Part shown: piece after piece, positions 1-64,000 of the stretch | How the letters are laid out: the number at the start of each line of letters is the position of its first letter | Position numbering within the stretch: position 1 is the first letter of the stretch | From: Octopus sinensis | Lineage: Eukaryota | Length of the DNA stretch: 64,000 nucleotides | Direction of reading: 5' to 3' | NCBI RefSeq assembly: GCF_006345805.1 | Contig: NC_042998.1 | Span: 5,022,001-5,086,000 of the forward strand | Notes under the pieces: generated by a model | Database searches by the model: none | The model's input: only the letters and a program-made list of their open reading frames with translations | What the model was told of the DNA's origin: nothing | Translations under genes and position numbers: made by a program

Positions 1-85
1 CAGGCTTTAAAATGGGAAAGGGTTTCCTCACGTAGGAGAAATTACAGCAATAATTTCCGCCTGGACAGTCGGTTTCAGCGATGCC

Positions 86-188
86 TACATACATAATACA
101 TATATACATACATGCATACATACATACATACATACATACATAATACATACATACATATATACAGACAGACAGACAGACAGACAGACAG
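86..188. repeat. (TACA)n/(CAGA)n compound microsatellite
   Basis: Tandem tetranucleotides seen directly. Confidence 0.95.
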
Positions 189-543
189 AGGTTATGTTCC
201 TATGAATTTGAACAAAAACCTTGAAATACGTTGTTTTACAAAGAAAGAGTAAAAGAGGCTGACGCGGATTCTCCAAATTCAATCTATCAGTGGCACAGTG
301 AAGATTTGTAAGACATTCCAAAAATTCTCCATGTGAGATTCTTATGTATCGGTATTTGCATTCGGTTTACGCAGATATATTTCCATCAACTCACCATCTC
401 AACCACATATTTGCAAAAGTTGCGAACTCTCTTATCTCTAAAAGTCTTCTCGCTTTTTTAGCAACTGGCTTGAACTCTCTCAAGAAGAACGTAAATAAAT
501 CTCAAAGAAAAATCGTACATATATGCAAGAACTCATACATAAA

Positions 544-566
544 TCCATCCATCCATCCATCTATAC

Positions 567-597
<31 letters not shown>

Positions 598-672
598 CAT
601 ACATACATACATACATACATACATACATTCATACATACATACATACATACATACAAACATACATACATACAA

Positions 673-705
<33 letters not shown>

Positions 706-735
706 CATACATTCATACATACATACATACATACA

Positions 736-765
<30 letters not shown>
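544..765. repeat. (TCCA)n + (TACA)n microsatellite
   Basis: Tandem repeats seen directly; source of the YIHT/MYVC pseudo-ORFs. Confidence 0.95.
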
Positions 766-766
<1 letters not shown>

Positions 767-949
767 TGATAACATCAACCAAACAAAATTATAATAATAA
801 TTTAGAGACCCTGATCACAGGTACAGAAATATTCTGTGCTACCAAACAATCAGCTGAAGTAATATTTAATTAGAAACTTATCAAACAAAATTATAACAAC
901 CCACAAGAGCGAAATGACAAGATGACAAAGCGATGGTAAGCAACAAAGC

Positions 950-1575
950 CCTTGGTAGCATATATTTATTGACTCTAAAGCAAATCGTACATAAATTCGA
1001 AATCATCCCTCGGCCCCGTGGGGCCACTGGACAACTTCCCAGGGTGCCCTGCCTTAAAACAACACGGGGCACACACGTAAACAAATCGAGATCAAACTTT
1101 AGCAAGAATATATTGAACATAAACATATATTAAAATTATAAAGAATGAACAATTAAAGAGGCCGATAAAGGAAATGAATTAGCGTGATAGACACAGAATA
1201 TTACAAAATATAGTATTATCTATGTTAAAAGACAATGCATACTACGAAAAATCCCAAGCTACAATCAGTAAAACATAATATAAAACCTTAGAATGTTTAT
1301 AAACCTTATATCAAAAAGGATACACTGGTATAGAATAGAGCTATATCAACAGAGGCGTGAAGCTGACATCTACTTTGGCATACCCAACGTTTACAAGAGT
1401 GACAAGGATTAATAGAAGTATGTTATGAAAGTACCGACATATTCATTTAGGTAACCTCACCGGATGATTTGGAATAGATCCATAGTAGTTCAGTGTGTGA
1501 AACTCACCGTCTTATTACCCATTTAGACAACCTGCTCAAGCCATTCACAAAGCATATAAGAAAAAGATGCTAAAT
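950..1575 (+). mobile_element. Degenerate Penelope-like element ORF remnant (region N-terminal to and into RT)
   Basis: Frameshifted translation gives IKEADKGN...DTEYY...VLSMLKDNAYYEK, FGIPNVYKS, CETHRL and LDNLLKPFTKHI, matching PLE motifs (ADKG, YGLPKxHK, LD.LLKP). Confidence 0.75.
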
Positions 1576-2054
1576 CATTTGACGATATTAGAAACAAAAC
1601 ATATCAGTTTTCAAATATTTTATATCCCTGAAGCTGTTTTAATACCTAAGTTTTTGAATTATACAATTATTCATTATAAGTATATAATGATTTATATTAT
1701 TATGCATATGTATATATCTATATATATAAAAGAGAATTTGTATGTGTATGAGGGTATGTTCCTATGCATTCGAAAACTGATTTGCCGATTTTGACAAATG
1801 GAGTATCAAAAGATATATATATATGAAGTTTTTTTCTCTTCATCCTATATTATTAGTAGTAGACTTATTACTGATTGCTATAGGGACTGGTAACCATTAC
1901 AATTTGTAGCGGCGAAAAGTCAACACGTTGTTCTGAGACTGACCAAAGAATTTTTATTTTTAGATATAACTGAGGTACTTAAATGTACTTATGTTTTTTG
2001 CTTCGGCTTTTTCCATAGACGCATGTAAGTATCTTACTTATATTCTCTCGTAAG

Positions 2055-2114
2055 CTCTACCGATGAAGAATGAATCCTTTATGAGATTAATTCCGAAATT
2101 GATTCAATATAGAG
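2055..2114 (+). ncRNA. Minimal type-I hammerhead-like motif (PLE pLTR), core CCGAUGA
   Basis: CTCTA-CCGATGA-A-GAATGAATC(ctttatga)GATTAATTC-C-GAAA-TTGATTCAA-TA-TAGAG; stems I and II pair, stem III is near-palindromic. Confidence 0.7.
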
Positions 2115-3359
2115 ATAACGAAATTTAAATATTCTAACGGTTAGTTGCCCGACTTCAGTTCAAGTGGATTATATGTGGAAAATCAGTATATTGGCTTTGG
2201 AATAATCTTCTCTAGCCCTTGCTTATAAGATGTTTATAATTTTAACCGTAAAGGTATTTTTTAATATGCTGCCACGTTTCTTGAAGGAATTCTTTTCTGT
2301 AGAGAAAAAAACTTCATCTTATATTATTAGTTATATTTATATATATATATAATTACAAATATAAACTCGAAAAACATAAGTGGAATGTGTAAATAAAGTC
2401 TACATACATTTCGTAGTTAAACATTATATTTTATATGACTCGTAACACTTGCAAAAATCGTTAGCTAATCTTCAGATCCAGTCACTTTCGAGTTGTTTAC
2501 ATCACTGCATGGAACTGAACAAATGATTCTGTATTTTGATCAACGTGAAGTTGTAGGTTGAAAAATCTAAGCCAAAATATTAACGAAATTAATTGTAAGC
2601 ATTGAAGCAGAGCTTGAGCTAAATGAATAAAAGGGGGAGGCTGACTACATCATGTCATTTAACCGAGTGAGAAGTAACACAAGTATAGGAAGGACAGGAG
2701 GCGAACAGAACAAAAGGGAACATGGAACTAAAGCGTCTCAAATGCGAGACAATAAAACCATAACTTTGGCGTCGAGAACATAATGAGAGATATGCATAAC
2801 AGAACAAGTCCTAAAAGCCGTGTGATAAGACGTGACAGCTAAGATAAGTAATTTACGATAGCATAGAAAATAAAAGCAGTGGTTACTACAGCGCGTAAAA
2901 ATAAATACGTGAAGATGTATATAAATGTAATAAATGATAAACAAACACTGAAATGTTCAGATTCAAATTAAATGCAAAGTTCTGTAAAGAAAGATGTTCC
3001 GTGAAAATATATATGAAAAATAAAAATAGGCGCGACAAATATTAAAAAATCACATACCAAATTCAAAATGTTATAAGTATAAACGCATAAATAAACGTTA
3101 TCTCTATTCATAAACTATGGAAAATAGAGACGTGTTAATATATAGGGTATAAAGTGTATCGTGGCTGTCAACTTATTGGAATTTCTATTGATTCCGATTT
3201 GTGACGAAATACATTTAGTTACTAAGTTTACTTTATCGTATACTATCCGCATTTTGTCAGCTATAGAATTTATGTACATTGTTAATGCTTACTGACTTCC
3301 TTTGCCAGGAACTTTTCGGATCAACCTATATATATATATGTTTCCCCATGTCGTTTATG

Positions 3360-3516
3360 TTTTCATTCTCTCTCTATTTATTTTCTCTTTTTCCTTTTTG
3401 TTGAAGAGCGTAGGCTCAAAACGTAAAGGATTTTTTCATTTTTCCCGAGCGTCAAACTAATACACTTGCTTATTGCTCAAACACTTGTCTTTGTCTTTTG
3501 TTCTTCTAGGAATTTC

Positions 3517-3520
<4 letters not shown>
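3360..3520 (+). mobile_element. ~170-bp TA-flanked repeat (family E) with hammerhead-like motif at 3394-3429
   Basis: Homologous to 26306-26445, 27112-27265 and 37775-37930; CTTT-TTGTTGA-A-GAGC(gtag)GCTC-AAAA-CG-TA-AAGG. Confidence 0.7.
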
Positions 3521-3551
<31 letters not shown>

Positions 3552-3552
<1 letters not shown>

Positions 3553-4105
3553 GTAACAGAAAAGAAGAATTTCAGTTGTCCCCACGTCGTGGTGCACATA
3601 GAAAAATGTGCAGGTAACATCAAACCAAATTTCACAGTCTTCCTTTTCTACCAGTGCAAAGACACAATCTCTCAACTAGAACGTTTAAATAAAGAAACTT
3701 TTTTCATTGAAAAATACAAAACGCGTCTTAATAAGCACGCATAACCAACTTTTATATTTTTACATATTACATCACTGTACATAAATACACTACTAAACAA
3801 GGTCCTTTTTGTAAATCTGTCTCCTTTCTGTACACATATTTATTCCCCACCCAAAACCTAAACACTTATCTCCCTTACACACAACAATAACAATAATAAC
3901 AACCAATTATCTCCCTTTACTTGTCAAGTTGTAAAGTTATTCACTCGTGAATTTCATTACAAACAACATGGACCAAATTTCTTCTTAAGAAAAAATATAT
4001 ATTCATAAACATTATATCATGAATAGCGATTGCGAAACCGGTCGATATATTAAAAATTATATTAAAACCATGTAAATGTGCGTATTTTCCTTTTTTAATT
4101 TCTTA
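3552..4105 (+). mobile_element. PLE 3' end: GIY-YIG C-terminus, 3'UTR and decayed hammerhead (4013-4049)
   Basis: HIEKCAGNIKPNFTVFLFYQ...ERLNKETFFIEKYKTRLN resembles the PLE endonuclease end (R..KE.FFI....P.LN); TATATC-atgaata-GCGATTGC-GAAA-CCGG-TC-GATATA. Confidence 0.75.
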
Positions 4106-4106
4106 T

Positions 4107-4141
<35 letters not shown>

Positions 4142-4219
4142 ACCTTATATATATATATAACCTTATATATATACATATATATATATATGTATATATATAT
4201 ATGTATATATATATAAGTT

Positions 4220-4251
<32 letters not shown>

Positions 4252-4254
4252 AGT

Positions 4255-4285
<31 letters not shown>

Positions 4286-4348
4286 ATATATATATAAGTT
4301 TATATATATGTATATATATATATAAGTTTATATATATATATATATATA

Positions 4349-4395
<47 letters not shown>

Positions 4396-4400
4396 TATAT
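4105..4400. repeat. Long imperfect (TA)n tract
   Basis: Seen directly. Confidence 0.95.
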
Positions 4401-4412
4401 GAATTTTGTTGC

Positions 4413-4460
4413 AATACTCCTGATGTGATATCGTGTGGTGAAACAGATATTGTTGTATTT
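4413..4460 (+). ncRNA. Decayed hammerhead-like motif
   Basis: AATACtc-CTGATGT-gatatcgtgtggt-GAAA-CAgatatTG-TT-GTATT. Confidence 0.5.
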
Positions 4461-5002
4461 CGGGACGGTCACTTTTTTGCCGAATAAACACATACACTAT
4501 ATATTCGTTCTTCACTCCTTTATTACTGTTCTTATTCTAACTCATGCCCATTGGAAATCTTTCGTCACACATCTGTGACCTCTTCAGTGACACTTTCAGT
4601 CTCCGAGTTTGCTCCTGCTCCACTGATTTCATTCTGTCCTTCTATGATGTGTATCCTTATATTCGCATGCGTTTGCGTCCGCGTTTGTGTGTGTGTACAT
4701 GTTTGCGTGTGCGTGTGTGTGTGTGTATGCGTGTGTGTCATTCTTTTTAGTAGCAATTTGACTTCCCCTCCCCCGTTGTTACCGCTGCTCTTCGTGGACA
4801 CGAAATTTAGTAAGTTCCTGTATCTTTGTGTTTGTGTATGTGTTCGCCGTCGTGGAGTTGTTATTGCCATAGATGTCACCACTGTTGCTGCTGTCGTTGT
4901 TAGTCTTGTTGTTGATACTGTTGCAACCGTCTGTGAAGTTACTGTGTGTTCGTGTGTGTATGTGGGTTCGCTTCCTATGTTGCTTGTATTTTTCTTTTTT
5001 CT

Positions 5003-5233
5003 TTTTTTTCCTTTATTTGTTTCAGTCATTTGACTGCGGCCATGCTGGAACACCGCCTTTAGTCGAGCAAATCGACTCCAGGACTTATTCTTTGTAAGCC
5101 TAGTACTTATTCTATCGGTTCTCTTGCTGATCCGCTAAGTGACGGGGATGTAAACACACCAGCATCGGTTGCCAAGCGATGTTAGGAGGACAAACACAGA
5201 TACACAAACACACACACAGACACACACACACGC

Positions 5234-5274
<41 letters not shown>

Positions 5275-5440
5275 AATATATACGACATGCTTCTTTCAGT
5301 TTCCGTCTACCAAATCCACTCACAAGGCTTTGGTCGGCCCGAGGCTATAGTAGAAGACACTTGCCCAAGGTGCCACGCAGTAGGAGTGAACCCGGAAATA
5401 TATGGTTCGTAAGCAAGCTGCTTACCACACAGCCACTCCT
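5003..5440 (-). mobile_element. tRNA-derived SINE family A
   Basis: Head GGAGTGGCTGTGTGGTAAG...GGTTCA, CCTTGGGCAAGT block, internal (TA)(TG) tract, purine tail; about 9 copies or fragments in the window. Confidence 0.92.
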
Positions 5441-5713
5441 CCGTACCCTTTATATAGATTTTTTTTATCTATCTCAATTTCTTATATTTATCACCTCTCT
5501 TAACCTATATACATATGTATGTGTATTTATATATTTGCGTGTGTGTGAACATATATATCCTTTAATTTTGTTTTCGATAAACGTTTTTGAGTTCGCATAT
5601 ACAAGCTCCTATTTTATTATGTCGGGTACATACAGTGATTCCAATATGCCACAGCAGTTTTACGACATTGTACAGAGCTGTCCTGGGATGACGTAGCAAC
5701 AATATAATTATAA

Positions 5714-5939
5714 CCAGTGAGACCCGTAAATATTCCATGGAATTAATGGTAAAGTTACTGAGTTACTTCTGAAGAATTTATTCAAAAATCCTGAAAACGT
5801 AGTCTGTTTTGCGTCTGTATCAAAAGAGTCTCCGTGAATAATGCGAAAGCGCTAATAAAGAATTGTCCAAAATTCTGACCACCCGTTTTCCATAACATAT
5901 AAACCTGTACATCACTTCAAACAATTTATACACACGCAT

Positions 5940-5977
<38 letters not shown>

Positions 5978-6008
5978 CACTCTGTTTATTGTGCCTATTT
6001 AGCAGACG
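5714..6008 (-). mobile_element. Possible decayed non-autonomous Helitron
   Basis: ccagtgagacccgtaaatattccatgg resembles the terminus at 17891. Confidence 0.3.
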
Positions 6009-6589
6009 TTAATATGACTTAAACATATAAAATAAGTATTATGAATTCTTAATGAACAGACAACTAATGACAGTAATGAAGCGTAATAGGAAATGTAATT
6101 CATATCTTAATTTTGTTAAATTACTAACGCTGTTACATTCTTAATGCAGATTTATGATGTGATAACAGTGATACAGTTATAATTAAAATTAATCAAAATT
6201 AACGCAAGCAATATACAGAATAATCTCATGACAACACACTTGTTATTATTTTCAATGTTATTACGTTAATATTTTCAATAGATAAAAGGATTATTTTGCA
6301 ACGTATAATAACTTAATCTTTAAGAGTATTGATATCCGAATTGAAACGCAAAAATCATTTCCCTTTTTCATTTCTTTTTTTTTTTTTTTGCTTTATAATA
6401 AGTTACGCTAAGTCCTTAACACTTCAAGTGTTTCGCGACATATACTTTCGGATATACTTGTTTCAGCCAAGCTAAATGTAAGATGTACATATTACTCCTT
6501 CTAAGATTGGATTTTAGAGGATGTAATCTACCAGAAAGGCTGAGTTCTTAAGCTTAGTGTTAGAGAATGAGTGACAGTGCATATATATT

Positions 6590-6950
6590 TTTACCTCCGC
6601 CTTAGTGAAGGCGGAGGTATAGTTTTCAGTCGTGTTTGTTCGTTTGTTCGCTTGTTTGTCCGCGGACAAAACATCTCAAGAATCGCTGGATGGATTCGGA
6701 TAACACTCTCAGGGATGTTTGGCCTCGTTAGAGGCAGGAGCCGATTAGATTTTGGGATCAATTTTGGATTATTTTTCTTGTTTTTAAACTTAATTTTGGG
6801 GAGCGGTTGGGTTCATTTTTAGTATTCTCGTTTGTGAGAGCAGTAGAGTTTATTTCAGATATTCTCATTTTAAAAGTCATCGCTGTCTAATCATTGAGAG
6901 GTCGTTGGTGTTGCCTTGGCGGAGGTTTGCGTTCTGGGAGATTTCTTGTT
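6590..6950 (+). mobile_element. Helentron-associated non-autonomous element (HINE/DINE-1-like)
   Basis: 5' ACCTCCGCC-ttagtgaa-GGCGGAGGT palindrome, (GTTT)-like microsatellite, 3' subterminal GGCGGAGGT plus degenerate hairpin, T-run flanks. Confidence 0.75.
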
Positions 6951-7044
6951 TTAAATATAATGTGTGGCGTATGAATAAATGCATAAGCCCACACACATAT
7001 ATTATGCATATTGATAATAATAGTATTTGTGATAATAAAAATAA

Positions 7045-7226
7045 TAATGGTTTCAAATTTTGGCAGAAGGCTAGAAAGATCGGTTTGTCGATAATATCGA
7101 CTCCAGTGCCCAGCTGGTGATTATTTTATCGAGTTGGAAGGATAAAAGGCAAAGTCGACCTCCGCGGAATCTGAACTCAGAAATGCCGCAAAACATTTTG
7201 CCTTGATTCTGTCAGTTCGTCACCTT
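7045..7226 (-). mobile_element. tRNA-derived SINE family B (old, tail type ii)
   Basis: AAAGGCAAAGTCGACCTC central block shared with the other B copies. Confidence 0.8.
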
Positions 7227-7487
7227 AATATAAATAATAATATTGTTAACAGTTTTGTTGCTACGAGGTTTGTATCGAAAGCAATACAAGCTTTTGCATA
7301 ACATTTTTATTAACAGGCGTAACTCGTTCAAATTCCTCATGTTGTTTAAAGCAATTGCTCTATACAAGGTAGTGCTTGACAGTGTTTAGCACAAGGAATG
7401 CATCAGTGCCATGGTTGAATTTGATTCTCTAATTCTCTTTGAAAATGTTTAGAAATCTACTTATTCACAGCTATGCTATGATAAAGA

Positions 7488-7870
7488 GTGGAGGCGCAAT
7501 GGACCAGTGGTTAGGGCAGCGGACACGCGGTCATAGGATTGCGGTTTCGATTCCCAGACCGGGCGCTGTGAGTGTTTATTGAGCGAAAACACCTAAAAGC
7601 TCCACGAGGCTCCGGCAGGGGGTGGTGGTGAACCCTGCTGTACTCTTTCACCACAACTTTCTCTCACTCTTACTTCCTGTTTCTGTTGTACCTGCATTTC
7701 AAAGGGCCGGCCTTGTCACTCTCTGTGTCACGCTGAATATCCCCGAGAACTACGTTAAGGGTACACGTGTCTGTGGAGTGCTCAGCCACTTAACCGTTAA
7801 TTTCACGAGCAGGCTGTTCCGTTGATTCGGATCAACCGGAACCCTCGTCGTCGTAACCGACGGAATGCTT
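7488..7870 (+). mobile_element. tRNA-derived SINE family C
   Basis: A box (TGGACCAGTGG) and B box (GTTTCGATTCCC); near-identical copy at 62999; flanked by ATGATAAA on both sides. Confidence 0.92.
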
Positions 7871-7939
7871 TAAAAAAATGATAAAAAAAGTCTGTGTATC
7901 ATCACATTACTGACCCCAATATTCTTTTATTAGATGAGA

Positions 7940-8700
7940 CATGTAAATATATGAGGGCACCGGATCTGGACGTATCGTGGATGGGGCCTAATTGCTTCAT
8001 TTTGTTCCAAGTTTGTGTCGCATGGTGAACGCTGATCCTTTTTCAACTTCTTCCTCCTAACTCCCCCTCTCGCCTTATTGAATATCCCACGGTATCGCTT
8101 GCTGTTCTCATGCGGACCATGTTTCAGAAAATCAAGGAGAATAACAAATTTGTCATTCTACATAACGGTCATCATGGCATTTTGTGCCAATTGCAGGTGC
8201 CCAACATTCGTAGGCTTTGAAGATGATGTGTGACACCATTTCATGAACTGCGCCTTTCTTTCCGGTTCATAGTATTACCACCACATTTCATGCCTTGTGA
8301 CCAAATTCCATTTACTTTCATCAACGTATTCCAGCAGATCAGAATATATTTCCACCATTATTTAATTCCAGTTGGAAGCCGACCTCCTACTGAGCATATA
8401 TTTTTCAATACTCAAAGCCTCCAAACATCTCTTGTAATGCACTTTGACTATAACCCACTTCGTCAAAATATATCAGTTTGTAACTGCACTGTCCATTTAC
8501 ATCAATTTGTGTCAGTCGATAATCCCGTACTGAATGATTTGTCTGCCTTCAGTGACGGTTTTTCTTTCTTTAAACATCTTCAACTATCTTTGCAAATGAT
8601 ATTGTCAATGATATCTCTCCATGGGTAATTTGTAGATTCTTTCTGTCAATAATTCACTGGCGGCACGCTACTTCTGCTCAGAGCTTATAAGTTAATAGTA
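7940..8700 (-). mobile_element. Heavily decayed mariner transposase remnant
   Basis: Minus-strand fragments YYEPERKAQFMKWCHTSSSKP, VILLDFLKHG and a PHP..PD-like motif resemble the mariner catalytic region. Confidence 0.65.
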
Positions 8701-8874
8701 GTGAAGAATTAATGCAAGAATAGTTTCCATAAATGAAGTACTCCTCCAAAATACGCAAATTTAAAAATATATTTCAACTAAAAAAATTCGATAACTATTG
8801 CATTATTTTCGGTACGGACCCTCCTATGTGTGTGTGTGTATAGACACTGCCATATCTATTTGTTTGTCTATCCG

Positions 8875-8947
<73 letters not shown>

Positions 8948-8951
<4 letters not shown>

Positions 8952-9197
8952 CTCTTCCCCTTTTTTCCTCCTTTTTCTTCTTTTTTCATTTTTTTTTCTT
9001 TTGTTCCTTTTCCCTTTTTCTTTTTTTCTTTTCCTTTTTTTTGTTCTCTTTTCCCTTTTACGATCCCTTTTGATCGAAAACCTACGCCACCTTTTTTTTG
9101 TTTCTTTTGTTTTTTGTTTTTTTCATCACCCAAAAGAAAAGCTCTATCTTGTAACTTGTCCCATCTGTGTGCAGACCTGTGTGGCCAATAAAGAAAC
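8948..9197 (+). mobile_element. 5'-truncated L1/Tx1-type 3'UTR inside a (TATC)n array
   Basis: Pyrimidine-rich, ends TTGTCCCATCTGTGTGCAGACCTGTGTGGCCAATAAAGAAAC; homologous to 14808-15081. Confidence 0.7.
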
Positions 9198-9924
9198 TGA
9201 TCTATCTATATAGCTATCTATATAGCTATGTCATGTAGCTATTTATATGTCGATCTATATGAACGAAGATTTATCTTCTGTACTGTGCATTTGGAACACG
9301 ATTACTAAAAATGATTACATAAATTTTTGTGAGACAATAATGATTTAATAATATGGTTATATATTAGTAATTTAATAGTATAGCGTTTGTTGTTCTCACG
9401 TTTTAAACAATGTAACTGTTTACGACATTTATACTATAATAAAGAAAGCTGCTTATTAATTTGTTTGGCGTGCTTAATTTTTATTAAAAGAAACCATTCA
9501 TCAAAGTCTACATTGTCTAGAAAACTATTATACATTCACCGTTTAACATTAACAAAATTTAGATTTGAGAGATTCATCGTTACCAATCACTGCCGGAGGT
9601 AAAAAGTTGAAAGCACTCAATAAATAGGAATTCTCTAAATTCCGAATACTTTTTCTGTTATTAATATATATAATCTGAGATCCACACACAGACACACACC
9701 CATACACACACAAGTATACACACACACACAACACACACACACACACACACACACATACACACACACACACATATATATATATGTATATACATTTATATGT
9801 TGAGAAAAAGGAGGCAGCATTTAGAATCCTGGATAATTCTAAATTAGCGTTTTCGTTCGTTTATCCAACATATGAAGACAAAATTGAAATGGTAAAAACG
9901 GAACCTTTCCTTGTTCATTTATAC

Positions 9925-10261
9925 CAGAGATTCTGAAACATTTTGGGCCACCGTCCCCCTCATGGCCACATTATATACTCAGTGCCCCCTCCCTATTTTA
10001 ATGTATAAGTATTTAATATTTTACTAATTCATATATACTGTGAACCACTTGGTGTTTAATATAATACTATATAATTTGTATATAGTATATATAATAATAT
10101 CCTAATAAATTCATATCGTCCCCCAATTCACTGCCTTCTTCCCAGCGTCTCCTTTTTCTCTACCGCCCCTGCTCACACTACCTCCCTAGGCACCTGCGCC
10201 CGCCACCTAGATCGTCTCAACGCCTACTGGAGGGCAGTAGCGCTCACTTTGAGAACCTATG
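9925..10261. mobile_element. hAT (Charlie-like) MITE
   Basis: Termini CAGAGATTCTGAAA / TTTGAGAACCTATG resemble CAGTGGTTCTCAAA-type TIRs; 8-bp flanks ATTTATAC / TTTTATAT. Confidence 0.6.
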
Positions 10262-10416
10262 TTTTATATGAATCGGATGTATTTTTTTAGTTTGTTTAGG
10301 AGGAAAATATTTTGTGGAGAGGGGTGGAAAGAGAGAAAGAAAACAAAGTGGGGAGAAAAATTGAGAGGTTTCGGGACAATCAAAAAGAGGAAAAAGTTAA
10401 TAAACGATGCGGAAAG

Positions 10417-10620
<204 letters not shown>

Positions 10621-10659
10621 ATTGCAATAAAATTCATATGTATGTATATATATATGGAA

Positions 10660-10848
10660 AAACAATTCAAGATAGAAAATGCTAAACTAATTTTATAAAG
10701 AACATTTCAGTACCGGTTTCAGTAATTTTGAGACCTTTTCAACTGTAACGATTAAATAATTAAATTTAGAAAAATTAAAAGAAAAGTTTTTTTAAAAGAA
10801 TATTGGTATAGTGTTCAAATATAAGTGGCATTTTCCTTGTTTCTGCCT
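10660..10848 (-). mobile_element. PLE pLTR fragment with hammerhead-like motif (10703-10750)
   Basis: Reverse complement: CGTTACAG-TTGAAAA-GGT(ctcaaaatt)ACT-GAAA-CCGG-TA-CTGAAATG; downstream sequence homologous to 13009-13065. Confidence 0.7.
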
Positions 10849-10859
10849 ATATATATATA

Positions 10860-10924
10860 TAGTTGAAATTTATAGAAGAACAAAAGACAAAGACAAGTGT
10901 ATGAGCAATAAGCAAGTGTATTAG
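10860..10924 (-). mobile_element. Family E fragment truncated by (GATA)n
   Basis: Reverse complement of about 3456-3520. Confidence 0.75.
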
Positions 10925-10931
10925 ATAGATG

Positions 10932-11004
<73 letters not shown>

Positions 11005-11769
11005 GTAGGTAGATGGATGGAGAGAGAGAGAGAGAGAGAGGGGGGTTACTTTTCAATTTGATGTGGTCATTCCATTGAAATTTCCTTGCAAACCATTTTT
11101 CTCTTTTCTTCCTTCTTCTTTTTTTCTCTTCTTTCCTTTCGCATTGTATACTTATCGACATATTTGTAAATAAACACATTTTCTCTCGAGGGCTGGTGAC
11201 ATTTCACGATGTCAATTTTAGGGAGTAGAATGGGAAAGATGAGGAAAGGCGGCAGGCTGCGGTCATCACTGAAATATGACAAAGAGATGAAAGTCCTATG
11301 AAAATGTATATTCCTTTACACTTGTATAGTCAAATCTCATCTTCTGTGTATTTCCATATTTTGCACGAACAAACATTAAATATCAGTACAACATTCAGAA
11401 AATAAGAAAAATAAAGTCAGAATATAACTTGAATTCGGTATTGTTTATAATTCAAACTATTCTGTATGTTCATTTAATCAAGCATCATGAGTCTTGTAAT
11501 ATTTAGCAGGAAGCCGCTCTGTATGATATAAATTATATAACAAAGTAGGGCCAACTTAAATATGGTTTTGAGTATCTTTCATCCTTTTGTAGGATTTATT
11601 TTTATTTTTATTGCTTGCTTGGATAAGATAATTCAAAAGAGATCTTTGTAACGAATTACTTTGCCAAGTAGCTACATAAGATATATTACCTAATCAGTGG
11701 TAAAAATGGTTCCAGTATTCATTTTCGGGCATATATAAGTCCTGTAAGAACGACACTTGTCAAAACCCC

Positions 11770-11843
<74 letters not shown>

Positions 11844-11949
11844 CATACATATATATATGTATATTTATATATATCTGATGATTTATAGACATGCGTATAT
11901 ATACACGCATGTATGTATACTGGGCTTAAGTTTTCAAGAAAACTGCTTG

Positions 11950-13070
11950 CGAAAAGTTTGTATATCTTGTAATTATTAATGAGGTTTATGAAATTTAGAA
12001 GCAACTTGGGGCAATACAAAACAAAATTGCACTCAGCGTACATATCGACATTTGCGCCACTAATGAACAACCCAACTTCAGAATTTTCCCCCTTTATAAA
12101 TTCAGGGACGATGCAACCTATAATTAGTCATATTTTATCGCAAAATATAAATCCTTTTTTAATGCCTCAACCACATATGACACCATTACAAGTGTCTTAG
12201 AATAATACCCAGCCAAATTTTAAAACTTATTTATTCAGAACAGGACGATTCCAACAGGGTCAACGTTTTACAGTGAAAAGCAAAGCAACTTCACATGTAC
12301 TTCGGAAAACCTAATATATGTATTAACTTAGTCAGAGTATCGAAAGCAATACACAGGACAATCAAAACCATTCTACGCCAACGGATGACACTACATGAAT
12401 CCCAGATTAAAATTCGGGAATACAGAAAAATAACACTCAGCGAAAACTTCGACATTTGCGCCACTAACGAACAACCCAACTTCAGAAGTCTTTCCCTCTA
12501 TAAATTCAGGGACGATGCAGCTTGTTGTCAGCGAATTAGCAAAGAGTCATATTTTATTGCAGAATATTAACCTCTTTTGAATATATCCACCACAAATGAT
12601 ACAAATACAAGAGCCTTAAAATAATACCCACGCAAATATCAAAAAACGATATATTCAGAACAGAATAATTTCAATCACTACTACTATAACCACAACAGGT
12701 CATTTCATGTCATTTGACCATTTAAGTGTACTTCACCAACAACCTACTACTCTTTTTCTTTCTCTTCCCCTTCTCCCTTCTTCTTCTTCGCCGTATCCTG
12801 CCTCGGCTACGAGTGTTTAAATAATCAGAACTATTAACCCACAACCCTCATATTAAGTTTTCTTTCAGACCTGCTACTACTTACATGCCAAGCCTTGATA
12901 GAAGTAAAGGAGAAACAGACAGACAGACAGAAAAATGGAAAATGTCCCATGTATTTGGAAAGTATGGAAATAGATTTTAAAATATTTCACTTAATTTTTT
13001 TACAATTTAAACCGGTACTAAAATGTTCATTATGGTAAAATTATCTTACCATTTTCTACCTTGTCCTATT
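11950..13070 (+). mobile_element. PLE 3' region: tandemly duplicated GIY-YIG endonuclease remnant, 3'UTR and partial pLTR
   Basis: KTILRQRMTLHESQIK..EYRKITLSENFDIC...RISKESYFIAEY*PLLN; 12030-12250 duplicated at 12434-12670; AAACCGGTACT-A-AAATGTTC at about 13009 matches the 10660-10720 pLTR. Confidence 0.8.
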
Positions 13071-13078
13071 CTCCTTAT

Positions 13079-13112
<34 letters not shown>

Positions 13113-13976
13113 CGATGGGTTGACCAAAAGAAACCGAAATTTTGCAGTACTATTTAATTCACTTTTACATATTTGCACTTTTATCGCCTTTAAATTATTC
13201 TCCATTTGAAGCAATGCATAAGTCCAAACGCATTTTCTACCATTCTAAGCAGTCCTGGAACTCATTCGAAGTAATGCCTTTTAACACCCCCGTCTTTTTT
13301 TCTTCACCTCTTACACATCTTCAAATTCGATAGTACCAGATTTCGTCACCAGTGATAACCTTCGAAAAACGGTCCAGATCAACTACCAACTGCTTTTTTC
13401 AATTCAAGACACTCACTCAATCCTGACTGCTTTTGATTTTCCGTGAGCAACCAGGAACATATTTTTGATACAATTTTTCATTCCTAATTTTTCATTCGCT
13501 CAAAATTCGTTTGTAAAAGCACCAGTCATATAAGCAAGTTCGCCACTTGTTCGGCGACGGTCTTCCAAGATCAGTTCACGTATTTTCCTGACGTTTACAT
13601 TTGTTCGGAAGGTCAATGGACATTCTGATCGTGGGTAGCCTTCAAGTGACATGTAACCATTCATAAAGTGTGGAACTTTAACTTGTGTTTTGCTCATGGA
13701 AGCGTCCTTTGAAGCTGTTCGAAGCATGTCAGATGTTTCGACCACCGTTTTCCTCAGCAGAAAACAGAATTTCGTAGAAGCACGTTGTTTCTTCGTTTCA
13801 TTCCTCGCAAAAATCGACGAACAGGGGGAGAAGCACTGCAAAACAAAGATCCACCAAGTAGTAGTACGGCTGGACATGACGACGCCGTTCGGAAAGGGAT
13901 GCCTGGGGGTTACATGAAGTGGTTTCTCGCGGCTCGTTCTGCAGAAAATGTTTCCGGTCACTTTTGGGCACCCTCG
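13113..13976 (-). mobile_element. Internally deleted mariner element
   Basis: TA-flanked TIRs (CGATGGGTTGACCAAAAG / rc CGAGGGTGCCCAAAAG); N-terminal HTH (QRASTKFCFLLRKT...), VITGDEIWY then a jump to the 3' end. Confidence 0.88.
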
Positions 13977-14096
13977 TATATATGTATATAGGGATTATGG
14001 AAATATTGAATATATAGTTTTTATATATTCTTTGCTGAGATTGAACCGGCAGACTTGGATGTTTGACATCCCTGTGAAGGATTTTGGTCCGTCTGT

Positions 14097-14159
<63 letters not shown>

Positions 14160-14759
14160 GTACATGTTTTATACATTAATGAAGAATGTATCCAGAATTT
14201 GGAGAAAAGTTATTTATTGACTGCTTTCTATTTTTCAACTCCCACAGGAATTGGTAATGAGGAATCTTTCAGATCTATATTTTGATTTGTTTAATGTTAA
14301 AGGCTGGATGTATAAGAGTTTTCTAGACAGTGTTGATTTTAATGAATGCTTTCCTTTAGTAAAAGTTACGTACGCCAAACGAATTAATAAGTACATTTCC
14401 TTGTAATATAAACGTCGTAAACATAGTTACGTTGTTTAAAACTTGAAAGTAACAAATGCTATACTATTAAATTACTAATATACAACCATGTTATTAAGTT
14501 ATAACTGTCTCACAAATATTTATGCAATCATATTTAGTAATCGTGTAACAAGGTACAATGCAGAAGATAAATGTTCATTCATATAGATAGATAAATAGAT
14601 AGCTGCAGATATAGCTAGAAAGATAGATTGATAGACTAATATATAAATTGATAGACAAACAGACAGACAAACAGATAGTAGCTAGATAGACAAATAGATA
14701 GATAGATAGATAGATAGATAGACAGATAGATAGACAGATAGAGACAGACAGACTAACAA

Positions 14760-14806
<47 letters not shown>

Positions 14807-14807
14807 T

Positions 14808-15081
14808 GTTTCTTTATTAGCCACACAGGGCTGCACACAGACAGGACAAATTACAAGGTAGAGCTTTTCTTTTGGGGGTAAAAAAAGGGGGTTTGGTTTT
14901 TGATCAAAAGGGATCGTAAAGGGAAAGAAAGAGGACAAAATAAAGAGGGGAATAAATTTTTTTTAAAAAAGGGGGGAGGGAAAGGAAAAAAAAATTGATC
15001 AATAGGGATCGTTATGACAGAAATGTCAATATGAAGTGTAAAGGGGAGGACAGGTGAGGTTTACCCGTGGAAAGAAAAGCC
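14808..15081 (-). mobile_element. 5'-truncated L1/Tx1-type 3'UTR inside a (GATA)n array
   Basis: Homologous to 8948-9197; (GATA)n on both sides. Confidence 0.72.
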
Positions 15082-15145
<64 letters not shown>

Positions 15146-15544
15146 CAGACAGATAGATAGATTTGCCATCAGTTATTAAGTGAGTCTCTCAAATTGCAAT
15201 CAAACAACAAATTCAAGATCGAACAGACATTTATTAGAATAACAATAAATTTGAAATAACATAAAGGAAAGAATCAATACCTATCAGTTGTCAGTTACAG
15301 ATAATGTCGAAAAGAATTCATACTAAGCATTTAATTATACTTTTCCGATGTACAATCATTAAGATTAAAGACAAACTAATTTTATTGACATATTTTGTGC
15401 ATGTTATATTGTAATTTAATGGGAAGTGATGTAATTTTTATGTAGTTCATTTCTGAATATGTTTTTATTTCAGTCTTTTGTCTTATAATATGTGAAGAAA
15501 ACTTTATACAAGTTAATACTGCACAACCCAATCGATCAGACAGA

Positions 15545-15900
15545 CGTTATTGTCTATGATGTTCAAAATGCGTTGGGCTGTTTTTCCAACTCTTTAAGTT
15601 CTGAGTTTAAATCACATAGAAATCAAATTTGCTTTTTTATATTTTGAGGATTAATAGATTACAGTACCACTCAAGTGTCAGGATCGATGGTACGGCCTTA
15701 GCACTGTTGACATATTTAAGGCCTCCAACTTGGATTGACAGAAGTGACTAAGCATCATTAAAATGATTTGCAACGTTTTCTCTCACTTGTGCGCTCTGAG
15801 TTCAGATTCCGGCGAGATGAACTTTGATCTTCACATGTCTTAGATCGATACCAGCGACTAATCTCTCCCTTAAAAACTGCGGCCCTTCTACCTAAATCAA
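15545..15900 (+). mobile_element. Two very old SINE family B remnants
   Basis: Degenerate TTCTGAGTTCAAAT...CTTT..CAT blocks. Confidence 0.5.
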
Positions 15901-15907
15901 TAGCACT

Positions 15908-16007
15908 TCTCCTTCTTCTCCTTCTCCTCCTCCTTCTTCTTCTTCTTCAGTTGTTGTTGTTGCTGTTGCTACTACTACCACCACACATTATTGTTATTAT
16001 TATTGCT

Positions 16008-16039
<32 letters not shown>

Positions 16040-16040
16040 T
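15908..16040. repeat. Compound trinucleotide run (CTT/GTT/ACT/TTA/TCA)
   Basis: Seen directly. Confidence 0.9.
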
Positions 16041-17890
16041 ACTTCCAAGTAACTTACAACAAAGAACAGTTTTCTGTGCTTCCGCTGTCAACGTAGATAC
16101 AGCTACAACAAAACCTAATGTCACACAGCTGTAATAAAGAACAACCGATTCTTGCAAGTTTGTAGATAAATTTCAAGTGTTTTGTGCTAGAGATATTCCG
16201 AGTGATCTGCAAATGTGTACAAAGGACATTCTGTAAACGCGAAAGCCATTGTTTTGGGACTAAGAAACACGTCGCACTCTCAAAAGTACAAAATCTATAC
16301 TTCGATTCTGATTCCAAGCATGTATATGTTGTATTTCACCAAACATTTTGTGGCCACTTTTGATAGATAGAGACAGTGAAGTTATTATTCGGTTTACAGG
16401 ACCTCTCAATGAAGAAGACGAACTGATGCATTGATCACAAAATCACATGTGACATTTGGAAGATATTTTGTGTCTGCCCATCGGAAATGCACAGGCGTTT
16501 TCTTGTAACTCTTACAATAAAAAGTGTAGTGAGCGCGTGATCGACCCACCAGAGACGTTTAACTAACGATGCTACGGTTCATAATCTGTATCATATAAGA
16601 TAAGATAGCTGTAATCCTGGCACTAGAATTCTATCCATTGAACTACATCTGATTATACAAGGAACTACGCATGTAGTTAATTTTTTGGTGAACGCTCATG
16701 ATATTCTATCATGGCGTGTGCATTTAAGAAATCGATATAATAAACCGAAGCCGCGAACATGCTACAAAATGTAGATTCATATTATTTAACCTCGTAAAAT
16801 ATAGCGAATGTGAATAACCACAGAGAATTTGTTGGCTATCAGGGAAAGAAACTTTTCTTCTTGTAAGGTCTGCATCTAGAATATGATGTGTGATATAAGA
16901 AATATAGAATTTTGAAGCTATCATATGTGCACATCATTCTCTATATATCACACATGTCAATAACAACGTAATTAAATTAGTTAAGTGCAGCTCACATACA
17001 ACAGAAAAAATCATAAAAGTCATCTATCTACCTATATATATATATGTATATGTGTGTATATGTGTGTTTTTGTTTTAGATATTTTTTATAAAAAGCCAAT
17101 AGGTAGCAAGTTATAAAAAAATTAATAATACTGGTTGATTGTTACTATTACTTGTTATATCAATACTTCAGGGTTAGGGTCCTTCTTCAAGAAAAGGAGT
17201 TGCTAATGTCTTTGCTCTGTGGTATATGTGTATGAAGAGTTGTTCTACGTTGCTATTGTATCCAATAATCTGCATGCAATTGAGATCTGTAATTAACTCG
17301 CAGCCTGTCCAGGTTCGTTAAAATAGCTTCACTTATTTCTTATTTTCCAATGTTTCTTTCTTTTGCTTCAAAGAAAACTTAATGTTTCGAGCATGGCAAG
17401 AAATACCTGCGGAAATTCAATACTCAAGACATGCAAGGCCCCATTGAAGCTACGGAAAGAAGCATTAGGAAAAATGGTCAATGATGAGCGGAAATTTATG
17501 TAGGTGAAATTGCCATAATGTGTGCAAAATCTACGATTTTTTGGTCTTTACTTGTAAGAATGGGCAAACGTTAAAATGTTTTGTTACTAGGGTTAGCGAA
17601 AAAGAAATGAGGAAGGAAATAAAAGCTAGATGTACTGATTTTATCCAGTGAAATCTGTGTTATGAAAGGTTAATTGTATGTGATGAAGGGAAATGGGCGA
17701 TAGATTAGAAATCTTAATAAAATTACAATCATAATGAAGACATAGAAAATATTACCCGGAAGACTAATATCAATGGTATGCAATATTCGTAAACGCGGCA
17801 GCAATCTGATCATATTTAGGCAGGCTTTATTAGATTTGTTCAGTGAAGCAAAACCTTTATCAATATTTATCCAATCAGTATAACATTATA

Positions 17891-18404
17891 CTAGTGGGAC
17901 CCGTGGAAATTTCACTGAGCGAAAGAGATTAAGAGAAGTTATTTAAGAAAGAAATGAATTTTATTTTTATTTTGCTAAGTTATTTCATTTCCAGTTACAA
18001 TAATATATTATATGATTTTCAAATTTCCCTCTGCTAAGCATTTTATATTTCTCTCTTTCTCTCTGCCTCTTCAATAAAGTATTTAACGATGTAATTCCCC
18101 TTTTCTTGTCTTTAACATTTCCTTCTTTCTCTTCACCTGTCCGTACCCAACCTATAGCAGATCATTAATACTTCTCTCTCCCACTCTCCCACTTTTGTTT
18201 CATCCTCTTTTTCTATCGCTCTTCACTTCTCCCCTCAACTAACCATTTGGCCTTAATGTATTATTATACGCTTCTTTTCTTTCTTCTATTCTCACAATTC
18301 TCCTTCTCTCACTTTTACCCCACATCTCACGCACTCCATCTCCACCTCTCTAACTAACTAAATTATAACGGGAGAACGAACAAGCAGATTAGTATACGTA
18401 TAGT
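17891..18404 (-). mobile_element. Non-autonomous Helitron
   Basis: Reverse complement begins (t)CTATACGTATACTAAT and ends with imperfect hairpin CAGTGAAATTTCCACGG, then GTCCCACTAG|T (canonical CTAG 3' end). Confidence 0.6.
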
Positions 18405-19767
18405 TCTACAAGAAATGAATATAAGTTAGAGTGACACCTCATTATAAGGGTTGAGAGAAATTATCCACAGGGGTCATCCCGACTAATTAAAATAATGGTC
18501 AAATATGTTTAGCATTATTGAACCTAAGTTTCCATCTAATCCGTATAAAGATTATTTTAAGGAACTCATGTGGTCTTTGCTCACTAAAGTAAGTACGCTA
18601 GCAGTTATTCAGCTGTCGTGTTTCATGTGTATAAGCTATAAACCTTCTTCGTAGTTCTTCCGAATCAAAAAGAATGAAGGTGAGAGGATCTACAAGAGAC
18701 AAGAAAAACGAAGAAGCTGTAAGCAATGGAAACAGCACAAAGAGCAACCTTTTCTATAAAAAGACAAAAATAGAAGGGAAGAAAATCTGTGACCAGAAAA
18801 ATAAACCTTTACGCACGCACAAAGAAACAGATATAATTCTGTCAATTAAGTTGTATAGAATATTATTTATTTGGAATGAACTGAAAGGAAAATGAACGAA
18901 TATTATATACGTTTTGCTTCCAGATGCTGAACGATATATACAGACATTCACATATACACCTACATACATATTCGCCTTTTAACGTACAAACGTACATTCA
19001 TACTGATATGAATATGCATCAGAAATATGATTATGCAGAGATACATACATGGCCGTATAAATAGTTTATACTCACAAATATATACACACAAACTCTCAAA
19101 CAAAGAAACACGTATATGCTTAGATAACCTGCCGATCACTTGCGTTACGCATTCATGTGGTATAGGTATAAAAATGTTAGATGAATAACCAGTAAGTTTT
19201 TCTTTTATTAGATTGAAAAGGAGAAGCTTTCCTTTGCGACTACAAGTGAATGATGGTCACGCCACACACCATGTCTTTGTATATTCATCCCAAAGCAATT
19301 TTGAAGGTCATGATGAGTGCAAGATCTTCACTCTATTTCACTTACTGTCCTTCTATAACCTCATTCTCTCTTCAATCCCCTTTTCTCTTACTCCTTTTCG
19401 TTTCTTTCCTCACGCGAAATTTAGCATATTTCACAGCTGTGGTTTTGTATATATGTACACACACATAATATATATACACAAACAGACACACACACACACA
19501 CACGCACCAACAAACACACACATACATACATTTATATGGATGCTTGTATAAGCGAGTGTACACGCGCCATGCAGCTTGCGCGAGGGCGTTTATACATACG
19601 TATCTGTTACCGATTATTTTTAATTCATTTCTGTCCATATTGCGTGTTCGTTTCTTTTTGTATCTGTAATTTTATATTCGATTTTCCATATAACTGAAGA
19701 TCTTTCCTTCAAGTTGCTGATGTTCTTTCTACGAAAGGAGAAGATACATTGCGACACATCTGTATTG

Positions 19768-20438
19768 CCATGACAGAGAAAGTTGTCATGGTGATACCTG
19801 CTCTGAAGACTATGCAAATTTGCAGAAAGTGTATGGAGAGGAGTGTATGTGCCGCACACAAGTGTCCGAGTGGTTCAGACGTTTCCGTGATGGCCGAGAA
19901 AATGTCGATAGTAAAGAACGTTCTGAGATACCCGCAAGCAGCATAACTGAAAAAAACATTGCAGATGTGCGTGCAGCTGTGAGGGGAAATGGTCGAATCA
20001 CCATCCGTGTGTTATCAGAGGATGTGCAGATTTGGGTATGAGACGCGTGTCTGCCAAGTTCGTGCCAATACTGCTTTCAGCTGATCAGAAAGACACTCGA
20101 GTTACAGTGCACAAGGGCACAAGATCTCCTTGATTGTGTCAAGAAAGATGAAAACATTTTGAAACCTTTGCGTAGGCGTCTGAGCGGGCATCGCCAAGCT
20201 ATTGGCAAAATTTTATGCAGATTCTCTGTTCAACCTTCTGTCATGGTCAATGCGATGATCACACGTTACACACGTTCCTTCCAAGCATTGCTAAAAACAA
20301 CGAAAGCAAGCTAGGACGTTAAAACTTAGTGCACACGCACAGCAGAGTTCAAGTTCATTCTGTGCCAAGCAGCTTCACTCTGCGTGCTTTAGCTTCGTTA
20401 CTATGGCAACAGTCCAGATATTTATTGATCAAATCACG
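19768..20438 (+). mobile_element. Mariner derivative made of two inverted 5' ends
   Basis: + strand MTEKV...QKVYGEECMCRTQVSEWFRRFRDGRE...RVSAKFVPILL; 20160-20438 reverse complement = TIR, 5'UTR and EQRICIKFCQ*LGD. Confidence 0.85.
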
Positions 20439-20609
20439 TATATATCGTTGCTATTATGCAAAAATAAATACGTTGCTTTTTCAAAAAGCGAAAAAGTAAT
20501 TTCAACATTTCATAGCAAAACCGTTGAACTGCACTTCTACAATTTTTGATATATTAGCATCTGTAGCAACTGGAGATACGATAGTTTTACTAAAAGAACA
20601 AAAGTAAAT

Positions 20610-20710
20610 ATTGAATATATATATATATATCCATAAACATATATTATATACATATCAGCATACATACATACACACACATATATGCATACATACATTTATG
20701 CACACATACA

Positions 20711-20765
<55 letters not shown>

Positions 20766-20806
20766 ATGTATATATTTATGCGTGCATTTATATATATATA
20801 TATTAT

Positions 20807-20848
<42 letters not shown>

Positions 20849-20882
20849 TATTATATATATATATATATTGTGTGTGTGTATG

Positions 20883-20926
<44 letters not shown>
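20610..20926. repeat. (TA)n/(CA)n/(TG)n compound microsatellite
   Basis: Seen directly. Confidence 0.95.
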
Positions 20927-21139
20927 TCCAGTGATATTTAAGATTTCATCTATCGATTTGTTTTGTACTCAATATGGAGTAATATGAATGGATGAATTTC
21001 TGACAAAACACATCCTCTTTAATTACTCTGAAACTTTTGACAATACTCAATGATAATGATATAAATAAGTTTTTCAGTCCTATCTTCCAATTTGCATCCC
21101 AAATCACACACACATATACACACACACACATAAATGCAA

Positions 21140-22270
21140 AGATGGATGGATGGATGGATGGTGGGTCGTTCCCAGTCTTATGATCTCAACCAGTGGAGCT
21201 GCAGGCGCACCTTGTTGAAAAAACTGTATACCTGCTCTGTCTCCCTCTTTCGTGCTTATGTGCTACAGCTCGGTTCATATCTAAAGATTAGCCCATCTGT
21301 TTTTGGATGTTTTTTCTCCGTCTATATTTCCCCTTCAACGTCGGTATATGACGGAATCATCGTTATATGGCCATACCACTTCAGTTTGCTTTTGTTTATT
21401 ATTGTGAGAAAAATTTCATGGGACCAGTTCTAATCCTTAATGATTTTGCAAACATGCTCATTTGTAATTTAATCCAATAATGAAATACCTAAGATGTTGC
21501 GATAGCACATAATTTTCGTTGCCATTATCGTCTTCCCAATCTTTATCATTACAGACCATGTCTTGCATGCATACAGGAGTTTGGAAAGAATCAAGGGAAA
21601 TCGGAGCCTGATTTTCGGAATCATTGTTATATGGCCATAACACTTCAGTTTGCTTTTGTTTATTATTGTGAGAAAAATTGCATGGGACCAGTTCTAATCC
21701 TTGATGATTTTGCAAGCATGCTCATTTGTAATTTAATCCAATAATGAAATACCTAAGATGTTGCGATAGCGCATCATTTTGGATGCCATTATCGTCTTCC
21801 CAATCTTTATCATTACAGACCATGTCTCGCATGCATACAGGAGTTTGGAACGAATCAAGGAAAATCGGAGCCTGATTTTCTTGTTGGTAATGATGTTCTT
21901 ATATTTCTACATTTGTTCGAAATTACTTCGTACAATAATTGTCTTTGCAGATTTTGCAATGATTCCAGCCCTTACTCTTTTATCATTAATAATTGCTACC
22001 GCCTATTTGAACTTCTGCAATATCCCTAGCTTTTGTCCTTGTAAAGATATGTCTGTTGGGTTGACGCCGTTGTCACTGGTGCTGAGTTTGTTTGATTTCT
22101 TCAGGATTCATTTCTATACCATCTTGGTGGTAGCTCTAACGTGGTGCCTGACTAATTCAAGCAATTACATTTCCCCTTCCTAACAGTTACTCCCGTCATC
22201 AGCAAATCATCTGTTTGTTATATTGTCAACTTCAATTCCTAAATTCCACCAACCTTACTTTATTTCTAAT
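21140..22270 (-). mobile_element. RTE-clade LINE remnant (RT C-terminus to 3' end) with a 264-bp internal tandem duplication
   Basis: Reverse complement NITNR*FADD (about 22200) and FLTIINKSKLKWYGHIT; (TCCA)n-like tail; 21353-21616 duplicated at 21617-21880. Confidence 0.8.
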
Positions 22271-22804
22271 GTAGGCATGATCCCAACAAATTCCAGAGAG
22301 GGCCCTGTAAAAATAGAAGTATTATTGCGCAGATTTAAACCTCCATACCCTGTGGATGAGCTAACATTATCTTCAAAGACTTAAAGACGGTATTTAATTA
22401 GTTCTCTGTGCTCTACTATGAAAAAATTCAATGACGAGCCTCTAGCAACAACACATAAAGTCATTCCTTCTAGTCCAGGATTTCAATAAAATAATTACTT
22501 CATCTGCAATGGGAGGATGTAAGCTGAAGTTTGATTTCACGGGTAAATCGAACTCAGAGCCTAAACAGGAACAGATACTGCAAGACATTTTCTTGACAGT
22601 CTTATGATTCCGTGAATCCATGACCCTAATGATATATACATCTAATTTAGATGCAAAATCACTAATTTCGTTTAATAGAGCAATAATCAAATACACCAAC
22701 TCCAGTACTTGAGTGGTACCATATTTTATGGAACTCAGGGAGAAGAAAGCCAGACTTGACATCTGCACAAAGCACTGGAAGAAATGCCAGAAAGAGTTTT
22801 CTGA

Positions 22805-22985
22805 TGTTGTAATGGTTATGCAATTGTACCGCCCTAACTGATTCTGACACTGGCACTTTATATTATCGACCCGGAAAGGCTGAAAGCAAAGTTGATCTAG
22901 ACGAAGTTTGAAATCAGAATTCAAAGAGCTGGAACGAATACTACAAAACATTTTCCGACACCCTAACGATTCTGCCAAATCGTTG
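22805..22985 (-). mobile_element. SINE family B (old)
   Basis: TTATCGACCCGGAAAGGCTGAAAGCAAAGTTGA...CTAACGATTCTGCCA. Confidence 0.75.
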
Positions 22986-24059
22986 CTCTTGTGATTACAA
23001 TAATACTGAATATGAAAGCAAAATGAAACTTGCAAATAGATTTCTGCTAAAGATAAGTAATATCAATTTTTATTCTAATATTATACCTGTCTTAATTTTT
23101 TTATATTCGTCATAGCCTCGTTGAAGTTATCCTCACTTCTTATACTTTCAATTTCTATTCCTGGTGATAAATAATTTGCTAATTCGCCGAGTGGTAATTA
23201 TGTAGTTGAGAGGAACTTTGTTATTTCGAGATAACATTTTAGAATACTGTGTACTTACATATGTTTGAATGTGCTTATGCGCACGCCTGTGTATGTATAA
23301 TTTTATGATTTTTAAAGGTATTTCCAAAATACTTGCACCTAAATTTCAGTAGCGTATTCATTTGTTAATTTGTTGTTTTTCATTTCGATCTATAAGTCAT
23401 CAAGAAATTCATCCTTTAATTAAATGAAAGCAACTAGGAAGAAAATAAAATTACAGAAGCCATTCAGAATTCTTCTTGGTAGTTTGAATAGTATCAAGTA
23501 ACTTGTAAGCGTTCTCTTGATCTTCTATAAGACACTGATTAAAGCCTCCCTCTTTCAAAGGCAATCCCCCTTTTGTTAATCAAATATTGTCACTGATACT
23601 GGTTCAGTTAGGATGCAAGCACGCAACTTCTCTTTTACACGAAAGCCTCTTTAACGTTAACCAGCATTCCCTGCTTTTCAAACAAATGGATTGGTTTCAT
23701 AGAAATTCCGGTTAAAGCTATCTTAAAACTGTCGTAGCTGTTAAACATACATACAAACATGCATATGTATGTGTGTGTATGTTTGCATATATTTAAGGTT
23801 ACCTTTATTTGTATTACTTTGCTTTGTGTGAATATCACAGTGCTGCAACAGCAGTAATGAATGATGTAGTGGCTTAATAAATACTTAGTTTATTAAGTGT
23901 ATAAGATGGTTTCAATTTCCAACGGGAATTCAACTGTTATTTTTTCTTTTAATCTTAAACTCCTCGGATATATCTAAATCACTCACCTACCAGTTATCAC
24001 CTCCGAATTTAGGCAGACAGAAAAATAAATATTGTCAACTAGCATAGAAATGATTCAAT

Positions 24060-24352
24060 TAATTGTGGTGGGGGTATAGAGGATAGTATCTACCTTAGTA
24101 CTCGGCTGGTATTTTATTTTATCAATCCTGGAAGAATTAGAAGGCTAGACATAAAGAGAAGTTAAAAGAGCAAATATTTTTGTGCAATGTTCCAATGTTT
24201 CAGTCAATTCATGGCTTTATACGACTATTAATGTCGAAGTTGCTCCTTTACGGAGTCGATAAAATAATTAACAACCCAATACTTGGGTCGATGTGAACGG
24301 CTTGCCCCTGCACTATGGAAATTGCTGGCCTGTGTAAAAACTTGAAATTATA
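24060..24352. mobile_element. Two decayed SINE family B fragments in opposite orientation
   Basis: Degenerate central blocks at about 24095-24140 (-) and 24232-24352 (+). Confidence 0.5.
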
Positions 24353-26199
24353 ATCATTGGTAATGATCTGCAGAAATACTTGTTTAACTGATATCGTTGC
24401 TGAAATAGCTAATATTATAGATGATGGAATTATTTTGATACGGTCTTGAGCTGTCTTCCAAGCAAAAGCTCATCTTAAGTTGTCTACTAATCAAAAGCCT
24501 CCCGATAGCGGCCATGTTGTCTTTTTTCGGATACTGTCTATAATTGTCGTTACTGCCATTTCGTGTAGTTGCTCATGTTACTACATGTAGCTTTATTTAG
24601 TCTGTACACAACAGCCTTATAATTTTCTAAGGCCTATACTGTGTATAGGATTTGTCAAAGTAGCATTAAAAGTAAATTGACTCCAGTTTACATTGAAGAA
24701 ATGTCTTTGGATATAAATTTCACTGCCTCTGTGAAAAAATTAGGATTGATGTAGTTCATGTTCCTATTGACGATTTTCATGAAAACCATGGGCAGAGAAA
24801 AGATACCAGAAGGTTTACTTTTGGAGTTGTAAATGCGAAGTCTAATGAACGTGTGACACAATGTGGATAATGAGGAAATGTGATTAAGTTAGATATGAGT
24901 AAAGTTAGTGCAAGACCAGTCAGGTATTTCATGTTAATTAGTCTAGAAGTCTTTTTTTAGGATATGGGAGTGATTGCCCACTTAATTCTCGAGGAAAGCT
25001 AAACACTTTTCGAGTAACCAGATTTTCGGTTAAAGTATTTCCAAAGTTTGGAGGGGGAATCGCTAGCAAAGTTTATTAGTAATTATAAGGCTCAGATATT
25101 TTACTATCTTTGAAGATTCTAATTACATGTTGAGAATTAGTGTGTGGATTTGAGCGGGCGTTTTCCCTTTTATATATGCAATTGCTTTGTCTTTATGTTA
25201 TCGGAATTATGATTGGATTAGTCAAATATTACTCATTATAAATATTTCCGCTGCTATAGTAATTTAGGGAAAAGGGTATGCTAAATTATATATATAATGC
25301 AGAAAGAAAATATGAAACTCAATTTAGAAGACAATACATTCAAACTAATTTCATGAGTTTGTATTGCATTGATGTAATTTCTGTTAACTCAGATGGCGGC
25401 GGCAAGAGGGGTGGTAGTGGCGATGGGGGCGGTAGTGGTGACGGTAGCAGTGGTTACAGTGGTGGCGGTTGAGACGGCGGCGAAGGTGGTTGTGGCCATG
25501 ATAAAATAGTTTATAAACGAAGCAACATTGCTGAGATAGAATTTTTTTCTAAATGACAGAAATCTGTCCACAGATATGAAAAGTGAAAAGTAAGTTTCAG
25601 AATCATATATCAAACAATCACAATTTCTTTAGTCCATTTCCTTCCCGTTTCATTTCCTTCTGATATTTCACATTTCTATCTTCCTTTACTATTTTCTATT
25701 TCTCGTTATGTGCTGTCTTTCATATCTAATTTTAACTCATTTTCACGTAATTATATATTCCAAAGAACTATTTCTGTAATATCATCCATGTAAAGTTTTT
25801 CAAAAATCGTTAAAGAAATTATATAATTAAAAAAAACTTTTAAGTAGAATTAGTGATCAAAATATTTCAGGTACAATAATGAAAAATATGTTTTAAAGCA
25901 ACATGTAGCAAATTATAATGTTTTAAAGTAACATGTAGCAAATTATAATAAAGAAATTTAATCAAATTGTAGCTAGTTAAAGCAAGGAATAATTTAGAAT
26001 AGATTATAAATGTTTTGCTTCAGTTCATTCCAAGATCAGATTTGCCTATGCTTTTGGAATTAAATCTCATTGTGCCTTCAATATGTAATAACCTGAATTA
26101 CGTCGTATCATAACTAAATTCGTGTAGATCGGTAATTATTTTAGTTTTGCAAACACAAAAACGCATGCACACACAGACGTACAAGTGCATGTGTATCAA

Positions 26200-26230
<31 letters not shown>

Positions 26231-26305
26231 CGTGTGTGTATATACACACATATACATATATATCTATAAGCATTTATATGCATATATATATACATATATA
26301 CGTAT

Positions 26306-26445
26306 ATAGTGAGAATTTACAAAGAAACAAAAGACGCAGTCGGGTGTGTAAACAACAAACTGATGTATTAGTTTAACGCTCGGGAAGTGAAAAAGTCTTT
26401 TACGCTTCGAGCCTTCGCTCTTCGACAGAAAGGAACACAGAAATA
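26306..26445 (-). mobile_element. Family E repeat with hammerhead-like motif (26397-26432)
   Basis: Reverse complement CTTT-CTGTCGA-A-GAGC(gaag)GCTC-GAAG-CG-TA-AAAG; (TA)n flanks. Confidence 0.75.
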
Positions 26446-26471
26446 TACATACATATATATACATATATATG

Positions 26472-26790
26472 TGTGTAATATTCCAATATCCTTTGAGTAA
26501 AATCCAAGGATATTGGAATATTACACATATATACTATTATGCCTATAAAACGAATTTACGAATTCAATACCCATAAATATCTTACATCTATTTTCTTTCC
26601 TCCAACTCACTCTCTATTTATATCACATCGAAACTAACTATGACTTAATTTTTCCTCTCACACCGTCTCCGATGAAGGGATATTATTAATTAATATCCTA
26701 AAAACAGCTGTAAGGCCTTCTATCTATAAACGCTTTAATATCTATATACCCTCATTGGTTTTTTTTATCTCATTACGCAAAAAATTCTTA
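26472..26790 (+). mobile_element. PLE 3'/pLTR fragment starting with a 22-bp perfect hairpin, hammerhead-like motif at 26665-26716
   Basis: GTCT-CCGATGA-A-GGGATATTA(ttaat)TAATATCCT-AAAA-CAGCTG-TA-AGGC. Confidence 0.7.
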
Positions 26791-26922
26791 TATACATATA
26801 CATATATATATATATATACATACATGCATGCATATATAGATATGCACATATATATATATATATACATATATATGTGTATATATATAATGTTTTAAATCCA
26901 TCCCTTTTCACCTCTTTCTTTT

Positions 26923-26966
26923 AAAGGATTAAAAGGTTCGAACAATTGAAACCGGTTTCATCTTTT
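26923..26966 (+). ncRNA. Decayed hammerhead-like motif
   Basis: AAAGGA-TTAAAA-GGTT(cgaac)AATT-GAAA-CCGG-TT-TCATCTTT. Confidence 0.45.
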
Positions 26967-27081
26967 AGTAAAAACTAAATATTTTACACTTCAATGATAA
27001 AAATCTCAAATATTTTCTCTAATTGCTTTCAGTGTGAAGAAATTTCACTTATTATACACACACAAACACACACACACACAC

Positions 27082-27111
<30 letters not shown>

Positions 27112-27112
<1 letters not shown>

Positions 27113-27265
27113 GTAGAAATTTATAGAAAAACAGAAGACGAAGACGTGTATGAACAATGAGCAAGTGTATTAGTTTGAAGCTCAGGAAAATAAAGAAGTC
27201 TTTTACATTTCGAGTCTATGCTCTTCAAGAGAAAGGGATAAGGGAAAATAAAGAGAGAGAAAAAT
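27112..27265 (-). mobile_element. Family E repeat with decayed hammerhead-like motif (27200-27235)
   Basis: Reverse complement CTTT-CTCTTGA-A-GAGC(atag)ACTC-GAAA-TG-TA-AAAG. Confidence 0.7.
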
Positions 27266-28549
27266 ATGTACAAACACGCACGCACAAACACACACAATAA
27301 AGATAATTGACTTTTGGTATTTCTTGGCAGCTAGCAAAAGTTCAATGCCTAGGCCATTGATTCAGGGCAGTATTTGTGGTTTGTTAAAGACAGTGAAAAT
27401 TTCGAAAATTTTAATTGAAGCAATAGTAGTATTTTCATAATTCAAGCATTCATGCATATATTATACTATTAAATTAAATTATTCATTCTATTTCTATCCA
27501 ATGGTCCCCATGATCTCTTTATATATAACTATAATTCTCTAAAGGGCATTTATAAATGTCCAAATTTTTGGCCGAATCTACCATAGATTTATGTATGAAG
27601 CCAAAAACGTTTTGGAGTGATTGAAGTGTTGTTTTATGTATTATGTTAATACCTGCACACAAGTAAATGTTCGACAATTATTATTAAACAAACTATTGCA
27701 GCAATTTTTTTATTGCAATTTAACTAAAATATCGTTGTAATTTGAAATATGTTTAAAACGTTTGAATGTTTAGAATCATTTGCTTCAATCTTTAAAAATT
27801 ATATCTTAATAAATTTCAATGAATAAAAATGCAAGATCAAAAATTAGTCATAATTTAATTGAAGGAATAACTTTTCAGACTTGAAAATAAATCAATTATG
27901 TAATAATTTAATATTTCAAATTAATTGTTGAATTATTTAAAGTGATATCAAAGTAATATCACATGAAAGGTACAGGCACACTTTACAATATTTAAATTGT
28001 TGAGATTTACTTTAGTTTACAATTTATTCTAGTATTACTTGATTAACATCAGAAGACTTCTTATAAATAAAGGAAATAGATGTAATGAAACATTGCGATT
28101 CCTATTAAGAATAAACAAACCCATTTATCTTGTTCTTATTTTTCTTGTCTTGTATAATTTTTCTTTTCCAACTGAATAATACAATTAAAAATAAAGTTTA
28201 TTTTCTTACGATCACATATTTTATGTTAACCTAGTACCTAGTTAAAAGCGAATTGTACGCTAATTTTTAAATCGTTTAACCGAAACTAAGTTCTAGGTCT
28301 ATTCATATATATTTGGTTATATTTCATGGTATATGTAAAATAAATTTTGATCATAATTTAGTTAATGTTACGTAATCGTTTTAACAGATTACTATTGCTC
28401 CAGTTTGCTCGTGCATGCTAGCGGAAAGGCTTATTCAGGTGCTAAGAAGCTGCAATATAAACTCGAAAGTTACGAGTTCGAATAGTACCGAAGCTATTAT
28501 GAATTGATATATTGCATATTTTACCAATAAACTCAAATATTCAATTTTA

Positions 28550-28963
28550 CTCTTTTACTTATTTCAGTCATTTGACCATGGCCATGCTGGAGCACCGCCT
28601 TTAATCGAGCAAATCGACCCCGGGACTTATTCTTTTTTGTAAGCCCAGTACTTATTCTATCGGTCTCTTTTGCCGAACCGCTTAGTGACGGGGACGTAAA
28701 CACACCAGCATCGGTTGTCAAGCAATGTTAGGGGGACAAACACAGACACACAAACTTATACACACACACACACTTATATATATATATATATACATATATA
28801 CGACAGGCTTCTTTCAGTTTCCGTCTACCAAATCCACTCACAAGGCATTGGTCGGCCCGGGGCTATAGCGGAAGACACTTGCCCAAGATGCCACGCAGTG
28901 GGACTGAACCCGGAACCATGTGGTTGGTTAGCAAGCTACTTACCACACAGCCACTCCTGCGTC
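28550..28963 (-). mobile_element. SINE family A, full length
   Basis: 12-bp TSD TATTCAATTTTA at 28538-28549 and 28964-28975. Confidence 0.95.
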
Positions 28964-30787
28964 TATTCAATTTTATAATAGATTTTATTTTATTTCAAAC
29001 TATAATTTTATCTGGATGTCCAAAATATACTTTTGTAGGATAGAGAAAAATATTGAAATCGAGAAATTCTTATAATGCAATGGTTCCAATGAAATATTAT
29101 CTTCTGTATGGTATTCACAGACGACACAGTGAAATTTAGGGTTTTGGAATTTTAATATCTCTTTGTTACCCCATTGGATGATATGGAAGGTTATGAGAGA
29201 AACGTTGAATGCCTATTCTAAGCGGATTCAAAGAGATAACTGTCGACATTTATTATTAATGTTGGAAAGACTGATTAGGCAATAAAGGAAATAATGGAGC
29301 AGAAAGCAGAGACTCTCAGTAAGTTTATGGCATGTTGCAGGAATCTGCTACGTGAGTATTATAGTTGCTTGTTTCCTTTTACCTTAATCAAGTAATGCAC
29401 AAACGTGCTATGTCTGATGGCTAATATGACGGTATACTTGCACACAACTGAATGAGGAAATTGTATGAATTCATGAAAAGAATGAAAACTTTTCATCGTA
29501 GTTGAACGACTGACTTAGAAATGTTGCATCAGGATAAACTCAGATTGGATGAGCTGTCGATTGTACTCACAATAATAAAAACAGCAGCTATATTCTTAAA
29601 AGAGATCATTGACAAGTAGTCAAAGAAAAATCCACTTTATATTGCTTACATAAAATCGGAGGTAATTGTTAGTGGAGGACCTGACACTACTCCACTCTGG
29701 TGACTACGGAGATAGCTAGTGTCGTTAAAAAAACTATTAAGATTCGTGCAGCATTTTTTTGAGGTGGCTCTACTTAACATTAATGTCGGTGACTACAACG
29801 GACCTGTATGTGCAACGGCTCATCGGGAATCCTCCTTAATTACAGTCAATCTAATTATAGATAATTAGATGAAAAGGACCTCAGAAAAAGTATCAAACCA
29901 GTATATTGATTCTGCTTAGATTTAGTCTAATAGCAAAATAGTAAAGATCAAATTTGTTAATACTATACAAGAAAAAATTCTAACCGATTCAGCAGATATG
30001 TTTTAAAACAGAAAAAATTGGTAGGGCATCAATCAGGGACACTTTGTACATGCACATTGTATGAAGGGATGTGGACCACACTGAAACCATTAAAAGAAAC
30101 AGGCCTGATAGATGTGCACTATTAGTTAATTCTGGCCCCATGAATGAGGTACGTTAATCAAATATTTTTTTTATATATAATCACATAGCAACGTTTCTGT
30201 TAAACAGGTGATGCGAAATTATAATAACTAACTCAAGTACGCAACAGAGTTATTACTTCACTTAACGACAGAACATTTCTCCTTAAAATGGTAGATTGCA
30301 TGACATATTTATGAAGAAAATAATGTTATATTACAGTAAGATACCGGTAATAAAGGTGACCTAGAACAAGTCAAATATGATATGCTGAATATGTAATGGT
30401 ACCTATACTGAAATCAATCTAACTAAAAAAAAGGGATTTTATGTTGCAGACAAGTGATAAAGAGACGGAAGGTGATGAGATTTGAAAATTCAGGAAGTTT
30501 CATGATAAGTGGCATACACCGGGTGGATTTTATCTAATGACGTTGAACTCCACGAGGAAAATTCTAAAGTTTCGGACAAACCTATAATCTTAATTTCATA
30601 ATAATGTTGAAATATTCGAGAATTACAAAAATAAAAGAAACGCTTCATGTAAATGCTTTGGGGAGAAGTGGTCGAAGAGAAAAGAAAGAAAATTGTTTAT
30701 GGATCAGTACAGCGTTACACTAAAAAGGTTTGGTGTAAGACATTGCATATCTTTTGACCAACTGAATGAAAATAACTCGATTATAAT

Positions 30788-30984
30788 AATCCTGTCTACT
30801 AAAGGCAGAAGGCCTGAAATTTGTGGGAGGGGAAAAGTCGATTACATCGACTCCAGTACTCAACTGGTACATGTTTTATCAACCCAGAGAGGATGAAAGG
30901 CAAAGTTGACCTCGGTGAAATTTGAACGCAGGACATAAAATCGGGCGAAATTTCGCCCGACGTGCTAACGACTCTACCAGCTCA
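30788..30984 (-). mobile_element. SINE family B (tail type ii)
   Basis: Central block plus GGCCTGAAATTTG tail. Confidence 0.8.
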
Positions 30985-31232
30985 TTACCCTAAATTCGAT
31001 AATAATAATAATAATAATAATAATAACACATTTATATTTTTACAGTTATATGCAGTCCACTTGTCAATTACAAGCCTACTAAAAAGATATGTTACCCATG
31101 CACACGTATATGTGTGAACGCGCACAAACAAAACGTTGAAACAAAACTGTTTGACCGGAAGGTGACGCACAAAATATTCACACTTTAATCGCTTCATGCA
31201 TAGAGATCAGGTAGCAAGAATATGTATTTATA

Positions 31233-31647
31233 AGGCGGCGAGCTGGCACAAACGTTAGCACGCCGGGCGAAATGCTTAGTGGTATTTCGTCTGTCTTTAC
31301 GTTCTGTGTTCAAATTCCGCCGAGGTCGACTTTACCTTTCATCCTTTCGGGGTCGATAAATCAAGTATCAGTTACGCACTGGGGTCGATGTAATCGACTT
31401 AATCCCTTTGTCTATCCTTGTTTTTCCTCTCTGTGTTTAGCCCCTTGTGGGTAGTAAAGAAATAGGTATTCCGTCTGTCTTTACGTTCTGAGTTCAAATT
31501 CCACCGAGGTCGACTTTGCCTTTCATCCTTTCGGGGTCGATAAATGAAGTAACATTTACGCACTGGGGTCGATGTAATCGACTTAATCCGTTTGTCTGTC
31601 CTTGTTTGTCTCCTCTGTGTTTAGCCTCTTCTGGGCAATAAAGAAAT
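31233..31647 (+). mobile_element. SINE family B (tail type i): one head plus two 184-bp units
   Basis: 17-bp TSD AAGAATATGTATKTATA (31216-31232 / 31648-31664); units start at 31281 and 31465. Confidence 0.93.
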
Positions 31648-31736
31648 AAGAATATGTATGTATACTATATGTATTTACCACTTTCACAGAAATAAATACT
31701 AAAATTCATCCTAAATGCTATTATGCTAGAAATTAT

Positions 31737-31870
31737 ATAAAACAAGCGTGCTCCAGAATAATCTGAATAAAAGCGTGTAGGTATATAAGCACAGAGATAC
31801 ACAATAAAACAAGCGTGCTCCAGAATAATCTGAATAAAAGCGTGTAGGTATATAAGCACAGAGATACACA
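31737..31870. repeat. Perfect 67-bp tandem duplication
   Basis: 31737-31803 equals 31804-31870. Confidence 0.92.
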
Positions 31871-33157
31871 ACCAGTCACAAGATTAGTTTACATCTCAGT
31901 AATTATAAAAGTTAAAAATTAAGAATACGTTGCCGAGGTAAGATTTGTTAGTTTGTGGGATGAAGTTATTTTTGTTTAAGTACAGGTGTGACTTACCCAT
32001 TCTCATCCTCCCCTCACCAACCCTCGGCTTTTTTAACACAATTAAATGATGAGAAACACACTTTAATCTAATAAATGTGTACAAATTAGGATGATTTATC
32101 TGTCGCAGGTTACAATTATAGCAGCCATAGAAGACATGAAAACCAAAGGGGTATTTCAAATGAAGTATCTTATTTACAATCTGATTGTGTCTTATGACAA
32201 TTCTTAATTAAGAAACATGTTATTGAAATATAAACTTCACACATTCACGTATACGTGCATGCATAGAAGGAAGTGTATATATCTACAGTCATACGCATAT
32301 ACTTCGAGGAGAAAAATGATTGACTGACTGACAACGACTTGCTTCCAGGAATCAAAATTTAAATCATGTTATGATCATTACATTTAAAAGTCTGCAAGTA
32401 AAACATAAATTACACACATGAAACAAGCTTTCTTGTTTTATGCCTGAGGTGGTCAACAACGAATGCAAACAGAATATTACTAATGAGAAGTTTTCAGATA
32501 AAAAAAAAATTAAAGTGAAATATTCTATGATATTTATTTGGATTAAATAATTTATTCTAGTTATATTTGTTATTAATTTGTCGAAATCACAACTATATTT
32601 TTTGGCAAATTTCTTATTTGTTATTTAGGTGTGAGTCATAAATCTTGTGTATTTAGGATATTAGACGACTGGGCTAATAGTTATTACCATGTTTTGCCTG
32701 AAATTACCTTTCTTAGCTTCTATATGATTTAATGGTTTGAAGTAACTGGGGAATATGGCTGTGTATACACACAGTATTTCCAACGTATCACATACTGAGA
32801 AAACTTCAGTGACTGATTCGGTAAAAATTAAAACTGGGAAGATGAAACGCTTCAAAAGACTCAATTATTCGTCATCGAATTATTAGCATTCTCATGAGCC
32901 GAAAATTAGTGACATATTTCCATGGAAAGTGTCATAGCTAAATAAATTAGTATATTATATTTTTATACTTGTTATATCCTTATGGATTAAGGAGTACACT
33001 GCTACAGTGTAATAACAATATAATCGAAACAAACGGCAGTAATCACACGGAACGTAACAACAATCTTTTAAGAACCAACAATCCGACACGCTAACTCGAA
33101 CTGTAAATTTTGAACTCCGACTTTGAACTATCAACACGTTAACTGCGGAACTAGCAC

Positions 33158-35480
33158 GATGATTTTATTGAAATCACAAGAGTTAAACAAAGAGGGGGCA
33201 ATACATGGGACAAATAGAGGTCGGGGACTTATCGAATGAGATTACATTCATGAGTAAATACAATATAATTTCGGATGAAGAGGAAAGAATGGATGGACGC
33301 GGAATGGGTTTGACCCCACCAGTCACATTTCTGCGTTGAACCGTTTAGTTCGTCCTTTTTTGTTGTCAGACGTGTCTTCTCCAGATGTGTCTTCTCCAGA
33401 CGTGATTTCCTTCTTAACCGATATAACATGAGGTTAACCAAAGCATGCCCAAAGACAAAGATGTTTAATGCGATACCTCTTACATGCGTCTTCCATATCA
33501 CCCCTTTTCGCTGTATCTATTATGGCTAGGAAACAGAACTTTTCTTCTCCTCTTAGAGGAGACGGCAGAACAATCTTGATAATCAATTCGGCTGGTAGCT
33601 GCACTCTCCCCACCTGTGACAGTACTCGTTTGGTAGACACCCACAGGTCCGAGAGATTCGAGCACTGTACGATAGCATGCAGAACAGTTTCGTTACTCTG
33701 CCCGCAATGTGGACACGTAGGCGAAACCGTGACGCCGTGCCTCACGAGTTTATCCCGAACTGGCAAGGTACTTCGGAAGGACCAAGCAAGGGACCTCTGG
33801 AAGTTGCCCAGAGGTCTCGGGTCTAAAGTCCTACGATGCGGGCTGGCAAGCTGACATTCATTGAAACCCAGAGTCTCCACCAGGCCGTCATCACACTGGC
33901 CCTCTACCATGGCTCTATAGTTCGCCGAAGTGGTACCCCCTATGCCGGCATTGCTCGTTCGTGAGAAAAGCACGAGCACCTGTAGACACTCTGCTTTCCA
34001 AGCTCCCATGCTTGGTCTACGCCTGATCCAGCATTCCATTTCCCCAGAAGAGGTAAAACTTGGAAATATCTCATCACCAAACAGAAACCACGCCCACTCA
34101 CCGTCCAGGTAGAAGCAGAGATGCCTCAACCTGAGCGCATGTCTGCACGTCCTTAGCCACGGCATCCCTAACCCACTCTTTAGCAGCTGTTGGCAGCAGT
34201 TCGGGCGCCTTACAAGAGGCCGCCTGCCCTTCCACAAGAAGTGGAAGAGCATGCGTTCCAACTTGTTTAGCCATGAATCGGGGCACAGCACGACTTTTAG
34301 ACGATAAATAATGACAAATGCGGTAAACACATTTGAGTGATTGTGTGTGTTTGTGTGAGTGCTTGCGTGGATGTTTGGTTGGGCTGTGAATGTGCAGGTG
34401 TTTCTGTGGGGGCGGGGTAAGAGCCTTTTCTTTTTATCTCTTCCCTTCCCGCGTGCTCCCACTCTGTGTCTTCATCTGTCTCTGACTCTGTTGTGTTTTG
34501 TAAGAGTATATCCTCCACTTTCCCAGGTTTTGGTTGGATTTTCGCCGTAGTTGTAGGTGCTTCTAGTTTTGACGGCGGTGGTCGAGGTGCTGCTGGTTTC
34601 TCCTTCAGTGAGGTGGCTACTTTTTCTGCTGCTGCTGGTGGCACACATTCAGCCCTAATGTACCATTTCTGTCCGCATTTATAACACCTGGGCTTCCAGC
34701 CATCCACGTTCACTCTCAACTTCCTCTCTCCCACCGAAATTATGTCTATAATGTTCTCTAAGTCTCCTGGGGGCGGCCTGAATTATCAATTCTAAAGCTT
34801 GTCCCAGCGAGTTCTGCTGTTGGCACTTGTAGGCTTGAAGGATAGTTATTTTATCCTCTAAGCCCATTAAGATTGCATCAATAAACGAGGCAACATCAAT
34901 TTCCGGTGGTATTCCTCCACTCTTACCTTGGAAGCGCATCTAGCAAGGTATGTGGGCAGGAGAGCCGCCTTGGCTGTTTTCAACGGGTTCGTTAAATTTT
35001 GTCTGGCTTTTTCCTCGGTACGGAAACGCACATCTACCGTGTCGCATCGCTTTTCCATAGTTATGTACGTTACATCCATCCAAATGGCGCGAAGCCATTT
35101 CTCCACTGTTTCTTCAGTCGCCTGTTCTATTCTTTTCGATTTCATTGACACTGTTTTGTAAAACACAGTTTTCCTTGCTGCATTCTGTATAATTTCTCCG
35201 GGAGGTGAAACTTCCACCGCGTTACCCTCTCTTCGTAGTATATTTTTATGTCTGCCCGGTTCGAAGCAGACATTTTCTTTCGCCACGCTATCAGCCGAAG
35301 CAAAGTTTACGTTTTTCTCCGCATTTTCTTCCATTCTGCTTTCTTCATCTTTCTTCTGTCTTTCCATTTCCTTTTGCCTGCGTCTCACGCAGTCTTCTTC
35401 CAAACACCTCGCCATTAGCGTCTCTTCATCTCCCGACAAATTGTTCATTTTGCACTAACTGACTTAAATAACTAACCGCC
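33158..35480 (-). mobile_element. L1/Tx1-like LINE, internally deleted (ORF1 joined to ORF2 C-terminus), frameshifted
   Basis: ORF1 pieces 35448-34297 with zinc knuckle CYKCGQKWYIRAEC; ORF2 tail IIYRL...FLWKGRRPLV...GLGMP and zf-RVT LPVRDKL...CPHCGQSNETVLHAIVQC; AATAAA near 33164; no endonuclease or RT core. Confidence 0.88.
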
Positions 35481-35701
35481 GTATCTACTTACCCTTATGG
35501 CTGTATGAATCTGTCTATCCTTATAATGACGATAAGCATTTAAAGCTACAGGCAAATAAGATAATTAATAATGACTGGCATGGCTACAACCTTCGGTCTG
35601 GATCAGGTAAAAGATAAAATATTTGCTAATTAAAGTTAACTCACTTTAATTTAACTGTTTATCGAATATATCTTTTAATGATTAAGTCCGCTAGACACAA
35701 T

Positions 35702-35917
35702 AATCCTTTCTACTATAGGCACATGGCCTGAGGTTCTGGAAGAGTGAACTAGTCGATTACATCGATCCGCTGTTTCACTGGTACTTAATTTATCGATCCC
35801 AATATGATGAAAGGCAAAGTAGACCTCGGTGGAATTTGAACTCAGGACGTAGCAACAGGCGAAATACCGCTAAGCATTTCGCCCGGCGTGCTACCAATCC
35901 TACCGCTTCACCGCCTT
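35702..35917 (-). mobile_element. SINE family B (tail type ii)
   Basis: Head and central block intact. Confidence 0.88.
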
Positions 35918-36249
35918 CTTTGAACAAAATAATGGTTGAAAATATTCAACAGACCGGAAACAAACCAAATTTTGACAGATTGTTGGCATATACGTATGAA
36001 AGGAACATCGGTAGTTATTGCGAAGTCACATTATCTCTTTGAAAGGCTTTCCCTGCATATATGTATTACGTTATATAATGACGGTTTATATCTAAGAAAC
36101 CTTTCTAATTATCAAAATAAAAAAAATGTTCAATAAAGATTAAAGTAATTTCAAATTTTCACCCACTTGTCTGCTATTTACAACAAAATCATAGCGGGTG
36201 TGCGCCACGCTGAGGGCTGATCGCGGTTAGATAAAGCATCATAGACAGA

Positions 36250-36468
36250 AATATTCTTTTCTACTCTAGGCAAAAAGTCCGAAATTTTGAGGAAGGGAGC
36301 CAGTCAATAAGATCGACGCCAGTACACAACTGGTACTTAGTTTATCGACCCAGAAAGCATGAAAAGCAAAGTCGACCTCAGCAGAATTTGAACTCCGAAT
36401 GTAGCGACAGGCGAAATACTGTTAAGCATTTCACCCGGCGTGCTAACGTTTCTGCCAGCTTGCTGCCT
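36250..36468 (-). mobile_element. SINE family B (tail type ii)
   Basis: Head and central block intact. Confidence 0.88.
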
Positions 36469-36626
36469 CATCTGAAATATTGTTTCACATCTTGTTTGGA
36501 AAGTCTCTTGACTAAAATATGAACAACTACACACTTTTTCTGAAACGCTAAGTTGAAATATGGTACTCGTATAAAGTGTATGGCTTCATACTTTACTCCA
36601 ATATACTATTCCAATATTGTACTTAT

Positions 36627-37032
36627 ACTCTTTTACTCTTTACTTTTTTACTTGTTTCAGTCATTTGACTGCGGCCATGCTGGAGCACCGCCTTTAGTCG
36701 AGCAAATCGACCCCGGGACTTATTCTTTGTAAGCCCAGTACTTAGTCTATCGGACTCTTTTTGCCGAACCGCTAAGTGACGGGGACGTAAACACACCAGC
36801 ATCGGTTGTCAAGCAATGCTAGGGGGACAAACATAGACACACAAACACACACACGTATATATATATACATATATACGACGGGCTTCTTTCAGTTTCCGTC
36901 TACCAAATCCACTCACAAGGCTTTGGTCGGCCCGAGGCTATAGTAGAAGACACTTGCCCAAGGTGCCACGCAGTGGGACTGAACCCAGAACCATGTGGCT
37001 GGTAAACAAGCTACTTACCACACAGCCACTCC
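36627..37032 (-). mobile_element. SINE family A flanked by a ~147-bp direct duplication
   Basis: 36480-36626 repeated at 37033-37178. Confidence 0.93.
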
Positions 37033-37303
37033 TTGTTTCACATCTTGTTTGGAAACTCTCTTGACTAAAATATGAACAACTACAGACTTTTTCTGAAACG
37101 CTAAGTTGAAATATGGTACTCGTATAAAGTGTATGGTTTTATACTTACTCCAGTATACTATTCCAATATTGTACTTATGTGCAAAAATTTTCAGTTTTTA
37201 CTCGAAAATAGGGGTTAGTTTTGTGGGAAGGGAAAAATGGAGATGCATTATATATACATGGATGTGTCTCTTAATCGCTGGCAAATAGGCTGTATGTATA
37301 CTA

Positions 37304-37368
<65 letters not shown>

Positions 37369-37369
<1 letters not shown>

Positions 37370-37762
37370 TCTTTTAGCCTTTTATTTGTTTCAGTCATTC
37401 GACTTCGGGCATACTGAAGCACCACTTTTATTTGAACAAATTGACCCTAGATCTTATTCTTTGTAAGCCTATTACTTACTGTATCGGTCCATTTTGCCGA
37501 ACCGCAAGGTTACGGAGACGTAAACACATCACCATTCGTTGTCAAACGGTGGGGGGAGGGGGGGCAAACGCAGACATAAACATACACACACACACATATA
37601 TATATACATATACGTTTTCAGTTTCCGTCTACCAAATCCACTCACAAAGCATTGGTTGGCCCGAGGCTATAGTAGAATACACTTGCCCGAGATGCCACGC
37701 AGTGGGACTGAACCCGGAACCATGTGGTTGGTAAGCAGGCTACTTACCATACAGCCACTCCT
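37369..37762 (-). mobile_element. SINE family A (older)
   Basis: Homology to the other A copies. Confidence 0.88.
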
Positions 37763-37774
37763 ATATATATTATT

Positions 37775-37930
37775 CAAATATACAGAAAGCAAAAAACAGA
37801 GAATTTGAGGGAACAAGAAGCAGGTGCAATAATTTGACGCTCGGTAGAAATAGAAAAGTCTTTGAGGTTTCGAGCCTACAGTCTTCGGCAGGAAGTGATG
37901 AGCGGAAAAAATGGAGAAAGAGAAAAAAGT
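37775..37930 (-). mobile_element. Family E repeat with decayed hammerhead-like motif (37860-37895)
   Basis: Reverse complement CTTC-CTGCCGA-A-GACT(gtag)GCTC-GAAA-CC-TC-AAAG. Confidence 0.65.
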
Positions 37931-39249
37931 GTGTGCGTGGTGTGTATGTGCATGTATGTGTGCATGTGCGTGTGGAAAGTATAGCTTTACATTGTCTCAT
38001 ACATGTTTAACTAAATGCCAATTTACTGAAAGTAGTTAATTTGTAGCATCAAAACAAATTACTTCACTACACGTCTACAATTTCATATCTGAAAAGAAAG
38101 GAGATGCTGAACTTAATGTTAAATGTTAAAAAAATATGGCTGAGAAAATAACGATAAATATGAAGTGGAAAACTATACATGTAAACAAAATGCTAAGGTT
38201 GAGCATCAGAAAACATTGGTTTCTTTAAAAGAATAGCAATATTAAAGTACAAATGTGTATGAATGTGTATAACAGTGTATGTGCTTGTGTGTGTGTGAGC
38301 TTGTGTGTATGTGAATGAGTGTGTGTGTGTGTATATGTGTGTGCCTGTGCGTGTATAGGCGTTCGTAAAGGAAAAAGTGAAAGCATCTGAGAACAGTAGC
38401 TGTTCGTCAGTTCATCTTTATAAATAATGCTTTGATGTCCTAACGATTCAGTGGAGAAGAAAATTGCTCTTTCAGTTACACCTGAAGAAGTTTCTGGCTT
38501 ATTGTCTTCGATTCTGATATCGTTTACAAGTACTTGGGATAGCATATAGTATTTGTTGTATATACTTGAAGTTTCGATTTCAAATTCATGCTTGCCTGCT
38601 TCTTTACGAGCCTTTGCTTACTTTGAAACAAAATGTTAACGAAAAACTACATGAGCATTTGAAACTCCACTACCTACATCGATTTATATCTCCCATAAAT
38701 ACAACACTCACCAAAGCAGACTGTCAGCAGTCTCCTTGGATTGTTTTCTCTGATATCTAACCGAGTCGGTGGACTATCCTTCATACAAAACGAAGAGACT
38801 TCTTGTTGTCTCTGCATACTACGCTACTTGTGTTTAGGCATACCTCAGTTAGTCACCATATATAATTTCTGTTTCATTCATGCACACATATTCAGATCAT
38901 GTGCCCTTTTGAAATGAATACAGGAAATATTTCCTGGGGTCCAATGATGGGATAACGCTCAATGTCGAACATGATTGGGATGATTTGACCTTGGTCATTA
39001 ATCAACAAAATTAATTACTATTCAGTTCGTTACCATCTGAGCCACCCTTACAGAACAGATGATATCACAATAAATTGTACTAAGGTAATGGCAACAACGA
39101 TCCTTTCAAATTAAAGCCCAAGGCTGGTAATTTTAGGTAGTTAGGGCTAGTTGCACAATTATATATCTTACGATTTATGCTTGCATGTTTTTGAAATAAC
39201 TAAGAGTTGAAGTTAAATAACGTTTCATATTATGAGTTTAAAAAGATTG

Positions 39250-40520
39250 TCTGTCGATTTGTTATCATTACTCGTATTCATGCAACATCCGGCAAGAAAC
39301 AAATAAACTCTATAAAGCTTTTCCCGGAGCAGCATAGTAAGCGAGCTTTCTAGTCTCCCCTACGATTCCTACTCTTATAAGTCACAACCGGAATTTTTAA
39401 GAACCAACGAAGAAATAGCCTCTATCTATTTCATTCTCCTCTGTTTGCAGGTGATTCTCTAAAATCTTATTACAATATTTCGTCTCTTTAAAAGTATATA
39501 TTCGCTTCAGCTGCCATACTTTTTTGAATGGTATCTTTGCTTCAGTGCTATTCCACGCGTGCTTTAAATTGAGTTTTCGTTTACCTTTTAAGTCACTATA
39601 TTATATAGAATGTCCTGCAAACATCTTTTACATCTTTTTTTCTTGTAAACGCCTTGTGCGCAGCATGTGCGCCAATCGCAATAAAACTAACAAGAAAGTC
39701 AATTCATTGCTGTTGTTTTCTCTCAGCAACTGCTCTTTCAAACAACTTCATTCACCATACCTTCAATCATAGTACCACAACATTGGTTTTGAAATCCTCA
39801 GTAATGTAAGATATCTCACAAAAGCTGCATACTTCTTCGCTAGCTTTACAATTGTTCACACCACTCGCGATATAATCTGCCGTGTTCACCGTCACAAGAG
39901 TTCTATTTTTTCCCGACGCTGAACGATTCCACCTTCAACAGCAGCCTAAACTGTATCTCTGTTAAAAAGAGACGAAATGAGTATGACTTAAGCGCTGTTT
40001 TGTCCTCCTAACTCGTTAGGATCAATTCAAGGTCGTCTAAAACAGAATTTCAGAGACCCGACGGAAAACAGTTTTGCTAAACATTAAAAAGAACAACTCA
40101 ACATTGAACTCCACCAAAGGCTACACGTTGATTTACTGTCGATTTATTTGCGTAAGCAGTCCATTATAATTTGGGGATCGTCGAATTCTGCATGTGACAA
40201 AGTGGATTAAACCCATCCACATCGGAACTCAATTCCTTCCAGAATCAGGAAAACACTTTCATTTAACCAACTATAAAGAAGCGACGTCGCTATGTCAGGC
40301 TAATCAATGTCTGTAGGCAAGGAGTATCGCGCAACTCAACAAATCTCTCTTTTGCAGCAACTCGGGAAATAATTATTTAACCAGACTCTATGAGAAACAA
40401 GTCCACACCGCCGTGCATGATGTCATCTCTTCCAACTCATTTGATCCTTCAGCCATTAACTTCATTGAAATCATCTTAACTTTCACCATCCACCTCCTCC
40501 TCCTCCTCCTCAAAATTCTC
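39250..40520 (-). mobile_element. Possible ancient piggyBac transposase remnant
   Basis: Acidic N-terminus (ENFEEEEEVDGE), WMGLIH..RIRRSP and GD...LAYY...FLPDVA resemble piggyBac blocks; many stops. Confidence 0.4.
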
Positions 40521-41926
40521 AAATCAGAAAATTCTCGCAGTAATTTCACTCCCATGTGTATCTGCACAACTGAACTCCTTTCCGAGGACCTAAGTAACGT
40601 ACCTTAAAATTACCTTAAATTATCTTAAATTTGTTAAAAGGATATAACAGAAGAAACTACTGTAAAAAATAAGGCGGAAACAACATTGTTAATAATGAGA
40701 TACCAAAGCGATTGATGAATTTCAACACGAAAATCTTTTCCATTCCTGAACTGCATAAGAATTGCAGGCTACTTTTCTTGCATACTTTTCTATCGTTGTA
40801 TATGTACATGAAATCCCTTCTCACTACAATCCTTACAACTCGTGAATGCAATTATATGAGACCTACCAACAGTACATCATCATTCAAATCAATACTAAAT
40901 GGAGAATCGCTAATGCATCAAATGAATCCATGAAGAAAATCCTTGACTTAGATTGCTTTAGTGTTAATCAAATAGATTAAAAGTTAAGTAGTAGCTGGTT
41001 TATTGCGGGTAACTTTTCCTGGCAAAAAAACAAAAATCTGATACATATTCCCAGATGGTCCGGAAACTAAGAAGCAAAACTCCCTTTTGACAATAAAATG
41101 TTTGTAAAGGTTGGTCACCCGAGCCGTATGAGTCGGAAAGAAAATATTTTATCATTTCAACCATTTCATATTTACATATAACAGGTTTACAGGAAATAAT
41201 TTCTGTCAAGAGATACTTTACTTTGTTCCTATTCTGCGGTTTTAAATAAATATAATGTCATAATCCCTACGATATGCCTGTCAAGATCTATATACATACT
41301 AATCTATCAACAGTTGATAATGTTACGCAGCAAGCACAATTGCGAGGTACAGGATGGTTATTTAGACACAACGTTGTCTGTCTGGGAAATAAATATGACT
41401 AGCAGAATGAAAATTGTTATATAAGTAAAACAATGTACTTCTGTTAGTAACTGATAACTCTTATCTACAATTCTGAACAATTTGAAGAAATGTAAAGTAA
41501 TTCAATATTCTATATAGCCTACAGTGATGTTTTCACTGTGAGAATAAAGTTACCATACTGTTGGAATGTCATTACAACTTGACCGATCCAGAAAAGTGGT
41601 AGACTATATATCTCGGTCCTCAACAGAAATTCTATTAGATACAATGATTTGCAATATGTAATCTAATTCTCTCGCATTTTATATTAAGATGGCAATAGAG
41701 GAAAAGAAGACACGTAAAGAAATGTTATTTCTCTGCAATGAGTTTAACAGTAGATATTCGTATATTCCAATTTTTCACATATTTCGTGAAGACGAAATAT
41801 AAACAAAGACACAAACACACATAAAAATATTTACGTGTGTATTTTGTGTATGTTTGTGTTATTGTATGAGTGCTGTTGTCTCTTTTTCTCTCTTCGTAAA
41901 TAAATACACATACACACATACATATA

Positions 41927-42363
41927 TAAATGTCACTAAATGCGACTAGGGCGTTAGGAAACACCTACATTGCTAGAAATTAGATCTAATCCGCGCTAAT
42001 GCTGTAGTTAATGCACATGAATGAAAACATACACTAACAGGGACCATAATTGTCCGAAAAGTGGCGATCGAGAATTCTTAATACTGGCGCGTCATTTTCG
42101 GCAGTTCCCGTTGCCTCATCAGTTGAGACAGCTCGACTTCAGCCCTTACCGGTCACACTTCACCGTTAGTATTTATGTTTCCATTAACCAAATAACTGGA
42201 TGATTTAGCGATTCGCTAATGTGAGTATTTAGAATTAATATAAACAGCAATTTGCAATGTTTTCATTCATATGTGCTAACTACAGCATGAGGGCGGTTTA
42301 GCTCCTATTTCTAACAACAATGTAGGTGTTTCCTAACACTCCAGTCGCATTTAGTGACATTTG
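41927..42363. mobile_element. Tc1/mariner-type MITE with ~100-bp imperfect TIRs
   Basis: AAATGTCACTAAATGCGACT...GGAAACACCTACATTG versus CAATGTAGGTGTTTCC...AGTCGCATTTAGTGACATTTG; TA flanks. Confidence 0.85.
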
Positions 42364-42512
42364 TAATTCTCATTTCTCATGAAACAATGCAAACTGCTGT
42401 TTATATTATATAATAATACTATATAATACAATAATACTCTATTTGTCCAAGAATACTATATTTGTTACACGTCCTCGCGTTGATGTGTTTATTTCTGCTT
42501 TCTTGTTTGGAT

Positions 42513-42554
<42 letters not shown>

Positions 42555-43444
42555 CATACATGCAGGAGCGTTCGTGTGCGCTCACACAGGCAAAAGTAAG
42601 TATATGCCCGTCCGTAGTGATAATAGGCAGGGTTATTTTGGACGAAAACAGCTGGTGTCCTCCTTTCTGATTTGAAATAAGGATACGTAAGACAGAAATT
42701 ACTTCCCTCTCCTACGCAATTATCCAACAATACGTATGCATATTTTTTCTTGTTTGTGTCATACAATTTCAATTTTTACTATGCTTCTTTCTTCATACCC
42801 GTGATAAAAAATAATATTCATATGGTATACAACAGGAAGAGTAAACTAAATGTGATTTTTACGTGCCAGTAATATAGAACGAGTTAATAAAATCAACTAC
42901 ACATTTTCAAATCTTATTACTTCTTAATATAGCAATTTCCATTCGAATTATAAATACCCATAAAATGTAATGTTTATTTCGGTATTAAATTACCATGTGC
43001 ATTTATATATATTTTTTCATGTATATATTAAACAAATTATCAGAGTCGTTGGTGTGAATATATCAACATTTAATAATAAACGTCTTATTTCAGCTTTAGA
43101 CATAGAACTTCAAATAATGTAGGAAAATTTTTATCGGTGATTCAGAAATGATAAAAAAAAAGTCAAATGATAAAAAAAAGGTCAATTGGAGTGGAATTTG
43201 AATTCTAGAGATTATTAATGACTTACACCGCAATTTGCCAACTTTGTAATTCTCAGAGAATGATGCTTGAAGGAGATCATTTTTTTCTTATATTGACCTC
43301 TCGGAAATAACGTCACAACTGAAGATTTTGTGCCATAGGTTATACTTTTAAAACGGGCTCGTAGTAGTGAGACGATTTACGAAGAAATATGCAAAGAAAT
43401 TAAGGGCAACGCTTATTTTCTCTTTGAAAGGACTAGCACTAAAA

Positions 43445-43790
43445 TCAGTAAAGTAAAAAGTAAAGACCCTCTTTGCTTATGGATGAGCATGGGATTGAAC
43501 CAAGAAAGTTCTCCTCCGAGGCACAATCCGAGCAAGGTTGTTTATGGAAGGCCAGCACTCACCCATGAATACCATTCTTCTCTCCTCTGAGTGACTGATT
43601 TGATCCAAGGGACGGGCCGATACAGCTTGGCACCAGAGACGTCGCAGTTCGTTTCTAAAACTGAGTGAAATGAAGCAACAGGAAGTAAAGTGAATTACTC
43701 AAGAATGCCTCACAAAGCCTGGTCCGGGAATCGAACTCACTACCTCATGATTGTGAGCTCGATGCTCTCACCACTGAGTCATGCGCCTTC
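43445..43790 (-). mobile_element. tRNA-derived SINE family D
   Basis: Reverse complement GGCGCATGACTCAGTGGTGAGAGCATCG...GAGTTCGATTCCCGG (A/B boxes); (TTTAC)n-like tail. Confidence 0.82.
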
Positions 43791-44139
43791 AATCTATCGT
43801 CAGTAGCACAGTAAATTAATATGATAGTCCGATAGTGTGGCAAGTTTTAAAAGCCCGATTGTAGTGAGCTATGATTTTATGGTATTTTGTGTGTTCATGG
43901 ATCCAAACACTCAATACCATTTTCTGAAAATGGATCGTAGACATTGTGAGGCTTTGATTTCAACAGTCATCCAGATTAGCCAAGGGAAGATATATAGTTA
44001 ATAAGACGAACGAAAAGTATATAAGTTTCTTCAAATCTCAATAGTTGTGCAATGCTGTTGGACATAATCAGTATACATAGACAATGACACAATCAGAAAT
44101 TGCAAAGAGGATAAATTCACGGAAGGCCCATAATAAATA

Positions 44140-44704
44140 TTGGGTTGTCCGGAAAGTTCGTGCCGACTTTTAAAGGCAAGAAAAAGGTCAATAAATATTT
44201 GTGTTACATTTTTAATCAATCAAATATGAACCATTTTGTTGCACAATGTGTCTCCATCTTCCCTTTAACTTGAAAATACCCTCTTCCCAGAGGTGAGGTG
44301 GATTCATGGCAAAGAATTCATCAAGGATTTTTTTTATGTCATCCAAGAAATTAAAATTTTTACCGTTAAGACTGTTCTGCAGAGCCCTGAATAAGTGGAA
44401 ATCCGAAGGAGCAATATCTGGTGAATATGGAGGGTGGGCTAACACATCCCAGCCGAGCTGCAGCAATTTTTGTCTGGTTCCCAAAGCATCAAATGCCGAA
44501 AATGTACTTTCTTATCTTCCATTTTAAAGGGTTACAGAATTAACACAGGTTATAAGAGTATAAATCTTCTTCCACGAAAACACAGCTTCAACTGTGCTCT
44601 AAATGAAGGTGTAGCCAAATCTTATTTTATGAACTCAACCATGTTCTAAAATAAGTCGAAAAGCAAGCTACTATAAATCGGCACGAACTTTCCTGACAAC
44701 CCAA
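44140..44704 (-). mobile_element. Internally deleted mariner (mellifera/cecropia-like)
   Basis: TA TSD; TIR TTGGGTTGTCCGGAAAGTTCGTGCCGA; HPPYSPDIAPSDFHLF motif (ORF 44212-44484). Confidence 0.93.
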
Positions 44705-45084
44705 TAGATTAGCGAACTAGCTAAAGATAAAATGCTTAGGATTATTATCCACAATAAATTATAATTTCTTACATTTACTTTAGACCTAGTAATAGAAAAT
44801 TATGAAGTGAAGAGAGAATCCATATGTAGAGTAAAATATATTTGTGAAAACGGTTTTGCGGAGCAAATGCTTTCTGCATCGCAGTAAGACAAACTATCAA
44901 CACCCGTCCAGTCACACTCATATGAAATCACACTAACTTGCAACTATTAGAGAAAGGCTCTATTTTTTTTTCATTTAAGGTTATTAATTCATTAATTTAA
45001 TTATGTATGTGTTACGGATTTCTTAGACATTTCCAGTGTTTTGACAATAACAAATCCTGTTCTATGCTAATATATGCCGTTTCT

Positions 45085-45802
45085 AAGGCGGCGAGCTGGC
45101 AGAAACGTTAGCACGCCGGGCGAAATGCTGAGCGGTATTTCGTCTGCGTTACGTTGTGAGTTCAAATTCCGCCGAGGTTGACTTTGCCTTTCATCCTTTC
45201 GGGGTCGATAAATTAAGTACCAGTTCCGCACTGGGGTCGATGTAATCGACTTAATACCTATGTCTGTCCTTGTTTGTTCCCTCTATGTTTAGCCCCTTGT
45301 GGGTAATAAAGAAATAGGTATTTCGTCTGCCGTTAATTTCTGAGTTCAAATTCCGCCGAGGTCGACTTTGCCTTTCATCCTTTCGGGGTCGATAAATTAA
45401 GTACTAGTTACGTACTGGGGTCGATATAATCGACTTAATCCGTTTGCCTGTCCTTGTTTGTTCGCTCTGTGTTTATCCCCTTGTGGGTAGTAAAGAAATA
45501 GGTATTTCGTCTGCCGTTACGTTCCGAGTTCAAATTCCGCCGAGGTCGACTTTGCCTTTCATCCTTTCGGGGTCAATAAATTAAGTACCAGTTCCGTACT
45601 GGGGTCGATATAATCGACTTAATCCGTTTGTCTGTCCTTGTTTGTTCTCTCTGTGTTTAGCCCCTTGTGGGTAGTAAAGAAATAGAAATAGGTATCAAAT
45701 TCTAGGGTCAATAAATTAAGCACCAGTTGCGTACTGGGGTCGATCTAATCGACTGGCTCCCTCTCCCCAAAATTCCAGGCCTTGTGCCAAGAGTAGAAAA
45801 AG
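45085..45802 (+). mobile_element. SINE family B composite: head, three type-i units and a type-ii tail
   Basis: Units at 45134, 45317 and 45501, fourth junction at 45691; 16-bp TSD AATATATRCCRTTTCT (45069-45084 / 45803-45818). Confidence 0.92.
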
Positions 45803-46099
45803 AATATATACCATTTCTGCTGTCCATTTCTGTTGAGCTAACATCATAACTCTCTTGCGAAAGTTAGTTTCTTTTGATGAAACACAACTACACTGTCTAG
45901 TAAATAGTTCAAATATACGTTCATCCACGCGCACACACATGCGTGTACATATGTGTTTGTGTGTATATATATAAATACTTTTTAACATATATTGTACTTA
46001 TGTTTATATTTTAGTTTCCCAGATGCGGATACTGAAGAGTTAGAAATAAGATGAACGGCCTCAAGAAGAAAGTAGTTAGCTATTGGTAACAGAGAAGGT

Positions 46100-47350
46100 C
46101 ACTTCTATCATAAATTATGCTGGCTTTAGTATGAGTCGAACTCTTTGTCAGGCCATGCAATATCGATTATACCACTTCGAGTAATCGTATATCTGCCGCA
46201 TAACAGAAAATTTATAGGGCAGTGGAATGTAGAAATTGCAAAACATCAAACAAAATAGCTGGTGATATTTCATTATGTTTCGTACGTCCTGAAAAGATGT
46301 CTTGTATATCCTGTATCTAGATTCTGGAAAAATTAAATAGAAACACGTCTGTTCTAAGCAGAAATATTTACAAGTTCCACAGGTATCATATGTTGTAGTA
46401 GATTTATGATTGAATATACTCGTTCAACCTCTCAGCTAGGAACCTTGTGATGCAGAATATTCCTGATAGCATATATTGCTTATAGCATGTATAACATAAA
46501 GGTGAGATAGAGATCAATCAGTAAAACGCACTCTTGTTGTGGAGACTGTGGCTTCAAGGTAAACGTTATCCAATGAAGACATTTCATTGACAGGGGGAAT
46601 AGTTTGCAACATTTTACTTATAATGAATCATGCTATACAAAATTCCCCCTAGCGGAGTAAAACAGTCTACCGCTCTTGATTTTCCAATATTGAATAAAAC
46701 GTAATATCACTAACTTTATCAACGAATATTAATCTGTGAATATATACAAATACACCGAGTTAATAAGATTCTGTGAACATGTATGCAACGTAAAATTGTT
46801 CAGTCTTTCTGTAAATTGTCATATAGTTTATATCACATCTATTTTTTTTTAATATCGGGTCCAAAGTATTGTTATGAGTCTCTATAGGAAAGATGCTACT
46901 CGAATGACAGTACACACTCGGTAGTATGTGATCTGATTCATGTGGTGCAAAATTTCTGGACTGCATAAATGTTAGGGTTATCCGCTTAAGGTTGGTGCTC
47001 CAATAACCTCTTAGTATTATTTCGGACTTCATATTCCATATCCTGTATCTATCGGTCCCTACATCTTTGTACTTGGTCAACTTATTTAGAATTTCCGTGG
47101 AATATTTAGGAATGTAATACAATGTCGATGAGTACACAATCCCTAGCTTCCTACTCCTGAAAATGACATCAGGCTTGTGGATATTTGTATCTCTTTGGGT
47201 GTAGAAGTGAATACCCCCAGTAGTTTTGACATCATTTTCCCTAGATGTCATGTTTGACTGATAGTCACGGCACTTCTCAGTTACCTTGGCTATATAACTC
47301 ATGCATATATTCCACTGTAAGCTACTATCTTTGGCCGCGTGCCGAAGACA
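46100..47350 (-). mobile_element. Ancient PLE-like RT remnant
   Basis: DVIFRSRKLG (ADKG region), SPCQ*NVFIG (AP.YANLFMG-like) and DIQDIF (YIDDIF-like), in the expected order. Confidence 0.45.
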
Positions 47351-47449
47351 TTATTCCCACGGAAGAATGAATATATTAAATTTTCTGAAATATAAAAATT
47401 ATTGTCATATGATTTTGTATTTTAATGCATTTCAGATATAGTTTTACAT

Positions 47450-48750
47450 ATTGTTATTTCTTAAAGGCCATATGTGCTTAGATATATTTGAATCAAAAAC
47501 TTTTTTATGATTTCTGAAAATATGGTGGGCGTTAAATGCACTTTATTTTAAAGAATCGTTTTGTGATATATATACTCATTAGTAACACAAAAACGGTCTC
47601 ACCATATTCAATTTATTACACAAGTGTTCCTTGCTTTATAAATGCATAACGAGGGACACTTTTATATCTGAGAAGCCACGTCAGCAAGTTTCAGCTATCA
47701 TCAGTATATTTTCTGAAAGCTTGAAAGATGCTGTGACACAACTTAGTCATAAAAGAAAATCTGGTTTTAAGGAATAATAATATATGAAACTATAAATATA
47801 TTTTAGACTATGTTAGAATATACCAAACCTTTTGATTAAAGTAAAGAAAATAGGGATTCAGGGAAAATTAATTTTTATTCCACAGGAATTATATGATTGA
47901 TGTCTGTTCAGATTAAATCATTTTTATTGACATAAATCGCAATATTTTTAAATGCCCAAAGTTTAAACATGACACATCCTAACATGTTCCCGATAAACAC
48001 TCCTTACTATTCATATTTTTCTTCAGGTTAATCGCATTTAAGAAAAGCATTGATGGTGGGTAGTAGATGGCTTTAAGAAGACATTTTGAAAATTAAAGAA
48101 TGATTCTTCGAAAGAGGATCTTTTTCATACAGCTTCAAATTTATTTATGTTAAGGACTTTCTGTAGGTTATAAATAATTCTTTATGTTGTCTGTACATAT
48201 GTATAACCTGTGTAGAATATTCATGAGGGAGTAGCATCAGATTTCCTGTTGCTTTTATAAGTGATTCATAAATTTCAATATTTTATTTCTAAATTCAGTA
48301 TTAAACATAAGAACGATTCGCTTTAAGAATTTAATTACAGCTGAGACATCTTCAGATTTTGAGAAAGTTCAAAGTTGAAGAAAATATAAACTTTCTGGAA
48401 GATATTTGGAGAACTATAACTATGTTGAAAGTTACAGGAGGAAAAAATAGATGTCACCCTTTTCAATGATGTAGAGATTGAATGAGAATTTGGTTAATTT
48501 TTGGAAGGTACATTAGTAAGAATTCGGTCCCTCAATTTTTCGTAAGCATTGAACATCACCTCCTAGTCCACTGGTGCCTTTGTAGAATTCATTCTGTAGC
48601 ATATATTCGCACCATTAACGAGTTACCTCACGACGGACATTTAACATCTACGTTTCCTTAGAGGCCCACATGTAATAGTAAACCTGCAGGATGGTTGTCT
48701 TTTGCCTACCTTCATCTCTCCCATTTCCCGACAAAGAAAGTCAGCGTAGG
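47450..48750 (-). mobile_element. Possible ancient LINE ORF2 remnant
   Basis: VRIYA and LGGDVQC (APE-like), KYTDDS (YADD-like); very degraded. Confidence 0.3.
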
Positions 48751-49282
48751 TTGCATAGTGACACTTTATGGGCGACAATTCGAATGACAGAAAAATAAGC
48801 CGAAATGCGTAGGCGTAATTGACAGTATGGCTGTCTTGTCATAGTTCGATTTCCATGAACGGGTGTTCTGTGCGGAATATTTTCATCTTAGTGTATCAAT
48901 AAACATGAACTCAAAGGAAGATATGATATAGTTTTTAAATCTCACAGATCTAGAGGGGCATATTTTCCCAATGTAAAACGTAATTCTGTAGACAGGAAAT
49001 TTCAGACCACAAATAATGTGAGAGGTATGTAAAATTCGCTGGCCGATCTCTTCCAGAAGAAATTTTCGCAGTTAAATCAATTTTAAAGGAATGGTACATG
49101 GAAATAAAAGGGATGTGCGTTAATAGAATGTTAACATAATGAGCGATCGATGTGGCGCATTTCTAGAGACATAACTTATTTCCGCTTTCTTATTTCAATA
49201 ATGTAATTTTGTGTGTGTTTGTGTGTGTGTGAGTGTGTGTGTGTGCATAGATTTATACACGCGCGCGCACGCACACATACAC

Positions 49283-49354
<72 letters not shown>

Positions 49355-49358
49355 TAGG

Positions 49359-49518
49359 TAGGTAGTCGGCCGCATGCTAGAAATAGATCATCAACGATCA
49401 AACTACAAAGAAAGTTCTCTAGAGGAAAAATTCAGCGAACACCAGAACCAAATTTGGCGGGCAGGACAGATGAAAATTCATATAAATGATCTATTTCTAG
49501 CATGCGGCCGACTACCTA
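49359..49518. mobile_element. 160-bp MITE-like element with perfect 33-bp inverted ends
   Basis: TAGGTAGTCGGCCGCATGCTAGAAATAGATCAT (49359-49391) is the exact reverse complement of 49486-49518. Confidence 0.8.
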
Positions 49519-49803
49519 GCAGTCTTGCCCTGCCAATATACACATATATTAGAATTTTCTCTGATTTCTCAGATTTTTTGTATGCTAGGCTACTGGTTTT
49601 AAATTAATATTGAAATCAATATTAATTTATCTCCCTCATTATTTAAATTTTTATATATATATATATATTCATATATACACGATATATTGTAAAAATAACG
49701 ATAATCCTTGGGTAGTATTTATAAACATTTAATGCATCACTACGCGTGTTTCCAGAAATCACTTTACTACCTGATTCGTTTTCTCTCATTATTGGATTGT
49801 TTC

Positions 49804-50354
49804 GATTTGCTCTCTCCCGGAACAAATGTTTGTAGTCAGCCAGAATGAGGGAGCTTTCCGCAAATCACATGTCCCTTAAGATCACAGTCCATATTCCTGG
49901 AAGGATTACAGTTTAGTCCGTAGTATTCGTGGACATTTACCCGATGCCCACGGATACTACGGTACTACCCACCTTTGACATCACCAGACTGAATAGCAAA
50001 ATAAGTCCAGTATCCCCACACACCTCCATCCACATTTAACTATCATTCCTTACCCTCTTTTCATCACCTCCCCCTCCTCATTACCAAATTCACACAGAAA
50101 TACCCAAATAACCCCATCAATTTTCGCACTGGTCAAAATGGATAATCATCTCTCTCTCTCTTAAACATCCATTAATACGATAGCGCCTGAGGAAATGAAT
50201 CCATGAAGATGATTTATTCGATGGCCACGGATACTACGGACTACACTGTAATTATCTCAAGAATATGGACTGTGATATTAAGGGAGATGTCATTTGCGGA
50301 AACCTCCTTCCTTCTTGTCTGACTACAGAGATTTGTTCGCGGAGAGAGCAAATC
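49804..50354. repeat. ~130-bp imperfect inverted repeat around a C-rich spacer
   Basis: 49804-49932 versus 50225-50354. Confidence 0.85.
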
Positions 50355-50662
50355 AAAGACAGAATGCGATAATAAGGGAAAGGTGAAACAAGTTCAGTAC
50401 ATAAATGACGAAATGCAGAGTTGATGTTTGTATGGTTTGAACTGAAAGCTTATATAGCCAGAACGATTGCAGCAGATCAATTTAACACTCATACGAGTCT
50501 ACGAACACATCACCTTATATATACATATATACATACATATAATGAATTAATATATATGTATAAATAAAATATATATGTATACAGAGAGAACGAGAGAGAG
50601 AAAGAGAACGAGGGAGAGAAAGAGAGTGCAGGGAGAGAGAAAGTGAGTTAGAGAGACAAGAA

Positions 50663-50704
<42 letters not shown>

Positions 50705-51465
50705 ATGTGGTATATTGTATATGTATAAATTAAACGTTCGCTTAACAAGACATGGAAAATGACAAGCATATATAGAGATTGTTACACAAAGAGACATATT
50801 CATAACCTCTAAATGCATATTAATATTTATACATCATGCTATCTAGACATATATTGGCATAAAGTACAGAAATATATTCATGTATAGGTAGTTCAATATC
50901 TTATTCATAGCACTAATTTTATCATATACTTTACATTTTATGGATAAATAAGTGAAATGAATATACCAAGAATTGTTCTGGGGTTACCAGCAATGTTTCT
51001 ATAACAGGTTGATGGACGGCGAAATTAGCAGAGCATTGGCAAATGTCTTTCGCATTCGGTCTTTTGCAACCTGTTCTAAAATTATGTAGAATCGACGTTT
51101 CCTTTCATGTGGTGTAGTTGTGATGAAATATATATCATGAATATGCTGGCGATCACTTACTTGACAATACTCACCTTCAAATACGTATCGTTTTGATAAC
51201 AATAATCAGTCTATACATGTTAACTTGCTATTTATCATTTTCATTATTTTCTTTTAAGCTCTTTTGATATACTATTGCAGATGATAATGCAAGTTAATAT
51301 AAGTCATAAACTTACAAAGTCTACTTTTCGCAAGATAGTTCGCTCTTATCATAGAAAATATTATTTCGCAATTGCTGACGATTGTCGAATCTACTAAACT
51401 TGTTTTGAAATGAAAATCATAATGAGGATGCATAAACTGAAAATATTAGGAATAACAAAAGTGTT

Positions 51466-52062
51466 GATTTGAAATTTTGTCACAGGGCCAACAATTCCGG
51501 CAGAAGGGGTAAGTCTATTACATTGACCCAGGGCTCAAATGGCACTTATCTTATCGACGTTAAAAGGATGAAAGGCAAAGTAGACATTAGTCGAATTTGA
51601 ACTTAGAAGATAAATATGAACGAAGTGCCGCACAGCATTTTGATAGGCGTGATAACGTTTCTTATTTCTTTATTGCCCACATGGGTGTAAACATAGATGG
51701 GACAAACAAGGACAGACAAACGGATTAAGTCGATTATATCGACCCCAGTGCGTAACTGGTACTTAAGGATGAAAGGCAAAGTCGACCTCGGCGAAATTTG
51801 AACTCAGAACGTAACTGTAGACGAAATACGTATTTCTTTATTAACCAAAAGGGCTGAACACAGAGGGGACAAACAAGGACAGACGAACGGATTAAGTCGA
51901 TTACATCGACACCAGTGCGTAACAGGTGCTTAGTTTATCGCTCCCGAACGGAGGAAAGGCAAAGTCGACCTCGGTGGAATTTGAATTCAGAACGCAGCGG
52001 CGGACGAAATACCACAAAGCATTTCGCCCAGCGTGCTAACGATTCTGCCAGGTCGCCACCTT
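51466..52062 (-). mobile_element. SINE family B composite: two type-i units followed by an old type-ii copy
   Basis: Junctions at 51830/51831 and 51660/51661. Confidence 0.88.
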
Positions 52063-52508
52063 AAAATAATAAAATATTGGTTCAATAAACGGTAATAAAG
52101 TAAAATAAAATATTTGAAAATTTAAAAATATGTCTTTAAGTAAAGAATAAGTAACATATAACGCGTTAGTCCTTCCATTTGAATGCCTTAAAGAGCTGCA
52201 AAATTTCTTAAAATGATTCTTTTTTAGGAGATATATTTAGAAATGCAATTCTGGATATTCAAAAACAAATAATTAGAAATGAGATTTGCGCACAGTAGCA
52301 AACTTATACTGAACCATCCTAATCACATTAATCGACCATTGTACTTTATTACAACTTGTTTTATTGACCCAGCAGATATGAGACGCAATGATCACACATG
52401 TTTCAATTTCAGGTTATTCTGAAATATTCATTGCACTGTGTCTAAATTCAGTTAACTTCAGCTGCCTGCCTGCTCCATATGTAAATATAATCTACTAACA
52501 ATGACGGT

Positions 52509-52810
52509 AAGACGGTGGTGAATTGGCAGACACGTTAGCACGCCGGGCAAAATGCGTAGCCGTATTTCATCTGCCGTTACGTTCTGAGTTCAAATTCCGC
52601 CGAGGTCGACTTTGCTTTTCATCGTTTCGGGGTCGATAAATTAAGTACCAGTTACGCACTGGAGTCGATATAAACGACTTAATTCGTTGTTTGTCCTCGT
52701 TTGTCCCCTCTGTGTTTAGCCCCTTGTGGGTAGTAAAGAAATAAGAATCTCAGCACATTATGCTAAAAAGCTTTACGTTCTAAGTTCAAATTCCTCTAGG
52801 GTCGATTCTG
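52509..52810 (+). mobile_element. SINE family B type i followed by the remains of an older copy
   Basis: After the tail AAAGAAATAA the sequence resumes GAATCTCAGCAC...TTACGTTCTAAGTTCAAATTCC. Confidence 0.85.
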
Positions 52811-53584
52811 CAAACTAAATTTGATATGAGAAAATTACTACTTCCTGAAAAAACACAGTTAAGTGCATTTCTTCGGGTTTAATCGCGCTACTTTGAAAGT
52901 ATTATCGAGAATTCTGATAATTTTTGTCTTATTTGGAGTTTCATTTTAATTTATTGAACACTTTTCTGGCTACTACATTATATATGCAAGATCACGTTAA
53001 GCAACATGCTCATTATAGACTAGTCAGTTCTGGAAAATGTTCCCATTATATTAAACTAGATTATCAGTGAATAGTGTTCTATCAAAATCTCTATCTTCCC
53101 AATCACTCCGAGCTCTGCTACGTACGAGAAAGCGTATACTCTGTTGGGGATCTAATGTGACCACAACACGCCGAAAGTTATCGAATTCATGTTCCAATTC
53201 TACTTTTAAAGCATTATGATTTCGCCGTTATCTCCCTCGCCTTTCGTAACCAGATGATCTTAGAAAGCTAACGACTTTCTCTCTATTACGTGTTCTAATT
53301 TTAGTGGAAGAAATATTTATTAGGATCATTACATTAATTATAACAAAAGTCATTTAATTTAATTACCTATATATTTTATTACTATTCTGAAATTTGCCTC
53401 AGCTCTAATAATTCTGTAACAATTAATGCATCATCATTTTAAGGACATACAAAAATCGTAGAAAAAGCGTATAAAAATATGTCAATATTAAACTCACAAG
53501 TAAAGGTTTTAGAAATGCGATATTTTTTTCTCCTAGGACGGATTATATGAATATATTAACACTTGTATTTTATAGGCATTCAAG

Positions 53585-53647
<63 letters not shown>

Positions 53648-55253
53648 AATTTTACATTATCAAGTTTCCCAGTTTTAAAAGAAAAATTATCTTCCAAAAT
53701 CTAAAGCTGAATACTTTATTTCTTCCCTTTTATAGGCTCCTTGAAGAATACATTAAGTGACAAGAAAATGGGCCAAAGGAAAAGATTAGCTGTTTTAAAA
53801 AATAAATAAAGGTTAGTCACATAAAGCTTTGGCTATAAATAGTTGAGTCACATCGACACAAAATGCTTGTTTTATTGCATATTTACGTCACTGCTACGAG
53901 ATTATATTCAAACTTAATCACAGACTATTTTTTGACACAGTACATGACAATACCATTTACAGCGCAGTTTTCTAGGGAGGAAATTAGATATATAGAAAAT
54001 TGTCAAGAATTTCATGATATCTCTATGCGAAATCGATGTTTTCTTTATTTGTTCATAATGTTTTTCTCGTTTTTACAAACGTAGTTTGCTATTTTTATTT
54101 CTTCAATCTATTTTGAAACTACAAAAACGAAATTCATGACATGAAGCAAATCTTACAGACTTCAACATTCTAATAATCGTGATACTTGATTCTGCTCTTT
54201 GTTCAAAATATTGATATTTAACTTGGTTTTGAATGTTGAAAAGTTAAGTATTTCTACTCGTTTTCTAGCAATTAGAATTGAAGGAAAAATATCAAAAACT
54301 TTGGGGGTAAAATATCAATAAATTTAAGTTCGACGTAGGATTCTTATGTAAATGGAGTGGAAAATGAGAAATAAAGCAAATGTATATATTTAATTACATG
54401 CTTTTGTTTAATTCGTTTAATCTAATCTAAAATAAAGCCTCCAGATAATTATTTCAGTTTGAATATACGTTTATATTCTAATAAAAGTTTCCTTAAATAT
54501 AGACATTCCAAACGTTGTTGATTGTAAAAACAAACGTACAAGTATTATATCTTTAAATAGCTACTGGAATACTGCTATGAAAAGTAAAGGCACCAGTAAA
54601 TACACGAACATATCAGGAAAGAATATTAAGCTATAACTGAATTACGATAGACACAGATTGTATATACTAGGTCCTATGAAGTGGTAATTGATTAGCTGAG
54701 TTGCTGATTTTTACGGATGTAAATTTAGATTCAAGGAAATCCGTGAACAACCGAATATATCATGCTACATACACCGATAACTGTTTATACTAGATACATT
54801 TGTCTTTTAGATATTATCCAGCTATTTACAACTAATATATATCTTTAATAAAAACAATCTTTAATGCTATTGAATTATTTGAGTAATTTTAAGATCAAAA
54901 GATTTGAATTAGTGAGTGGAATGAGGCCATCTATGTTTTAGGGTGACTTTCTTGAAATAAAGACACTCATGAATGTCGATTTTTTAAAATATGAAATAAT
55001 TAGGGTGTATATTTCCGTATAATGGATTGATACGGAGTCATTTTTGCATGGGACGTTGCAGTGAATGCCCATATTTATATAGGGAGTCAATATCTAATAC
55101 GAGCTTTGGATATAAGCAAGTTGTACACTATCAAAATTAGTGGAGGTTGGTTAATGAGAACTGCCACGAAGAAAAAAATGAGCCGATCTTTAAACTTTAC
55201 AGAAGAAAATGGAGTAGATTGTTGCTAAATTGTAAAAATGATTTACACTACAT

Positions 55254-55590
55254 AAGCGCAGGAGTGACTGCGTGGTAAGAAGTTTGCTTCCCAACCACAT
55301 GGTTCCGGGTTCAGTCCCACTGCTTAGCACCTTGGACAAGTGTCTTTTATTATAGAATTGGGGCGACCAAGGCCTTGTGAATGGATTTGGTAGAGGGAAA
55401 CTGAAAGACATCCGTCGACTATATATATATAGATAGATGTGTGAGAGTGTGTTCCTCGCCCACCTCCATTTAACAATACTGTTAGTGCGCTCATGTTCCC
55501 GTGACGTAACGGTTTGGCAAAAACGTCCGATAGAATATGTACCAGGCTTAAAAATTCAAAAGTTCTAAGGTCGATATATTCGACTAAAAT
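55254..55590 (+). mobile_element. SINE family A (older)
   Basis: Homology to the other A copies. Confidence 0.85.
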
Positions 55591-55771
55591 TCTCCATATT
55601 TAGATTGCTAATATTGTCAAGGTAGGTAAGTATGTTAGTGCGTCTGCTTGGTCAAAATATCTTGGATGATTCATGATAAGTGAGTGTCTTAAGAGTTACT
55701 AAGAGATGCAATAAAAACTACCACAATACATGTGTTAAAAATTGTGCCAAGTTATCCGTATTTTCACATTA

Positions 55772-56177
55772 GGCTGTGTGGTAAGTAGATTGTTTACCAG
55801 CCACATGATTCCGGGTTCAGTCCCACTGCGTGGCACCTTGAGTAAGTGTCTTCTACTATAGCCTCGGGTCGACCAAAGCCTTGTGAGTGGATTTCGTAGA
55901 CGGAAACTGAAAGAAGCCTGTCGTATGTATGTATATATATATATATGCGTGTATATGTTTGTGTGTCTGTGTTTGTCCCTCTAGCATTGCTTGACAACCG
56001 ATGCTGGTGTGTTTATGTCCCCGTTACTTAGCGGTTCGGCAATAGAGACCGATAGAATAAGTACTGGGCTTACAAAAGAATAAGTCCCGGGGTCGAGTTG
56101 CTCGACTAAAGGCGGTGCCCCAGCATGGCCGCAGTCAAATGACTGAAACAAGTAAAAGAGTAAAGAGTAAAGAGTAA
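55772..56177 (+). mobile_element. SINE family A
   Basis: Near full length, (AAAGAGT)n tail. Confidence 0.93.
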
Positions 56178-57096
56178 ACCACGAAATAAAAAACGAAAAT
56201 ACCTTTAGTCTGAGGACAATTATGAGATGAGATTCAAATTCGATATAAAACAGTTCTCTAACTCTATGTTAATGACCCGCCTTTAGAAACGTTATTCATC
56301 TTGTCTCGTTCTCCAAAAAAGGAATTGTAAATATATATCGAGGGCTTATATACCCCCATATTAGATTAAGTTCTTGAGTCAAGACACAGTGATACTTAAC
56401 AGCTTTAAGCTTATAAAATATTATTATTATTTACATAATTGTCACTCGTTACCTCTTCTCAAATCATCACAGAAGACGCGCATGTCTCTTTGTTTTAAAA
56501 AAATAACATTATGAAATTATAGTTCTTAAATCTAACAGGACGAACTGAATGGGTATGTTGGTGTAGTGGTAGTACACTTATGATTGATGTATAGCGATAA
56601 GAGAGCGTTTCCTATGCGTACGGAAGAACCATTTTATTCCGTTGAGGTCTTTCCTTTAGTTAATACATGGTGATCGCTTATAAGCTTTAAGCTTATAAAA
56701 CATTATTTACTGAATATATTACTACTGGAATCTTTACACCATTCCTAGTAAAACAGATTTTATTAATATAAATCCATACGAGCACACAAGTAGTTAAATG
56801 TTCCGGAATCCCATGTTTTTTTCCTTAGATAATCCATCAGTTGTCAAATGATGAAGGTAAATAATAGATATTTCAAATCGGGCGTATCTGTCTTAATTGA
56901 TGTGATCAGAATCTACTACTAAAAGATATTAGCCAAGTCTGATTGAGAGAAATTTTGCTTTTCATTCGTTCTTGATCAATAAATGAAGGAACATTCCAAA
57001 GAAGTAGAATGCTAGACGTGTTAAAGATCCATACACAGTCCCTTGCAGAATCTGTTTAAAATCTTTGTGTTCTCAGTTCAAATACTTCAACTTAGA

Positions 57097-57262
57097 AGTG
57101 TGTCTTTGTGTCTGTGTTTGTCCCCCATCACTGCTTGACAACCAGGGGGGAGTTATTCGGCCCTGGTTGACAACTGGGGGCGATTCATTCGGCTAAAAAC
57201 TCAAGGCTGTAGCCCAGCATGACCGTAGTCATAGTAAGGGGAACAATTAACAGATAAAAGAC
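57097..57262 (+). mobile_element. SINE family A 3' fragment, rearranged
   Basis: TGTGTTTGTCCCC...GCTTGACAACC with a short internal duplication. Confidence 0.6.
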
Positions 57263-57331
57263 ATGTATATATATATATATATATATTTGTAAAAAAGAAG
57301 TTTGAAAACGCCACTATATTAGATAAATTTT

Positions 57332-57380
57332 AATTTTACATGTTTCGGTTCTTGAAAAAACGAACCTTAGCACAAAAATT
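57332..57380 (-). ncRNA. Decayed hammerhead-like motif between (TA)n tracts
   Basis: Reverse complement AATTT-ttgtgcta-A-GGTTC(gttttttcaa)GAACC-GAAA-CATG-TA-AAATT; the 5' core strand is degenerate. Confidence 0.5.
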
Positions 57381-60300
57381 TATATATATATATATATATA
57401 TAATTATATATATATATATATATATATAATTATATATATATATAAGCTTTTAAACAAAATGTTAGCACTTGAAGATAATTGGCTAACATTTTCGTTCTAA
57501 AACAAATTGTTTGTATATTTTAAAAAATTAAGTGTTTTTACTCGTTACAGTTATAAATACAGAGAAACAACACTAATACGTGTATATGTGCATGCGCCTG
57601 TGTATGTGCGTGAAGATGTTAGCTGGGATAACTATACCAAATATTCGTTGTAAATATGGTGCATCTAACTGATGAACATTGCAGTTTAAACAGTTTATTT
57701 GCTCTAAATACTGTACCATTTTGTCGGCGAGACGTTTTATAAAGTTGCGTACAGAGTTTTATGAAGAAGATCGAAATTGTGAAGCTTCTTATAGATATCC
57801 ATCGTTTATCCTTAAGGGCAAATATATCACGAAAGACAGGAGAATTTAAAATTGTACGTATGGAAAATGTATGATAGGATTGTTTCGATAGATTTTATAT
57901 ACTAAGAAGTTAGAAAGAGCTATTTAAAATACTTTGAAGTATATTTTTAGATTCCATTTAAAGGCAAGTGTAGTAGAAATTTCTTTTAATGTTTAGATCA
58001 AAAGTTGCGCGCAAATGGTTCTAATTACACGAGAGATAGCTATATTGAATAGCCTTATATTCGTTTATAATACATAGACTTTCAAAGAAAAGTTTCATGC
58101 TGATGTGGCTATTAAAAGTCAAATTACTTGTCTCCATGAAATAGATACATCATATTCTGAAATCCGCAAGATACCGAAGAAGAAGAAATTTCCTATTTCT
58201 TTGCTAAGTATTAAGAGAGTAGCTGGACACTTCTAACAGAGTGGTTCTACAGCAAAGAGACATGATCTAATCATACTAAATGTACAACTTGTTGCAGACT
58301 AGATTACCTGACTCTTTACAAAATAAAGACAACCTTGTATCAAGTGTTGATAAATTTTAGAACTACTGAAAGGAAACTTGTTTCTTCAGAAACCATTAAA
58401 CAATAGTTAAAATGTCTTACTTTGCCTGTAACTCATATGCTAGGATGTTTCAGTTAGTCGTGAAAGTAATTATACACCAATTGCACTTTGTAAACTGCGA
58501 TTCAATTTGGCTTTAAAAAGTTCTCTGAAGTGATGAATCAATTATTCGGCTTTTAATGGTAACTTAAAATGTTGCAAATGCCGAGCTAGTGAAAGATTCT
58601 ATCGTGGGTGTATTTCAATATGAATGGGGAAGTATAGAAAAGATGAAATCATAGTACAGTACACATTTTCATTTGCAATTGTTGGTGGATTTATATGACG
58701 TGCACCATCAATTACTGGCTTCAAGTACTTGAGTCCAAAAGAGACGGTAATACTATCCAAGCTGCAAATATGATTTTATGGAGAAATAACGTAGAAGTTA
58801 TTTTCGGCTACGAAATGTATATAATGCGCCAGTACATTTTGCAAAAGCTCAAAAGAAAAAACAAATCCACAGAGAAAAACACACTGAACATTATATTCTG
58901 GCCGGGTGAGTATATATATATTTGAATCCTGTTTGACAATAAGTCGGTGGGAGAAAATTTTCAAATTGTGAAATACAAATATAAAAAGTATTGATGTTTT
59001 CTAGTGCGAAATATTATCTAGGAAAGTGCGTGAAGACTGGGTAAATGAAAACAAAGCTTCTGAAAACGGAATTCCATGTAAACGCGAAAATAATTTCTAA
59101 AGGTTCTCAGGTTTTCATTCAATTTTAGAATTCCATAAAAGTGTTTATTACAAAGAGATTTTAAAATGTCACAGGACACGTTTTTTGCTGAGGAAACGCT
59201 GCATGCATGTATGTATTTATTTATGCACTTGTATACAAACACGATATGTGTGTGCGCGTGCGAACGTGCGTGGGTGAGTGTTGTGTATGCGTGAGTGAAT
59301 ATGTCTGCGAGTGTACTACGTATAATCTTCGGCTATGAATGCGGTGATCGTGATAACTTATCGACATCCTACACCCGTGCATTCCATCCCGCGATATTCA
59401 CCACTTCATAGTGGCTCCACGTTTCAGTTCCCAATTCACAGATTACACATACTATCCAGTGGATCAACTCATCCATGTAGAGTAGACATAACAAGTAATA
59501 TACTAGTGCATTGATATAACTATTTCATATGCATACACACACACTCGCAAATAGAGAAACTGTCACACAAATCCTCTTATTTTCAACCGAAAACTATAAC
59601 TCCAACCTATCACCCCTTCACACATCATCTGCACCATAATTCACCATGGAAAAACACTGCACGTAGGAACCTTTATTGCACTTCACATAAACCCTACACA
59701 TCCATGCACACCCTCAAACAACACTACTCCTCTCATTTAACCCCAGTCGCTAATTTTCTGCCCCTTTATAATTCTACACTTCCTTTTTTCTCTTTTCCAC
59801 TTCCTCTTCGTCACTTTCATACTCTCTTTACTCCACCATCCTTCTTTCTACATTTAGCATCACACGACCCAGCTCTTGGTCTACCTGAGATCTGTTCTGC
59901 GGTCAGACTATCATTTCTGGTATCATACAATTTTTTCTATATCCTGTAATTCAATTATTCTTTCTATTCAGTTTTATTTTCTTTCATAAGGTGAAATTTT
60001 GTTTTCGCATTTAAAGCTTAAATGTATGTATATGTGTGTGTGTGTGTACGTGTCCGTGCGTGCGTAAGGTGTGTGTGTGTAAATAAGAATGTCATAAAAA
60101 CGGAATAAACTTCAAAATGAATAAAGATTGAAACTAAAGCAAAATACTACACTTGCTGTCAAACAATAGAACCATCGAAACTGCATCATTCTTATTCAAA
60201 ATACATATGACACCACACAAGCAAAGAAAAGCGAAGGGAAGCAAAGCCGGCAGCACATATTCACACAAAAGATTACTTGTCACAAACGAATGGATGCGTC

Positions 60301-60869
60301 ACAACAGAACCCACCATTTGCAAAAACACAAGACTCTACGAAAACAATAGGGATACATAGAACAACACGTAGAATAAATACATCTTAGAAGGACAGAAGA
60401 AATGCTTTAGAAACCACACAGCACAAACCAAACAAAGCATTGGATCAAAACAAGATCCAAGCCAAAGGAAAACGAATTAAAATCCAAAAAGTTGTTGACC
60501 GTTGAAGTTCCCATGGACGTATTCAGCAAAATATACAATCTCATATTAACAAATAGAATTATCACTCACATTGCAACAGGGGCATCCGGAATTTCGTTGA
60601 GAATATAACAGAAACAATACAGAAAATACAACTGACCAAAATTTGGCGAATATTAGTCAATTCAAATACCCGCTTAAGCTACACGCAAACATTCAACTTT
60701 ACGAACAATAAAATAACAGGACTCTGTGTGTAATTGTGGCCAATGAAACAAACTACGCGAATATCAACAGAGTGATTGATATGATTTATACAGTAAATGG
60801 TTGTATCGATGGAAACTGTTCTTGTTTTCCAAGGAATCAGATTATAATCTAAACTCCACTAAAATATTA

Positions 60870-61052
60870 GTTTTAAGCTTGGCACAAAGTTAGCAATTTC
60901 GGGGGAGGTGGGTAAATCAATTATATTGATTACAATTCTCTACTGCTACTTATATTTTATCGAACCCGGAAAGGATGAAAGGCAAAATCAGCAACGACGG
61001 AATTTGAGCTCAGAGCGAAAAGACGGACTAAATGCTGCCATCTCGCCGCCTT
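60870..61052 (-). mobile_element. SINE family B (old)
   Basis: GAAAGGATGAAAGGCAAA block; TCGCCGCCTT end. Confidence 0.78.
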
Positions 61053-61902
61053 AATCTTCACCAAAATATCAGAAAGAGAACATATGATATAAAGTTGGGA
61101 AAATATGTAAGATTTTTCTCATTTGAAATAATTGGAAGCTATATGTCGTGCGACAAACAGATAGCTAAAATATAATGTCAATAAAAAACAAGATATTCTG
61201 GAAGCAAACCCAAATCAAATCATATCAGCAAACATATGTAGGAAAGTTACTACAAAAATATCAACGTTTCTATTTCATGCAAATACTTAAAATATTAATG
61301 ACAAATAATATAGGTAAATATTGGCAGAAATAATAACGAAAAGGTGCAAAATGAAATAGAAAATGATCAAGAAAAAAGACAACAAAACGAAATGGAAGCC
61401 AACAATGTCTCGGGCGTTTGAAATCAAGTAATTTTCGGGAAAATTAATCTATATAAAAGAAGAAACGAAAGAAAAAGTAAAAGAGCGCAAATTTTACTTG
61501 GAAGAGCTCTAGGTAAAAACACGTATTAGATGCCACTCATTTGTCTTATGAAGTTCCCAGTTTATTGTACTGTAATCATCCATCAGCTAATAGACAAAAG
61601 AATAACTGGAGAATATTAAAGTTTAGCCAATATTGCAGAAAAGAAATCTATACTTAAGAAACAGCCAACAAAAGTAATCTAATTAATTTATTGTTGCGGT
61701 GTTTGAATCCAATCTTATCAAAATAGGAAGAACAAAACCGAAAACAAAAAACAGCTAAACGAAATCCATGCCCGTGCTGAATGATTATTATCAATTGGAA
61801 TGTACAGTACTTGACTCATGGCCATGAAACGGATGAAACAATTAATGAATGCGAGATCAATTTGCAATACTCACGTGTAAGATATGTTTATTATAGGTTT
61901 GC

Positions 61903-62112
61903 AGACGACAGCGTGCTGGCAGAATCGTTAGCGCATCAGACAAAATGATTAGCAGCATATCTTCCACTCCCTTATGTTCTTAGTTTAAATTCCACAGAGG
62001 TGGTCATCTATTCTTTCGGGGTTGATAAAATACGTACCAGTTAACTACTGAGCTTGATGTGATAACCTTCCCCATCTCATTTAAAATCCATGGCTTTATG
62101 CCAATATTTCAA
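61903..62112 (+). mobile_element. SINE family B (old)
   Basis: GCTGGCAGAATCGTTAGC...TTTCGGGGTTGATAAAA. Confidence 0.75.
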
Positions 62113-62466
62113 GCTTATATATCAGTGAGGAGCCCTTTACTCGATTGCCAAGTATGGCAGGAGTAACCATTAATTTTTCATCATATTAAATCCTGCCGCC
62201 ATGGGAATCAGAAAATTTCTTATATCAGGAAAGTCATAGTTGGAACGCTTTTAATCATGTACACAGTGGATCAGGGACCAAACATCAATGGCAGCATATT
62301 TAAGGCGGTGCTTCAGCATGGCCGCAGTCAAATGAGTGAAACAAATAAAAGGATAGAAGAATAAAAAATGATATATTACAGATAAACTCAGCCTCCACAT
62401 GGGAAATATTCAGGCATAAAAACAAGAACAGGAGAGAAAGTGAAAAAAAAAGGCATGATTAAAAAA

Positions 62467-62628
62467 GGCGCTGGAGTGGCTGTGTGGTAAGTAGCTTGCT
62501 AACCAACCACATGGTTTCGGGTTCAGTCCCACTGCGTGGCCTCTTCGGAAAATGTCTTCTATAGCCCCGGGCCGACCAATGACTTGTGAGTGGATTTGGT
62601 AGAGGGAAACTGAAAGAAGCCCGTCGTA

Positions 62629-62684
<56 letters not shown>

Positions 62685-62898
62685 TGTGTGTGTGTTTGTG
62701 TCTGTGTTTGTCCCCCTAGTATTGATTGACAACCGATGCTGGTGTGTTTATGTCCCCGTTACTTAGCGGTTCGGCAAAAGAGACCGATAGAATAAGTACT
62801 GGGCTTACAAAAGAATAATTCCCCGGGTCGAGTTGGCGGTGCTCCAGCATGGCCGCAGTCAACTGACTGAAACAAGTAAAAGAGTAAAGAGAGAGAGA
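62467..62898 (+). mobile_element. SINE family A, full length (plus a separate 3' fragment at 62303-62362)
   Basis: Homology to the other A copies. Confidence 0.93.
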
Positions 62899-62998
62899 GT
62901 ATTAAGGAGATGTAAATATGCACATGACCATAAAAGCTTGGAATAAATGTCAATGGAGACGGATTTAGCAAGTCATTAGCGGTCTATATACCGAAACC

Positions 62999-63380
62999 GT
63001 GGAGTCGCAATGGCCCAGCGGTTAGGGCAGCGGACTCGCGGTCATAGGATTGTGGCTTCGATTCCCAGACCGGGCGTTGTGAGTGTTTATTGAGCGAAAA
63101 CACCTAAAGCTCCACGAGGCTCCGGCAGGGGATGGTGGTGATCCCTGCTGTACTCTTTCACCACAACTTTCTCTCAATCTTACTTCCTGTTTCTGTTGTA
63201 CCTGTATTTCAAAGGGCCGGCCTTGTCACTCTCTGTGTCACGCTGAATATCCCCGAGAACTACGTTAAGGGTACACGTGTCTGTGGAGTGCTCAGCCATT
63301 TACACGTTAATTTCAAGAGCAGGCTGTTCCGTTGATTCGGATCAACCGGAACCCTCGTCGTCATAACCGACGGAGTGCTA
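62999..63380 (+). mobile_element. tRNA-derived SINE family C
   Basis: Near-identical to 7488-7870; TACCGAAAC on both flanks. Confidence 0.92.
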
Positions 63381-64000
63381 TCTAATGTACCGAAACAATT
63401 CAAACTTCGGAAACTAGTTGAAAAATTTAAATCAATGCAAACAAACAAATAAATAAAATGAAGATTATGCAGCGAGCATTGGGAGAGAATTGACCACTTT
63501 GTTTCGCGTTAACTTGTCCTTACCTATCTCAAAGTATACGCAAAGTAGATAAGTTATATTGTTTGGTCAATGCGAAGCAAAAACATTCTGTCGGATGCAG
63601 CGACCAGTAAACACTGGGCTGTGACTGCGCAAACAAAATGGAATATCAGACTAAACCATCGATACATTAAAAACTGAATATGAAAGAATTCTAATATATC
63701 TCTATAGAAATTTTGTCTGGAAAAACATTGCTCTTTAGGAGACTGAGATGTTTCTCACAAATGTATGAAGTATATGGAGCGGATAAATTTTAAAATTTGT
63801 TCTCATTTTATTTCCGCAAATATAGATAGTTCACCATAAAAAAGAACACACGTAAAACTGCAGGCAGCTTACATCTATACATTCAACACAATATAGTATT
63901 CTTAGGCACAGCATTATAACCTAGAATGTTTTGAAATTTAACTGAAAACACGACGGAAGATATTACACAAAATAACAACAGTGGAAGAAATTAAATTATA

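Follow-up and report, generated by a model that had tools for sequence, protein, structure and literature searches.

The window analysed here is a stretch of 64,000 nucleotides from Octopus sinensis (contig NC_042998.1, positions 5,022,001 to 5,086,000 of the forward strand). It contains composite arrays of a 232-nt repeat, whose parts are listed below in window coordinates together with a related LINE end. Unit types and positions refer to the repeat family described after the list, and organism E is a related species.

14809..14850, minus strand: LINE 3′ end with a tail homologous to that of the type-i SINE; (TATC)n comes next
31217..31232, plus strand: left TSD of a dimer; begins with AGAA, the target motif of C tails, and matches 31649-31664 in 15 of 16 letters
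31233..31464, plus strand: head and first unit with a type-i T tail; carries a 62T/64T variant in common with the last unit
31465..31648, plus strand: second unit, from position 49, with a type-i C tail; the presumed host remainder
31649..31664, plus strand: right TSD of the dimer
45069..45084, plus strand: left TSD of a four-part array; 14 of 16 letters match 45803-45818
45086..45316, plus strand: head and T unit
45317..45500, plus strand: T unit, positions 49-232
45501..45684, plus strand: T unit, positions 49-232; differs by 5% from the preceding unit
45685..45807, plus strand: extra 6-nt tail repeat, then a type-ii unit from position 49 with an internal deletion; the presumed host
45803..45818, plus strand: right TSD of the four-part array; overlaps the end of the type-ii tail
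51831..52061, minus strand: head (20T, old type) and T unit
51663..51830, minus strand: C unit from position 49/50
51465..51662, minus strand: old type-iv copy restarting at position 16; the presumed original host, whose tail end is also found in organism E
52510..52528, plus strand: head of the host SINE (positions 1-16), also found in organism E
52529..52743, plus strand: inserted T unit (44G/49C type); absent in organism E
52744..52810, plus strand: degenerate host SINE restarting at position 16

Two tandem duplications unrelated to the SINE, with two copies each, are also present in the window, at 21352-21880 (264 nt, 95%) and 31737-31871 (67 nt, 100%).

The 232-nt repeat (type i) has positions 1-166 in common with three older subfamilies (ii, iii and iv), whose tails differ. 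The type-i tail has two variants, T (GGGTAG..) and C (GGGCAA..), and exact type-i tails occur 107,393 times in the 2.72-Gb genome. The repeat is short, interspersed and of high copy number, and it is flanked by TSDs of about 16 nt, as a SINE should be. Its 3′ tail is shared with an APE-RT LINE family (26 of 33 letters), as in tRNA-derived SINEs. ARAGORN found no tRNA in the SINE; motifs resembling A and B boxes were read by eye in the head, in genomic DNA and against the general consensus. The octopus SINEs OR1 and OR2 have been classed as CORE-SINEs in two papers (PMC4824008, PMC4758252).

For frequencies, 80 unselected 10-kb regions were sampled. A further 70 loci, which had been picked for carrying a joint, were used for structure only and were excluded from frequencies, and overlapping duplicates were removed. 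The TSD caller made 0 false calls in 150.

The first-pass annotation had claimed that SINE tails in the window run directly into the same internal position of another copy, and this was borne out. The tail AAAGAAATA is joined to SINE position 49 at 31465 (with one mismatch, GGTATTCC), 45317 and 45501, and on the minus strand at 51830, where C replaces G. At 45691 the joint is partial; position 49 comes after an extra GAAATA repeat, and a deletion lies behind it. At 51662 (minus strand) and 52744, an older and more diverged copy restarts beyond the tail at position 16 (AGAA). It was also correctly noticed that the array from 45086 ends in a type-ii tail and is enclosed as a whole by one TSD (14/16).

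Is this arrangement peculiar to the window? Across the genome, the exact 20-mer joint of the tail with position 49 was found 35,298 times (reversed control 0) and the exact joint with position 16 was found 2,783 times (control 0). In the unselected regions, 25 of 29 tail-to-SINE joints are at the fixed positions (22 at 49 and 3 at 16), and at least one fixed joint is present in 16 of 52 type-i loci. The joints are fixed rather than random, and the self-insertion joints are real, genome-wide and beyond chance. As read from these joints, the young SINE apparently homes into its older relatives at two fixed spots, and has done so tens of thousands of times. A third, small hotspot was also seen, where T copies lie antisense in the central domain of the SINE at GGTACTT (L144, L145, L042 and L380/L400). 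At G000:C1:7400076-7400475, three joints read as the tail followed by TATATTTTGTC, as though a TA tag had taken the place of the first letters of site 49.

The two tail variants differ in where they land. In unique flanks, T tails are followed by GGTA in 31 cases and AGAA in 4, whereas C tails are followed by GGTA in 0 and AGAA in 16 (p = 7e-10). Inside SINEs, T tails resume at position 49 (129 vs 1) and C tails at position 16 (11 vs 1); by eye, 85 of the first 100 listed position-16 joints have C tails. Since the motif is found in the upstream TSD copy, it existed before the insertion. Where the two copies differ in their first four letters, the motif is on the tail side in 15 cases and upstream in 2 (54 TSDs; p = 0.002). 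This tail-side bias suggests that a tag of read-through RNA pairs with the nick, and longer pairing or head homology would favour SINE hosts. A sub-lineage effect is seen as well; T copies flanked by TATA mostly carry 44G (11/13 vs 8/21). After a SINE tail, base 49 is C only 387 times compared with G 35,298 times, and 49C heads are nonetheless common (19/33 T monomers). It is likely that the letters of the SINE RNA steer the landing spot in part. A motif of four to ten letters was also considered as the sole cause of the site-49 share and was rejected, because a short-motif matrix from 32 unique targets, which is biased low by being built from unique flanks, predicts 0.5-4% of insertions at site 49 and 14 of 28 loci were observed there.

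Two related LINE families have 3′ ends that match the type-i tail. The first runs into (TATC)n and encodes Exo_endo_phos and RVT_1 domains; its 3′ remnant occupies 14809-15090 (minus strand) in the window, and further loci are L092, L126 and L140. The second is 5.4 kb in length; exact matches genome-wide number 155 for its 3′ end and 86 for its 5′ end, which suggests an unusually high full-length share. By eye, about 90 of the first 100 of the 155 3′ ends lie at SINE position 49, and all 20 of the full-length copies fetched are inside a SINE whose positions 49-64 are duplicated (16 bp), with base 49 identical on both flanks in 19/19. This LINE has a fixed target in a repeat. Its tail agrees with the SINE tail in 26 of 33 letters, and its frames are broken but homologous to the ORFs of the (TATC)n family, a two-ORF APE and RT organisation. 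Such a two-ORF element is seen at L331 and L332 (G000:C2:29.13 Mb and C1:0.83 Mb), and the hosts are mostly type-i SINEs. Homologue and Atlas searches of the LINE returned matches carrying no clade name; the partner is putatively of the Tx1 type. The site-49 LINE is likely the enzyme source for the SINE, a partnership suggested by the common tail and target. Its two full copies are 97.7% alike and look younger than the SINE burst, which counts against this reading. A single constant 15-nt copy of the target, borne by the LINE, was considered and proved wrong (5/19); three recurrent upstream variants, which differ from the downstream copy in 13/20 loci, suggest LINE-borne letters.

It is conceivable, though rather unlikely, that insertion is in place but that the endonucleases of different LINE partners alone read GGTA, AGAA or TATA, without any pairing by the RNA. 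In the Tx1 clade, LINEs frequently owe their target specificity to the endonuclease (PMC4494074), and at least two related LINE families with different targets (site 49 and (TATC)n) are present here. The tail of the site-49 LINE is C-like and yet its target is site 49, which speaks against pairing; the same C-like tail counts against the endonuclease as well, and so does the distance of about two letters between T and C tails. The endonuclease would also leave two further observations unaccounted for, namely that the motif favours the TSD copy on the tail side and that the SINE almost never uses hosts with C at 49, unlike the LINE, which uses C and G hosts about equally. If the RNA does pair, the choice of target may be heritable through RNA; the letters after the tail of a source would serve as a short guide, and daughters would land on sites resembling that of the parent. 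I hold this extension to be tentative, at slightly below an even chance.

Are the arrays nested insertions? The last units come from five subfamilies (iT, iC, ii, iii and iv), the T-then-C and C-then-T orders are both found, and joints into old subfamilies gave 115 and 595 exact matches. When the divergence of the parts was compared, first units were found to be young (2.6-3.9% non-CpG in the three larger groups), while last units are as old as their own monomers: 7.3 vs 6.7% for ii, 11 vs 9.8% for iii and 12.3 vs 11.9% for iv, the figures for iii and iv last units resting on two arrays each. Among 41 old-type last units, 0 of 820 pairs are less than 8% apart, whereas 45% of 630 pairs of T monomers are.

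Nested insertion is shown directly by two-headed loci. Their layout is an old head, positions 49-64 duplicated with the private changes of the host, a full new copy and then the host remainder. A TSD at 49 with private mutations was seen in 3 of 51 arrays with an old host, in none of 71 others and at about 8 of 23 loci from a targeted search. They are rare, since the targeted genome-wide search for the strict form gave 72 matches only, some of which are tandem 65-nt head repeats. The two-headed form is commoner with diverged hosts (3/44 vs 1/121, p = 0.06).

Most arrays have a single head, and the heads and outer TSDs bear on how these arose. The old-subfamily base 20T is present in the head of 20/40 arrays with an old last unit compared with 13/64 with a young one (p = 0.002), although the contrast is absent within the two targeted searches alone (19/38 vs 4/8), which argues against an in-place origin. 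The divergence of the head follows that of the last unit (rho 0.27, p = 0.004) and not that of the first (0.12, p = 0.2); against an in-place origin again, T monomers carrying 44T likewise have older heads. The outer TSDs are mismatched at 79/706 in arrays ending in ii, iii or iv compared with 18/281 in T monomers (p = 0.024), the rate being 0.107 where the array ends in ii, 0.106 in ii monomers and 0.064 in T monomers. This TSD-age test is modest, with p = 0.054 for T+ii alone and p = 0.07 for the TSD excess of T+ii dimers over T monomers. By exact matching, 360 T+ii dimers have a host-like head (divergence 4.7-7.3%) and 232 have a donor-type head (2.5%). In both head classes the last units are old and mostly unrelated, and TSD mismatch is equal.

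At a single locus, an orthologous site without the insert was found. In contigs of organism E, which come from two runs of one study and show a flank divergence of 5-12%, the sequence corresponding to 52043-52528 is separated by one letter from that corresponding to 52746-53400. These contigs contain the degenerate host SINE and lack the T unit, and the window copy has neither a second head nor a new TSD. This empty orthologue is one locus of the position-16 type, and none of the position-49 arrays is bridged by the contigs. At the 45086 and 51465-52061 arrays, the contigs extend over the flanks, the start of the head and the old tail, and break inside. A contig also departs from the window sequence at 52043, leaving 98-107 letters, which is suggestive only.

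It was assessed whether positions 49-64 of the first unit are host letters, that is, a hidden TSD. As a general rule this was rejected for old hosts (sharing 18 compared with 15.7 by permutation, positions 49-66), but it holds partially in TG-headed T+ii dimers (11/52 vs 2/56). Since host letters at 49-66 are mostly not kept in the first unit, the cDNA would usually have to replace the sequence of the overhang. A likely exception is the 31233 dimer, judging from the 62T/64T variant in both of its units, which is expected if positions 49-64 are host-derived.

The older and independent last units, the TSDs at 49, the host-aged heads and TSDs and the empty orthologue favour the first of two options that had been offered at the outset, namely sequence-directed insertion into SINE heads with homology-mediated 5′ joining. 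I estimate at roughly 0.7 the probability that the one-head arrays were mostly made in place, with the new 5′ end joined to the host head.

The young donor-type heads of the 232 T+ii matches also fit composites that were copied again. In that case, transcription of two-headed nests would have started at the inner head and passed through the host remainder, and the composite RNAs would have been re-copied with fresh TSDs. The TTTT terminator is absent in every unit, two-headed loci exist, and the donor-type heads amount to about 39% of T+ii dimers. Re-copying is nevertheless improbable, because sister last units are nearly lacking (0/820, 2/325 and 7/325 pairs below 8%) though the sources are about 1% of loci or fewer, the TSDs are host-aged, and the host is retained at the empty orthologue. 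It is less probable still that the arrays were two-headed at first and that the 65-nt head copies collapsed later through DNA recombination. Mosaic heads do occur, and 65-nt head repeats have expanded at some loci, so two heads do recombine, but collapse would need to have removed about 99% of the 65-nt repeats while the longer 184-nt repeats persisted. The excess of two-headed loci with diverged hosts is predicted by annealing and collapse alike.

The second option had been template jumping or rolling reverse transcription of the 184-nt unit, in which the reverse transcriptase would jump from position 49 to the 3′ end of another RNA or roll on a circular RNA. In its favour, a predicted hairpin has its loop at site 49, and neighbouring T units of short arrays agree in the 126/129 haplotype a little more often than by chance (21/32, p = 0.07). 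This option is disfavoured on the sequence evidence and is very improbable: it predicts young TSDs and no earlier host, whereas an orthologous host was present at one array locus, mixed subfamilies are impossible by rolling, and of 35 adjacent T/T pairs in arrays no longer than three units, only 5 have at least two private mutations in common. Finally, an Alu-like origin of all arrays from one dimeric master would explain why the joint is identical base for base, but it is already refuted by the five kinds of independent last units without sisters, by both T/C orders and by unequal ages, the arms being neither co-amplified nor equally old as in a true dimer.

In-place insertion is not the only source of units. 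The long arrays L032, L051, L069 and L082 have private mutations in common and higher-order periods, so that they qualify as SINE-derived satellites, which most arrays of two or three units do not; it was shown that the long arrays expanded through local duplication. The units at 45317 and 45501 may stem from either insertion or duplication. L051 (G000:C1:12139147-12140267) and L032 are arrays of nine and ten units, and L051 has a three-unit higher-order period. Near-identical tandem segments of 65-67 nt, consisting of a head and a TSD, precede a full unit at G000:C1:195358956, C7:15322785, C18:40399002 and C3430:1370-2207.

A mechanism for in-place insertion may be proposed in four steps. An L1/Tx1-type LINE endonuclease would nick the host SINE, as supported by the 5.4-kb LINE with the related tail, which uses the same base with a 16-bp duplication. 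The SINE RNA would then extend beyond its tail, and the added letters (GGUA.. with T tails, AGAA.. with C tails and UAUA.. in one sub-lineage) would pair with the nicked strand and set the start of reverse transcription; the linkage of tail and target and the TSD asymmetry point to this step. Next, the cDNA would anneal to the host overhang and head, and repair would retain either the host or the donor head, as suggested by the host-aged heads and TSDs and the one empty orthologue. Base pairing of the 5′ end with the matching head of the host would explain why no second head or new TSD is formed, and the joining of heads would restore a putative A-box/B-box promoter. Repeated rounds would produce mixed arrays of two to four units, and local duplication would lengthen the long ones.

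The R2 element, which has a restriction-like endonuclease, is autonomous and targets rDNA, whereas the octopus SINE is non-autonomous and targets its own family with tags that differ by sub-lineage. In R2 and PRINT, the nicked target is paired by a few RNA letters lying past the 3′ end, insertion becomes more efficient as the read-through homology lengthens, and the 5′ junction is either a seamless "anneal" or a duplicating "join" (PMC11371274, PMC6795142), which match the one-head and two-head products of the octopus SINE. R2-like pairing at the octopus SINE is read from genomes alone, and the genomic signatures fit it. L1 priming likewise depends on an RNA-DNA match (PMC4014453), and the 5′ ends of LINEs are joined either directly or through annealing (PMC4245944).

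The Alu family has a self-insertion hotspot at Alu position 133 with about 15,000-19,000 events in sense orientation, ascribed to poly(A) pairing and L1 nicks (PMC2836564). The two are alike as SINEs inserting in sense at one base of their own family, but the Alu site adjoins an A-rich linker and the TSD is kept, while the octopus SINE has two non-A sites tied to tail variants and has mostly lost the second head and TSD. The crocodilian SINEU and the Tx1 LINE Tx1-Mar have a common transposon target, with tandems made by sequential insertion (PMC4494074); there the target is a DNA transposon and the tandems sandwich a TSD, while the octopus SINE targets itself and leaves a seamless joint. In S. 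broughtonii, a blood clam, TSD1-(SINE)n-TSD1 arrays have one full head, head-truncated repeat units and a single outer TSD (PMC11481361), the same one-head form as in the octopus. Their units are also 3′-truncated and are ascribed to unequal recombination, and the available text of that account contains no test of an insertion mechanism. In squamate SINE-derived satellites, a portion of the SINE is repeated in tandem and the terminal unit is extended; long ones are homogeneous, and unequal recombination is the explanation given (PMC10702118); the octopus arrays differ in that their first duplication is a targeted insertion. A search of openly available papers listed none on the arrays of this octopus SINE, and neither "nested" nor "satellite" had a match in PMC13282606.

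The system offers a way for a dispersed SINE to turn directly into satellite-like arrays, which starts from targeted insertion instead of chance duplication and may explain the one-head arrays of clams and reptiles that were described without a mechanism. TSD-less insertions and chimeric copies confound the dating of SINEs and the trees of their subfamilies. The octopus SINE would be a natural, genome-scale case of RNA-guided choice of the start site and scar-free 5′ joining by an APE-type retrotransposon, so far known mainly from R2. If the target choice is indeed heritable through RNA, SINE site 49, SINE site 16 and (TA)n would be stable end points of an RNA-guide loop; the SINE would retrohome into its own family, rebuild a working promoter in each round, and would have drawn in a LINE that targets its own passenger.
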